This document shows positions 1 through 64,000 of a DNA stretch of 64,000 bases, piece after piece. The notes beneath the pieces are model-generated. The model saw nothing but the letters and a program-made list of their open reading frames with translations. It was not told where the DNA came from and made no database searches. Numbering within the stretch: the stretch's first letter is position 1; each line of letters starts with the position of its first letter. Source of the DNA: Mizuhopecten yessoensis. Its lineage: Eukaryota. The translations under genes were made by a program, and so were the position numbers. The DNA is taken from positions 344,005 to 408,004 of the forward strand of contig NW_018405900.1 in the NCBI RefSeq assembly GCF_002113885.1, written 5' to 3'.

Positions 1-553
1 CCACATGCTGTCCCTTTAACAGTATTTATTCACTGTTAACAGTAAATTTTCACCTCATTCTTCTTTTCGTTATTTTCCATGTTAACTAAGTAGCCAGATT
101 TAACACAGGGTGAAAACTATTACATGTGTAATTATAGTTTTCTATATAGTTATTGATGTATTTAGGCAGTTTAATATAGTGGAAGGATAATTCCATCAAA
201 CATATGATTTAAATGATCAGTGGGTTAAAATTTGGCACTACAAAAGTATTGTGAAACAGAAAAGGGAGAAGAACCAACACCAGTACAATGTAGGTCGGGT
301 CCTTAAGTAGTGTGCTGACAGGAATATGGATACTAATTAGTATGCAGGGTGTCCGCTCTAGGTAAAAGTAAAACAGGTTGAAAATGCTTTCGCGTACCTT
401 GAACTAATATATATTTCAAAACTATTGTGACTTACAGAAGTTAACCTAACAACTGTCACTGTTGTAGGATCAAGACAGATTTTCTTGTAGAAGTTAACAC
501 ATTTAACAGATATGATCGTATACTCATTAAGTTGGACTAAGTCCTACCTGTAC

Positions 554-906
554 CATCCTCAATACTCCAGGGGTTACGCTCACTTTCGATCTCTGCACCC
601 CTGGAATATATCACAGCAAAATTGAAGGCACAAAGATAGCTGTTTGATTGGTCTCAGGTAAAAAAAAAACTGACCAATCGCTAGGCTGATCCTTGTCTTT
701 TGAAAATTACAAAGGAGCGACACCTGACTTGAAAGCCTGTCATTTTTTTACCGTTACGTAACCGCATGATTCTTTTGATGTACATCAAATGATCGAACTA
801 GTCTTCTTGTCTCATCAACAAGGTGGCGCGCACCAAGCTTTTGCTATGACACATTCCAGGGGTGCAGAGAGCGTAAGAGAGCATAACCCCTGAAGTGTCG
901 AGGATG
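554..906. mobile_element. MITE (~353 bp, ~75-bp TIRs), Mutator-like by TSD length
   Basis: Left end CATCCTCAATACTCCAGGGGTTACGCTCACTTTCG, right end GCATAACCCCTGAAGTGTCGAGGATG. Flanks tacctgtac/tacctgtaa give a 9-bp TSD with one mismatch. A second copy lies at 57141-57495. Confidence 0.8.
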
Positions 907-1221
907 TACCTGTAAATGCCTTGACAATGTTGTTTTACTTAGAGAAGTGTTCCCCTCAGCTATATAGACTGGGAATTATTTGCTCACTTTGGTGGATTAC
1001 ATTACACACAGTATAGTTATACACACAGTATATTTATACATACAGTATATTTATTTATGCTTTTTTCACAGGAGCACGGCCATTAAAATTATAAAACTTG
1101 ATGTTGTTTTATCTTCTTTATATTCAATTCTCAACGTTTACGTTTTGGTTGGGCTAGATCTGTCATGGTGTCTATGGCAATCGACAGGAACTTCAAAAGG
1201 TCTAGTGAAGAGTATACAGCA

Positions 1222-1668
1222 TAGCTAGTTGTACAACTGTAATCTCCCAGGAAGTTTGAATGAACAATGAGGAATATACAACATTGCTAGCTATACTACA
1301 GTAAAATCCACAGGAACTTCAAAATGTCTAGTGAACAGTATATATGTACAGCATTGCTAGGTTTACAACTGTAAAATCTGACATTAGCGTATTGTTAGTT
1401 ATCCAACTGTAAAATCTGACATTTACGTACTGCTAGTTGTACAACTGTAAAATCTGACATTAACGTACTGCTAGTTGTACAACTGTAAAATCTGACATTA
1501 ACGTACTGCTAGTTGTACAACTGTAAAATCTGACATTAACATATTGATAGTTGTACAACTGTAAAATCTTACATTAACGTACAGCTAGTTGTACAACTGT
1601 AAAATCTGACATTAACGTACTGCTAGTTGTACAACTGTAAAATCTGACATTAACGTACTGCTAGTCGT
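1222..1668. repeat. 38-bp minisatellite (CTAGTTGTACAACTGTAAAATCTGACATTAACGTACTG), ~8 good copies plus degenerate upstream copies
   Basis: Period of 38 read directly (for example 1433 to 1471). Confidence 0.9.
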
Positions 1669-3548
1669 ATGACAGTTTAAACAGGAACTGTGTATAATGA
1701 GGAGTAAACACACATAATTACTGCATGGTCATTTGGAGTCCTTCAATTGTATCACATGTACACTGGACTTCCAGTCCACTTCCAATCAGTTTTATTAAGG
1801 TTCCAAAGTTGCTGTCTGGTCAAGCCTTAGAATCACAGACATTGTAACATAAAAATAAGTCAAGAAACACATTTTGTTTTACAAAATTTAGATTTGTATT
1901 TTACAACTTTTTGAGCTAAACTGCTGTTGACATTAAGAACGGTATAGTAAAATGTATTAATATTCACAATTAGACACAGGCACTCCTTCATGTTTTTCTT
2001 ACCAATCGGTACTAAATTATCGGGACGATAAAGTTCAAATATGCACGATAGTGAAAATATTTAATTGCAAATATCCACATTGTAAGTAATGACGTTCTGA
2101 TCATAGTGGAAGTTAAGCACTAGTTATGGTGTGCTTACCATGTGAAGCTACAAACTAATGTCTCTCCAATATATAAGATACCACAGTAAGGAACATAAGT
2201 TACCAATAATGTGTACCAAGTTTCAAAAAATGTCATTCACAAAGGAAACTGGTAATATTTTGGACAAAATATTAAATGGAAATAAAAAAATGGTATTCAC
2301 TTCCATAATACGCAGATCAAGAAGCAAAAGTTCGCAACTTTCAAGTGTGATGACAAAATTGGTGGAGTTTATTTAATTCAGATGAAAACCATAGGAGCTG
2401 TTAGAACAAGAATCTATCTCATTCCTAACTTTGTTGCAAGGAGGTATACCAAGTTTCTGAGTGAAGTTATATGTCACCTACAATGATATACTGAGACTAT
2501 AACACATGGCAACAGATTGGGGAAGATCATTATCTAAATGATAAATGTCAAGGTTTCACTTCTTCAGGATATTTTTGAAAACAATGGAAGTTAACAGATG
2601 AAGAAGTATCTGTCAGCATAACGAGTATCAGTGGAATAAAATGTTATTTAAATGTACATGTATGAACAAGCTATGATGACACAGTGAAACTAAATACATA
2701 ATTCTATATGTAGGTGTATGTTTTAGTCAACAGTATAATTTTATATTTATAGTGTAGTTCTGCCCAAAAGTTAATATCATGGTGTTAACCTTACTCACTA
2801 AACATCACATGACTGGCAGTTAAAAGTGCACTGTATTATAGTTCTTGTAAGAAAGTGAAATGTGTATATGGCTAAAAAATACAAAAATACCATTTTTGTT
2901 TTGAGATTGTAATACTTGTGTATATTACTGGCCACACATTTGACTTGACATGGTATAAACCTACTAAAGACTGGCTGCAGGACTTATAAATAGGCAATGT
3001 TATGATGACCATCAGCTTCCACAGTAACAGTTGTGGATTCTTCAGCTTCCAAACTGATGATTACAATTCCTCAAGTATGTGACTATATCCTGACCTGTGC
3101 ATTTTCAATTATCCCAAAAATGGCATCATTATCTATACAATCATATATGTATGTACACAATGTTCTAGATTGTAAGGCATTCCAATGAAGAGGGATCTAC
3201 ACAACACAGCAGACCTGGTGTCACTCACTCAGCCATGCTTCATGAGACTACAGCAGTGTCAGTAAGTTTTGTGATCAACAGTCTGTAGGCAGTATTGCTT
3301 GGTTCTTAATTAACTTGACCTGTTAACTCAATAATAGCTGGCAAAAAAAATCACCAAACCAGCATTTTCCCTTCTAGTTATGTCTTTCATCAGACAGCTC
3401 TAATCAGCTGTGACTGACCAGCGTCACTAAAAACTTTCACATTAATAGGTCTTGCTGACCACTAACTTTTTTTTCAAGAAGGGGTCAGTTTGAAGTCTCA
3501 CATAAACATCGTTTATACTGCTGACCATTGACATTCTTAAAGAGGTGG

Positions 3549-6500
3549 TCACTTTGACGATTTCTTTGTTATACTGCCATGGGCAGGGATGACCGTTGAT
3601 TTTGTCCCTGTGGCAGTCAGATTTATCACGGCAGGATTGATCATCCCAGGGATGTTGATGACACTGGGCTGGGCATCCCATTTACTCTTTCTCCTCTTCT
3701 CATCTGAATGACACAAACAATATCAGACTTATTGTAATATCTGTATTTACTGACAAATGGCCAAAATATATACACAATGGAGTAGTGATAGCTTCCTCAT
3801 CTTTGAAAAACACTCCTAAGTGATCCATTAAGTAAGAGAACTTTCAGCAGGTCAAGAAGAAGACACATCAAGAGAATTAGATTTAAGTAAATAACTCTAT
3901 GATCTGTCAAGATCATGATACACTTTAAATGTCTTTGATACCAGTGTTTTTATACACAACAGAGCCCATACCTGTCAAGCTTACAAATCACCTTCATGTA
4001 AGAGCAGACTTCCCTTAAATTGTTTCTTTAAATATTTTTTGCTCTTTTGAGATTTTTGATTTGAACATCACAAAAGCTTTTGTATAAATGAATCTGATAA
4101 GCCCTTCAAACATTCTATGAAACACAAAGAATGATATTGGGGTTTATGATCATGATCCCTTCAGTTATTCCTGAGTTAAAAAAAAAATACAAACTTTGCA
4201 TCAGGGGATCTTGTATACTAAGTTTGATGATGGTGGGCTAATAGACATCAGAATCAAAGAATACCACCTTTGAATAACAGCCCGACAGACTTTTACTCAA
4301 AGAGTATGTGAGACTGAATTTAAACAACCTCTGAACTGTGATCATTCGATTATTTAAAACACAACATTACCTGATGGTCCTTCTGATGATATCTTTTTTG
4401 TACCAACCACAAACTCAATCTGCAATTAAAATTAAAACAAAACTATCCATGGACCTTACCCTTAATTCTATAAGATGCAACGTATATCCCTCACAAATTG
4501 AAGTGATCAGAAATGCTAAATGTATAAAGCCACACCGGGTCAGTGATGGCAAATATTCTATCTGTACAGATAGAGCCCTATATACACCAGACGACATCAT
4601 TCAACTCTGGCTTGTATCAAATAATTAAATTATATCAATATTTATATATGATTAGGAATTATTTGTACACAAGGATAAGCCGATGTGACTTAAACTTTCT
4701 TTCCAATTTATCCACCACATATCTACCTTAGCAGTACATATATCCCGGTACATGGTTGTATAGTTTGGTCAATTGCTTTTCAAAGGCATGAAAACTAGCT
4801 GACACAACAATAAATATAACTGATATCTTTCCATTAGTAACTATATTTGGATCGTTTTAGAAAGCCTTGTCAATACCTTTGTCTTGTCCTTCTTCTCTTT
4901 CTCTCTCTTATTTACTTCAATTGTCTGAGCTTTATCTGAAAATTCATCAAATATAATATTTCTCTACAGAATTTACTGTCAGCATGTTACATTATATAAT
5001 AATATCTAACTCTGTCTGTCATTTCTTTCTTTTTCTGTTTTATCAATTTCTACTCTCTGGGTTTCTATCAAGTGAAGATTTCAAATAATTAAGATGATAC
5101 CTGTGCAGTCTAGCACTGATATTGTTAGTGAACAGATTTAAATCATCATCATGATGATACGTACATCCTCACACAGGTGTTACTGAGGGAAGATTTTAAA
5201 TGATTAAGATGATACCTGTACAGTCTAGCACTGATATTGTTAGTGAACAGATTTAAATCATCATCATGATGATATGTACATCCTCACACAGGTGTTACTG
5301 GGGGAAGATTTTAAATGATTAAGATGATACCTGTACAGTCTAGCACTGATATTGTTAGTGAACAGATTTAAATCATCATCATGATGATACGTACATCCTC
5401 ACACAGGTGTTACTGAGGGAAGATTTTAAATTATTAAGACTCTACAATCTCCATAAGGGAACATGACAAAGCTGACTATACTTGGCAAAGGAAGTTTGAC
5501 TGTTGGTTCAGATCATATATCAATAGCTTAGTCATGTGTTGACAGCTAAGGTCATATCTAACTGAGGTAAGTATATGCCTTTTGCTAAGATTAGTACCAG
5601 GTATCAATTTCACCAGTACACTTTTAACAGAATTTTATTTTTGATTCAGTGAAATAACTTAAGTGTTTTTAAATAGTAGTATGTATACATGTGCATATTC
5701 CATTCTGATAATACTACAATGGAAATGTCATTTTGAATCTTCTAAAATCATGAAAATACATGCATCTTACCTAAGGCATCATAGAATGATTCTTTACCCC
5801 ATCTGTGTGGATCAAAAATTTCCTGTCAAAAAACAAAACATAAAGTAGTCTGGTTAAACAGATTGTGTTCTTCTACCGACATCAAATTACATAGAGACTC
5901 GGCCATAACTAACATTTGAAAGTAGCATAAATAATTAAAAAGTAACATTATGTTTTTAATCAAACATGCAATAATGAATACACCCAATTAAGTAAAACCA
6001 TAAATTATCCTTATACATAATTCATTTCTGTATTATCTGAAAAACATTTTTTTTAATTAAATGCAAGCATTATCACACCAATCAAACCAAGGTGTTTTAC
6101 ATTAAATTCTATAAAAGCTTTACATAGCTAACTGTTAAACGTACCGGAGGATAGTTGGTGCCCTTCTCATCTATGCCACAATATTCTATAAGTTTCTCAC
6201 ATATACTGAAAAGACATACAGTTATACTATTTTAAAAATTTGCAATACATGTATGATAATGAAATGCTTTATATAACATATCAAACCGTTCCTGTTTTAC
6301 CAGTATGTCTCTTACTATTTCACCAGTATGTAGCTCCTGTTTTGCCAATATCTATATTTTCCTTTTACCAGTATCTAACTTTAAGTGAAATTCAGTTAAA
6401 AGTTTGATACCATAATATTGTAAGATAACAAAGATTTCTATCTAATACCAATACTGAACTCATTTCTATAATACCTGGGATTTCGGAAGTCTTTTCTTCT

Positions 6501-9500
6501 TTCTATGGATGCCACCATATTGAGTCCATCCCTTCGCATCTTCTCATACAATTTAGCAATCTTTTCCTGAGACAAATATATCACACTCATCATACAGACA
6601 CAGGTATAGGACTGGTATTTATATAATATGGATTTTTACAGTACACATTTGTTTAACATATCATAGGATTATTTGAAAGTTTCTTTTATAAAGAACTTAT
6701 ATTGCTCCGGAGAACCTTCAGACACATTTACAATTCAATGATCCCTTTCACATCACTATAGCTAATAACTAAGATTTTCAAAATGCTCAACCAATGTCCC
6801 TTTCTAAAACTAGAGCTCTACAAAATGTCCAGAAGAATAAAACACAGAGTTCTAATTCTGTATAAACCAAGTAACACCCTAATTATATTGTATTGCATCG
6901 ATTATGACCGTAATCACATTTTCATACAAGTTAATTCACACTCTCAGCTAAACTTTCTTAAAAGATGTACGATACCTGTAAGTGACGGGAACATTTTCCT
7001 GTAGGTTCTGGCGGTATTTCTATTTCATCTGCTGCTTTGTTCAACACACTTCTTGATAACAGAGCTACAAATTCAGGATGACAATAATCATGAGAAAGAA
7101 ACTCTTAACACATTCAAACCTACAAACATAACAAGCAATTGTGATGAATTTATAAAAAATGCAGCTTGTATGACTGTGAATTACTGTACAGAAGATGAAA
7201 ACTTTAAGAGACAGACATATTACAGATATTCATTGTTCACAATAACTTTCAATTTAATAATAAAACAAGAGACTCGATGACCTAATGGTCATCTAAATGA
7301 AAAGGATGTTACACAAGGGAGATAACTCAGTGAAATGGTCTTGTCCATTACAGCAGGTAAAGTATTGTAATCTAAATTAAGGTGTTTGATGGTGAAACCT
7401 TTAAGAGGCTTCCTTATGTCTAAATTGGTTACAAATATAAGAAGAGATTTTACAGCATAGACTGAATTTTAACCAGGCTAATAAGTCTGCCAGCCCATAT
7501 TGAAAAACAAACTTTAAGCTCAATGGGCCAATTTTGTTCAAAATTGGTACAGATGACAACCTGATGGTCCATTCTATGTATTTTTCCCATGGTCTAATTA
7601 TCATTTCCCTAGGGCCATAAATAGTGATTACAAAGAATTTGGATTTAAGATCAGAACAAGTTTTCGAATGGAATCTCAAATTGGTTGTCTGATTGTCATG
7701 GCAGATTTCTAATTACCCTGAAAGGTTACAGCGTATTTTCCGGACCATCCCTCAATCATCCTAACCAAGTTTCAGTTAAATTGGCCTATCAGAGCTTGAG
7801 TTCAAATCTGAAATAGTTTTTCAAAACGGTGGCCATGGCAAACTTATTGGATTTCTAATTGACCCAAAAAACAACAACACTTAGTCAGGACCATGTACCA
7901 AACATTCTAATCATGAATGAATTTTCATTGAATCCATTTAGCAGAGGAGGAGTTTAAATTTGAAATAGATATTTATATTCCACCAATAGTGGGGAAAATT
8001 TTAACTTACATGCTTGTTCTGGGTTTAAAGATGAATTCAGAACATGTTCCTAAAATGCAAAAACATTAGTGTTCTAATTTATGAAATTATCACTTTAAAT
8101 AGCACATTAAATTTTATAAGTAAAAACACTATTATTAAATGATTCTAAAATTGTCTGTTTGATTGTCATGTAAAAATTGTACTGAAAACTAATAAATAGT
8201 CACTATCTGTCATCTTGCTTCTTCAAATTTTCAAAATGGTTAAACTATTTCTTGATTGATTCAAGCTACAGAATTGATAAATGTACTGGTACTTACATTT
8301 GACATGAGGTCATCTTGTTCCCCTTCCTCTTCGTCAGATTTTTCTTCCTCATCAGATTCAAGATCATCCTTACCATAGGAAACTAATCTTGTAGCTGTGA
8401 AGAATAAAAGAAGCCATTTTTAACAATGTGATAATTAACAAAACCCAGTCAAAATATGGTAAAAAAAAAATCTTTTGGAAAAAAACTTTCCCATCTTGCA
8501 ACCCTGTATTCAAACTAATAGTAGAATAGCCATAGGCCATAACAAACATGGATGTCTACCATGTGCACAGTTCCTTATCTTGCAGACCGAATTGTTTATG
8601 AAATTGCAAACTTGGTAACTTAAATCCATGTGTGATTCATCACCTACATACTTTATAAACAGTTCTCATCTACTAAACCTAGTAATTCAGCTATATTGTT
8701 ATTTATCGTACAAATCAGTTGGAGCATGTCCATGAAAATTTCTGTCTGTCTCTAACAATTCCAATTTTCAAATCCCCTTTTCCATTGGCTATGATGTTTT
8801 AATTATAAAATTTGCTCATGGGTGGTTTATAATGGTCCTGTACCTTGGAGGAGGGCACAGTAAAGCTAAGCCCTTCAACATAATAAGATTACGAAGTATG
8901 GGCCTGAACTTCCACTATAGGGCACAGTGAAACTGTGTTCCTTCTAGGGGTCCCTTATGCTTAAGGGGTGACCCGACCTTGTCCAACTCCACCAGAGAAC
9001 AATCATCTCCAGTATCATAAATAACACCAGATCCAGATCTGATGCTCAAGATTGACCATCTCATCCATGATTCCTGATGAGCTCCAACCTCAAGAGGGGC
9101 CTTCATAAAACAGGGAAGAGTGTGGTGAGTTTTGGTGGACATCTCGGCGCAGTCTCTTTACATCCTGATATCAACCTGAACACATGTGAGTGATTTTTCT
9201 CAGTATATTCTAATAGATTTTGGGACCTGAGAGCAGTTCCCAACTACATGTTGTGACAACACATACCAAAATCACAACAATTACCATGAAATTTGCTTAT
9301 CGGGGGTAGTGCAATTCTTGTTGAGTAAAGGCGTTTGAAATTCTGACAGTAAATTGAGATGTATATCATATAAAAAAATAGGTTATCAATATAATAAAAG
9401 AGTAATGCATTTATTTTTTATTTGATATATATATCTCAATTTGAATAATGCCCTTATTTTTTTTATATGATACCTATATCTCAATTTACATTCAGAATTT

Positions 9501-9852
9501 AAAACGCCTTTGGTAATTTAAGTGTAGGTCGTGTAAGTCTCTTCGATTGTAAAACGCCTAAATATTTCGAAATTGAGTATTAGGTATAATTACGCTTTCT
9601 TTTAAGGGGCTTCTTCGTCAGTTCTTTATCTGGTAACGTTGCACTGGATCCAGAGTTGTAGTCCTCATCTAAAACGGTCCTGGAAGATGGTCGTGAACTT
9701 GGTAACTCAGTCTCTTCATCCGAAATATTATCAATCGCAGATATGGATGGAGAATTCAGCTTGTCTTGGTCGTCATCAGAATTTTCTTCGTCAGCCCTTC
9801 CATACATAGCCAACGAAGACATCGCAGCTGAGCTATCGTTCCTTTCCATCAT
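3549..9852 (-). CDS. SAP30BP: SAP30-binding protein (HCNGP family), complete, 10 coding exons, ~317 aa
   Basis: Minus-strand exons, all AG/GT bounded with matching phases: 9594-9852, 8297-8394, 8010-8049, 6976-7064, 6475-6566, 6145-6205, 5771-5822, 4877-4935, 4371-4419, 3549-3703 (954 nt). Translation has an acidic N-terminus, then TRLVSYG..., IPPEPTGKCSRHLQEKIAKLYEK...RRKDFRNPSICEKLIEYCGIDEKGTNYPPEIFDPHRWGKESFYDALDKAQ...KTKIEFVVGTKK...KRRKSKWD...GTKSTVIPAHGSITKKSSK*. This matches the SAP30BP/HCNGP motifs as I recall them. Confidence 0.93.
5006..5064 (-). pseudogene. Diverged duplicate of SAP30BP exon 8 (pseudo-exon or terminal/poison exon)
   Basis: After the AG at 5065-5066, phase 1 reads ETQRVEIDKTEKERNDRQS*, which aligns with true exon 8 (D)KAQTIEVNKREKEKKDKTK at 4877-4935. 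Confidence 0.6.
5074..5439. repeat. 115-bp tandem repeat x3 in SAP30BP intron 7
   Basis: AAGATGATAC recurs at 5091, 5206 and 5321; the units are nearly identical. Confidence 0.9.
7263..7970 (-). mobile_element. Degenerate Helentron-associated (HINE-like) non-autonomous element
   Basis: Starts AAACAAGAG (reverse complement of the CTCTTGTTT 3' end) and contains AAGGGAGATAACTC and ...TTTCAAAACGGTGGCCATGGC-like internal motifs that I recognise from bivalve HINE-type repeats. Boundaries are approximate. Confidence 0.45.
9327..9512. mobile_element. Fold-back/MITE element in SAP30BP intron 1
   Basis: AAAGGCGTTTGAAATTCTGACAGTAAATTGAGAT... pairs with ...ATCTCAATTTACATTCAGAATTTAAAACGCCTTT. A related copy lies at 45894-46033. 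Confidence 0.7.
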
Positions 9853-10447
9853 TACTGGTTCGTGCACCAAATCGATATCGTCAACAACACGTCTCGATTG
9901 AACGGGAATATTGACTCAAAGTGAAACAATCATTTCAGACAAAATTAATTCGTATTCTTTCTTTCACATATTGATGTATGTATCAGTTCGATCCTTATTT
10001 CGATTAATAAAAAGTTCTAAATACAGCCAACATACGTTCAAAATGTGTTGTCTCGATTAAGAGCTCGTTTGACTTTTTTATCTTCACCACTGAAGAGTTC
10101 TTGTTCCCAAGTTAAAATTTTCAAATTATTTCTTTTATACACGAATTTCATTTTGTGTGTTTTAACAAAACATTTTAGAAATCAGAATGGTTCGATGGAA
10201 ATGTATTACAGAACCACAAAAACACACAGAAATCAATAGTTGGTTTTAAACATTTATTTACGGATCCTAAATATGACAAAATATGATCCGCATCATATTT
10301 TTTAATTTCCGGCGAATATAACTGACCAATCAAATGAGAGGTTTTATTTAAACCTTAATCCAATCAAATCACACGTCTGTTTTTGGCTCATTTTTTGAAA
10401 GGACAAAATTCGACGAATTTCTTATTTCAGCGACAGTATCGACGATA
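9853..10447. promoter_or_regulatory. Bidirectional promoter of SAP30BP and KIFC1, with tandem CCAAT boxes and a CHR-like site on the KIFC1 side
   Basis: The divergent ATGs are about 600 bp apart and CpG is locally more frequent. CCAAT at 10326 and 10360 (both CCAATCAAAT); TTTGAA at 10394-10399. Confidence 0.6.
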
Positions 10448-13400
10448 ATGAGCCAGGTATTTATTCTAACGGTCGTGAACAGTTGATGTAAATAACCATA
10501 TGTTAAAGTGAGAGACCAAATTGACGAACCTGAATGTTATTTAATGTCAACATTATGTCCTCTTGGCAGTCTTGCAGCACTGGAGTTCTACAGTAGAAGT
10601 GTAGTACTCTATAATATTATGTATACAGTACAATGCAATGGTATACGTATGTAAAGGCCTACTATATATATATATATATATATATACAGAAGCCTGTATG
10701 TATACATAGTACTACAGTAGATATCCAGGACACTGCATGAGTACAGGTTGTTGACGTCTGTGACACTTTGCCACACAAACAGAAACACACCCACCAAATA
10801 AAGTTTTAAGAACAAAACACACATTTATAAATCCAAACATTTTCCATGTTACTGTTATGACCATAACCACACGTTTTATATATAGCATACGTGATTGGGA
10901 AGAATAATAATTGTGAAAGCCGATGGGCATTTGGGGGTGACAACCCTGGAATTTATACTCAAATTTGTGGTCTTCCAGTAACATACAGATACAGAAAATT
11001 ATAAACCATTGTTTTTAAAGTAGATAAATCACACCCTGCAACGTACTCCATTAACATAAGAGGCCGCTGGTCCTGGCAAAAGTATCTTGCTGTGTAAAAC
11101 CTCTAGCACTGTTGGAGTACATATGTACCTGCAATGATACAAAATACAAGACTCTTATATTACTACACTTACACGCAACATTATCGATACACATAATACA
11201 GATACAAATACAATCTGACAATAAGTACTTAGCTGTAAAATAAGTACATTAAACTGGGAATGATATAATAACATCTTTTACAAATAATGAATCGGAAATA
11301 GAAGATATACTATTTCCTTATCTAGAGGTTCCCGAACGAGTGGTGGTGGTTAATCATGTTTATCTAACTCTAGTTAGTTAAATATCAAATTGTATTAAGA
11401 CACGAGGTTTGCTGAGTGTTTTTTACAATTTGAAAATTAACTAACGAGATCACAAGTTTGGGGACCTGTTTCTCCCATAACGTTAGTATTTTATCTGAAA
11501 AAACGCATTTTTCCTTTGGAAAATACATCATGTGTGTTTCTGATGGGGGAACTAGTACTATTGCCATGGAGAAAGACGTCACAATGGAAAATGACGTCGA
11601 AAAGCATTGTTACGTGACGACATAAATCAAAGATTGACCAATGAAATCATGTCCAGGGTGACCATGTAACCCACTAGTAGGTAACCGAAAATGTTTACCA
11701 ACGCCTAGCAGGTTTATCCAATGAGTTAGGAAACATACAGTGGTTGTGGGAGAAATATATAACAATTTACCTTTACACATATATTATATATCATAAGTGT
11801 ATGGTCTATTGACATTTACTTTTATCATAACTTGCAAATGGTGAAAACCATTCACAGACATAGTCATACAGTCTATTACAGGACATTGAAATGGATATAT
11901 ACATGCATGTATACATATAGGGACAGTTTATAATGAAATAATCATGGTGACACCTCTGTGACAGAAGGCCTTTATATTTACTACATATGTCCAGCTCATC
12001 TCATATATATATATGTGATAATGTCTGATACAAGTAATAAGATATGGAATATAAACACAATCGTACCAGCTGGTGTAATGATGGTCAATCAGGTAAACCC
12101 TGCATATCATATGCACACATACTGGTACATTTTTTATCTAAAATAATATAAAATAACATCAGACAATGCTTGTGGAATACACAGCACAACAGGCAGGAGA
12201 AAAGGCAAATAAACTAGATGGACAGGTAATTAGTTTATAAATCAAGTTCAAACCTCAATTGTACTCCTGTCTCTAGATCTCTTGTCACTGTTGTCGCTCT
12301 CTCATCTACCTAATCAAACAAAGTTATCGCACGCCAACCCCCAATAGCCAGTCAAAAATTCAATAAAATTCAATCCTGCCACATCCTCCTTCTGACCAAA
12401 GAATATTGTCCTCTATATATGAACTTAAATAAAATACAATCATACATACATTCTTCCTTTTATAACACCCTGTTACATCTGTTTTGCATCCAAAGGAATA
12501 ATATCCATTTCACCCCAATTTTTGTTAACATCACCCCAGTTTACAGTTCTTTACCCCCAAGTTTGACAACCATTTCGCCCCAAAATCTGTTATCTTATTA
12601 CATAAAAAGAACATTATTTTGCTTGAACAATTATAATACGTATATCACTATACACTGGGCAGTAACAAGTATAATAAGTATATCACTATACAATGGGCAG
12701 TAACAATTTGTTTTTCTTTTCTGGTAAGTAAGAAGTTTAAATCAACAGGCCTGTCAATTTTAACTTCTTACTTACAAGGGAAAAAACTGTGACTGCCAAT
12801 TATAGTACAGGTAAGTTAGGGCATGATTTACTCACTCCATGGGTATCAGTCAAATTTTTATTTTTATAGCTTATATACAAAGAACGATATACACATAATG
12901 TATACTTTCTGTTAATTTTGTAGACTCACATAGATGTACATGTACGCTTAATTGACACACTGTTGTTATAAGTGTTTACCTATGTGCACATGCTTGTGAC
13001 AATAATTAACAGTTAATTTCACCGAGGGAAATAGTCCTGAACGAGGGGGATCATAAACTTGCTATATCCAGAAATACCCATGCTTCAACTGTTTTATTAT
13101 ACTGATACAAACACTCCCTTACAATATTCTAAATATTATTAGACAACAAATTTTCTGCTGGCCGGAAATTGCCGACATAATTTGATTGCGCTGATTGGTC
13201 AATATTCGGTCAGGCCCCGCCAACGACGTCACTCAATTTCCCGCATTTTCCGGGGGAAATAGTTTCAAAACTATCGCACCCCTCCAGACGAACTATTTCC
13301 CTGGCATGCAGTTAGAGGGGAAATAGCTTGTTTATGTGGTTACTTTTGTATAGTGTAAAATAAGTAGAGGTATAATAATTACATGTAAATCATGACTTTT

Positions 13401-16400
13401 GTCAAAATGTATACATACACGGTAATTTATAACACCATGGATTTATAAGAAAATTAATTGTTTATTTTCTATTTTTCGTTAAGTTTATATTTCTTGTGTT
13501 TAAAATTTCATTGGGATAATAATTCATGGTTTTTATAAAACCACAAAATAAATCAAATTAAATCCCCAACGAAATATAATGCTTTTACAGTAATTAGGAT
13601 GTAATGAACACTTTCTAGGCACAGATGAGAGTGAAGAACACACCCAGTTAGAGAACTAGTCTGGTCATCAGACCCTTTCGGACCTGAACTGAAAAACCAC
13701 TAAAAGCAAGATTCTCAGTCATTGAGACGAGGCGAATGTGGTATGGGTTATGGCTTGTGACATTCAACGCTTAATATTCATTGAGTAATTATTATAAATA
13801 AAACCTTTCCACAAGAAACTGGAATATCTAGATAGTAGGTTTAAGGTTTTGTGTTTGAGCGACCGGTTAAAGAGAATTAAAGAGTCTTAGAACTTCAAAA
13901 TTGGATATATCATAGGTTTCAATATCTAACTGGTCACCTGTTTATAGTCAGCTGCGTAATATGCTATTAATGTCAACTACATTTGAGGGTAAAACAGCTT
14001 GTTGAGGGGGAGTTCATACATTCAAATGATGCTTTACATTTTAGCTGAAGAGGCCATTAGCAACACTAAATGGTACAGGTAGTAGGCTGCCACGATTACC
14101 AGTACCAAAAAGCTCCTCTCTGAGGATGCCTGTGCCATTGAAGAGAACGAGGAGTCCAGACGAGGTAAATAATTGAGTTAAAACAGGATTACCGCCAACA
14201 CTAGGTAAATAATAATGGAGTTAAAACATGATTACCACCAACACGAGGTAAATAATGGAGTTAAAACATGATCACCACCAACACAAGGTAAATAATGGAG
14301 TTAAAATATGATCAACACCAATACGAGGTATATAATGGAGTTAAAATATGATTACCCCCAACACTAGGTATATAATGGAGCTAAATATGATTACCACCAG
14401 CACGAGGTATATAATGGAGCTAAATATGATTACCACCAACACGAGGTATATAATTGAGTTAAAATATGATCACCACCAACACGAGGTAAATAATGGAGTT
14501 AAAACATGATTACCACCAACACGAGGTAAATAATGGAGTTAAAACATGATCACCCCCAACACAAGGTATATAATGGAGTTAAAACATGATCACCACCAAC
14601 ACGAGGTATATAATGGAGTTAAATATGATCACCACCAACACGAGGAATATAATGGAGTTAAATATGATTACCACCAACACGAGGAATATAATGGAGTTAA
14701 ATATGATTACCACCAACAAGAGGTATATAATTGAGTTAAAATATGATCACCACCAACACGAGGTAAATAATGGAGTTAAAATATGATTACCACCAACACT
14801 ATGTATATAATGGAGCTAAATATGATTACCACCAACACGAGGTATATAATTGAGTTAAAATATGATCACCACCAACACGAGGTAAATAATGGAGTTAAAA
14901 CATGATCACCCCCAACACAAGGTATATAATGGAGTTAAAACATGATCACCACCAACACAAGGTATATAATGGAGTTAAAACATGATCACCACCAACACAA
15001 GGTAAATAATGGAGTTAAAATATGATCACCACCAATACGAGGTATATAATGGAGTTAAAATATGATTACCTCCAACACTAGGTATATAATGGAGCTAAAT
15101 ATGATTACCACCAACACGAGGAATATAATGGAGTTAAATATGATTACCACCAACACAAGGTAAATAATGGAGTTAAAATATGATCAACACCAATACGAGG
15201 TATATAATGGAGTTAAAATATGATTACCCCCAACACTAGGTATATAATGGAGCTAAATATGATTACCACCAACACGAGGGATATAATTGAGTTAAAATAT
15301 GATCACCACCAACACGAGGTAAATAATGGAGTTAAAATATGATTACCACCAACACGAGGTATATAATGGAGTTAAATATGATTACCACCAACACAAGGTA
15401 AATAATGGAGTTAAAATATGATCACCACCAATACGAGGTATATAATGGAGTTAAAATATGATTACCACCAACACTAGGTATATAATGGAGCTAAATATGA
15501 TTACCACCAACACGAGGTATATAATGGAGCTAAATATGATTACCACCAACACGAGGTATATAATGGAGTTAAATATGATTACCACCAACACGAGGTAAAT
15601 AATGGAGTTAAAACATGATTACCACCAACACTAGGTAAATAATAGAGTTAAAACATGCAACACTAATGTACAGTTCACAAAAAATATAAATCTAAAATGA
15701 ATATTGATAGTTGCTTGAAATGATATTCAAATTGGTTCTAGCTTACATATTGCCCACCTTCTTAAATGACCTAAGCTATCAACAAGATGGTAAACAAAAT
15801 GAAACTAAAGCTGTAAGTATTTTCAAAAACATTTTTTACATGAACAGCCCATGCGCCCTAGGTAATGTGAGGTGGACGGCAACCATTAAGCTTCAAACTG
15901 TCCAATTAGTATAGTAAATGTCAATAGTAACAGTCAATCATGATTTTCTAGGATCGATCATAGTTTGAATTTAACATGAAAACTTTAAAGAGTTATTGAG
16001 ATTTGGAAAAGTCCTAAATAAAAAAATAAACTGATTGTGCTCATATCTTTTACTATAAATTCCCAACATTATCACATACCTGGTGATGCACAACACTGAT
16101 TTGACAACTCAAAAATCTATTAAGGATTATTGCAATACAAAATGTGGTTGTCATTGAGGTTACTGAAAGTGTAATCTTGGAACTTCTTAATCTATGAATT
16201 TGACATGTTCACTTACGGTTGTTTCTTCAGTTGCCATCAGAAAAAAGGATATGTCTGGAAAACCGATCCTCAACAGGTTCAAATTCAAGTTCCTGCAGTG
16301 TTTCCAGTGTAAGCTCACAAAAATCGGGATCAAATCTTCGATCCCAAACATCTGGATCAAGTCTCCGTTCACAAACATCGGGATCAAATTTACGAGCAAA

Positions 16401-17125
16401 CAAATATGTTTTGAATAAACCTAAAGCTGTGCCAGTGAAACCTCAACCCGCAACCAGGGCTGCTCCTTCCAGGACTGGACTGACAAGGTCTAATTCTGTT
16501 GTAGTAAAGTCAGCAATCAAACCTGGTAAGTTTTCACTAGATACAGTGTCTGGAAAAAACAGAGTGCTTCATCCCCAAATAATTTTCCTTTATCTCTATT
16601 GTGATATTGTTTCCATGATCTTTTGGTTCAATTTTCTTGTAGTCCGTTTAGGCATATAACATTGTCTATAACTGTCACTGGCTTAGGTGGAAATTGTTCA
16701 ATGCCTATGTTTTGCTAATTTTGGAATTATTATAAAAGGAATTGATAAGTTTATGTCATAATTATCACTTAATTATATATTGTGTATATGTATTTTATAA
16801 GCCAGTGATAAATATACTATGAGCCTTGAGTCCTTTACTCATAGACCTTTGATAAGATTCATAGAAGTTCTGAAAACACTTAAATTCAAAGTTGTGGGAT
16901 CCATTGTTTTTAGCAATACAATTGAAAAGGACACATGAAAATAAATTGTAAATTGCCCACTGTAAGCCCGCCAAAAGCTGAGCGTGTCAATGTTATTGCA
17001 TTGTCCATCCATTTACTTAACCTTGTGGCCACAAACATTCCCACAATTTTAACAGAATTTTTTGAGAATTTGTGTGTGATGAGAATGGAATGAAGATTTG
17101 CATGTGATATTATATATTAATGTGT

Positions 17126-17161
<36 letters not shown>

Positions 17162-20100
17162 ATATGCAATTATGCATGTATGAAGAGAAAAAAGGTAAAT
17201 GGAAGCCATTCTTATTTAACAAATTTGAAAACAATTTAACAAGAATGGGTTAATAAAGTAATTTCCTATTTCAACACATCTTATGAAATAATATAACACA
17301 AATGTAGTTGTTGGTTCATCTTGATGATGTTTATAATGAGCTGTTACCATCTGTTGTCATCTGTCGGTACTTTCAATATTGGTATCTGTGATGCAACGGC
17401 CTTAGAACATCTTCTACAACATTAACATTTGCCAAGGAAAACAAAATCTGTCAATACACAGGGCCACTTTGGGGTGCTTTGCAATACACTGAGTGATATT
17501 TGAATGTGAAATAGTAGTAATCATCTTTCTAAAGGATCAAAGGGTTAAAATTATGATATTTGGCCAGTATCTGGTGGCATTGAGTGCTTAAAAAAAAGAG
17601 TATTTAAAAAGTAATGACCTTGGCTCATATTCATGGTCACAAGGATCAAATTTGTTAAAAACACTCAAACTACATCTTCTGAAGAACAATAGACCTAGAG
17701 TAAAGATATATTGCAAGTAGATTGCTGGTATGGGGTATGAACTTGACACATATTCAATATCACACGGTCAAATTCGTCAAAAAATTTCTCCTGAAGAACC
17801 AAATGGCCTTAAGTCATGATAAATAGCCAGAAGCTTGCTGAAAAATAGTGATAGGAAGTTTGTGAAAAAGAAGGAAAGAAACATTAATTAAATCAGGTGA
17901 GCATATTCAGTCTTCACAGAAATGAAATTGCCAACACCCTGAATTTTGGACTTTTTTAATGAAATATTGGTATGCTTTTTGTGTAGTTGTTACAAGAACT
18001 ACAATGGTTTCCCGAGGAGGTCCACCTGCCTCAACCAGAAACAGGACAACAGGATCTTCTGGTCAGCAAGCACAAAAGGCTCCAGGTAATATACAGAACC
18101 TTCTGTTTTGCAAATCTTGAAGGCTCTAGGTAAAATAGTAACACATGACCATTTGGTCAGCAAGCACTGAAGCTTTTAAGCCTCTGGGTAATTTTCAGGA
18201 CCTTGTGATCAGCATAATAGTGATATAGTAGGAAGTTGTTGTAGAAGAAAAGACCTGTGAAGAGCTTGGTGAATTTAATTATGCTTTTTTCACCTACATA
18301 TGTAGGATCTTAACTTGAGTAAATGACAGCAACCTGCTGAAAATATAGTAAAAACAAACTTATTTGCATTTGAAAATTTTTCATTCAAGTCAATAGAAAA
18401 GCTGCCTTCATCTTCAAATAAATTAAGAGAGAATATGCTGAAAAGCTTTCTAGTTTTCTAAACAAGATCTGTCATTCATTTATTTAAACGTTTCACTGAC
18501 TGAATATATAATTCTTATCAGAAAGTAGTGTTGGTGGTGGTGGAGGGAAGAAGCGTCAAGCATGGGACTTAAAAGGGCGCTTACAGGACATGGAGTTAAT
18601 CCTCAGAGAGCAGAAAAGCTCCAGTTCTGATCTGATGATGCAACTCCAGAGCAACAATAACCGCATCTTCTCCTTGGAGAACCAGAACAGCCACCTTTCT
18701 GGTACAGTGGCCCAAAAGGAACAGGTTGCCACGGCTGCCTCTGAGGAGATTTCATTCCTAAAGAAACAGATCAGGTAAGACTAAATGTTATTATTACCCA
18801 ATAGTCTTTAAATTATGATTAGACGTTTTTGACCGTTTCTGTTTTAACATCATTTCATGCAGCATTGATACTAATATGTACATGTATTTGGTAATAAAAC
18901 AATTGTTTCAATGCTATTTGGGGAACAAAACTACCATCGCTCGGTAGGGTGGAACTGCATGTTTGCCAGGGCTTCCTCTACCTCAGGATGATAGATTTGA
19001 CTGTTCCCAAAATATCCATGAAACAATTGTATACTGTTTCCTTTTACATTTTTGTTGACCTATCACATCTTATACATCAGTACACAGTGAGAATAGGGGT
19101 GGAGTGATAGGGTCAATTTACAAGGAATACTGATCAGCATGTTATGTGTTAGTTTGGTTTTAACTGGAATCTGGGCAGTGTACACATTAGTAAAGTATGT
19201 TTTATTTATTTTTTTAGGGAAGAGGAAGAAAAGTTTGATGGTATAAGAAGAAAACTGCAGGGAGAAATCAGTGATCTGACTTTCTTGAAAGAAACACTAG
19301 ACCGTCAAAAGCAACAGTTAGATGGTGAAGTCACTGCTGCTAATGCCGAGATCAATGGCCTCAAGACGACTGTAGCTCAGATGACTTCTGCTCAAGCTGG
19401 CATGTCTGCTGAGTTAGAGGCAACAAAGGTGAAGAATGACAGTCACTATTAACTTTATCAAGCTCAGCAGGGACCATAAATTCATTGTAACAGGTTTTTA
19501 TATTCCTGATAAAATCCATGTGTTGGATTCTGTCAGGTGTTTCAGGTTTTAATCGTGTTACAAGTCTGTGTGTCAATCCTTGTCAGATGTTTTAGTGGTC
19601 AATTTACATTTAATACATCTTTTGGGATATTTGTGAGCCTTATCTTTACATTTTAAATCTTATCTTAAATGCAGATGTATGCTTGTTAATGTAGTCCATG
19701 TGATAAGTACTTACGATTAAGTGATCATATTAATCCAGTCTGATGTATATAATGAATATTGGCCATCATAGAAAATATTTTTTAACATCACTTCATCATA
19801 ATGTTTTCATTTCATTGTCAATAACGAGACATTTCCTACTACAGGTTTCACTGGAGGCTGCCATGAGAGAAGGCAGACAGAAGGATGAGGAGATACGCAG
19901 ACTAAAAGGAGTTGTCAGGTCACAAGAGGAGACCATTGAGGATTTCAATGCTAAGTTCAGGGAACATGAGACAGCACGGCGTAAACTCCACAACACCATA
20001 CAGGAGCTGAAGGTAATACAGAGCTTTATAATATTATATATACAACAGGGATTATGTAGTATGTAGGACAGACAAGGTGGATTAACTTTGTGACAGTTTT

Positions 20101-23100
20101 AATTTCCCAGTAACCTGCAAACACTACAGATTGAATTTTCTCGGGGCCACAAATTCAACAGTGTCCTACCACTTCGCTGTTTTTTCTCATGCTTTATACA
20201 GTGTTACCAGCCATTATAGCTTATCTGGATGTCAGATTTTGTTAAATAACAAATAATGTTTTATTGAAATATATGATAGAATTGATAATTTCAACGAGTT
20301 CATTGAAATTTAATCCTTTAATGTAACTATGATGTAGCACATGTCTGTCATTACAATGTTACAAGGCTAACATCTGTATGAAGGGTAACACTGCTACATT
20401 TACAGGGTAACATTCGTGTCTTCTGTCGTGTGCGCCCTCTTCTGGGGGACGAATGTTTGGGTAACAATGGAGACGTCCAGCACATGAACTTCCCTGACGT
20501 GGACCAAAAGGTCCTGGAGCTGGAGAAAATCGGAGACATGGCCATGAACGAGGTAAGATGCTGCTTCAATGTACAGTAATGATAGACATGATTTTTTTGT
20601 ATTAAAGGAACTAGGATACAGGTTGGTTTATATTTTGAAAAGGGAACTTCAAGTTGATAGAGTTGATAGTAAATCTTAACTATCTAAACTACTGTTGTCA
20701 GACATTTAAAAACAAGAAGTGATACTTTATATCCTGTTCAAAAAAGGTTGTGGTTAAGGTTGCTGAAATGTTGAGTAAGCAGCTTACTTTGAAAACTTCA
20801 GTTGATGATATTGTGTCATTGCAACAAGACAACAATTGCTTGTTTTCCATTGACTTAGTGTTATGACTTGCCACAGTGTTTTCCAATAACTTGGTATTAT
20901 GACTTGCCACATTTTTCAATGACATGATGTTACAACTTGCCACTGTTTTTCCTACATGACTTGTTATGACGCCTTGCTACAATGTCAATGTTTACAAAGG
21001 ACATGTCATGTAATGACTTGGTTTTTTTTTGTTTTAGAAGTTGGTTTCCTGAAGGGTATGAGTGTCAAACAGTGTCTGAATTCAGGCTGTCAACAGTTCT
21101 TTTTTTTTCATTGCTGTTGTTTCTAATTTTTAGAGTTGTCTGGCAGCAAGTCGACGAGGGAACAAATTTGAGTTTTCGTTTGACAGAGTTTTTCAACCAT
21201 CTTCTTCACAAGCTGAGGTGTTTGAAGAGATTTCACAATTAATACAGGTAAGTCATCACACATCACCCTAATTTATTATTTTAGTGCTGAGCTTTGTAAC
21301 TTATCTAAGATTTAATGATGCTGTTCATACTTCTTTGTTGGTGTTAACTAGTATTAGTAATCTTCTTGTTTACAGAAATCTGAAGTAAAGGTAATAAAAT
21401 GTATCATTGATAGATAATTTGATGGTAATGAATCTCCATTTGATTACATTTTATACGTCATTTTCTTGTTGGTCTTGTTTCTTAATGGTCATTTGGTGGG
21501 ATTTGTTGAAATAAAGGTGTAGTACATTGATACTACTGTTACATTAATTTTCATGTCTTCTATCTTGTGTATCTCATTCACAGAGTGCCCTAGATGGATA
21601 CAACGTATGTATATTTGCCTATGGACAAACAGGTTCCGGAAAAACCTATACCATGGAGGGAGGATCAGTTAATGATCCAGAAAGTCAGGGGATGATCCCT
21701 AGGGCTGTTGTTCAGATCTTCGAGAGCATTAAGGAGATGGAGGCAAAAGGATGGAAGGTAACCTTTCCCTGTATCACTATAACCATAAGCTTCCTGAAGT
21801 TATATTTGGCATCAGATCCAACTTAATTTGTTTGATCACTTTGTATACTTGTGTTTTTGTTTTATACACATAATTCTCTATAGTAAAATAATACAACTTT
21901 TTTATAACTGTTTAAATGATTTATTTATATTAAGTGGACTGGTCCAACATGTTGACAGGTTATTTTTTGGAAAGGTATAACAAATCAGATTCTGACATGG
22001 GTTTCAGCCACCATTTGTTTTGTTAGACCTTCAGCCAGATTTTCCCCCTGTCTTCTTTGCCTTTTAATAGCAATAGTCTGTCCGTTAGGTCCGACAAAGT
22101 GTATATTGCATTTAATTATAATGCCTACCCATTTAACATAGTTCTACCATTTGTAGCACAACTGCTATATTTTTGACTATCAACAGCATGAAAATTAACA
22201 GCCAATTTTCCTTTGGTTTGTTACAGTACAATATGGAGGCGTCTTTCCTGGAAATTTACAATGAAACAATCCGAGACCTGCTAGGGAATGGCAAAGATGA
22301 GCTCAAACATGAGATCAAGCTGACAGGAATGGGCAGTAATGATGTCATTGTGACTAACCTTACCCTTGTCACAGTGGAAACAGACACACAGGTATTGCAT
22401 TCTGGGTCACCTCTGTTATTGTCACGGACTAACCTTACCCTTGTCAAAGTGGAAACAGACACACAGGAATTACATTCTGGGTCACCACTGTTATTGTCAC
22501 TGACTAACCTTACCCTTGTCACAGTGGAAACAGACACACAGGTGTTACATTCTGGGTCACCACTGTTATTGTCACTGACTAACCTTACATTTGTCACAGT
22601 GGAAACAGACACACAGGTATTGCATTCTGGGTCACCACTGTTATTGTGACTGACTAACCTTACACTTGTCACAGTGGAAACAGAACACAGGTATTGCATT
22701 CTGGGTCACCACTGTTATTGTCACTGTGACTAACCTTACCCTCATCACAGTGGAAACAGACACACAGGTATTGCATTCTGGGTCACCACTGTTATTGTGA
22801 CTGACTAACCTTACACTTGTCACGGTGGAAACAGACACACAGGTATTGCATTCAGGGTCACCGCTGTTATTGTCACTGTGACTAACCTTACATTTGTCAC
22901 AGTGGAAACAGACATACAGGTATTACATTCTGGGTCACCACCGTTATTGTCACTGACTAACCTTATCCTCATCACCGTGGAAGCAGAACACAGGTATTAC
23001 ATTCTGGGTCACCACCGTTATTGTCACTGACTAACCTTATCCTCATCACCGTGGAAGCAGAACACAGGTATTACATTCTGGGTCACCACTGTTATTGTGA

Positions 23101-26100
23101 CTGACTAACCTTACACTTGTCACAGTGGAAACAGACACACAGGTGTTACATTCTGGGTCACCACTGTTATTGGCACTGACTAACCGTACCCTCGTCACAG
23201 TGGAAACAGACGCACAGGTATTACATTCTGGGGCACCACTGTTATTGTCACTGACTAACCTTCCCCTCCTCACAGTGGAAACAGAACACAGGGATTACAT
23301 TCTGGGTCACCACTGTTATTGTCCCTGACTAACCTTACCCTCAGCACAGTGGAAACAGAACACAGGTCTTACATTCTGGGTCACCACTGTAATTGTCACT
23401 GTGACTAACCTTACATTTGTCACAGTGGAAACATACATACAGGTATTACATTCTGGGTCACCGCTGTTATTGTCACTGACTAACCTTCCCCTCCTCACAG
23501 TGGAAACAGAACACAGGGATTACATTCTGGGTCACCACTGTAATTGTCACTGTGACTAACCTTACGGTGGAAACAGACACACAGGTATTACATTGTGGGT
23601 CACCACTGTTATTGTCACTCTGACTAACCTTACCCTCGTTACAGTGGAAACAGACACACAGGTATTAAATTCTGGGTCACCACTGTTATTGTGACTGACT
23701 AACCTTACACTTGTCACGGTGGAAACAGACACACAGGTATTAAATTCTGGGTCACCACTGTTATTGTGACTGACTAACCTTACACTTGTCACGGTGGAAA
23801 CAGACACACAGGTATTAAATTCTGGGTCACCACTGTTATTGTGACTGACTAACCTTACACTTGTCACAGTGGAAACAGAACACAGGTATTACATTCTGGG
23901 TCACCACCGTTATTGTCACTGACTAACCTTATCCTCATCACCGTGGAAGCAGAACACAGGTATTACATTCTGGGTCACCTCTGTTATTGTCACTGTGACT
24001 AACATTACCCTCGTTACAGTGGAAACAGACACACAGGTGTTACATTCTGGGTCACCACTGTTATTGTGACTGACTAACCTTACACTTGTCACGGTGGAAA
24101 CAGACACACAGGTATTGCGTTCAGGGTCACCGCTGTTATTGTCACTGTGACTAACCTTCCCCTCATCACAGTGGAAACAGAACACGGGTGTTGCATTCTG
24201 GGTCACCACTGTTATTGGCACTGACTAACCGTACCCTCGTCACAGTGGAAACAGAAGCACAGGTATTACATTCTTGGTCACCACTGTTATTGTCACTGAC
24301 TAACCTTATCCTCATCACCGTGGAAGCAGAACACAGGTATTACATTCTGGGTCACCACTGTTATTGTCACTAACTAACCTTACCCTCGTCACAGTGGAAA
24401 CAGACACACAGGTATTACATTTTGGGTCACCACTGTTATTGTCACTGTGACTAACCTTACCCTCGTTACAGTGGAAACAGACACACAGGTATTACATTCT
24501 AGGTCATCACTGTTATTGTCACTATGACTAACCTTACACTTGTCATAGCTCATATTGATGCAAACACATTATACTTAGGTTGCTCTAGTGAGTGTACAAA
24601 AATACAACTTCAGATTTCATATGTGTGGTAACTTTATCTTTACTGAGATATGATGTTCATAAGGAGGATATTCCTGATATGGTTGATTGTGATAAATGTC
24701 AATTAGAGTATGTTTATTCTTAAGTCTCAAATCTACAAACTGCAGCAAGTAGAGTATGTTTGAGGATAAAGTCACTAGATGATATAATTATAATCGTTTC
24801 TCACGAGTCAAATAGCTTATATTCCATAACACATATATCAAAGTGAAAGTAGTATTTAAGATGTGGGAAAATTCAATGTAAGACATGACAAAGTAATGCA
24901 AGCGTGATATTGACTGGTATTAATGTCATGCCACCCTTTAAAGCAGTTCAATAAAAATAAAACATACTTGCTTGGCATTGCTTTTCAGGTCAAAGGTCTA
25001 GATCATGGTGACATTTCTTTTTTTTATTTATTTATTTCAATCCAACAGCATAAGGCCCACTTACAGGGTGATAACAAATAACAGTTTACAATCAATTATA
25101 TATTACAATATCACAGACCCAATGTTAAATTATCAAACAATACAGACTATGTTTAATGAATTAAAAAAATATCTGTTTTATTTCTGTTTGAAACATTTAG
25201 TGATCCGCTAAAAAGACTACCTGGCTGAACATTGAGGAAGTTAAATTTTCTGACACCTAATTAAAACGCTGTTTTTCCTTATGTCCATACGACTCTTGGT
25301 GGGATAAAAAACGCACCATACAGCTGAACTTATGATACCTGTTTGGAACCATTAAATTGATTTGTTCAATAAAATATGGACAGTCGAACATACTGTTTTC
25401 ACACAAGAGGTGGTAAATTCAAATTTCTTCATAAGATAAAACATCACAGTCAATCTTTGCTTCAAAGCATGAACATTTTAAGAAATTTTCTCTCAGAACT
25501 ACTTCTAATTGATGTGCCAGAGTAGTTCGATATGGACACCGTATTTCACAAACATATTCTAGTTTGCTTTTGACCATACTAATATATAAAGAATGGATGA
25601 CAGATGTATCAGAAAAAAATCTACATGTATGTTTTAGGAAGCCAAATGTTTGCATTGCCTCGGATACCATTTTTTTTATGTGAAGATTAAAATTAAAAGT
25701 AGATGACATCCATAGGCCAAGGTTGTTGATACAAACAGAAAACTGTTGGGATTGCTTTTCAGATTCAAAAGTTAAGGTCACTGTTAGTATAAATAGTAAC
25801 TTGGCTTCTGTGTGACAACTCACTTGGCCAATATAATTCAAACTTCATAGACTGCATATACCAACCAAAAGTTCTTGCATGGAATTGCCTTTTAGCTTTA
25901 AAGGTCAAAGGTTAGGATCACCTACTGAAAATTGAGCATAACATTCTGAACCATACAAATATCTCAGCACAGTATCAGAAATCAAACCATTGTAGTGATC
26001 TACAATACTTAAGTATAGGTCATTGTTTGACACGCTATAACTATTTCCATAGATCACCTCTTTGCTGAAGAAAGCCTCACACAACAGAGCTGTTGCAGAG

Positions 26101-29100
26101 ACCAAGTGTAATGAACACTCGTCCCGGAGTCACAGTGTGTTACGACTCAAACTGACCGGAGAAAACTCACTCAGTGGAGAGGCTTGTGTTGGTCAGTAGT
26201 ATTCAGTGACAAAGCTTGTCATATTTGAATTTTAAAATTCACCATTTGATAGAGGAAATTAATAGTTGCCCATTGGAAAACATATTTATTTCACAAGTGT
26301 CACAGAAAACCAATGTTTTTACAAGTAGGCCCATAAGTAAGAAAATTGAAAGTATTCTAATACACACAAAAAACTGCCCCATTGCATTTTCCAATAAATT
26401 GATGTTTTAACTGGGTTTTTTGTAATGTTATATTGGTATATATGATGTATAGTTTCATTATATGACACATTCTAAAGGGAGATGCTTGATCCATTTCAAA
26501 CAGCTTATATTAGCATTTATTATTCATAACAAACTGGTGAATCTCAATCCGAATCTTTTCAGGGCACAACACGTTTGTATCAAGATTTTCCAATAGTAAT
26601 TATATACAGGTACTAACCCTATTTGATTCCAGATTATATACAATGATTAATTTACCCTACTTGACTCCTCCTGTACAGGAACTCTAAATTTAGTTGACCT
26701 GGCAGGGAGTGAAAGACTGAAGGAATCGGGGTCAGAAGGTCAGCGACTGAAGGAGACTCTCAGTATCAACAAAAGCTTGAGTACTCTAGGAAATGTCATC
26801 ATGGCCCTCGGTAACAAGGTAAGGGACGCTGAGTATCAACAAAAGCTTGAGTACTCTAGGAAATGTCATCATGGCCCTCGGTAACAAGGTAAGGGACGCT
26901 GAGTATCAACAAAAGCTTGAGTACTCTAGGAAATGTCATCATGGCCCTCGGTAACAAGGTAAGGGACGCTGAGTATCAACAAAAGCTTGAGTACTCTAGG
27001 AAATGTAATCATGGCCCTCGGTAACAAGGTAAGGGACGCTGAGTATCAACAAAAGCTTGAGTACTCTAGGAAATGTCATCATGGCCCTCGGTAACAAGGT
27101 AAGGGACGCTGAGTATCAACAAAAGCTTGAGTACTCTAGGAAATGTAATCATGGCCCTCGGTAACAAGGTAAGGGACGCTGAGTATCAACAAAAGCTTGA
27201 GTACTCTAGGAAATGTCATCATGGCCCTCGGTAACAAGGTAAGGGACGCTGAGTATCAACAAAAGCTTGAGTACTCTAGGAAATGTAATCATGGCCCTCG
27301 GTAACAAGGTAAGGGACGCTGAGTATCAACAAAAGCTTGAGTACTCTAGGAAATGTCATCATGGCCCTCGGTAACAAGGTAAGGGACGCTGAGTATCAAC
27401 AAAAGCTTGAGTACTCTAGGAAATGTAATCATGGCCCTCGGTAACAAGGTAAGGGACGCTGAGTATCAACAAAAGCTTGAGTACTCTAGGAAATGTCATC
27501 ATGGCCCTCGGTAACAAGGTAAGGGACGCTGAGTATCAACAAAAGCTTGAGTACTCTAGGAAATGTAATCATGGCCCTCGGTAACAAGGTAAGGGACGCT
27601 GAGTATCAACAAAAGCTTGAGTACTCTAGGAAATGTCATCATGGCCCTCGGTAACAAGGTAAGGGACGCTGAGTATCAACAAAAGCTTGAGTACTCTAGG
27701 AAATGTAATCATGGCCCTCGGTAACAAGGTAAGGGACGCTGAGTATCAACAAAAGCTTGAGTACTCTAGGAAATGTCATCATGGCCCTCGGTAACAAGGT
27801 AAGGGACGCTGAGTATCAACAAAAGCTTGAGTACTCTAGGAAATGTAATCATGGCCCTCGGTAACAAGGTAAGGGACGCTGAGTATCAACAAAAGCTTGA
27901 GTACTCTAGGAAATGTCATCATGGCCCTCGGTAACAAGGTAAGGGACGCTGAGTATCAACAAAAGCTTGAGTACTCTAGGAAATGTAATCATGGCCCTCG
28001 GTAACAAGGTAAGGGACGCTGAGTATCAACAAAAGCTTGAGTACTCTAGGAAATGTCATCATGGCCCTCGGTAACAAGGTAAGGGACGCTGAGTATCAAC
28101 AAAAGCTTAGTACTCTAGGAAATGTCATCATGGCCCTCGGTAACAAGGTAAGGGACGCTGAGTAGCAACAAAAGCTTGAGTACTCTAGGAAATGTAATCA
28201 TGGCCCTCGGTAACAAGGTAAGGGACGCTGAGTATCAACAAAAGCTTGAGTACTCTAGGAAATGTAATCATGGCCCTCGGAACAAGGCAAGCTCTGAAGC
28301 AGTGTCAACAGGAGTTTGAGTACACTAGGTAATGCCGATGGTTATATGTTAGAGTATACACAAGGAAATGTTATGATTAGGTAAGGTCTGCAGCGTTTCA
28401 GTACTACAATGTAATTGTAATTTTCAGTATGACACCCTAGTTTCCTAGAGCCAAAACAGAAGGAAATGTAATCATGGTCATTGGAATGTTACATTGAGGT
28501 TTATTCACTGTCTCTGCCCTCTGAGATAATTTCTGTAGGTACTTATATACTATAGCCCAAATAACCTAATACACATACATGTATGTAGGCATTGGTCATG
28601 TAATGAAACAAAACATCAATCACAAATTACTGTAAAATAGACAGTTTTTTTAATTGTACATGAACTTCAAAACTCAAGTTTATTGAAAAATATTTGGGTT
28701 ACAATATTGATAGTACAGTTTGTGCATGTATTGAAAAGAAACTTTTATTTTTAATACCGATTGATATGAATTATTCTTCATCATTAATAGAGATATATTT
28801 GTGTTTCAGGATAACCATATTCCCTACAGGAACTCCAAGCTGACGTATCTTCTTCAGAACTCACTGGGTGGTAACAGCAAAACCCTTATGTTTGTCAACG
28901 CCTCCCCCAAGGAGGAATGCTTTCAGGAAACACTCAACTCCTTACGTTTTGCAACCAAGGTAACTTACATTTTTTCCTTTTACCTAGAACATATTGTCAA
29001 TTTATTTCATTTACGTCACAAATGTGGAATAGGAAGAACTTATTAGCTGCTAAATCTGTCATTTCTGATATCATGTGCAAAATGTTCCAGGGATGGTTGT

Positions 29101-29423
29101 ATGGCTACATATGTGCTCCAGAGTTAGATGTCAGAATGGTTTTATGTCGCAGGGGGGAATGAATATCTGTATGCCCCAAAATTAGATGAATGGCTGTATT
29201 CTCTAGGCTGGAGCAAGTGGATATATGTCCTTTGGTTGAGGGACTGTTTATATTTCTGAGAGTTTGGTGAATGTATATACAATGCAATATACATACCCTC
29301 AGATTGGGTGAATAGTCTCCCTCAGGGTTCTGTTGTTTTACCTCCTACAGTGCCAGTAATACTATCTGTTTTTTGCAGGTGAACCAGTGCAATATTGGTA
29401 CTGCCCAAAAGAAATCAAAATGA
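10448..29423 (+). CDS. KIFC1: Kinesin-14, C-terminal motor (KIFC1/HSET/XCTK2/Ncd-like), complete, 15 coding exons, ~742 aa
   Basis: Exons: 10448-10456 (MSQ, least certain), 14045-14164, 16231-16525, 17987-18085, 18522-18774, 19218-19428, 19845-20012, 20406-20552, 21134-21247, 21584-21757, 22227-22391, 26053-26191, 26679-26818, 28810-28959, 29379-29423 (2229 nt, phases consistent). Basic Ser-rich tail, [12 protein letters not shown] motif, coiled coil, neck [24 protein letters not shown]-loop GQTGSGKT, switch I NEHSSRSH, switch [33 protein letters not shown], ending [14 protein letters not shown]. Confidence 0.95.
12685..12810. repeat. Imperfect long hairpin, probable non-autonomous element fragment
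   Basis: GGCAGTAACAATTTGTTTTTC...GTAAGTAAGAAGTTTAAAT pairs with ATTTTAACTTCTTACTTAC...GAAAAAACTGTGACTGCC. Confidence 0.55.
13003..13378 (+). mobile_element. Partial copy of the hairpin-headed non-autonomous element family also at 63075-63609
   Basis: Shares AAACTTGCTATATCC...CCCAT.CTT.A.C.GTTTTATTATAC.GATACA.AC and the terminal AAGTAGAGGTATAATAA with the 63-kb copy. Confidence 0.6.
14160..15658 (+). repeat. 39/40-bp minisatellite anchored on the KIFC1 exon 2 donor, ~37 copies
   Basis: Unit ACGAG|GTAAATAATGGAGTTAAAACATGATTACCACCAAC. The first copy is the real junction at 14164/14165. Confidence 0.95.
18890..19035. repeat. Imperfect long hairpin element
   Basis: ACAATTGTTTCAATGCTATTTGGGGAACA pairs with TGTTCCCAAAATATCCATGAAACAATTGT. 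Confidence 0.6.
22351..24545 (+). repeat. 75-bp (74-77) minisatellite spanning the KIFC1 exon 11 donor, ~29 copies
   Basis: Unit is the last 41 nt of the exon (TGACTAACCTTACCCTTGTCACAGTGGAAACAGACACACAG) plus GTATTGCATTCTGGGTCACCACTGTTATTGTCAC. Starts at 22351, 22426 and 22501. Confidence 0.95.
25225..25730 (-). mobile_element. Non-LTR retrotransposon 3' fragment (CR1/L2/Jockey-like, post-RT region)
   Basis: ORF 25419-25841(-) contains [37 protein letters not shown]...[13 protein letters not shown]...LEVV, a typical C-terminal region of these LINEs. Confidence 0.7.
26762..28286 (+). repeat. 70-bp near-perfect minisatellite spanning the KIFC1 exon 13 donor, 22 copies, with a 140-bp higher-order period
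   Basis: Unit is the last 57 nt of the exon (AGTATCAAC...GGTAACAAG) plus GTAAGGGACGCTG. Copies alternate AATGTCATC and AATGTAATC. Confidence 0.97.
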
Positions 29424-29441
29424 AAAGATGGGGAAGACACA

Positions 29442-29526
29442 AGGAACGTTGTTAGGTATGAGAGGAGAGTGGAAGAGTATGAGAGGAACGTTGTTAGGTA
29501 TGAGAGGAGAGTGGAAGAGTATGAGA
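29442..29526 (+). repeat. 42-bp direct duplication in the KIFC1 3' UTR
   Basis: AGGAACGTTGTTAGGTATGAGAGGAGAGTGGAAGAGTATGAG occurs twice in tandem. Confidence 0.85.
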
Positions 29527-30424
29527 GCTAGAGTGCTGTAGTTTTATCTTTGTCAATGATATTACACTTGTATCTGTATAATTGTTGAAGAGTACATATA
29601 AATATGAATACGTTTTTTTATGTCTTGTTCGCTTTGTCAGATCTTTTTAACAAATTTTTATATGATAAAGATTAGTTCTGATACCAAGCTAGTTTCAACT
29701 TCTATATTAATATTTTTATATAGGTGATTTCAACATGAAGTAGGATTATTTTTGGAATTCTCCCATCTGCTGAAATAGTATTCCTACGCTGACAAAATAA
29801 TATTAGCTGAAATTTTCATGTCAACAATTCTTAGTTTGTAAATAGAGAAATATTTGTAATTTATTTGGATTACTTTTCTATTAATACATAATCATCATGA
29901 AGAGTAAGACTCCACTGTGTTACCATTATGAACACTTGGTCCATTAACTTCCCTGAATCTCAACGTGATGAGGAGCCACCCACAGACTTGTATATCACTG
30001 CCCCCATTGTCTATACAATACAATATGCATTCTTCTTCCCTCACTCTACCAGAATTTTATGAAGGTGGGGTAAAAAGTTCATTTTATTTCCTGTTTTAAT
30101 ATGTCTGATGATTTTAATTATAGTCAATTACAAGAGGAAATGAATAAATTATAAATGGTATCTAGGTCTCGAGAAGAAGTGAATTCTACTATATCAATAT
30201 TTTATATCAAAGTTCAGGGCCAAATAGTTTTGTAGCTCACTGATTATTTAAAGTATGTTTATAAGGATTATCAGGTCAATTTTCTTTTTATGAGGAGGGG
30301 GCTTATGACGTGTCAAATTTACTATTTACTGTGTCTACTGACATAGACAACTGGTATGCACAAGTTTTTAGTTGTTTTAACCAGTTTAAAAAAGAGAAAT
30401 AATCAGAGCATAGTTAAACATGTG

Positions 30425-30940
30425 TTTTTTAGCTCACCTGTCCGGATTGGCTGTATTGGTATTGAAATTAGTTGCTGTCCTTTGTCCCAAACATTCTCTT
30501 TAAATGACTTCTCATGAACCACTTCATGCAAGATCAACCACATCTTTATTTCAGAAAATGCACTGGCCCCATTTGAGGCAAACAAGCGGTAAAATTTGTT
30601 GCATCTCAAAAATCTTACCAACCCCGTAGTTTTATTTTGCTATTCATCATGCAGTAACCTTAGTATATGTTCAACAAAGTTCGCAAAGGAAAGTAAACCA
30701 GACACTAGGAAGCACTTTGCAACACATTGTTTAATACTTGAGTGTTAAAAACTTAAATGCTCATACATCTTGGCCCTGAAAGAATGTATTGTTGCCCAAT
30801 AGAATATAAGAAAAGTTATTTGGGCAGAAATTTGCAAAGAGCTTGCTATAAAAGTTGTGAACATAATCTACTTTCAAGGTCAAAGACGGACCCCTTAAAT
30901 CAGTTGAGTGTGTTCAAGCCCCTCGGGCCTCTTGTATTTT
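30425..30940 (+). mobile_element. Helentron-associated (HINE-like) non-autonomous element
   Basis: Begins TTTTTAGCTCACCTG and ends with the hairpin GCCCCTCGGGCCTCTTGT in a T-rich context, the usual termini of these elements. Confidence 0.6.
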
Positions 30941-33299
30941 TATAATGACAGTGAATTGGCTTTTTCTTGATGACCTAGTGTAAGTGGTTCATGTGCCTAC
31001 TGTGTGTTTGATGAATGGGAGATGTGTTATTAATATATCACTTTGTATAACATTTCATAGTCGATTATCATAACTTGCGATCTTTTTTTCTTGTTGAGTT
31101 AAAATCAGAAAGGCAGCTTTTGTAATATGCATAAGATGTTCATAATGAATATGTGCCGATGTCTTGGAGAGTAATTGAAAAGTTTGAATTGTAGCGATAT
31201 ATCTCTGGCTGCCCTCTCTGTATGGAGGGAATTGATTGTTACACCTTTGCAAATACATCATTTTATCATGTGATTTTCTGTTATATTCAAGAAAAGAGAG
31301 AGAGTTGTTTCTATTTAGATCAGGGATGCATTGCTTCTATAGGTGATAGGAATTTTCTGTACATGTTGCATTGCCTTTGTATTTATATCAATAGTCAACT
31401 TTGAAATACTGGTACAATATCTATGTGTATTTAGCTGATCATTGAGAAAGGATCATTCATTGTATCCATGCTAGCATTGCTACTTACCTATTGTAAGGTG
31501 AAGGACTAGACTCTTTGTCCTTTGTTCTTTAATTGTTCTTTCTTTCTTTCTCTCATTCACTACACTTTTTCTGTCAGAAGTCTATTTTGTTTCTGTCTTT
31601 GCTTTCTCTCCTTTTGTGTCACATTTTCTTTCTTAACAATATTTTAAGATATGTATGTTTGTATGGGATAATAATATGAAACACAATTTGTCCTTTTAAT
31701 TAAACTAGGTATAGAAGAAATAAGGCCTGAGGAATTGCTTGATAAGAATATCTTCAGCAAGGTTTACCTAGTAATACATGTAATCTTACATCATGTGATT
31801 CCAATCATCTGATATAGCTTTTACACAATTAATGCTTTTAATACTTTGATAGAAAATGAATGATTTTTTGCCTGAATGTAAAGAGATGTTTTGAGATATA
31901 TAGATAGATTATAGAAATTGAAATATTTGAGAATATTGTAAGATCCCTGCTAGGAACATTCAGGCAAGTTTAGTGTGATTAAGTAACATGCTACAATAAC
32001 ATCCTAAATAAAGCAGGATTATATGGCAATATATCCCATTTATAGAATACAGTATGCCACACAAAAAGTTATTAATAAAAAATGTTTTTAGAGGAGGGGG
32101 GGGGGGGGAATTAATTTGGAATGTTGTGTCCGAATCGATTACTAAAGAATGTTGAATGTATTCAATGTAAGTATCAGTTTAACCCACAACAAGTTTTTGT
32201 TTAGCAAAATATCAGTTTGCTGGCTTGCTATAGCACTGTGAAACAAAAGAGATAATTTGGATGGAAAATCCTGTCACCAACTAGTAAAATTAAGTACACC
32301 TTATGTACAAGTAAAAAATGGACAAAGGGAAGTTCTAAATACTATCAAATTCCATGAAACAGATTGTTTTCTTAGGTAACTTGATGTGTCAAGCAAGCTA
32401 TAGTATTATTAAGAATTGTGAAAATCAGTTGGGTGGGACAGAGTATCTGTATTTTACTTTGTATCTTGCAAGATGTTGCCTTTATCATATAGTTGATCCA
32501 TTTAATTCTTGGATCAATAAAAAAAAAAGCTATGGCACATTTCAATAACTTTTTTGGTTGTTTTTATTAAAATTTGGAGATCATCAGTAATATTGATCTT
32601 TCCACTGTTAATTTGAGTATCATTTATCACATGTACATCAGCATGTTTATGTATATATATCAGACTTGTGTATGTTTTAAGGATAACTATGCTGCAATTT
32701 TAGGAATAAATTCATTTATCAGTAAAACATTTTCTTGTGTTTATTTTTTTATTCTTCTGAGAATATTATTGTGCATGGTGTAGCTTACAATGGATGTCAT
32801 TAAGGTAAAGGGTATGATAGAAAAGAATCAATCTTTTTCTCCATTGTATTGTCAACAAAAAGGATGGATTTTTTTCAAGCTAAGAGTAACTTCCTTTGTT
32901 AAGGTTTTCGCCTCTTGTTTTGATTTGGAGGGGGTGTCAAAATAACATGAATTTCAAATTTTTTTCTCTCGAAAAATTGTAATTCTGTAAAATGAAATGT
33001 AAGATTTGAATCATATGCAATGCAAATGTAAAAAAAGGAAAAAAAATACTAGTGCCAAGGCTAATAATATGTTTCTATCCTTGTACTCTTTACCTTAACT
33101 GTTTTCATATATGTTCTATCATTTGTGTGTTGAGGATGTAGCATGAAGATGTTTAATGAGTCTCCTGTTGAGATGGCAGCCTCCCGTTGACTAGCGTAGT
33201 GTCTATCAGGTGGTATAAAGAGGGTACATGAATTGTTGCCGATACGAGGCTGCACTCGGATCTAAAAGATCATCATTTTCTTAATGCCCACTGCGGTCG

Positions 33300-36200
33300 T
33301 CGTTTATTTCAAACTGAGACGACTGAAGATCGTATTTTTCAAGGAAAGTAATGCAATTCATCTCCAGTAGGTCGTCTCCTTCATTCTTAACTAGCTAGTT
33401 AATCAGGCCTTTTTCTCCCACTCCCCTGATTATTCTTCTTTCTCCTATAGTTCTTAGAATAACCTTCACAGATGTGGAATTGGTTTGATTCCATCTCGGG
33501 GTATAGAAGTACCATCATACAAGCGCTTGGTGGCACAACATCCAGGACCTCCTCTCATGGGGCGTTTCAACACCTGTCCTGGAACACTCCAAATATCAGG
33601 TGTAGACAGTGATCGGCCAAAAGTTGAAAGGTTTCCAGCGCTTGTCCTCTCTTCTCCAAATGACGATTGAAGACAGCTCTGCTTTTGTTGGCAATCATTG
33701 AAGTCTTCCAGTATCTGCTGGGAAACTCCTACATCCAGTTTTGTCAGGGAAAACTTACACGCTCCATCATCCCTTTATCCCCATTCATCAGAGAGATTGG
33801 CTTACTTTCCTTTCTTGCGTTCATGCACCTCCTCGCACCACTCCTTCCAGGGAACAGTCGGCTCCACCTTGACCATTCTCTCCCCTTGCTGTGACCAGGC
33901 TAGCATGTCTGGACGTAAATTTGATATTCTGTCTTTCATAAGGTTTTTTTCCTGTATTAGGCTGTGGTTTCCTAGCTGACCTGGCTTTCTGTCGTGCCTC
34001 CTCAGCCTGTTACAGTCGTAACACTTTGTGAATTTACGGTTTTGTACATGACCATTCTCTTTCCTTGCTGTAACCATAGTAGAATGTCCGGGCGAAGATA
34101 AGATATCCTGTCTTTCACAAACATTTATTCTGGTTCCCTAATTAGACAGGTTTCTGTCGTTCATCTACAAGTTAAAGTCGTAACGCTTCCCTGTGAATCA
34201 GTGGTTTTATACGACTTACTTTAATCTCATCAAACCATTTCTTTACACAATTTAATCGATCATCGTACAACTGAAATTTCTGAGCCTCGATTACAGAAAA
34301 AAAAACTGGTGATGAAACATCTTGGTCCTGACGGTCACCATCGATTTAAGAAATGGTGATCAATCTTTAGACACTGAAATCCGATAAAAGTTGGAAGTCT
34401 CTCTGTGGCAACGACAATTTTTCAAGTCTGTAGAATGGGGCCTCTTCAGTAAAAAGCCACGTTGATATGCACATATAACTCCCTCCTTACTAAGTACAAG
34501 TCTACGCCCCCGAAGCCACACGAGACCCTATACCACCTTCTGTTGGGCGACAAATGTCATCATTTCATTTTAATACTTGCGCTTGGAGTCTAATCCAAAA
34601 CCCCTCATTTACTAGATGGACGTCATATCCAAACTAAGGTACGCAATGAGTCACTAGCAATTGCCCCAGCCCAGTAGATCAACACTTGGCAAAAATGACT
34701 TCCATGTATTGTATAGATGTTGTTATTTTGTTGTTTTGTGTAATTTACCAAAAACTTAAATGTGTATATTTGGGCATTAAAGTTGGTTTCAATTGAATTA
34801 GCCGACATCCTCAAGCTGACGCATTCCACCATTGTGTGCTCTGACCACTGACTTGGTGCACTCAGGATAGGGGTCCACAGTGGTGACCAATCACTGCGCG
34901 ACAGAGTTGGGTCTATCTATACTGATGTCATCCATCCCAACCAAGCATGACCCTCTTTCTGTTGCTTGCGGTCTTCTCTTCACTACTGTCCGCCTGCTTC
35001 GTCTAATTATTTTCAATGGAGAGGAACATTCAACACACAGACTGTAAGGAAAACCTCTACAGCCAATCCTTACTATATACGTCCATGGTTACCATCTCTT
35101 ATCTTGCACTCCTCATATTTAACATTATTTCCCTTGTTGGCGTCATTGTGTCTTTCTTCTCACAAAACTGTCAATTCATGACTCCAGGCTTCCGGTTAAT
35201 GTTCACTGCAGGCTTCTACTCCTTTTTGATTTAGGATCCCTGATCCCTGGCTTACATACAATCTTGACCTCCCTTAAAATTAAAATGTGTTGACTTCCAT
35301 TTTGTATGATTTGGATTATTCTCCGCTTCTTTCTGACTAGTTCTTCCAGCGTAAGTAGTATCTGGCTTTACTGCCATATATTACCCCATTCTACTGGGAA
35401 AGAACGGTGTGAATTGGGCATAAAATATATGTCTCTATCATTCAGATGTCTGCAAAGTAAAAAGCAGGTTTGCTGGTGTTAGTAGCAAATGACACAAAAA
35501 CCGGAGAAGAAACTGATTTTGGAAACGTTGTTAATTCCAGACGTCAGCCCAGAAAAGTGATCGCAGGTATATCTTCAAAAAACAAAAGAATACCAAAGAG
35601 TCGACAGAACCGTACCTTGAACTCGAATACGATACTGGAGCCAAATATGGACAAAGGAAATACTATATTACGTGAAGACTCTTGACAAAGTACAAGGAAC
35701 AAAACGACAAAAAGTGTCAATAGTATTTAGGTCACATCATGTCCTCAAACGGAAAACAGCTGTATTGACAACGAAAAATATATTGATCGTCATATATCAC
35801 CTAGATAAAAGACATAGTTCCAAACGAGTTTAGAGTGGAGATGAGTCCCTGACCTTAAAAGAGAGATGGTTCAGAGTGAGAATAGATCAATGGGGGAAGA
35901 AGATCGACATTCACGGGCAGTTGCAGCAGCGATAAGAACAGGGGGAATTAGAAAGCATACCCTGAACTGGTGTTGCATCTGGTCTATGGATTACAACATT
36001 GAGAGAAAAAATCCGGTAGTTCCAACATGCTGGCCGATTATATCATTAGTGAGTTATTTTGAACAAGAGCTTTCATCTTGTAAGTGGCTTTGGGGGACGG
36101 ACTCTACACCTTAATATATGACATGGTCCTGGCAACCATCACAGATACAAGTGAGAGAGAGAGAAAAATAAAGAGATTGGCAGCAACAAGGGTTAGCTTC

Positions 36201-36300
36201 CCGAATTTAATGAAGGAAGGTCAACAAGAAAATAGTTTAAATCAGGCTAGAAGAATCTTCGGTGTAGCACTAGACTTGCAGATAATATAGTGGATCTAAA
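33300..36300. mobile_element. Heavily decayed LTR-retrotransposon-like coding remnants
   Basis: Plus strand near 35710-35755 reads KKCQ..YLGHIMSSNG (Ty3/Gypsy RT-like). Minus strand near 33990-34040 reads KCYDCN...H (degenerate gag zinc knuckle). Many stops; boundaries uncertain. Confidence 0.35.
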
Positions 36301-36994
36301 AAGATGATAAATAGCATTTCTCACCCTATAGGGGAATCTCAATCCAAGGGGCAGGCCTTTTTTCTATCAGATGATTTTGCCGACTGTAACACGGCGCCTG
36401 TCAAAACTATCTCGTCGTGTAAACCTCTAACAATGTTGGAGCAGGGGGGTATTCTTACGTTGCCAAACATGAGGCTTTGCATTCTACTTCATCGACGACA
36501 CCAACAATGAAAATCAAAGTCAAATCCAAGTAATGTCCTCAAAGCAAGAACCTGGGAAGCGACCACCAATTCTAGATATGATTGTTGATATTCCGTTCCA
36601 GCTTCTCTCGGTGCAGTTGACGCGCCTGGACTTGAATCCTAGTCTGTTCAGTGTAGTTTTCCTTTCCTGTTACAATAACAAATCGCTATATTCCTTTTCG
36701 AAGACGTACAAAATATGAAGAACTCTATCAATGTTATTAAATTGATCAGTTATTTTGTACAGGAATAAAAATGTATTATCAGTTGCCACGATATTTTCTG
36801 GTCATCAGGATATAAACTGTATCAGTTTTCTCCAGAATGCACGGAACTATGGAACGCCAAATTATTATATATATCTAATTAATTGAAGATGGGTCCAATT
36901 TAATTAAAGATCTAAGGTTCAATTCAATTGGGAATATGTTGTATTTGTACTTGGGTTCAATTCAATTGAAGATATGTACATTTCAAATTGAGAT

Positions 36995-38704
36995 TACTTC
37001 ACCTGAAATCTCCCCGCGCCAGTAGGCGCATAACGCCTCCACGCTTTTTTCCCAACACAATCTTTCGCTGCTGTTTTTGCGGTGTTGGAGTAGCACAACC
37101 ATATATGATGGAGTAGCTGCTGCAGCTACTCCATCATATATGGTTGTGCTCTTTTTTCAACCGTTCTTCGCCAGGTTGTTTTTGGTCTCCCTCCTTCTCT
37201 CCTCAAGATGTGACCAATCCAGTTCCACCTTCTTCTCCTTATGTCACAGCTGAATTTCAGCATTTTGGTGTTCTTGGCTGCCATCTTGCTCTCAACATCC
37301 TTCTTAGTCATTGGTATTGGAAGGTGTTCAGTTTCTTTTCTTCTGCTTTTGTAATTTTCGATGTCTCCATAAAGTAATACAGGTTTAACAAGCGACTTAA
37401 ACTGATGTATCTTTGTCTTTCTACCAATAGCTTGTGTTCCCAGATATTTCGGAGTCGGTGGAATATGCTCTTCTCTTGCCTTCTGTAGCCAGTTCTTGAT
37501 ATCACTACTACCTCCTTTATACACATTTGTCAACATCTTCTATTATCTCGTTGTATAAGAGGATATTTTCATCCTTTCTTGCTTGTTCGCTCCTGACTGT
37601 CTTGTATTTTTTAGCATTAAGCTTTCTCGTATACTCTTTCTGTCTTTTCACTAAGATCACTTAGCTTTGATGACAAAAGAGCAATGTCGTCGGCAAAGTC
37701 CTGGGCCCGTATTCATGAAACCGTTCTCATGCTCAAGCATGGATTTTGTGCTCAAGTCTTATTTCTTGTTCCAGTTATAAATTATTTTAAAATCTTATTT
37801 TGTTAAAGTTTTGGACAAAAATTGAAGAAACTTGAAGCCGAATACTGTTTTCAATATTTAAAATTTGACTTTGTGATCGTTGACATGATTTCGGTGTGTT
37901 AAAAGAAAGCTGGCTTGAGCACAGAATCCATGCTTGAGCATGAGAACGGTTTCATGCCCAGGACTTCCAGGGAGGTGTTGAATTTCCACCGTATACCTCA
38001 CAGTATGTCTGCAATTGTTTTCTTCATAATCCAGTCCCTGGGCCAAAAGGAACAAAATCCTGACATAACACATCCTTGTTTCACCCGTGATCTTATGTCA
38101 AATGACTCCGATGTTTCATTCTCATCTACAATAGCACATTTAAAGTCCTTATATATCCCCATGATGGTTCCCACTATCTTCTCTGGTATTCCATAACTTC
38201 TCATTATCCTCAATAGACTTTCCCTATGCACAGAGTCGAACGCTTTCTCAAAGTCTATAAAGTGGAAATACACTGACGACCTCAATTCATTTGTTTTTAT
38301 ATTTGCGTTTCTGGTTTCTATAACAATTTTGTTATGGGACAGGGTTGTTAACCCTGCGCCCAACCCCTAATCTGGAGGACCATGGTAGTTTGTCTCGAGT
38401 GACTAGCGGTCAACCACCAGACGGGTGTTACAATCAGAGTTGTCCTTCTCCTAGGTGAGCTGCCAACCATGGCTCATGAGTACCATCTACCTATTACTCT
38501 TGTCGCTCAGCCTGGGGCCTTGCAGTGCCCAGTTACCGTGTGTTGTCGCGTGGAGACACTACATAGGACTTGCTGTGGAGAGGATATTTTGGCTATCTTT
38601 TCACACTGCTGCTAGCCAGCGGTGAAGTCTGAAAGCGAAAGATGACAGGCGTACTGACGCTACAATACCTCCACACTAGACGCATCACACAACATTGAAC
38701 ACAC
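36995..38704 (-). mobile_element. Internally deleted RTE-clade LINE
   Basis: Minus strand reads FIDFEKAFDSVHRESL..IMRSYGIPEK...VKQGCVMS, DFADDIALLS (37672-37700) and RRRWNWIGHILRR..GRPKTTWRRTVE. An RTE-like 5' region lies near 38340-38460. Confidence 0.85.
37704..37958. mobile_element. PIF/Harbinger-like MITE inserted beside the FADD motif of the RTE
   Basis: CATGAAACCGTTCTCATGCTCAAGCATGGATT.TGTGCTCAAG is inverted at both ends. The left end is GGCCCGTATT and the flanks are CTG/CAG (CWG-type 3-bp target). Confidence 0.75.
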
Positions 38705-38776
38705 CAATTGGAGATAGGTACAAATAAGTGTACATGTGTTAAATTATTTAAAGATATGTACATGAATTGAACCTAT

Positions 38777-39313
38777 TGTGACGTTTCGTTCGTTTCACGA
38801 TATCAATTTTGCGCGGAGTCAATTCAAGAGCTCCGTGTTCGAAATGACCTCGTAGGGTACTTATCCGTCACAATAATATAATGTAGGCTGTCTTGATTGG
38901 ACTATCTCCAGAGTAAAGAAACAACAAAGTTGGTAAAGTTCACAAGTGTATTAAGTCCAAAATCACATAAGAAAACAGTTACACAAAAGTATAGTCCACA
39001 CCGCACTCAGACCCAAGCTCACGTCAGACTCCTCCTCTCACCCACGATCACGCTCTTTTAGATCTATATCCAACTTGTTTACTCATATTTCTTAACGAGA
39101 TGATAATGTCAGAAATGACACCAAAGTGGGCATCTTCTGACACTTTTTGAACACCCTTATAATTGTTAAGTGGGCACTTTGTTACTGACTTAAGTCTAAA
39201 AAGAAGTGGAGTCGTTGGAATCTGTCTTGGCACTTATATGTACAACACGACTCCTTATTAATAATGACACAATATGTAAGAGTTACTTCCCTTTTATCAC
39301 AATATTCATTACA
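38777..39313. mobile_element. Solo LTR (537 bp), Gypsy-type by TSD
   Basis: TGTGAC...ATTACA termini with a 4-bp TSD CTAT at 38773-38776 and 39314-39317. Confidence 0.7.
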
Positions 39314-39574
39314 CTATCTTCAATTAATTGTACTTATTTTCAATTATTTAAAGATAGGTACAATTAATTGAATATATGTTAATTTGGCGTTTCATACGGA
39401 ACAGGGTGTCTGATGTACAAAAGTCACATCGTCTATATGAACCTTTAAGCTCTACTCTGGCATATTACTTCTGAGAAAAGGAAAGTTCTAACATTAACGC
39501 CTGGAGTATACTAACTTATCATACTATTAGGCAACAATTTGGTAGGGATGCCTTGAGATGTCGTGTATTAATGT

Positions 39575-40620
39575 CAACATGTGCTACTACTAGCGGATGA
39601 TCCAGTCGATCTACAAGTGATGATGGACATCAAAACTTATTATGCTGAAAAAGAGCAATATGTCATCAGCGCAGAGAACAGCAAAATTCTATGCTTCAAT
39701 GTGTCACCTAAAGAAGGACATCAACATCCGGGTATAGAAATCAAGGATTCTCCAATGGAGACAATTACCAAGTACAAGCATTTAGAGATTAACAGGACGT
39801 CAACTGATAAAAAAAAACCAAGTTGACAAAATTGCCGAAGAAAGGATCCACTCTGGACGCAAAACCACCTACTGGATTACGGGTGACGGACTCCATGGTT
39901 ACAGCGGTGTCAATCCAAAAGTACTCCTCCAAGTGTGGAATTGTTATGTCAGACCAAGAATGCTATGTGAACTGGCAGATGTAACACTGTCAATAAAAAA
40001 ACCAACGATACGGACTGTCTTAACATCTATCACAAACAAACCCTAAAACATCTCATGGGGCTACCAATATATATGGCTGATGCAGCAGTGTATATTATTT
40101 CAGGCCAGCTTCCTATAGAAGCCTTCATTGATAAACAGACCATTCTCATGTTTGGTAATGGTATACGTATATCACCAGTTGAAAAAGACATTGCAGAAAG
40201 ACAGTTGGCTATCAACATATATGTCCAAAATACTTTGGAGAAATTCAACTGACACCTATACCGTCTGCACATGAACTTCTCAAAAACATTCCCAAAAGAA
40301 ACATGTGGAAAATACAGGTTGAGAGTGCCATAAAACAATTTTGGATGAATCGCATTCATGAGTTACACAAAGGGAAATCTACATACGCCTTCCCCATTCC
40401 AAATTCAATGACAATTTCAAAGGTACATCACATCCTTGAATCGGCGCTACTGGATACACTGACAGTTAGGAAAGCGCTCACGAAAGCCAAAATTGCAGTC
40501 GGAGTTTATCCCCTCCAATACACCAGAGCAAAATATCAAAAAAACATCAAACCAATTAACCTGCTTAATTTGTAAGGATGGGAACGAGGATATTGAACAT
40601 TTTAAAACACGCTGTATGAT
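39575..40620 (+). mobile_element. Decayed LINE (RT C-terminal half to zinc knuckle); resumes at ~44388-44660
   Basis: LLLADD.., SKILCFN, KYKHL.I, W.CYVRPRML, and TCLICK..NEDIEHF..RC near 40555-40615. Confidence 0.7.
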
Positions 40621-41379
40621 AGCCTGGTCTATGAACACATTAAGTATGGAGGTGATAGATTATTAAGCCTCATTACCAAATTGTTCAACCTCATTGTAAA
40701 ATATGAGCATATACCTGACGACTGGAAAAAAGGAACAACTTTTACTTTGTACAAGGGCAATGGAAAACCCAAAGATGACCAAAACAGCTATAGTGGTATC
40801 ACCCTTATACCCGTCTTTTTCAAAAATATTCGAGTCAATTTTGTCTCTCAGAATGGATTTTTTACTAGATTCAGAAACGTTTCCAAACAGACAGCAATCG
40901 GCTTATATGAAAAAATTATGTAGTCTATGCACTTCCTTTAATTTACAGGAATGTGTGAGATACAATCTAGAAAATGACTCTGATTCTTTCGTTGCATTTT
41001 TAAATAGCAAGAAAGCTTTTGATACTGTTTGGCACGAAGGGTTACTTCTCAAACTGTACAAAATAGGATTTAAGGGCAACATTTTGACTATATTAAAAAA
41101 TATGTATAACGGTTTTGTAAGTCATGTCGCCTTTAAGGGTCACCAGTCATCACCTGTCCTCATGAAGAGAGGGATCTTACAAGGGGGGTCATTATCTGCA
41201 AAAATGTACCTGGTTTTTATTAACGATTTACTAAATGATGTCGAATCGTCAGGAAAAGGAGCTTTTTGTTGTTTTGTTTTTTTATCAATTTATTTTTCCA
41301 ACAGTTTTTCATAATATAGGTACAGAACAGGTATTTTCATTTTCACACTCTCTAACACACATTTTGACACTTAATTCAC

Positions 41380-41632
41380 TCATCATCAACATCATCCTGA
41401 ATGTTGTCGTCATCATCCTCACATTCATCATCATCATCATCACCATTATCATCTTCCTCATTCTCAGAATCATCAACATCATCACCATCATCATCATCAT
41501 CCTCACAATCATCATCATCATCATCAACATCATCATCAGCATCACTATCTCATCAGCATCCTGATACTAAACGTTCAAACTATCGTTCCTCATAGCCATC
41601 ATCATCATCCTCAACGTCATTGCCATCATCCA
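41380..41632. repeat. Degenerate (CAT)n microsatellite
   Basis: Read directly. It explains the poly-M, poly-I and poly-S ORFs in the track. Confidence 0.9.
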
Positions 41633-42257
41633 TACAATGTGTGTCATCAGCAACACACCTCAACAGACAGCCACTGAACCAAACTGCAACATCATTTTTT
41701 TAATTGGTACATTCAATATTTGACATCAACATACTCAACAATCATGATTAACTCATTCATAAAGAGGAAGATCAGCATAACACTTTTTCTTTTTAATATA
41801 TTATTACATGTATACACATTTTTATGACAGACAACATAATCCACATCATGTTATATTTTATTTCAGAACCAAATCATGTACTTCACTTCAATAAAAAGCA
41901 TGAACAGATAAACCCACTCCTATACGCTTTCACTCACACACACTCACATGCACTCTATCTACAAAAAGATAAAACTCCTGTAATTGCTTTATCTGATATG
42001 TGTATAATATTGTCGAAAAGGAAGGAAAGAGAAATAAAAAAGAAGAGAGGAAAAAGAAAAGGAATGAATAGGCATAGATATTTTGTTGCAAAAAATATCA
42101 TATTGATGAATTCTAGGGATAGATACCAGAGACAGGGATGTCAAACTATACTCATATAGTACTTAAAAATATATTACCAGAACCAGCAAAATATATTGCC
42201 AGAGTACAGGGCAGTTTCAATAGAATTAATTCATAATTAACATATATTCAAAAAAAA

Positions 42258-43410
42258 TTAGTCCACAAGCTCTATTAGCCGCATCCATTTTTCCCAGTAT
42301 GCAGTAAATTTCTGCATATAGCATTCACCTTTAGCAGTTGCAATATAACTTTGTACAGTGTAATGGTCCTTGATTTTAAGAATTAAAGAGTTGTTATTCA
42401 ACATTCTATTGTTACATCTAGAACTGTAAATGTATTGCTTAATTATTAAAAGTATTTCGTTATCGCTCTTATTAAACCGTTCTGTTTGTGTAAACAATCC
42501 TAATATGAAAGTGATTTTATTGTATTGGAAAGGAATTAGCAATGCATCTAGGATAGATTCAAAACTTTGCAAAAAAGACTGAACTTCTTGGCATTCCCAT
42601 AATAAGTGCACTATAGTTTCTTCAACTTGATTACAAAAAGTACATAGAGGATTATCTGAGATACCTACTTTAAAAAAAAAAAGAATTTGTTGTCAGTATA
42701 TGATGCGAAATTCGAAACTGAAGCCATTGTAGCTTTGTATTAGAAGTAACTTTGAAAGGGATTAGATGTATTCGTTTCCAGTTTTGGTCATTGATGTCAA
42801 GTTCAGCATTCCATTCAACCTGCCCAGTCGGAATTATTTTTCTATTTACCAGTGTGTTGTAAAAATGTTTTGAGCCTTTAGCAGAGAAAATTAAACTTTC
42901 CAGATTAACTGGAATATATGGAAAAGAAATTTTTAAAAATGGCATCTCATTACCTGCTAACAACTGTCTTACTGTAGCCATAACACCATGGAAAGTTAGA
43001 AAATCTGTGTTTATTTGGAATAAATCTATAAAATCCGGAAAATTGAGGAAAGAGTTATCCTTCTTGAATAAATCACTGATTAGTTATACCATTCTCTGTG
43101 AAATACTGACCTTCTACCAACACATATTTGTCTATTAAACCATATTGGAGTTTTCATGACCTCTTTCCCTTTTCTATATGGGTTTTCCTTCTCAGCCTTT
43201 CTTAGTCTTTCCCATGCCTTCAGAATATATTTCCAGAACTGGTTATTGCATCTATTATAACATGAGCAAGTAGGTTAATATCCACAATAGACTTAATAAT
43301 ATGCTGCCATTTACCTTCACTAAGGAAAAGTCTTTTGACCCAACTCAGTTTCAGAAAAGTAATAAAAGCCTCTAAATTAACCATTTTCAATCCCCCATCA
43401 ACATAGTTGT
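42258..43410 (-). mobile_element. L1/Tx1-clade LINE 3' fragment
   Basis: Minus strand reads GGLKMVNLEAF...KLSWVKRL, KLQWLQFRISHHILTTN and the zinc knuckle CTFCNQVEETIVHLLWEC. Confidence 0.8.
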
Positions 43411-45429
43411 GTATTGATACTAGGGTTAATATCCCCACACAAGCAAATGACATATGTTTGATCAGTAACACAAGTATTGATTTACAAGATATGGTTACAA
43501 TTTGCGAAAACTATAGTCGTAAATAGGGATTTTCATTCTCTGTTGATAAAAGTAAAATTGTTGTTTTTACAAAAGGCAGAAGACAAGTCTTGGAAAAAGA
43601 TGTGAATTTATATGGTAAAGCATTACCAGTTGTTGAAAACATTACGCACGGCGGTGTTGTTTTGAATTTTGAATTATGTACATCGGACAGAACTGAGTCT
43701 GCATGCAAAAAACTAAAAAGTGGAACCATGGCTCTTATTCGATCTGGTGCTCATCTTAGGACTATCAATCCTTTAACAGTTGCAAAGGTGATTAAGGCTA
43801 AAGTTTTCCCGTCTGCCCTGTACGGGTGTGAACTATGGCAACTGTCTAGAACTGAATTAATCAAATTAGAGCGCGCTCAAAATTTTATCGTAAAATCCAT
43901 TCAAGGGTTAAACGTTAGAACTAGAACTGATATGGTCAACTCCTTAATTGGATGGACCTCCATAGAAGGTTACATTGATATAAGAAAACATTTGTTTCTC
44001 GGTCGTCTTTGTAGACTGGACAGTAAATACTTAACTCATACTATATTTCTCAAACGCCTATTCATGCATATTTTGAAGGAGTCCTGTCAAACTGGTTTTA
44101 TTCCTGATATTGTGAGAATACTTCGCAAGTATGATTTGTTTAATTATCTGTTGCAGTATATATCAGATACAGTTTTTCCAAGTAGTTCATCATGGAAGTC
44201 AATTTCCTATAAAGCAGTTTATAATTGGGAAGAATTAATGATGTACGATAGAATGAACAACGATTCAGATTTNTGATGTTTTTATGTGCATTTAAGTATC
44301 AATCAATAATATTTGATTTGTATTTTGGCTACACTGTACATTTTTGTAACTCTTCAATTTAGAGGAAATAAAGAAATAATAATCAGACCAATTAACCTGC
44401 TTAATTTGTAAGGATTGGAACGAGGATATTGAACATTTTAAATTACGCTGTGTGTCCCTGGAATGCACCAGACTCCCCTACATAGCACAAATCAACAAAA
44501 TTATATTGGACCGCTGTGACGAAGTCATGTCGGCAACTATACTGGGTGACTGTCGACCTCTACTACAGATGATAATACCTCCCAGCTAGAAATCTGTGTT
44601 TTGCGCTCCATAATAGCAGAAGCGTACTGTTAAACTAACACTGCTTTATGTTCAAGGACAATATACATGTAGTGATGGAAGGTTGGCGACAACTGAGTGG
44701 TATGTGTGTGCTTCTATCAATCATTGGCTCAAGCGTGCTCTGCCGGATCGATACCCCAGTCCTTTATACTATACAGTAAAACTCCCACCACTATCTATCA
44801 AAGCAGCTATATCTCCTTGGGTTTTTACACGTAGGCCACTCCTATTCAGTGCTTTTTTATTCCCTTAATTATATTAAACCTCAGCTAACATTACTAGTCA
44901 AAGTACCTAGATAAGGTATAAACCGACTACCACCTAAGTTACTATAATGTTTTAATGCGGAGTCTTCACACACGTAATTTCACACACACACATATATATA
45001 TATATATAAGAAAGTTGAAGAAAACGATAAAATGATTAAGTTGTAACTTACTAAGTTATCGCACGGACTTAGATAATCCACGGAATTAGATTATCTAAGT
45101 CCGTGGATAATCTAATTCCGTGGTTATATTATTATCGTAAACAAACTTTCGTACATAAAGAGGGGTAATTACTCTGCAGTTATCTGATTGGTTCTTTCCT
45201 TGAACCTATTTGAAGACATTGGTTATCTTTATTTATGGTTTTAAAGGCGTGTATCAAATTTGCGTTTATAATCCGAAAAAATGGTTTGACATAGATTTAA
45301 CATATTATTTGAATTGTCATTTGTACATCGTATTTATTATTCGATATACAATAGATGCCTTTATAAATATAAATGGTTTACGGTATTTTATAAACGCCTG
45401 TAGTTAGTTTCGTATTTTTACTAAACGGA

Positions 45430-45505
45430 AAATCTACGCTGCGCATGCGGGGAATGCTCCTCTTACAAAAATGTTGCAGTGTTGTTTACATCGGTTTCCC
45501 TGCTG
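45430..45505 (+). promoter_or_regulatory. Probable KIF27 promoter/first-exon region
   Basis: TGCGCATGCG (NRF1-type) at 45440-45449, TGTTTAC (forkhead) at 45483-45489 and an adjacent GTTTCC X-box half-site. This is the nearest CpG-bearing non-repeat patch upstream of the ATG. Confidence 0.4.
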
Positions 45506-45893
45506 AGGAGCTACCGAAAGAGAATGTTTTCCAGTAGAAAAGATTATCATATAATCGTGTCATCATCATAAAGCGCATGTAATGTATGTTATCCTATATA
45601 TTGATGTGTTACTCAAGCTGATTGGAAGCAGTATATTTCTATAGAGGTGAATCGTTGAGAACTAACAGTTTTACGGTACAGAGCTACCGTTTGGGTCTAA
45701 AATTGGGAGGGTCTTTGTACAGGTAATACAATATTTATGAAGGTATATTGCACAATGCAAATGATTCATAGTGTTATGTTTTATATCCAAAACTGTTTAC
45801 TGTATCACTTGGTATTCAAGTAATTGTCGACCGTGTAATGTAATGGCTTGTGCACCTAGAATATCCTAGGTCAGCCTGGGTCAAGTGTTTTAC

Positions 45894-46033
45894 CACAGGT
45901 GTTTGAAATTCTGACTTTAAATTAGATAAAAATCATATAAAAATGAAGGGTATTACTACTTTTTTATAGTAATACCCTTATTTATTTAGATGATTTTTAT
46001 CTCAATTTACAGTAAGAATTTTGAACACCTGTG
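45894..46033. mobile_element. Fold-back/MITE, same family as 9327-9512
   Basis: CACAGGTGTTTGAAATTCTGACTTTAAATTAGAT... pairs with ...ATCTCAATTTACAGTAAGAATTTTGAACACCTGTG. Confidence 0.7.
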
Positions 46034-46344
46034 GTTTTACGATCTTAGCTGAGTTAGCAATATTGAAGTAGTAAAGAGCAGTTAGAAACACAGACCATTG
46101 TTCCATTAACTGTCTGAACCCATGAACAACTTTTAAAACATATGCATGCTTCATACATAGGATATGTTTTGTTAAGCCCATGCCTGGGATACAAAAATGA
46201 TAAGCACTCAACTTCAGATCACTGCTTCTTCTTAAATGTACAAGGGCTCCATCAATAGTGATGTTTATGTCTTTGGTAACCTGTGAAGAGGCGTGGAAAA
46301 GGGGATTATTTACTGTGATTTTTTTGTGTGCAGGGTATAAACAC

Positions 46345-46498
46345 AGGAGCCTGAAGTAACACAAGTTCTGTCAATAATTAATAATAATAGTAATACAAAA
46401 AAACCCACTATAATATGCTTCTATTTTTTAAGCATATTATAGGTATTTTTTTGTTGTATTACTGTTATTATTAATTATTGCCAGAACTTCAGGCTCCT
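46345..46498. repeat. AT-rich fold-back element
   Basis: GGAGCCTGAAG...TTCTGTCAATAATTAATAATAATAGTAATACAA pairs with TTGTATTACTGTTATTATTAATTATTGCCAGAACTTCAGGCTCC. Confidence 0.7.
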
Positions 46499-46639
46499 AT
46501 GGTATACGACCGAAAGGTAAAAGCTGGTGTATGTACTAGCATGTGATAAGGGCTTCAAGGGCTGCATAGGGTATGTGTGCCTTAAAGTCCTTGAGTATTG
46601 TGCTGCTGCTATAGTAGGACAAGGAATAGTGATAAGATA

Positions 46640-46712
46640 GTGCCATTGCTGGGGCTTGAACCTGTGACCCTTGGCTCTCCAGTCTGATGCTCTACCGCTG
46701 AGCTAAAGGGAA
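46640..46712 (-). mobile_element. tRNA-derived SINE head or tRNA pseudogene
   Basis: Minus strand TAGCTCAGCGGTAGAGCATCAGACTGGAGAGCCAAGGGTCACAGGTTCAAGCCC has A and B boxes, but the anticodon stem does not pair. Confidence 0.6.
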
Positions 46713-47749
46713 ATGCCCTACAGCTGACGCATGTAAGGTAACCTAATCAATGAGCGTCTTTTACACATCTATCAGCAAGCAGATTTCTCCAACATAAGCA
46801 ACTGAAGCTGTGTTTGTATCTGTTATCAAAACTATCTATCAATTTATCATTAAGTGATCCTAATTATGGATGTTTGTACCAAAGTTTTTGTCGGACATAG
46901 ACTTAAGTAGTTGTTTTTGTGTATGTGTTTTTTGTTTTAAATTGGGGGGGGGGGGGGGGGGGGGGGGACACTGTAGTCGATATAACAAAGTCTTATTTCA
47001 GCTCTGTGTATGGTTCCAAATGTGCTGCACATTATCTGGGAAAAAAGTATATTCAGTGCTCATTCATAATAATGAGTTTTTTGTAGTAATTCTAAATGTA
47101 TATGTTCCAACAAGATACAAGAAATTTTATTCAACGTTGCATACAGGTAAACAAGGAACATTAGCTCTTGAGAGCTATNACAAGACAAGATACAAGAAAC
47201 TTTATCTAACGTCGCATACAGATAAACAAGGAACATTAGCTCTTGAGAGCTATTATTGCGACAAACATATGTAAAAATAACAATAACATATTATATTACA
47301 AGTAAAGGGAGATACTCACATATATTAATAATAAAACAGTAATAATCATCACAGAAAAAGAAAGTATACATATCCAAGGTTTCTAAGTGATTCCAGCTGC
47401 AATTTCTATATATAGATTTAATATTAAATGGACAAGTTCATGCTTCAAATCCAATTTAAATATTGGAACCTTTTAAGAGCCATTGGCTACATTACACAAA
47501 AAATGGTTACAAACCATAAGGTAGTACACAAGAAACAATGATTACTGTAACAAAAACATGATCAAATAGATCTCCTGCTCATTGTAATGTTCGTTACACT
47601 TTAATTATCATTCCAGTACTGTGCTACACCTTTGGATTCAAGACTCAAATAAAGAGAAATTGACTAAAATAGGAACCAGAGTCCTACTATGTTACTAGTA
47701 TTTGTCTGGTAAGGTGGAATTAGAGATTTTATACCAACACTCCACCACA

Positions 47750-50700
47750 ATGACAGAAGTCAACGTACGAGTAGCAGTGAGGGTAAGTAATTATCTCCAG
47801 TTATTTAGATATTTAAAGTATAACAGTGTTTGTATCTTGGCTCTCCAGCTAGTTTTCCATTGGTTATATAGCATACTTTAAGCATGCTTGTAGATGTATC
47901 CTGTTTTGACAGTCCTCTTCGTTAACAAGTATTTATTAATGTAGACAGTAGTGTGGTTGCTGTAAGATTATAGTGGGCAGCTACAGAGAAAGCTCAGTTG
48001 AGATCTTTTTTAACCTCCAAATCAACTCTGTCTTTTCATGCACACATAAATGTAATGACAAAAAATCTTGATCATTTGTTAATACTAATGTCACTATTTC
48101 TGGTATCAACTCATCATATAGTTGACTATTTCTAATGGACTATAATGTAAACCGAATTAAAATAGGAGAAAAAATCTATGAAACCAGTTGCTGATTGTGT
48201 AGTTTTGTAAAGTTAGTGCTTGATAAAATCATTACTAATTCATTGATATGATCATGATGCCTTTGCTGTAAAACATGTGAATAAACTTTCAGGTACGCCC
48301 TCTGCTGCCAAAGGAAAAGATAGCTGGAGAGGAAATGTGTTTGAGAGTCTTACCTAATACAAAGCAGGTGGTTGTTGGCAAGGATCGGGCCTTCACCTTT
48401 GATTATGTGTTGTCCTCCAAGACTGATCAGGTTTGTGTTAAACTTGTTGTCATAAGTTGATCATATTTGTTTTAAGAGCTGTATGACTACAGACTGCAGT
48501 ATAGGGATCCCCACATAATTCATAACCCTAACAGTGTTCATGTATTCTTCAGAGAACTGGGATGAAGGAGTCAGCATCTTTTCAACCTCACAAAATTTAT
48601 GTTTTTATGAAAATCTTTCTAGTGGATACCTGAAGGTCCTAATGGAAACCTGTAGGTCCTTCAGGTTTTTCTGTTGCCCAATTTAGTTTTACAGTTTGGT
48701 CTGTTTTTATCTGTACAGGAGGAAGTTTACAAGTCTTGTGTGGAGTCGCTGGTTAAGAGTACCTTTGATGGCTACAACGCCACAGTATTTGCGTACGGTC
48801 AGACGGTAAGATATTCGTATAAATACTGGTTTATATATGATGACAAATAACCTTTCATATAGTATGATGAAAATGTAATTATGTAACAAATTTTTTAATA
48901 GCAGTTTTTAAAATTATCACAAAAGCAAGAAATATTAATCTTGCTTTTCAAGCATTTCTGTATGTGTATTCCCATAATTTTTTTCGGATCCATACACCTA
49001 CCCAGTATTCCATGTATGATAGAGCTAAAATGTGTAGTCATGTCTTGGATGTTTTTTTCTTCAGTTTTCCATTTTTTTCTCTGATTTCAGGGATCAGGGA
49101 AGACGTTCACTGTTGGAGGGGGAAATATTTCATGTGAAGAAGAATATGGGATAATACCTCGAGCTCTTAAGGAAATATTTGACACTATAGAGGTAATATT
49201 TGACACTATAGAGGTACTATGAGGAACTATTTGACACTATAGAGGTAATATTTGACACTATAGAGGTGATATTTGACAATATAGAGGTACTATGAGGTAC
49301 TATTTGACACTATAGAGGTAATATTTGTCACTATAGAGGTTATATTTGACACTATAGAGGTACTATGAGGTACTATTTGACACTATGGAGGTACTATTTG
49401 ATACTATAGAGGTGATATTTGACAATATAGAGGTACTATGAGGTACTATTTGACACTATAGCGGTAATATTTGATACTATAGAGGTACTATTTGACACTA
49501 TAGAGGCAATATTTGACACTATAGAGGTAATATTTGATACTATAGAGGTGATATTTGACACTGTAGAGGTACTATGAGGTACTATTTGACACTATAGCGG
49601 TAATATTTGATACTATAGAGGTACTATTTGACACCATAGAGGTACTATTTGACACTATAGAGGTAATATTTGATACTATAGAGGTGATATTTGACACTAT
49701 GGAGGTACTATGAGGTACTATTTGACACTATAGCGGTAATATTTGATACTATAGAGGTACTATTTAACACCATAGATGTTCTATTTGACACTATAGAGGT
49801 ACTATTTGATAATATAGAGGTACTATTTGATACTATAGAGGTGATATTTGACACTATGGAGGTACTATGAGGTACTATTTGACACTATAGCGGTAATATT
49901 TGATACTATAGAGGTACTATTTAACACCATAGATGTTCTATTTGACACTATAGAGCTACTATTTGATACTATAGAGGTACTATTTGATACTATAGAGGCA
50001 CTATTTGACACCATAGAGGTAATATTTGACACTGGAGGTAATATTTGACACTATAGATGACACTATAGAGGAGATAGTTGACACTATATAGGTGATATTT
50101 GACACCATAGAGGCGATAGTTGACACTATATAGGTGATAGTTGACACTATAGAGCTAATATTTGACACTATCGAGGTAATATTTGACACTATAGAGGTGA
50201 TATTTGACAATATAGAGGTACTATGAGGTACTATTTGACACTATGGAGGTACTATTTGATACTATAGAGGTACTATTTGACACCATAGTGGTAATATTTG
50301 ACACTGGAGGTAATATTTGACACTATATAGGTGATATTTGACACTATAGAGGTACTATTTGATACTATGGAGGTACTATTTGATACTATAGAGGTGATAT
50401 TTGACAATATAGAGGTACTATGAGGTACTATTTGACACTATAGAGGTAATATTTGTCACTATAGAGGTTATATTTGACACTATAGAGGTACTATGAGGTA
50501 CTATTTGACACTATGGAGGTACTATTTGATACTATAGAGGTACTATTTGATACTATAGAGGCACTATTTGACACCATAGAGGTAATATTTGACACTGGAG
50601 GTAATATTTGACACTATTTAGGTGATATTTGACACTATAGAGGTACTATTTGATACTATGGAGGTACTATTTGATACTATAGAGGTACTATTTGATACTA

Positions 50701-53700
50701 TAGAGGCACTATTTGACACCATAGAGGTAATATTTGACACTGGAGGTAATATTTGACACTATTTAGGTGATATTTGACACTATAGAGGTACTATTTGATA
50801 CTATGGAGGTACTATTTGATACTATAGAGGTGATATTTGACACTTTAGAGGTACTATGAGGTACTATTTGACACTATAGAGGTAATATTTGTCACTATAG
50901 AGGTTATATTTGACACTATAGAGGTACTATGAGGTACTATTTGACAATATAGAGGTACTATTTGATACTATAGAGGTACTATTTGACACCATAGTGGTAA
51001 TATTTGACACTGGAGGTAATATTTGACACTATAGAGGAGATAGTTGACACTATATAGGTGATATTTGACACTATAGAGGTAATATTTGATACTATAGAGG
51101 TTCTATTTGTCACCATAGATGTTCTATTTGACACTATAGAGGTACTATTTGATACTATGGAGGTACTATTTGATACTATAGAGGTGATATTTGACACTGT
51201 AGAGGTACTATGAGGTACTATTTGACACTATAGCGGTAATATTTGATACTATAGAGGTACTATTTGACACTATAGAGGTGATATTTGACACTATAGAGGA
51301 GATAGTTGGTACTATGAGGTACTATTTGACACTATAGAGGTACTATTTGATACTATGGAGGTACTATTTGATACTATAGAGGTGATATTTGACAATATAG
51401 AGGTACTATGAGGTACTATTTGACACTATAGAGGTAATATTTGATACTATAGAGGTACTATTTGACACCATAGATGTTCTATTTGACACTATAGAGGTAC
51501 TATTTGATACTATAGAGGTACTATTTGATACTATAGAGGTACTATTTGACACTATAGAGGTAATATTTGACACTGGAGGTAATTTTTGACACTATAGAGG
51601 TGATATTTGACACTATAGAGGAGATAGTTGACACTATATAGGTGATATTTGACACTATAGAGGTACTATTTGACACTATAGAGGTACTCTTTGATACTAT
51701 AGAGGTACTATTTGATACTATAGAGGTACTATTTGACACTATAGAGGTAATATTTGACACTATAGAGGTGATATTTGACATTATAGAGGAGATTGTTGAC
51801 ACTATATAGGTGATATTTGACACTATAGAGGTAATATTTGACACTATATAGGTGATATTTGATACTATAGAGGTACTATTTGATACTATAGTGGTACTAT
51901 TTGACACTATCGAGGCAATATTTGACACTGGAGGTAATATTTGACACTATAGAGGTGATATTTGACACTATAGAGGAGATAGTTGACACTATATAGGTGA
52001 TATTTGACACTATAGAGGTAATATTTGACACTATAGTGGTACTATTTGATACTATAGAGGTACTATTTGACACCATAGAGGTACTATTTGACACCATAGA
52101 GGTACTATTTGACACTATAGAGGTACTATTTGATACTATAGAGGTAATATTTGACACTGTAGAGGTAATTTTCGACACTATAGAGGTAAATTCTTTTTGA
52201 TTAATTGAAGTACCATATTATCTTACCCTGATAAGATGGATGTATTTGTCTGTGATGCTTGGTTCCTGGCTGGGCCCTTCCTGATTGGTTTGTGTTCTAC
52301 TTCTTGTACAAATCTGACTCCCAAATCATTTATGATTAGCAAGCATATATCAGATTGATGTACTGATTTCTGGTACTCCTGTTCATTTTCTTCCTTGAAA
52401 GGAAACAGGTGACAAGCTTATTAACACTACAAAATGTTCCCCATATGGCAATCAAGAAAACCATTTCAGTGACAATAACTAAGTCTACTTTCATTTAGTT
52501 CAATGTAGGCAGAAGATAGTTAAGTATACAAAGACACACCTGTATTGATTTCCAAAATATTCCTCATAAATCAAACATCTTTCTTGTATCAGACGAGGAA
52601 AGAGCAAGAGTTCCTAGTGAAGGTTTCCTATATAGAGATTTACAAGGAGGAGCTGCAGGATCTGCTAGACACAGAAACATCCTACAAGGATCTCCATGTC
52701 CGTGAGGATGACAAAGGCAACACAGGTAACCATCCTACATGATACAATGATAAGTTTCTCAAAGCGCAGAGAATCAGTCTTATTATCAGTGAATGTTGTC
52801 CTTGAAGTCAACTTTTAACTTCAAGATTTTTCAAATAAGGTGATTTATAACCAAACAATTGTAAACTCTTATACATTTTTGTGTATTGTTGTGAAATTTT
52901 AACTGTTGATAACTCCTCAAGTCTTCTCACTTAAGCAACCAAACAGTTATGTTGGAGTTGAATCTTAAAACACAATAGTTATTATGGTAACTGTTAAATT
53001 TAATCAACAAAGTTATATATAATTGCAGTGATTATTGGAGCCCGTGAAGTGGACTGCGAGTCCCTGGATGATGTGATGACGTTACTGGAGGCAGGGTCTG
53101 CTGTCAGACAGACAGGGTCGACACAGATGAATGAACAGTCAAGTCGCTCACATTCCATATTTACCGTTGTTATAGGTACATGTCAAAGTCATATGATACA
53201 CTCTTTACAGCTGCATACATAAAGGATCTGTCATTCGTTTCCCTTTATATTAGATTTATGATAAAGTTTTAGATTTTTCATGACTGTGAGCCTCTGGTGA
53301 TCAAATATGAAAAATCCAAAACGAGTATCATAAATCTAATATGAAGGGAAACGAATGACAGATTCTTTTTATCATTAAATACAAAGTAAACTGTATAATT
53401 GTGAACAGAAACAAATATTTTGCATTAGACAGCCTCTAAAACGATGAAAATTGCATCCACTTCACAATGATGTGATGTCACATTGATTGTTCCTATTTGA
53501 TTGTGACGTCATTTCCGGAGTGATATTACACATGTTACATAAACATAACTTATGGGATGGCTTGTTGACACTGCATAACACAGTATTCATATGGTAAAGC
53601 AAAATAATACATTGTAGGCACAAATTGCTACCTGATTTCTAGTTAGTTTCATCAGTCCAGTCGTGAGTTGTAAATGTACGAATGAAGATCAACTGTTATT

Positions 53701-56700
53701 ATATTTACCTGATATACTTGAGTAAATTTGTTTTAGCTGAAAAGGTCCAATCTTGTAATTTAAAGAACTTTTTTTCAAGTCAACTTTGCATAAAAATTAC
53801 CAGTATGAAAGCTGTCCGTAGTATGGTTTTGGATTCGTGTCTCTCCGTACATTGATGGTCACTAGTGAACATGTTGTTCTTATTGCTTTATGAACAGAAC
53901 AAAAGTGGACAGAGACTGACGTCATGGCTGGAAAGAGAAAACCAAGTGATAGTTCTGAGGTTATTGACGAAGGTAAGTGGTACATTGTACGTAGTAATCT
54001 GATTATGTTCCAGTTCTGTTTGTTGTTATATAAATTACTTCAATTTTAGATGTTTACTAGGGAACATTTTTCCAAATGAACTGAGACATATATTTATTTA
54101 ATTTGCTACAATTGAGGAATTCATGACAATCCTTGTCAGCAGTAATCATATTTAAGCAGTTTTTGTGCTAATTTGAAAGTGCTAAATTAATTTCAAATAT
54201 GAAATCACCTATCCTTTCTACTAGAAAGCTATAGTGCTATACCATAATGTGTTTAATTAGAAAATTGTTGCTGATGAGTAGATGTCTGTGTGGTAATCAA
54301 TGAATGCTTACAGTATTCAATATAAAACAAAAATCAGTTTCCTTGATTTTGTGATTGAACACTTAATTTATGAAATGTTTATATTCATTTTTAAGGTAAA
54401 TAAGCTGATTTTGACTAAGTTATTGTTATTTGTTGGATAAGAGCAAAGGAAAATAAAATTAATTAAGATTATTGCATGTATAATAGGAAACTCAGTTTTG
54501 TTAATGTTTATTCCTTTAACTTGGATTGCATGGCCGTCTGTATTTCAGCTGCCAAACTACCACAAGGTTTGTGTATTAGTTGCCTCCATTTTGATTTGTG
54601 TTGCACTTTGGTATAATAAGTATGTTGCATAATTAATGCTAATGTTGTTTCTTTAGATTATTTCTCGCTTGAAAGATTAACAGCGTGTTAGCAAATTTTC
54701 GATAGGTGGCTAAAACCAGGTCCTCCTCTTGTATTAGGTGTTCTGCATCACATTGGCAAAGTCCTTAAATGGCTTGAATTGTCAATGGGCTACAAAACTT
54801 TACAAAAACAAGCTATTTGCAATATTGAACATCATTCTGATGGTTCATCTGTACCAATCATTCGGATGGTTCATCTGTACCAATCATTCTGATGGTTCAT
54901 CTGTACTGATGGTTCATCTGTACCAATCATTCTGATGGTTCATCTGTACCAATCAATCTGATGGTTCATCTGTACCAATCATTCTGATGGTTCATCTGTA
55001 CCAATCATTCTGATGGTTCATCTGTACCAATCATTCTGATGGTTCATCTGTACCCAAGTGATTCTGGACATGAAGTCTCCTGTTAGCATGTTTGTTTTAG
55101 TTTAAGTCTACTGTATTTCTGACAATTTTAGAGATGTAGGCTTCTAAACATAAAGATAGGGGCAATGTTAATGTCAAAATCTTTCATGAGAATTCTTTTT
55201 TGATAAATAAAGAAAAACATAGAAATAAAGAACAGTTGAAACTGTCCATAGTATAAACAAATGAGTGTAAAATACAGGACTGGTATTTTATGATAGTATA
55301 TTAAGACTTACCTATTTCATTTTAACCCAAACCTTTTCTTGCCATACACTGTCTACTTATCTGATACTTTGTCTCCTCTTCACCGTTTTTGTCTTTATCT
55401 ACTCCCCGGAAACTCATACACCAACTCCACACCACCCTACGCTGCCTGGCGCCACTTTTAATATGAGTCTTGAGGTCTGACACAAACCGTTTTTATATTG
55501 GTCTGAGGTCTACCTTACTATATTATCAGCCTTTAGGTATGACATATGTAGACTCTGGGTCCATAGTCTGAAACAAGTCAATCAGGGTCAGAGGTCTGAC
55601 AAAAATTAAACTGACCATTGCTTCCCGATCACCACACAATATTTTTTCAGAACACTGATACTGATTCAAGTACATGTACTTCAATACTGGCTTAAATAAA
55701 ACAGAGAATAAAATCTGTTACCCTTTAACTCTTTTTGTGTTTGAAATAAAGATTATTAGATATAATCTGTGCTTTCAGCATTATTACTGCCTCAGAAAAT
55801 GATTTGTCTGGACCATTTTTTTTCTCTGTACACTGTATTAACCCTTTCACCACTGTAGACCAGAATGGACTCATCCAGATAAATGTATGGTAGAGTCTAC
55901 TTAAGTTACCTAGGGGTGAAAGGGTTGAGTAGTTGATTGTTCAATGTACGTGTAAAATGGTATGCTGTATTTTAGATTCAAATGTATCTACAGTTGTTGA
56001 TGATTTTTATACTAGTTGTTGATTTAATTTCACCGGGTCCTGTCCTCACAATATATAGCACATACATTTGTGTATGTCTTAATCATGAGGTAATTGTGGT
56101 TACAGAAACAAACAGCCTCTGTACGTTATGTTCGGGGGAAAATGTACACAATATAGATCCAGTGACCAGAACGGGTTGTTGGGGAGAATATGTCGGCAAC
56201 CTGTAGATGTTAAGTCATTAACAACTAGATTTTTGTAGAATTTTGTTGTTAACATCAGTGTTAGATTAGGTACATGTACTGTCTTTAGTTTCGATAAATA
56301 CTGCTTTTACATATTTTCTTTTCTTTTACTAATTTTTGTTGATAGATAAACACAGAAAATTCAGTCATGTGACCCTGATTTTAGAATCATACTCTGTGAA
56401 CGTTCTATTTGGTGACATGTACATAAAGATACTACAGCTTTATTACAGCGACTTCAAAAGCCAGACAACCCCATTAACATAATATAGGACACACACGTTT
56501 ATCGTTGTTGTTTACCATTCACTTTTGTTCATATAAGAATACACTGAGTTTGTAACCTTAAACTGATCCTATTCTGCACAAGTAAAATTATTTTTTTACC
56601 CTTTGACTTTGAACTAACTGAAATAAATTAACATTTTGAGAGCACACATTTGGTCATTTCAATTCCGTCATTTCGTATTGCAGAGTTATCTGCTCTTTTG

Positions 56701-59700
56701 AGCAGGTAACGATTGTTACGTCATTTGTTTGTGAGACTAACGTTTTTTGAACATTTTTGAGAAAGCAACCTAATTTTCTTACACAAACCAATGACGGAAC
56801 AATCAATACCTGCTCACAAGAGAAGATAACTCTGCAATACGTAAAGATGGAATATACCGGTAACAATTTTCTTGTGTCCTTGTTTTTTCTTTGAATTTAA
56901 AAGAGTGACAATCGAGATATGAAATCTAAGCAATGTGTTTGATTGACTATGGATATAAATATGAACACCGTGACATTGAGTGACACATTGAGGGAACGGC
57001 AGTGGCACCTCTTTAACAACACCGGGATACATACAGATTCAGTGAACTACTCTTCTACTTTCTAACTAGAGGAACTGCTTTCTTAGAAACGTATTCTAAC
57101 AAAAGGAAGTACTGTCGTAGAAGTATATTCTACGTAGGATCATCCTCGATATCCAGGGGTTATGCTCACTTTCGCTCTCTGCACCCCTGATATATGTCAT
57201 ACCAAAATTGAAGGCTCTTTGTGAACCGCCATGTGCATGAGAAGTGATGACTAGTTTGATCCTTTCATGTACATCAAAGGAATCCTGCAGTAATCTAAGG
57301 GTAAAACGTTCTGGCTTTGAAGTCTGTCGTCGCTCCTCTGAATCTCCAACAAGATTAAGCATCAGCCTAGTGATTGGTCAGGATTATTTTACCTGACACC
57401 AATCAAATAGCTAGCCGCGTGCCTTCAATTTTGCTATGACATATTCCATGGGTGTAGAGAGCGAAAGTGAGTGTATCCCCTGGGTATCGAGGATGCAGTA
57501 GGAACCTCTGTGCTAGAAACATATTCTAAAATTAGTGACTACTGTCCAAGAAACAGATTCTAAAATCAGTGACTACTGGCCAAGAAACAGATTCTAAAAT
57601 CAGTGCCTACTGTCCAAGAAACAGATTCTAAAATAAGTGACTACTGTCCAAGAAACAGATTCTAAAATCAGTGACTACTGTCCAAGAAACAGATTCTAAC
57701 AATAAGGACATCAGTGGTGGATTAATATGGAAAGAAAATTAAAAGAAATTCTTTCAATCTTTTCAGATATTACTCACTTCATGTCAGGAAAATTCCATTT
57801 TGTGGATCTTGCGGGATCTGAACGAGCACACAGGACCGGAAATGTAGGGGACAGATTCAAAGGTACAGTTCTTACCCACTCAAGTTTAATTTTGACCAAA
57901 ATCAGAAAAACGACCTGACCCCCAGTAGGGGCAGGCGACACATCCTGGCTGCATGCACTTCTGTGGAGTTCTTTTCATGTATCATAGAATGATTTTATGA
58001 ATTATATTGGATGCTTTATAAATATTGTACATTTCATATTATTATTTATTATAAATCTATTGCTGCAGAGTCTGTGCACATCAACTCAGGACTTCTGGCC
58101 CTCGGCAATGTGATAAGTGCCTTGGGAGATCCTAAGAAGAAATCAACCCACATTCCCTACCGAGAATCAAAGATCACCAGGCTCCTCAAGGTGTGTGTAA
58201 CTATGGCGCCACAAAGAGGTTCTTCTGGAACAGTGATAGATAGGAAGTCAATAGTCTAGAAAATGTTTTATGGTTAGGAACAAATTACCAGGGTATAGTG
58301 AAAAATAGATACATTTGAGCTCGCAGAGCAGTTTTTGCAGAAGGTACCTGTTGGGAACCTGAAGTTCTGCGTTATATATATTTCAGTGTTAAAATCTTTT
58401 ATCAATATATCATGCTAATATTAATGGTGTAGGGCCGGCGCCGGGTCTCAAACTCACTTAATCATCTTTCTACAAAAATGAAAAGAAACCTGCACAAACG
58501 GAAGATAAAATATTTTCGGAGATACATATAGGCACTGCTTATTTAATTAGACAAAGACAATTTCATTTAACAAAAGTGGCAGTTAGGACATGTTTCACTT
58601 AAAGGTTTTTTTGGTGAAGTGACCTTTTTTGTTGATTTATGTTCCAGGACTCCCTAGGGGGTAACGCACAGACCCTTATGGTGTGTTGTATCAGTCCTGC
58701 TACAGCCAACTTTGATGAATCCCTAAATGCCCTCAAGTATGCCAATAGGGTAAGTGAAGCCGATGATAGATATTAGGATATTGTTCCTTTTACAGTGAAT
58801 ATCGGCATATAGTTTCAATAATGAGTACTCGGGGTAGTTTTATATCAGTATCATATCTACCTGTATAATGTTCTGTCGTGTCTCTTAAATTCATGATGTT
58901 TCGTTGTTAATGACACAAAAACAGTTGCTACACTGATGAACAAATTGTTTGTACTTCTCTGTAGAAAATATATATCAAAATATTTGTATATGAACAACTC
59001 TGTGAACAGGCCAAATTATCTTGTCCCAGGGGTGTCGTGTTAGAATACAGTTTAAATGTTTAGTTTCCTTTTTTGAGGTAAATGGAAGTGTTTTTTTCCT
59101 TTTAACAAATCACATCTTCTGGGTGAAGCAAACAGGAAAGTTGATTTGCCACTTACCTCACACTCAGAAAAAATGTAAACAATTCAACAGACGACTGAGT
59201 ATGGTTGATATGGCAAAGAGTAAGCTTATATCTAGGCCTATACTTACAGCAGAGAAAACTTATATCTAGTCCTATGCTTAAAGCAGAGTAACCTTATATC
59301 TAGGTCTATACTTACTGTAGAGTAACCTTATATCTAGGTCTATACTTACTGTAGAGTAACCTTATATCTAGACCTATACTTACAGCAGAATAAGCTAAAT
59401 ATATCTCATCTATTACTTACAGGCACGGAACATCAAGAACAAGCCGATCGTAAACAGAGATGTACAGGCACTGAGGTTTGAGGAGATGCAGTGTGAGATT
59501 AAGGTACCACCATTTATATACAGTGTCACACAGGACTGTCATACAACAATGCCACACAGACCTGTCATACAACAATGTCACACAACAATGTCATACAGAA
59601 TTAATAAACCTCTACTTTATTTACTCTCTATAAAAGTAATTGGTTAAATCGAATATATAATATCTAGTCCTATACTTAAAGCAGAGTAACCTTATATCGA

Positions 59701-62339
59701 GGCCTATACTTACAGCAGAATAGGCTAAATATTTCTCATCTATTACTTACAGGCACGGAACATCAAGAACAAGCCGATCGTAAACAGAGATGGCAGAGTA
59801 ACCTTATATCTGGTCCTATACTTACAGCAGAGAAACCTTATATCTAGTCCTATACTCACAGCAGAGTGAACTTATATCAAGTCCTATACTTACAGCAGCG
59901 TTACCTTATATCTAGGCCTATACTAACAGCAGAGTAACCTTATATCGAGGCCTATACTTACAGCAGAATAGGCTAAATATTTCTCATCTATTACTTACAG
60001 GCACGGAACATCAAGAACAAGCCGATCGTAAACAGAGATGTACAGGCACTGAGGTTTGAGGAGATGCAGTGTGAGATTAAGGTACCACCATTTATATACA
60101 GTGTCACACAGGACTGTCATACAACTATGTCATACAGGACTGTCATACAACAATGTCACACAGGACCTTACAGCAGAGTGAACTTAGATCTAGTCCTATA
60201 CTTACAGTAGAGTAAACTTATATCTAGGCCTATGCTTACAGCAGAGTAACCTTACATCTAGGCCCATACTTACAGCAGAGTGAACTTATAACTAGTCCTA
60301 TACTTACAGCAGCGTTACCTTATATCTAGGCCTATCCTTACAGCAGAGTAAGCTTATCTCTAGTCCTATACTTACAGTAGAGTAACCTTATATCTAGTTC
60401 TATACTTACAGCAGGGTGACCTTATATCTAGGCCTATACTTAAAGCAGAGTAACCTTATATCGAGGCCTATACTTACAGCAGCGTTACCTTATATCTAGG
60501 CCTATACTTAAAGCAGAGTAACCTTATATCTAACCCTATACTTACAGCAGAGTGAGCTTATATCTAGTTCTATACTTCCACCAGAGTAAACTTATATCTA
60601 GTTCTATAATTACAGCAGAGTAAACTTATATCTAGTTCTATAATTACAGCAGAGTAAACTTATATCTAGTTCTATACTTACAGCAGGGTGACCTTATATC
60701 TAGGCCTATACTAACAGCAGAGTAACCTTATATCTGGTCCTATACTTACAGCAGAGAAAACTTATATCTAGTCCTATGCTTACAGCAGAGTAACCTTACA
60801 TCTAGGCCCATACTTACAGCAGAGTGAACTTATATCTAGTTCTATGCTTACAGCAGAGTAACCTTACATCTAGGCCCATACTTACAGCAGAGTGAACTTG
60901 TATCTAGTCTTATACTTACAGCAGAGTGACCTTATATCTAGTCCTATACTCACAGCAGAGTAACCTTATATCGAGGCCTATACTTACAGCAGCGTAAGCT
61001 TATATCTAGTCCTATACTTACAGTAGAGTAAACTTATATCTAGTTCTATGCTTACAGCAGAGTAACCTTATATCGAGGCCTATACTTACAGCAGAGTCAC
61101 CTTATATCTAGTCCTATACTCACAGCAGAGTGAACTTATATCAAGTCCTATACTTACAGCAGAGAAAACTTATATCTAGTCCTATGCTTACAGCAGAGTA
61201 ACCTTACATCTAGGCCCATACTTACAGCAGAGTGAACTTAGATCTAGTCCTATACTTACAGTAGAGTAACCTTATATCTAGACCTATACTTACAGCAGAG
61301 TAAACTTATATCTAGGCCTATACTACAGACTATATTATGGCAAAGAGTAAGCTTATATCTAGGCCTAAACTTACAGCAGAGTAACCTTACATCTAGGCCC
61401 ATACTTACAGCAGAGTGAACTTATAACTAGTCCTATACTTACAGCAGAGCGAACTTATATCTAGTCCTATAATTACAGCAGAGTAACCTTATATCGAGGC
61501 CTATACTTACAGCAGCGTTACCTTATATCTAGGCCTATACTAACAGCAGAGTAACCTTATATCGAGGCCTATACTTACAGCAGCGTTACCTTATATCTAG
61601 GCCTATACTACAGACTATATTATGGCAAAGAGTAAGCTTATATCTAGTCTTATACTTACAGCAGAGTGATCTTATATCTAGTCCTATACTCACAGCAGAG
61701 TGAACTTATATCAAGTCCTATACTTACAGCAGAAGAAGCTTATATCTAGTCTTATACTTAAAGCAGAGTAACCTTATATCTGGTCCTATACTTACAGCAG
61801 AAGAAGCTTATATCTAGTCTTATACTTACAGAGTCCTATACTTACAGCAGCGTTACCTTATATCTAGGCCTATCCTTACAGCAGAGTAAGCTTATATCTA
61901 GTCCTATACTTACCGCAGAATAAGCTTATATCTAGTCTTATACTTAAAGCAGAGTAACCTTATATCTGGTCCTATACTTACAGCAGAGCGAACTTATATC
62001 TAGTCCTACACTTACAGCAGAGTAACCTTATATCGAGGCCTATACTTACAGCAGAATAAGCTTATATCTAGTCTTATACTTACAGCAGAGTGAACTTATA
62101 TCTAGTTCTATACTTACAGCAGAGTAAACTTATATCTAGTCCTATATTTACAGCAGAGTAAACTTATATCTAGTTCTATACTTACAGCAGAGTAACCTTA
62201 TATCTAGTCCTATACTTACAGCAGAATAAGCTAAATATTTCTCATCTATTACTTACAGGCACGGAACATCAAGAACAAGCCGATCGTAAACAGAGATGTA
62301 CAGGCACTGAGGTTTGAGGAGATGCAGTGTGAGATTAAG
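47750..62339 (+). CDS. KIF27: Kinesin-4, KIF27/KIF7-like, 5' part (motor domain and neck); gene continues beyond the window
   Basis: Exons: 47750-47782, 48293-48430, 48719-48805, 49091-49192, 52593-52725, 53029-53175, 53898-53972, 57767-57862, 58069-58190, 58648-58749, then an 81-nt exon present at 59423-59503, 60001-60081 and 62259-62339. Translation: [19 protein letters not shown]...GKDRAFTFD...[23 protein letters not shown]...[17 protein letters not shown]...[18 protein letters not shown]...[14 protein letters not shown]...[46 protein letters not shown]...[14 protein letters not shown]27 and KIF7 cannot be separated with certainty. Confidence 0.9.
49175..52189 (+). repeat. 21-bp minisatellite spanning the KIF27 exon 4 donor, roughly 135-140 copies
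   Basis: Unit ATATTTGACACTATAGAG|GTA (IFDTIE|V). The first copy is the real junction at 49192/49193. Recurrent 9-nt CTATGAGGT-type inserts occur. Confidence 0.95.
53220..53372. mobile_element. Long hairpin head of a non-autonomous element
   Basis: ATCTGTCATTCGTTTCCCTTTATATTAGATTTATGATA pairs with TATCATAAATCTAATATGAAGGGAAACGAATGACAGAT. Confidence 0.7.
54833..55054. repeat. 26-bp minisatellite (TTCTGATGGTTCATCTGTACCAATCA), ~8.5 copies
   Basis: Read directly. Confidence 0.9.
55842..55924. mobile_element. Tiny piggyBac-like MITE (83 bp)
   Basis: TTAA|CCCTTTCACC...GGTGAAAGGG|TTGA: CCC-starting TIRs with a TTAA-like target site. Confidence 0.6.
56671..56844. mobile_element. Fold-back MITE-like element
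   Basis: CGTATTGCAGAGTTATCT.CTCTT.TGAGCAGGTA...GATTGTT.CGTCATT.GTTTGTG is present as an inverted pair. Confidence 0.7.
57141..57495. mobile_element. Second copy (inverted) of the 554-906 MITE
   Basis: Same CATCCTC...GAGGATG TIRs, with the internal sequence as reverse complement of the first copy. Degenerate 9-bp TSD acgtaggat/cagtaggaa. Confidence 0.8.
57515..57700. repeat. 34-bp minisatellite (AAGAAACAGATTCTAAAATCAGTGACTACTGTCC), ~5 copies, with older degenerate copies left of the MITE
   Basis: Read directly. Confidence 0.85.
59215..62235 (+). repeat. 34-bp minisatellite (AGAGTAACCTTATATCTAGGCCTATACTTACAGC) interleaved with copies of a KIF27 exon
   Basis: Dozens of copies. Each ends TACTTACAG, the same as the true acceptor TATTACTTACAG|GCA. 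Confidence 0.95.
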
Positions 62340-62601
62340 GTACCACCATTTATATACAGTGTCACACAGGACTGTCATACAACAATGTCACACAGGACTG
62401 TCATACAACTATGTCATACAGGACTGTCATACAACAATGTCATACAGAACTCATACAACAATGTCATGCAGGACTGTCATGTAGGATTGTCATGCAGGAC
62501 TGTCACACAGGACTGTCATACAACAATGACACACAGGACTGTCATACAACAATGCCACACAGGACTGTCATACAACAATGTCACACAACAATGTCATACA
62601 G

Positions 62602-62925
62602 AATTAATAAACCTCTACTTTATTTACTCTCTATAAAAGTAATTGGTTAAATCGAATATATATCCCCACTTTTGCCTGACTGTGTTTTAGTCCTGTGTGT
62701 TAGTCTGCAGGGAACTAAAACACACCTTCTGAACTAAAACACACCTACACTTGGGTGTTTCCGCCAAGCCAATTAGGCGAGAGGTGGGCAGAACTTGTAA
62801 CCGAACTCGGTGTGACACGCAAGATGGGCAGAGCTTGCTACCAAACCCGGAAGCGGCGTGCAAGGTGTTTGATTATGACGCTGTCAAGCTATACAGCTTA
62901 TGGTTTACAGATATTTTCTAGTTAA
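62602..62925 (-). mobile_element. Partial inverted copy of the 63075-63609 element
   Basis: Reverse complement of ~63259-63608 (CCTCTACTTTATTTACTCT...CCCCACTTTTGCCTGACTGTGTTTTAGTCC...TACAGCTTATGGTTTACA). Confidence 0.8.
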
Positions 62926-63074
62926 ACAGGACTGTCTTACAACAATGTCATACAGAACTATCACACAACAATGTCATACAGCACTAACACACAACAATGT
63001 CATACAGAACTATCAAACAACAATGTCATACAAAACTAACACAACAATGTCATACAGAACTATCACACAACAAT

Positions 63075-63609
63075 GTTATTATACAGTTAAAGTATGGGGT
63101 TGAGGGATATAGCAAGTTTCTGGTTTCCCGAGACCAGGTCTATTTCCCGAGGCGTCGCCTCGGGAAATAGGCATGGTCAAGGGACACCAGAAACTTGCCA
63201 TATCCCTCAACCCCATACTTTCACCGTTTTATTATACCGATACACACTGGAGAGATAGTTTTAACTAGAAATCATTTGTAAACCATAAGCTGTATAGCTT
63301 CACGTCCTATCTACCCTTGATCACAGTAGAGCCAAACATGCTTCCGAGTTCTGTAGCAAGCCCCGCCCACCTCGCGCGTCGCTTCCGAGTTCGGTAGCAA
63401 GCTCCGCCCACCTCGTGCATCGGTTCCGAGTTCGGCAACAAGCTCCGCCCGCCTCCCGCCTGATTGGCTCGGCGGAAACACCCGAGTGTAGGTGTGTTTT
63501 AGTTCCCAGACTAACACACAGGACTAAAACACAGTCAGGCAAAAGTGGGGATATATTCGATTTAACCAATTACTTTTATATAGAGTAAATAAAGTAGAGG
63601 TATAATAAA
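63075..63609 (+). mobile_element. Hairpin-headed non-autonomous element (TTATTATAC...GTATAATAA), possibly Crypton-like
   Basis: The ~75-bp-arm hairpin at 63077-63237 is centred on CCCGAGGCGTCGCCTCGGG. TTATTATAC occurs at the start and after the hairpin, GTATAATAA at the end. The interior has 39-bp GC-rich subrepeats. The superfamily is an inference. Confidence 0.65.
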
Positions 63610-64000
63610 CAGAACTATCACACAACAATGTCATACAGAACTAACAAACAACAATGTCATACAGAACTAACACACAACAATGTCACACAGGACTGTCATA
63701 CAACAATGTCATACATAACTACCATACAACAATGTCACACAGGACATCACAACAATCACACAACAGTAGTACAACACTGCCACACTGTAGTCTCACAATG
63801 ATCTTAACACTTCTTCAAGGGGGAGACACACATTTCCTATCCAGGTGATAACTCGAGTTCTGACAGCCTGATTGCTTTCAACTTCTTGTGTTGATAAAAT
63901 GTGCCAAGAGTGACATCTCCTTGCATTTCTTTTCCATTCATTTCCCCATCTCTGTATTCTCACCTCAGAGGATGCTACCTTCTGCTGTTTACTACATGTT

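What the first reader, a model, noticed from the sequence alone, without database searches (positions are those of the whole stretch)
59423..62339. KIF27 neck-linker exon present as three identical, splice-competent copies plus one truncated copy
Seen: the 81-nt, phase 0-0 exon [27 protein letters not shown] occurs identically at 59423, 60001 and 62259. Each has the acceptor TATTACTTACAG and the donor GTACCA. A 5' half copy lies at 59753-59792. All are embedded in the 34-bp satellite. Known: neck-linker length controls head-head coordination in N-terminal kinesins. Inference: satellite-mediated unequal exchange duplicated the exon, and including two or three copies would keep the frame and repeat the neck linker. 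Misassembly of a repeat-rich heterozygous region is a real alternative.
Basis: partly seen in the sequence, partly recalled or inferred. Interest (0 to 1): 0.7.

Follow-up and report, generated by a model that had tools for sequence, protein, structure and literature searches.

The report
Tripled scallop kinesin exon, likely misassembled
This scallop genome assembly shows one short exon of a kinesin motor gene three and a half times inside a repeat grown from the exon's own splice signal, but transcripts and DNA from other animals show it once, so the extra copies are likely an assembly error or one animal's private mutation rather than a new motor design.

Summary
The exon encodes KIF27 residues 352-378: motor end, neck linker and start of the neck coil. 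The 34-bp repeat is real in 4 of 4 other DNA runs and was found only in this intron; its unit resembles the exon's splice acceptor. The isoform idea is not supported. In 3 of 4 RNA runs one unbroken contig passes the exon once. One of 4 DNA runs holds it in a single unbranched contig at about single-copy depth; the other 3 were uninformative. The joins are blunt, so unequal exchange between repeat units does not explain them. Best reading: gap-filling error in a fragmented assembly (0.5); close rival: a real rare allele (0.42); regular isoform 0.06. The assembled animal's own reads could not be tested. Repeats seeded at splice sites are common here (8 of 22 arrays straddle donors, 1.8 expected), known from human F7, and noted by this scan elsewhere in this genome.

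The parts
47750..64000 (+). 5' part of the KIF27/KIF7-type kinesin-4 gene (36 coding blocks in all, running on to extended coordinate 90709 beyond the window)
   Evidence: P0033 maps block by block at full identity; Pfam Kinesin 11-355
58648..58749 (+). Upstream exon (KIF27 318-351), spliced to the neck exon
   Evidence: GT..AG joint skipping 673 nt in 4 of 4 RNA runs
59197..59385 (+). First units of the 34-bp minisatellite
59386..59422 (+). 37-nt acceptor region, alignable end to end with the 34-bp unit
59423..59503 (+). Copy A of the neck exon (KIF27 352-378)
   Evidence: its acceptor variant fits the contig of DNA run X7
59504..59659 (+). Donor, three 26-bp units and the left end of the inverted-repeat element; ends at join J1 back into the 34-bp repeat
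59753..59792 (+). Half copy B: acceptor and 40 nt, no donor; blunt join J2 into the repeat; reading on meets a stop after 38 codons
60001..60081 (+). Copy C of the neck exon; followed by 26-bp units and blunt join J3 at 60166/60167
60167..62221 (+). Main 34-bp array; most units end like the real acceptor (44 TACTTACAG in 59190-62258)
   Evidence: found only here in G000
62259..62339 (+). Copy D of the neck exon, the only one followed by the complete downstream intron
62356..62603 (+). 26-bp array
62604..63608 (+). About 1-kb element with long inverted ends, MITE-like (label recalled, not tested)
   Evidence: arms; summed contig depth of 7,600-15,000 on its left end in DNA runs

Best explanation
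The scallop KIF27 gene likely has one neck-linker exon, preceded by a real 34-bp minisatellite that resembles the exon's splice acceptor, and the extra two and a half copies in this assembly are likely errors made while filling the repeat. Shown: the copies in the assembly, the repeat in other animals, single-exon transcripts in three other animals, a single unbranched exon contig in one other animal, and blunt joins. Inferred: the acceptor region was amplified into the repeat; its look-alike AG sites stay silent because no donor follows them (exon definition, established knowledge); the repeat could not be crossed by short reads, and the filler stitched in 125-275-nt pieces from the array's right edge (exon and what follows), each returning to the repeat by a blunt go-back join such as chimeric or mate-pair junction reads give (recalled property of such libraries, not tested). 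The protein then has one ordinary neck.
For: RNA runs X11, X13 and X16 (3 studies) each give one contig running 58749 > exon > next exon, unbroken at both exon edges, depth 19-28; no go-back joint at the exon listed in 4 of 4 runs. DNA run X7 holds acceptor, whole exon and donor in one 219-nt contig, with no break at the half-copy position, at depth 7.3 against 12.1 for the shared flank and 3.8 and 6 for its two alleles; 3.5 copies would put it several-fold higher (depth is a rough guide only). In X5 a contig fitting 60098-60163 goes on into 26-bp units like those behind copy D instead of the 34-bp repeat (table 5c). Repeat contigs lie at 20-32 times flank depth in X1 and X3, while no 31-mer occurs more than 8 times in the assembled array, so the assembled array may be short or the array varies widely. 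G000 is in 82,659 pieces, yet 58 of 59 arrays of 500 nt or more in 513 kb have no N, which suggests gap filling (inference); duplicates beside single Ns occur nearby. Both annotated proteins have one neck, and 83 of 84 relatives with a neck match have one.
Against: No read of the assembled animal was seen, so nothing here tests its own DNA. There is no N at any join. Blunt joins are not what a walk along overlapping words makes, so the error needs chimeric reads, three times. The pattern is rare (1 of 3 clusters in 513 kb), so it is no habit of the assembler. Copies B and C share 113 nt with a private acceptor change, as descent from one another would give. Only 1 of 4 DNA runs was informative on the exon. 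Contigs drop rare forms, so a minor isoform would be missed.
Confidence: 0.5

Rival explanations
1. The structure is real DNA but a rare or private allele: an unstable minisatellite captured its right flank several times by non-homologous template switching. Copies A, C and D have identical splice sites and introns of 497 and 2177 nt between them, so they would by default be joined in frame and give a KIF27 with two or three tandem necks in that animal only.
For: No N at the joins; three distinct blunt joins; B and C share a private change; this gene amplifies exon edges often (5 donor arrays); repeat depth varies from 3.5 to 32 times flank among four runs, so the locus is unstable.
Against: It needs three non-homologous joins within about 500 nt with no change in any exon copy; X7 shows a single copy; an in-frame triple neck in a conserved motor would likely be selected against (inference).
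Confidence: 0.42
2. The copies are common in the species and give a regular isoform with a repeated neck linker that changes head-to-head coordination.
For: In-frame 81-nt exon with intact splice sites; neck length matters in kinesin-1 and -2 (passages of 10.1101/772327).
Against: Single-exon contigs in 3 RNA studies; single copy in X7; no doubled neck in 152 proteins, the one double match being a 274-residue repeat in a record marked as contaminated. In vertebrate KIF7, changing the extended neck did not change motility.
Confidence: 0.06
3. The two alleles of a diploid were simply laid one after the other.
For: Such duplicates beside single Ns occur in this scaffold; copy A differs from the others at one acceptor base that X7 shares.
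Against: Two alleles give two copies, not three and a half with three acceptor variants, and there is no N. It can explain copy A at most.
Confidence: 0.02

Closest known systems
Human F7 intron 7 37-bp VNTR (Borensztajn et al. 2006, PMC1557585; abstract and outline seen)
   Same: A minisatellite made from an exon boundary, leaving a row of look-alike splice sites that normally stay silent. The 8 donor arrays in the two kinesin genes here are of just this type.
   Different: F7 repeats a donor downstream of the exon; the 34-bp repeat resembles an acceptor and lies upstream, and here whole exon copies interrupt the array. Silence of the decoys was tested in F7, not here.
Intragenic tandem single-exon duplication (e.g. 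dystrophin; recalled, search listing only)
   Same: Identical exon copies with identical splice sites that would be joined in tandem.
   Different: Those are shown in patient DNA and RNA; here the copies are seen in one assembly only.
False duplication in gap-filled or heterozygous regions of assemblies (search listing; passages of PMC8848313 on inaccurate gap closing, which concern long-read tools)
   Same: Identical local copies inside a repeat, not seen in other animals.
   Different: No N and blunt joins here; not the usual two-allele overlap.
KIF7/KIF27 kinesin-4 subfamily
   Same: Host gene: N-terminal PF00225 motor 11-355 and KIF21A-like stalk domains; named KIF27 by its sources.
   Different: KIF7 versus KIF27 orthology was not tested with a tree.

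Membership tests
KIF7/KIF27 kinesin-4 | N-terminal kinesin motor with kinesin-4 type stalk | tested here: met
   PF00225 at 11-355, PF25764 at 737-921; top full-length hits are named KIF27 or KIF7
KIF7/KIF27 kinesin-4 | The exon encodes the neck linker | tested here: met
   Residues 352-378 follow the Pfam motor end at 355; weak alignment to OSM-3 325-350, E 0.71; assignment of linker and coil start is from established knowledge
Splice-site minisatellite (F7 type) | Repeat unit holds a copy of a real splice site next to the exon | tested here: met
   The 37-nt acceptor aligns end to end with the unit and shares its last 9 nt; 44 such ends
Splice-site minisatellite (F7 type) | Array is real and varies among individuals | tested here: met
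   Repeat contigs in 4 of 4 DNA runs at 3.5-32 times flank depth; length itself not measured
Splice-site minisatellite (F7 type) | Decoy sites are silent | tested here: inconclusive
   Only the true acceptor is joined in 4 of 4 RNA runs, but contigs drop rare forms and the laid stretch held only the first units
Functional tandem exon duplication | Copies present in DNA of independent individuals | tested here: inconclusive
   X7 single copy; X1, X3, X5 gave no cover on the exon
Functional tandem exon duplication | Transcripts with two or more copies | tested here: not met
   Unbroken single-exon contigs in 3 of 4 RNA runs, the fourth ends inside the exon; holds for the major form only
Mutually exclusive exon array | Diverged copies and a block on joining neighbours | tested here: not met
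   Copies are identical; introns of 497 and 2177 nt and a length divisible by 3 give no block
Assembly false duplication | Source reads show single-copy depth and no junction support | not testable with these tools
   Only contigs of other animals were served

The most novel reading that the evidence does not exclude
A minisatellite born from a splice acceptor has captured its own exon, creating a real segregating scallop allele whose KIF27 transcripts carry two or three tandem neck-linker and coil-start modules: a natural neck-length variant of a ciliary kinesin and a live example of splice-site repeats seeding exon duplication.
Probability: 0.2. Interest if true: 0.5.

Novelty: not a real feature. 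Interest (0 to 1): 0.17.

Why it matters
As it stands it matters little: the working gene likely has one neck, and the part that is surely real, a minisatellite made from a splice site, is a known kind. The novelty label follows the best reading at only 0.5; if the allele is real it would be a new member of a known kind (tandem exon duplication). Two things are worth keeping. Repeat-filled introns of this assembly should not be trusted for exon copy number. And tandem arrays in these two genes start at splice donors far more often than chance (8 of 22, 1.8 expected; post hoc, two genes), which raises the question why scallop minisatellites arise or survive at exon ends.

Tried and rejected
Holes in DNA contigs (a hole proves nothing): the bins that a contig across J2 (59728-59773) or J3 (60188-60233) would reach have no depth in 4 of 4 runs, and no listed piece bridges J1, where loose ends go on into the normal element; only 32 of 237 pieces were shown. 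The exon had no cover in X1, X3 and X5; likely causes are my 95% setting or contigs that fit two copies equally (4, 4 and 10 such records), so these runs say nothing on copy number. All 18 runs offered were contigs, no raw or long reads; 8 of 18 were laid. X15's contig ends 27 nt into the exon at depth 3.6: uninformative. Protein search for a doubled neck among shorter proteins: 33 hits among 90 candidates, none doubled; the collection is unlikely to hold such a fragment, so this is weak. 68 of 152 proteins had no neck match and were left out of the 83-of-84 count. Rejected: unequal exchange between repeat units (blunt joins); mutually exclusive splicing (no block, identical copies); use of half copy B (no donor, stop after 38 codons, B-to-C span 329 nt out of frame). 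The limit of 154 nt on exact repeats fits read length but is also set by the variable arrays on both sides, so I give it no weight. Paper searches listed no report of this locus; they cover open-licence papers only. No earlier scan note matched a search on whole-exon copies. No structure was predicted: the protein is of a known family and the question is copy number.

Full report
Observation. The 81-nt exon occurs exactly at 59423, 60001 and 62259 and its first 40 nt at 59753. A search of the own genome finds these four places and no other. All have the same last 12 acceptor bases, and the full copies the same donor. Further upstream the acceptors fall into three variants (A; B and C; D) and the downstream 26-bp arrays differ in all three full copies. 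In 513 kb of the scaffold only 3 clusters of local exact duplicates lie outside tandem arrays; one is beside Ns, one is this, one flanks an inserted element in a later intron.

The gene. P0033, named by its sources as scallop (Mizuhopecten yessoensis) KIF27, maps at full identity in 36 blocks from 47750 to beyond the window. The exon is residues 352-378, right at the end of the Pfam motor domain (11-355); it aligns weakly with the same stretch of OSM-3 (E 0.71). From established knowledge it holds the last turn of helix 6, the neck linker and the start of the neck coil. A second copy would therefore add linker plus coil start, not just linker. Both annotated proteins have one neck, as do 83 of 84 fetched relatives with a neck match.

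The repeat. The 34-bp unit aligns end to end with the 37 nt before the exon and shares its last 9 nt; 44 such acceptor-like ends lie in 59190-62258. A tight pattern search found the unit only in this intron (5 matches). It is present in 4 of 4 other DNA runs. I infer that it grew from the acceptor. This is no one-off: of 22 arrays of 150 nt or more in KIF27 and the upstream kinesin-14 gene, 8 begin inside an exon and repeat its donor, against 1.8 expected (simulated P about 0.0002; post hoc, two genes). The human F7 intron 7 VNTR is the described case (PMC1557585, abstract), two earlier notes of this scan describe such donor arrays elsewhere in this genome (unchecked), and tandem repeats are the largest repeat class in another scallop (21.7%, passages of PMC10225492).

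The joins. Each extra copy returns to the repeat from a different point: the end of an inverted-repeat element (J1, 59659), the middle of the exon (J2, 59792) and the 26-bp array (J3, 60166). J2 and J3 share 0 bases between the two parents; at J1 the script left 9 bases unassigned, which by eye match the repeat. Unequal exchange between repeat units cannot make these, since the repeat lies only upstream of the exon. They need non-homologous template switching in the cell or chimeric joins in the assembly. No N marks them.

Transcripts. Four RNA runs of four studies were laid on 57720-59700, which holds copy A only; the spliced GT..AG joints show that they are transcripts. In X11, X13 and X16 one contig runs through three upstream exons, the neck exon and on into the next exon, at depth 19-28. 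A common exon-to-itself junction would break such a contig at the exon edges (established property of word graphs). None was listed. A minor form could have been cleaned away, and these are not the assembled animal.

DNA of other animals. Four runs of four studies were laid on 58900-60260. X7 has one 219-nt contig with repeat, acceptor, whole exon and donor, unbranched, at depth 7.3 against 12.1 for the shared flank: at most about one copy per chromosome, depth being a rough guide. X5 has a contig that follows copy C's downstream sequence and continues like copy D's intron. X1, X3 and X5 gave no cover on the exon and are uninformative; these holes and those at the joins are listed under Tried and rejected. 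Repeat contigs reach 20-32 times flank depth in X1 and X3 but 3.5-12 in X5 and X7, against at most 8 copies of any 31-mer in the assembly.

Mechanism and odds. Shown: copies in the assembly, a real acceptor-like repeat, single-exon transcripts elsewhere, blunt joins. Inferred: the gene normally has one exon; decoy acceptors are ignored for lack of a donor; the extra copies were stitched in when the array was filled, the assembly being in 82,659 pieces with 58 of 59 long arrays free of N. I put this at 0.5. A real rare allele from a complex repeat mutation is nearly as likely (0.42), because nothing here tests the assembled animal, the joins carry no N, and B and C look related by descent. If real, copies A, C and D would by default be joined in frame. 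A regular isoform of the species is unlikely (0.06). Even then the effect is open: in vertebrate KIF7 neither removing the extended neck nor moving it to kinesin-1 changed motility (10.1101/772327, passages); the KIF27 motility paper was seen only as a reference there.

Verdict. Observation confirmed; interpretation partly supported. The triple exon is likely not a feature of the species, and the real part is a known kind of repeat. Interest 0.17. Supplements of papers were not consulted.

Noticed in passing
window 14160-15657, 22351-24545, 26750-28291: All 3 long arrays in the upstream kinesin-14 (carboxy-terminal kinesin 2-like, P0124) gene repeat an exon end plus its donor: 40 bp x38, 75 bp x29, 70 bp x22. 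The 70-bp array alternates two variants over long stretches and ends in units with single-base losses, which may be gap filling.
   Followed up: partly
window 49184-52189; L001 2256-3231; extended coordinates 81685-82686, 83975-85182, 87927-88862 (L002, L003): Five donor-containing arrays in KIF27 itself; with the kinesin-14 ones 8 of 22 arrays, 1.8 expected. Donor arrays outnumber acceptor arrays 8 to 1.
   Followed up: partly
window 47110-47253: A 75-bp two-copy repeat split by a single N at 47179, the typical look of an overlap left by assembly.
   Followed up: no
L001 8341-9850 (extended 71341-72850): A 172-nt exact duplicate plus a 23-bp array on both sides of an element of about 530 nt that ends in an A-rich tail: a long target duplication or two alleles laid in a row.
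   Followed up: partly
window 62604-63608: Element with nested inverted arms, including a 77-nt near-perfect hairpin at 63078-63232; its end is very abundant in DNA and RNA runs.
   Followed up: no
window 61305-61362 and 61590-61647: A 47-nt variant unit inside the 34-bp array that resembles the array's left flank occurs twice.
   Followed up: no
window 14045-29420 and 47750 onward: A kinesin-14 gene and a kinesin-4 gene lie head to tail on the same strand, 18 kb apart.
   Followed up: no
window 54548-54565: A coding micro-exon of about 19 nt in KIF27 (residues 239-244); X11 and X13 contigs join the exon before it straight to 57765, so it appears to be skipped there, and X15 and X16 contigs run upstream into the intron.
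   Followed up: no
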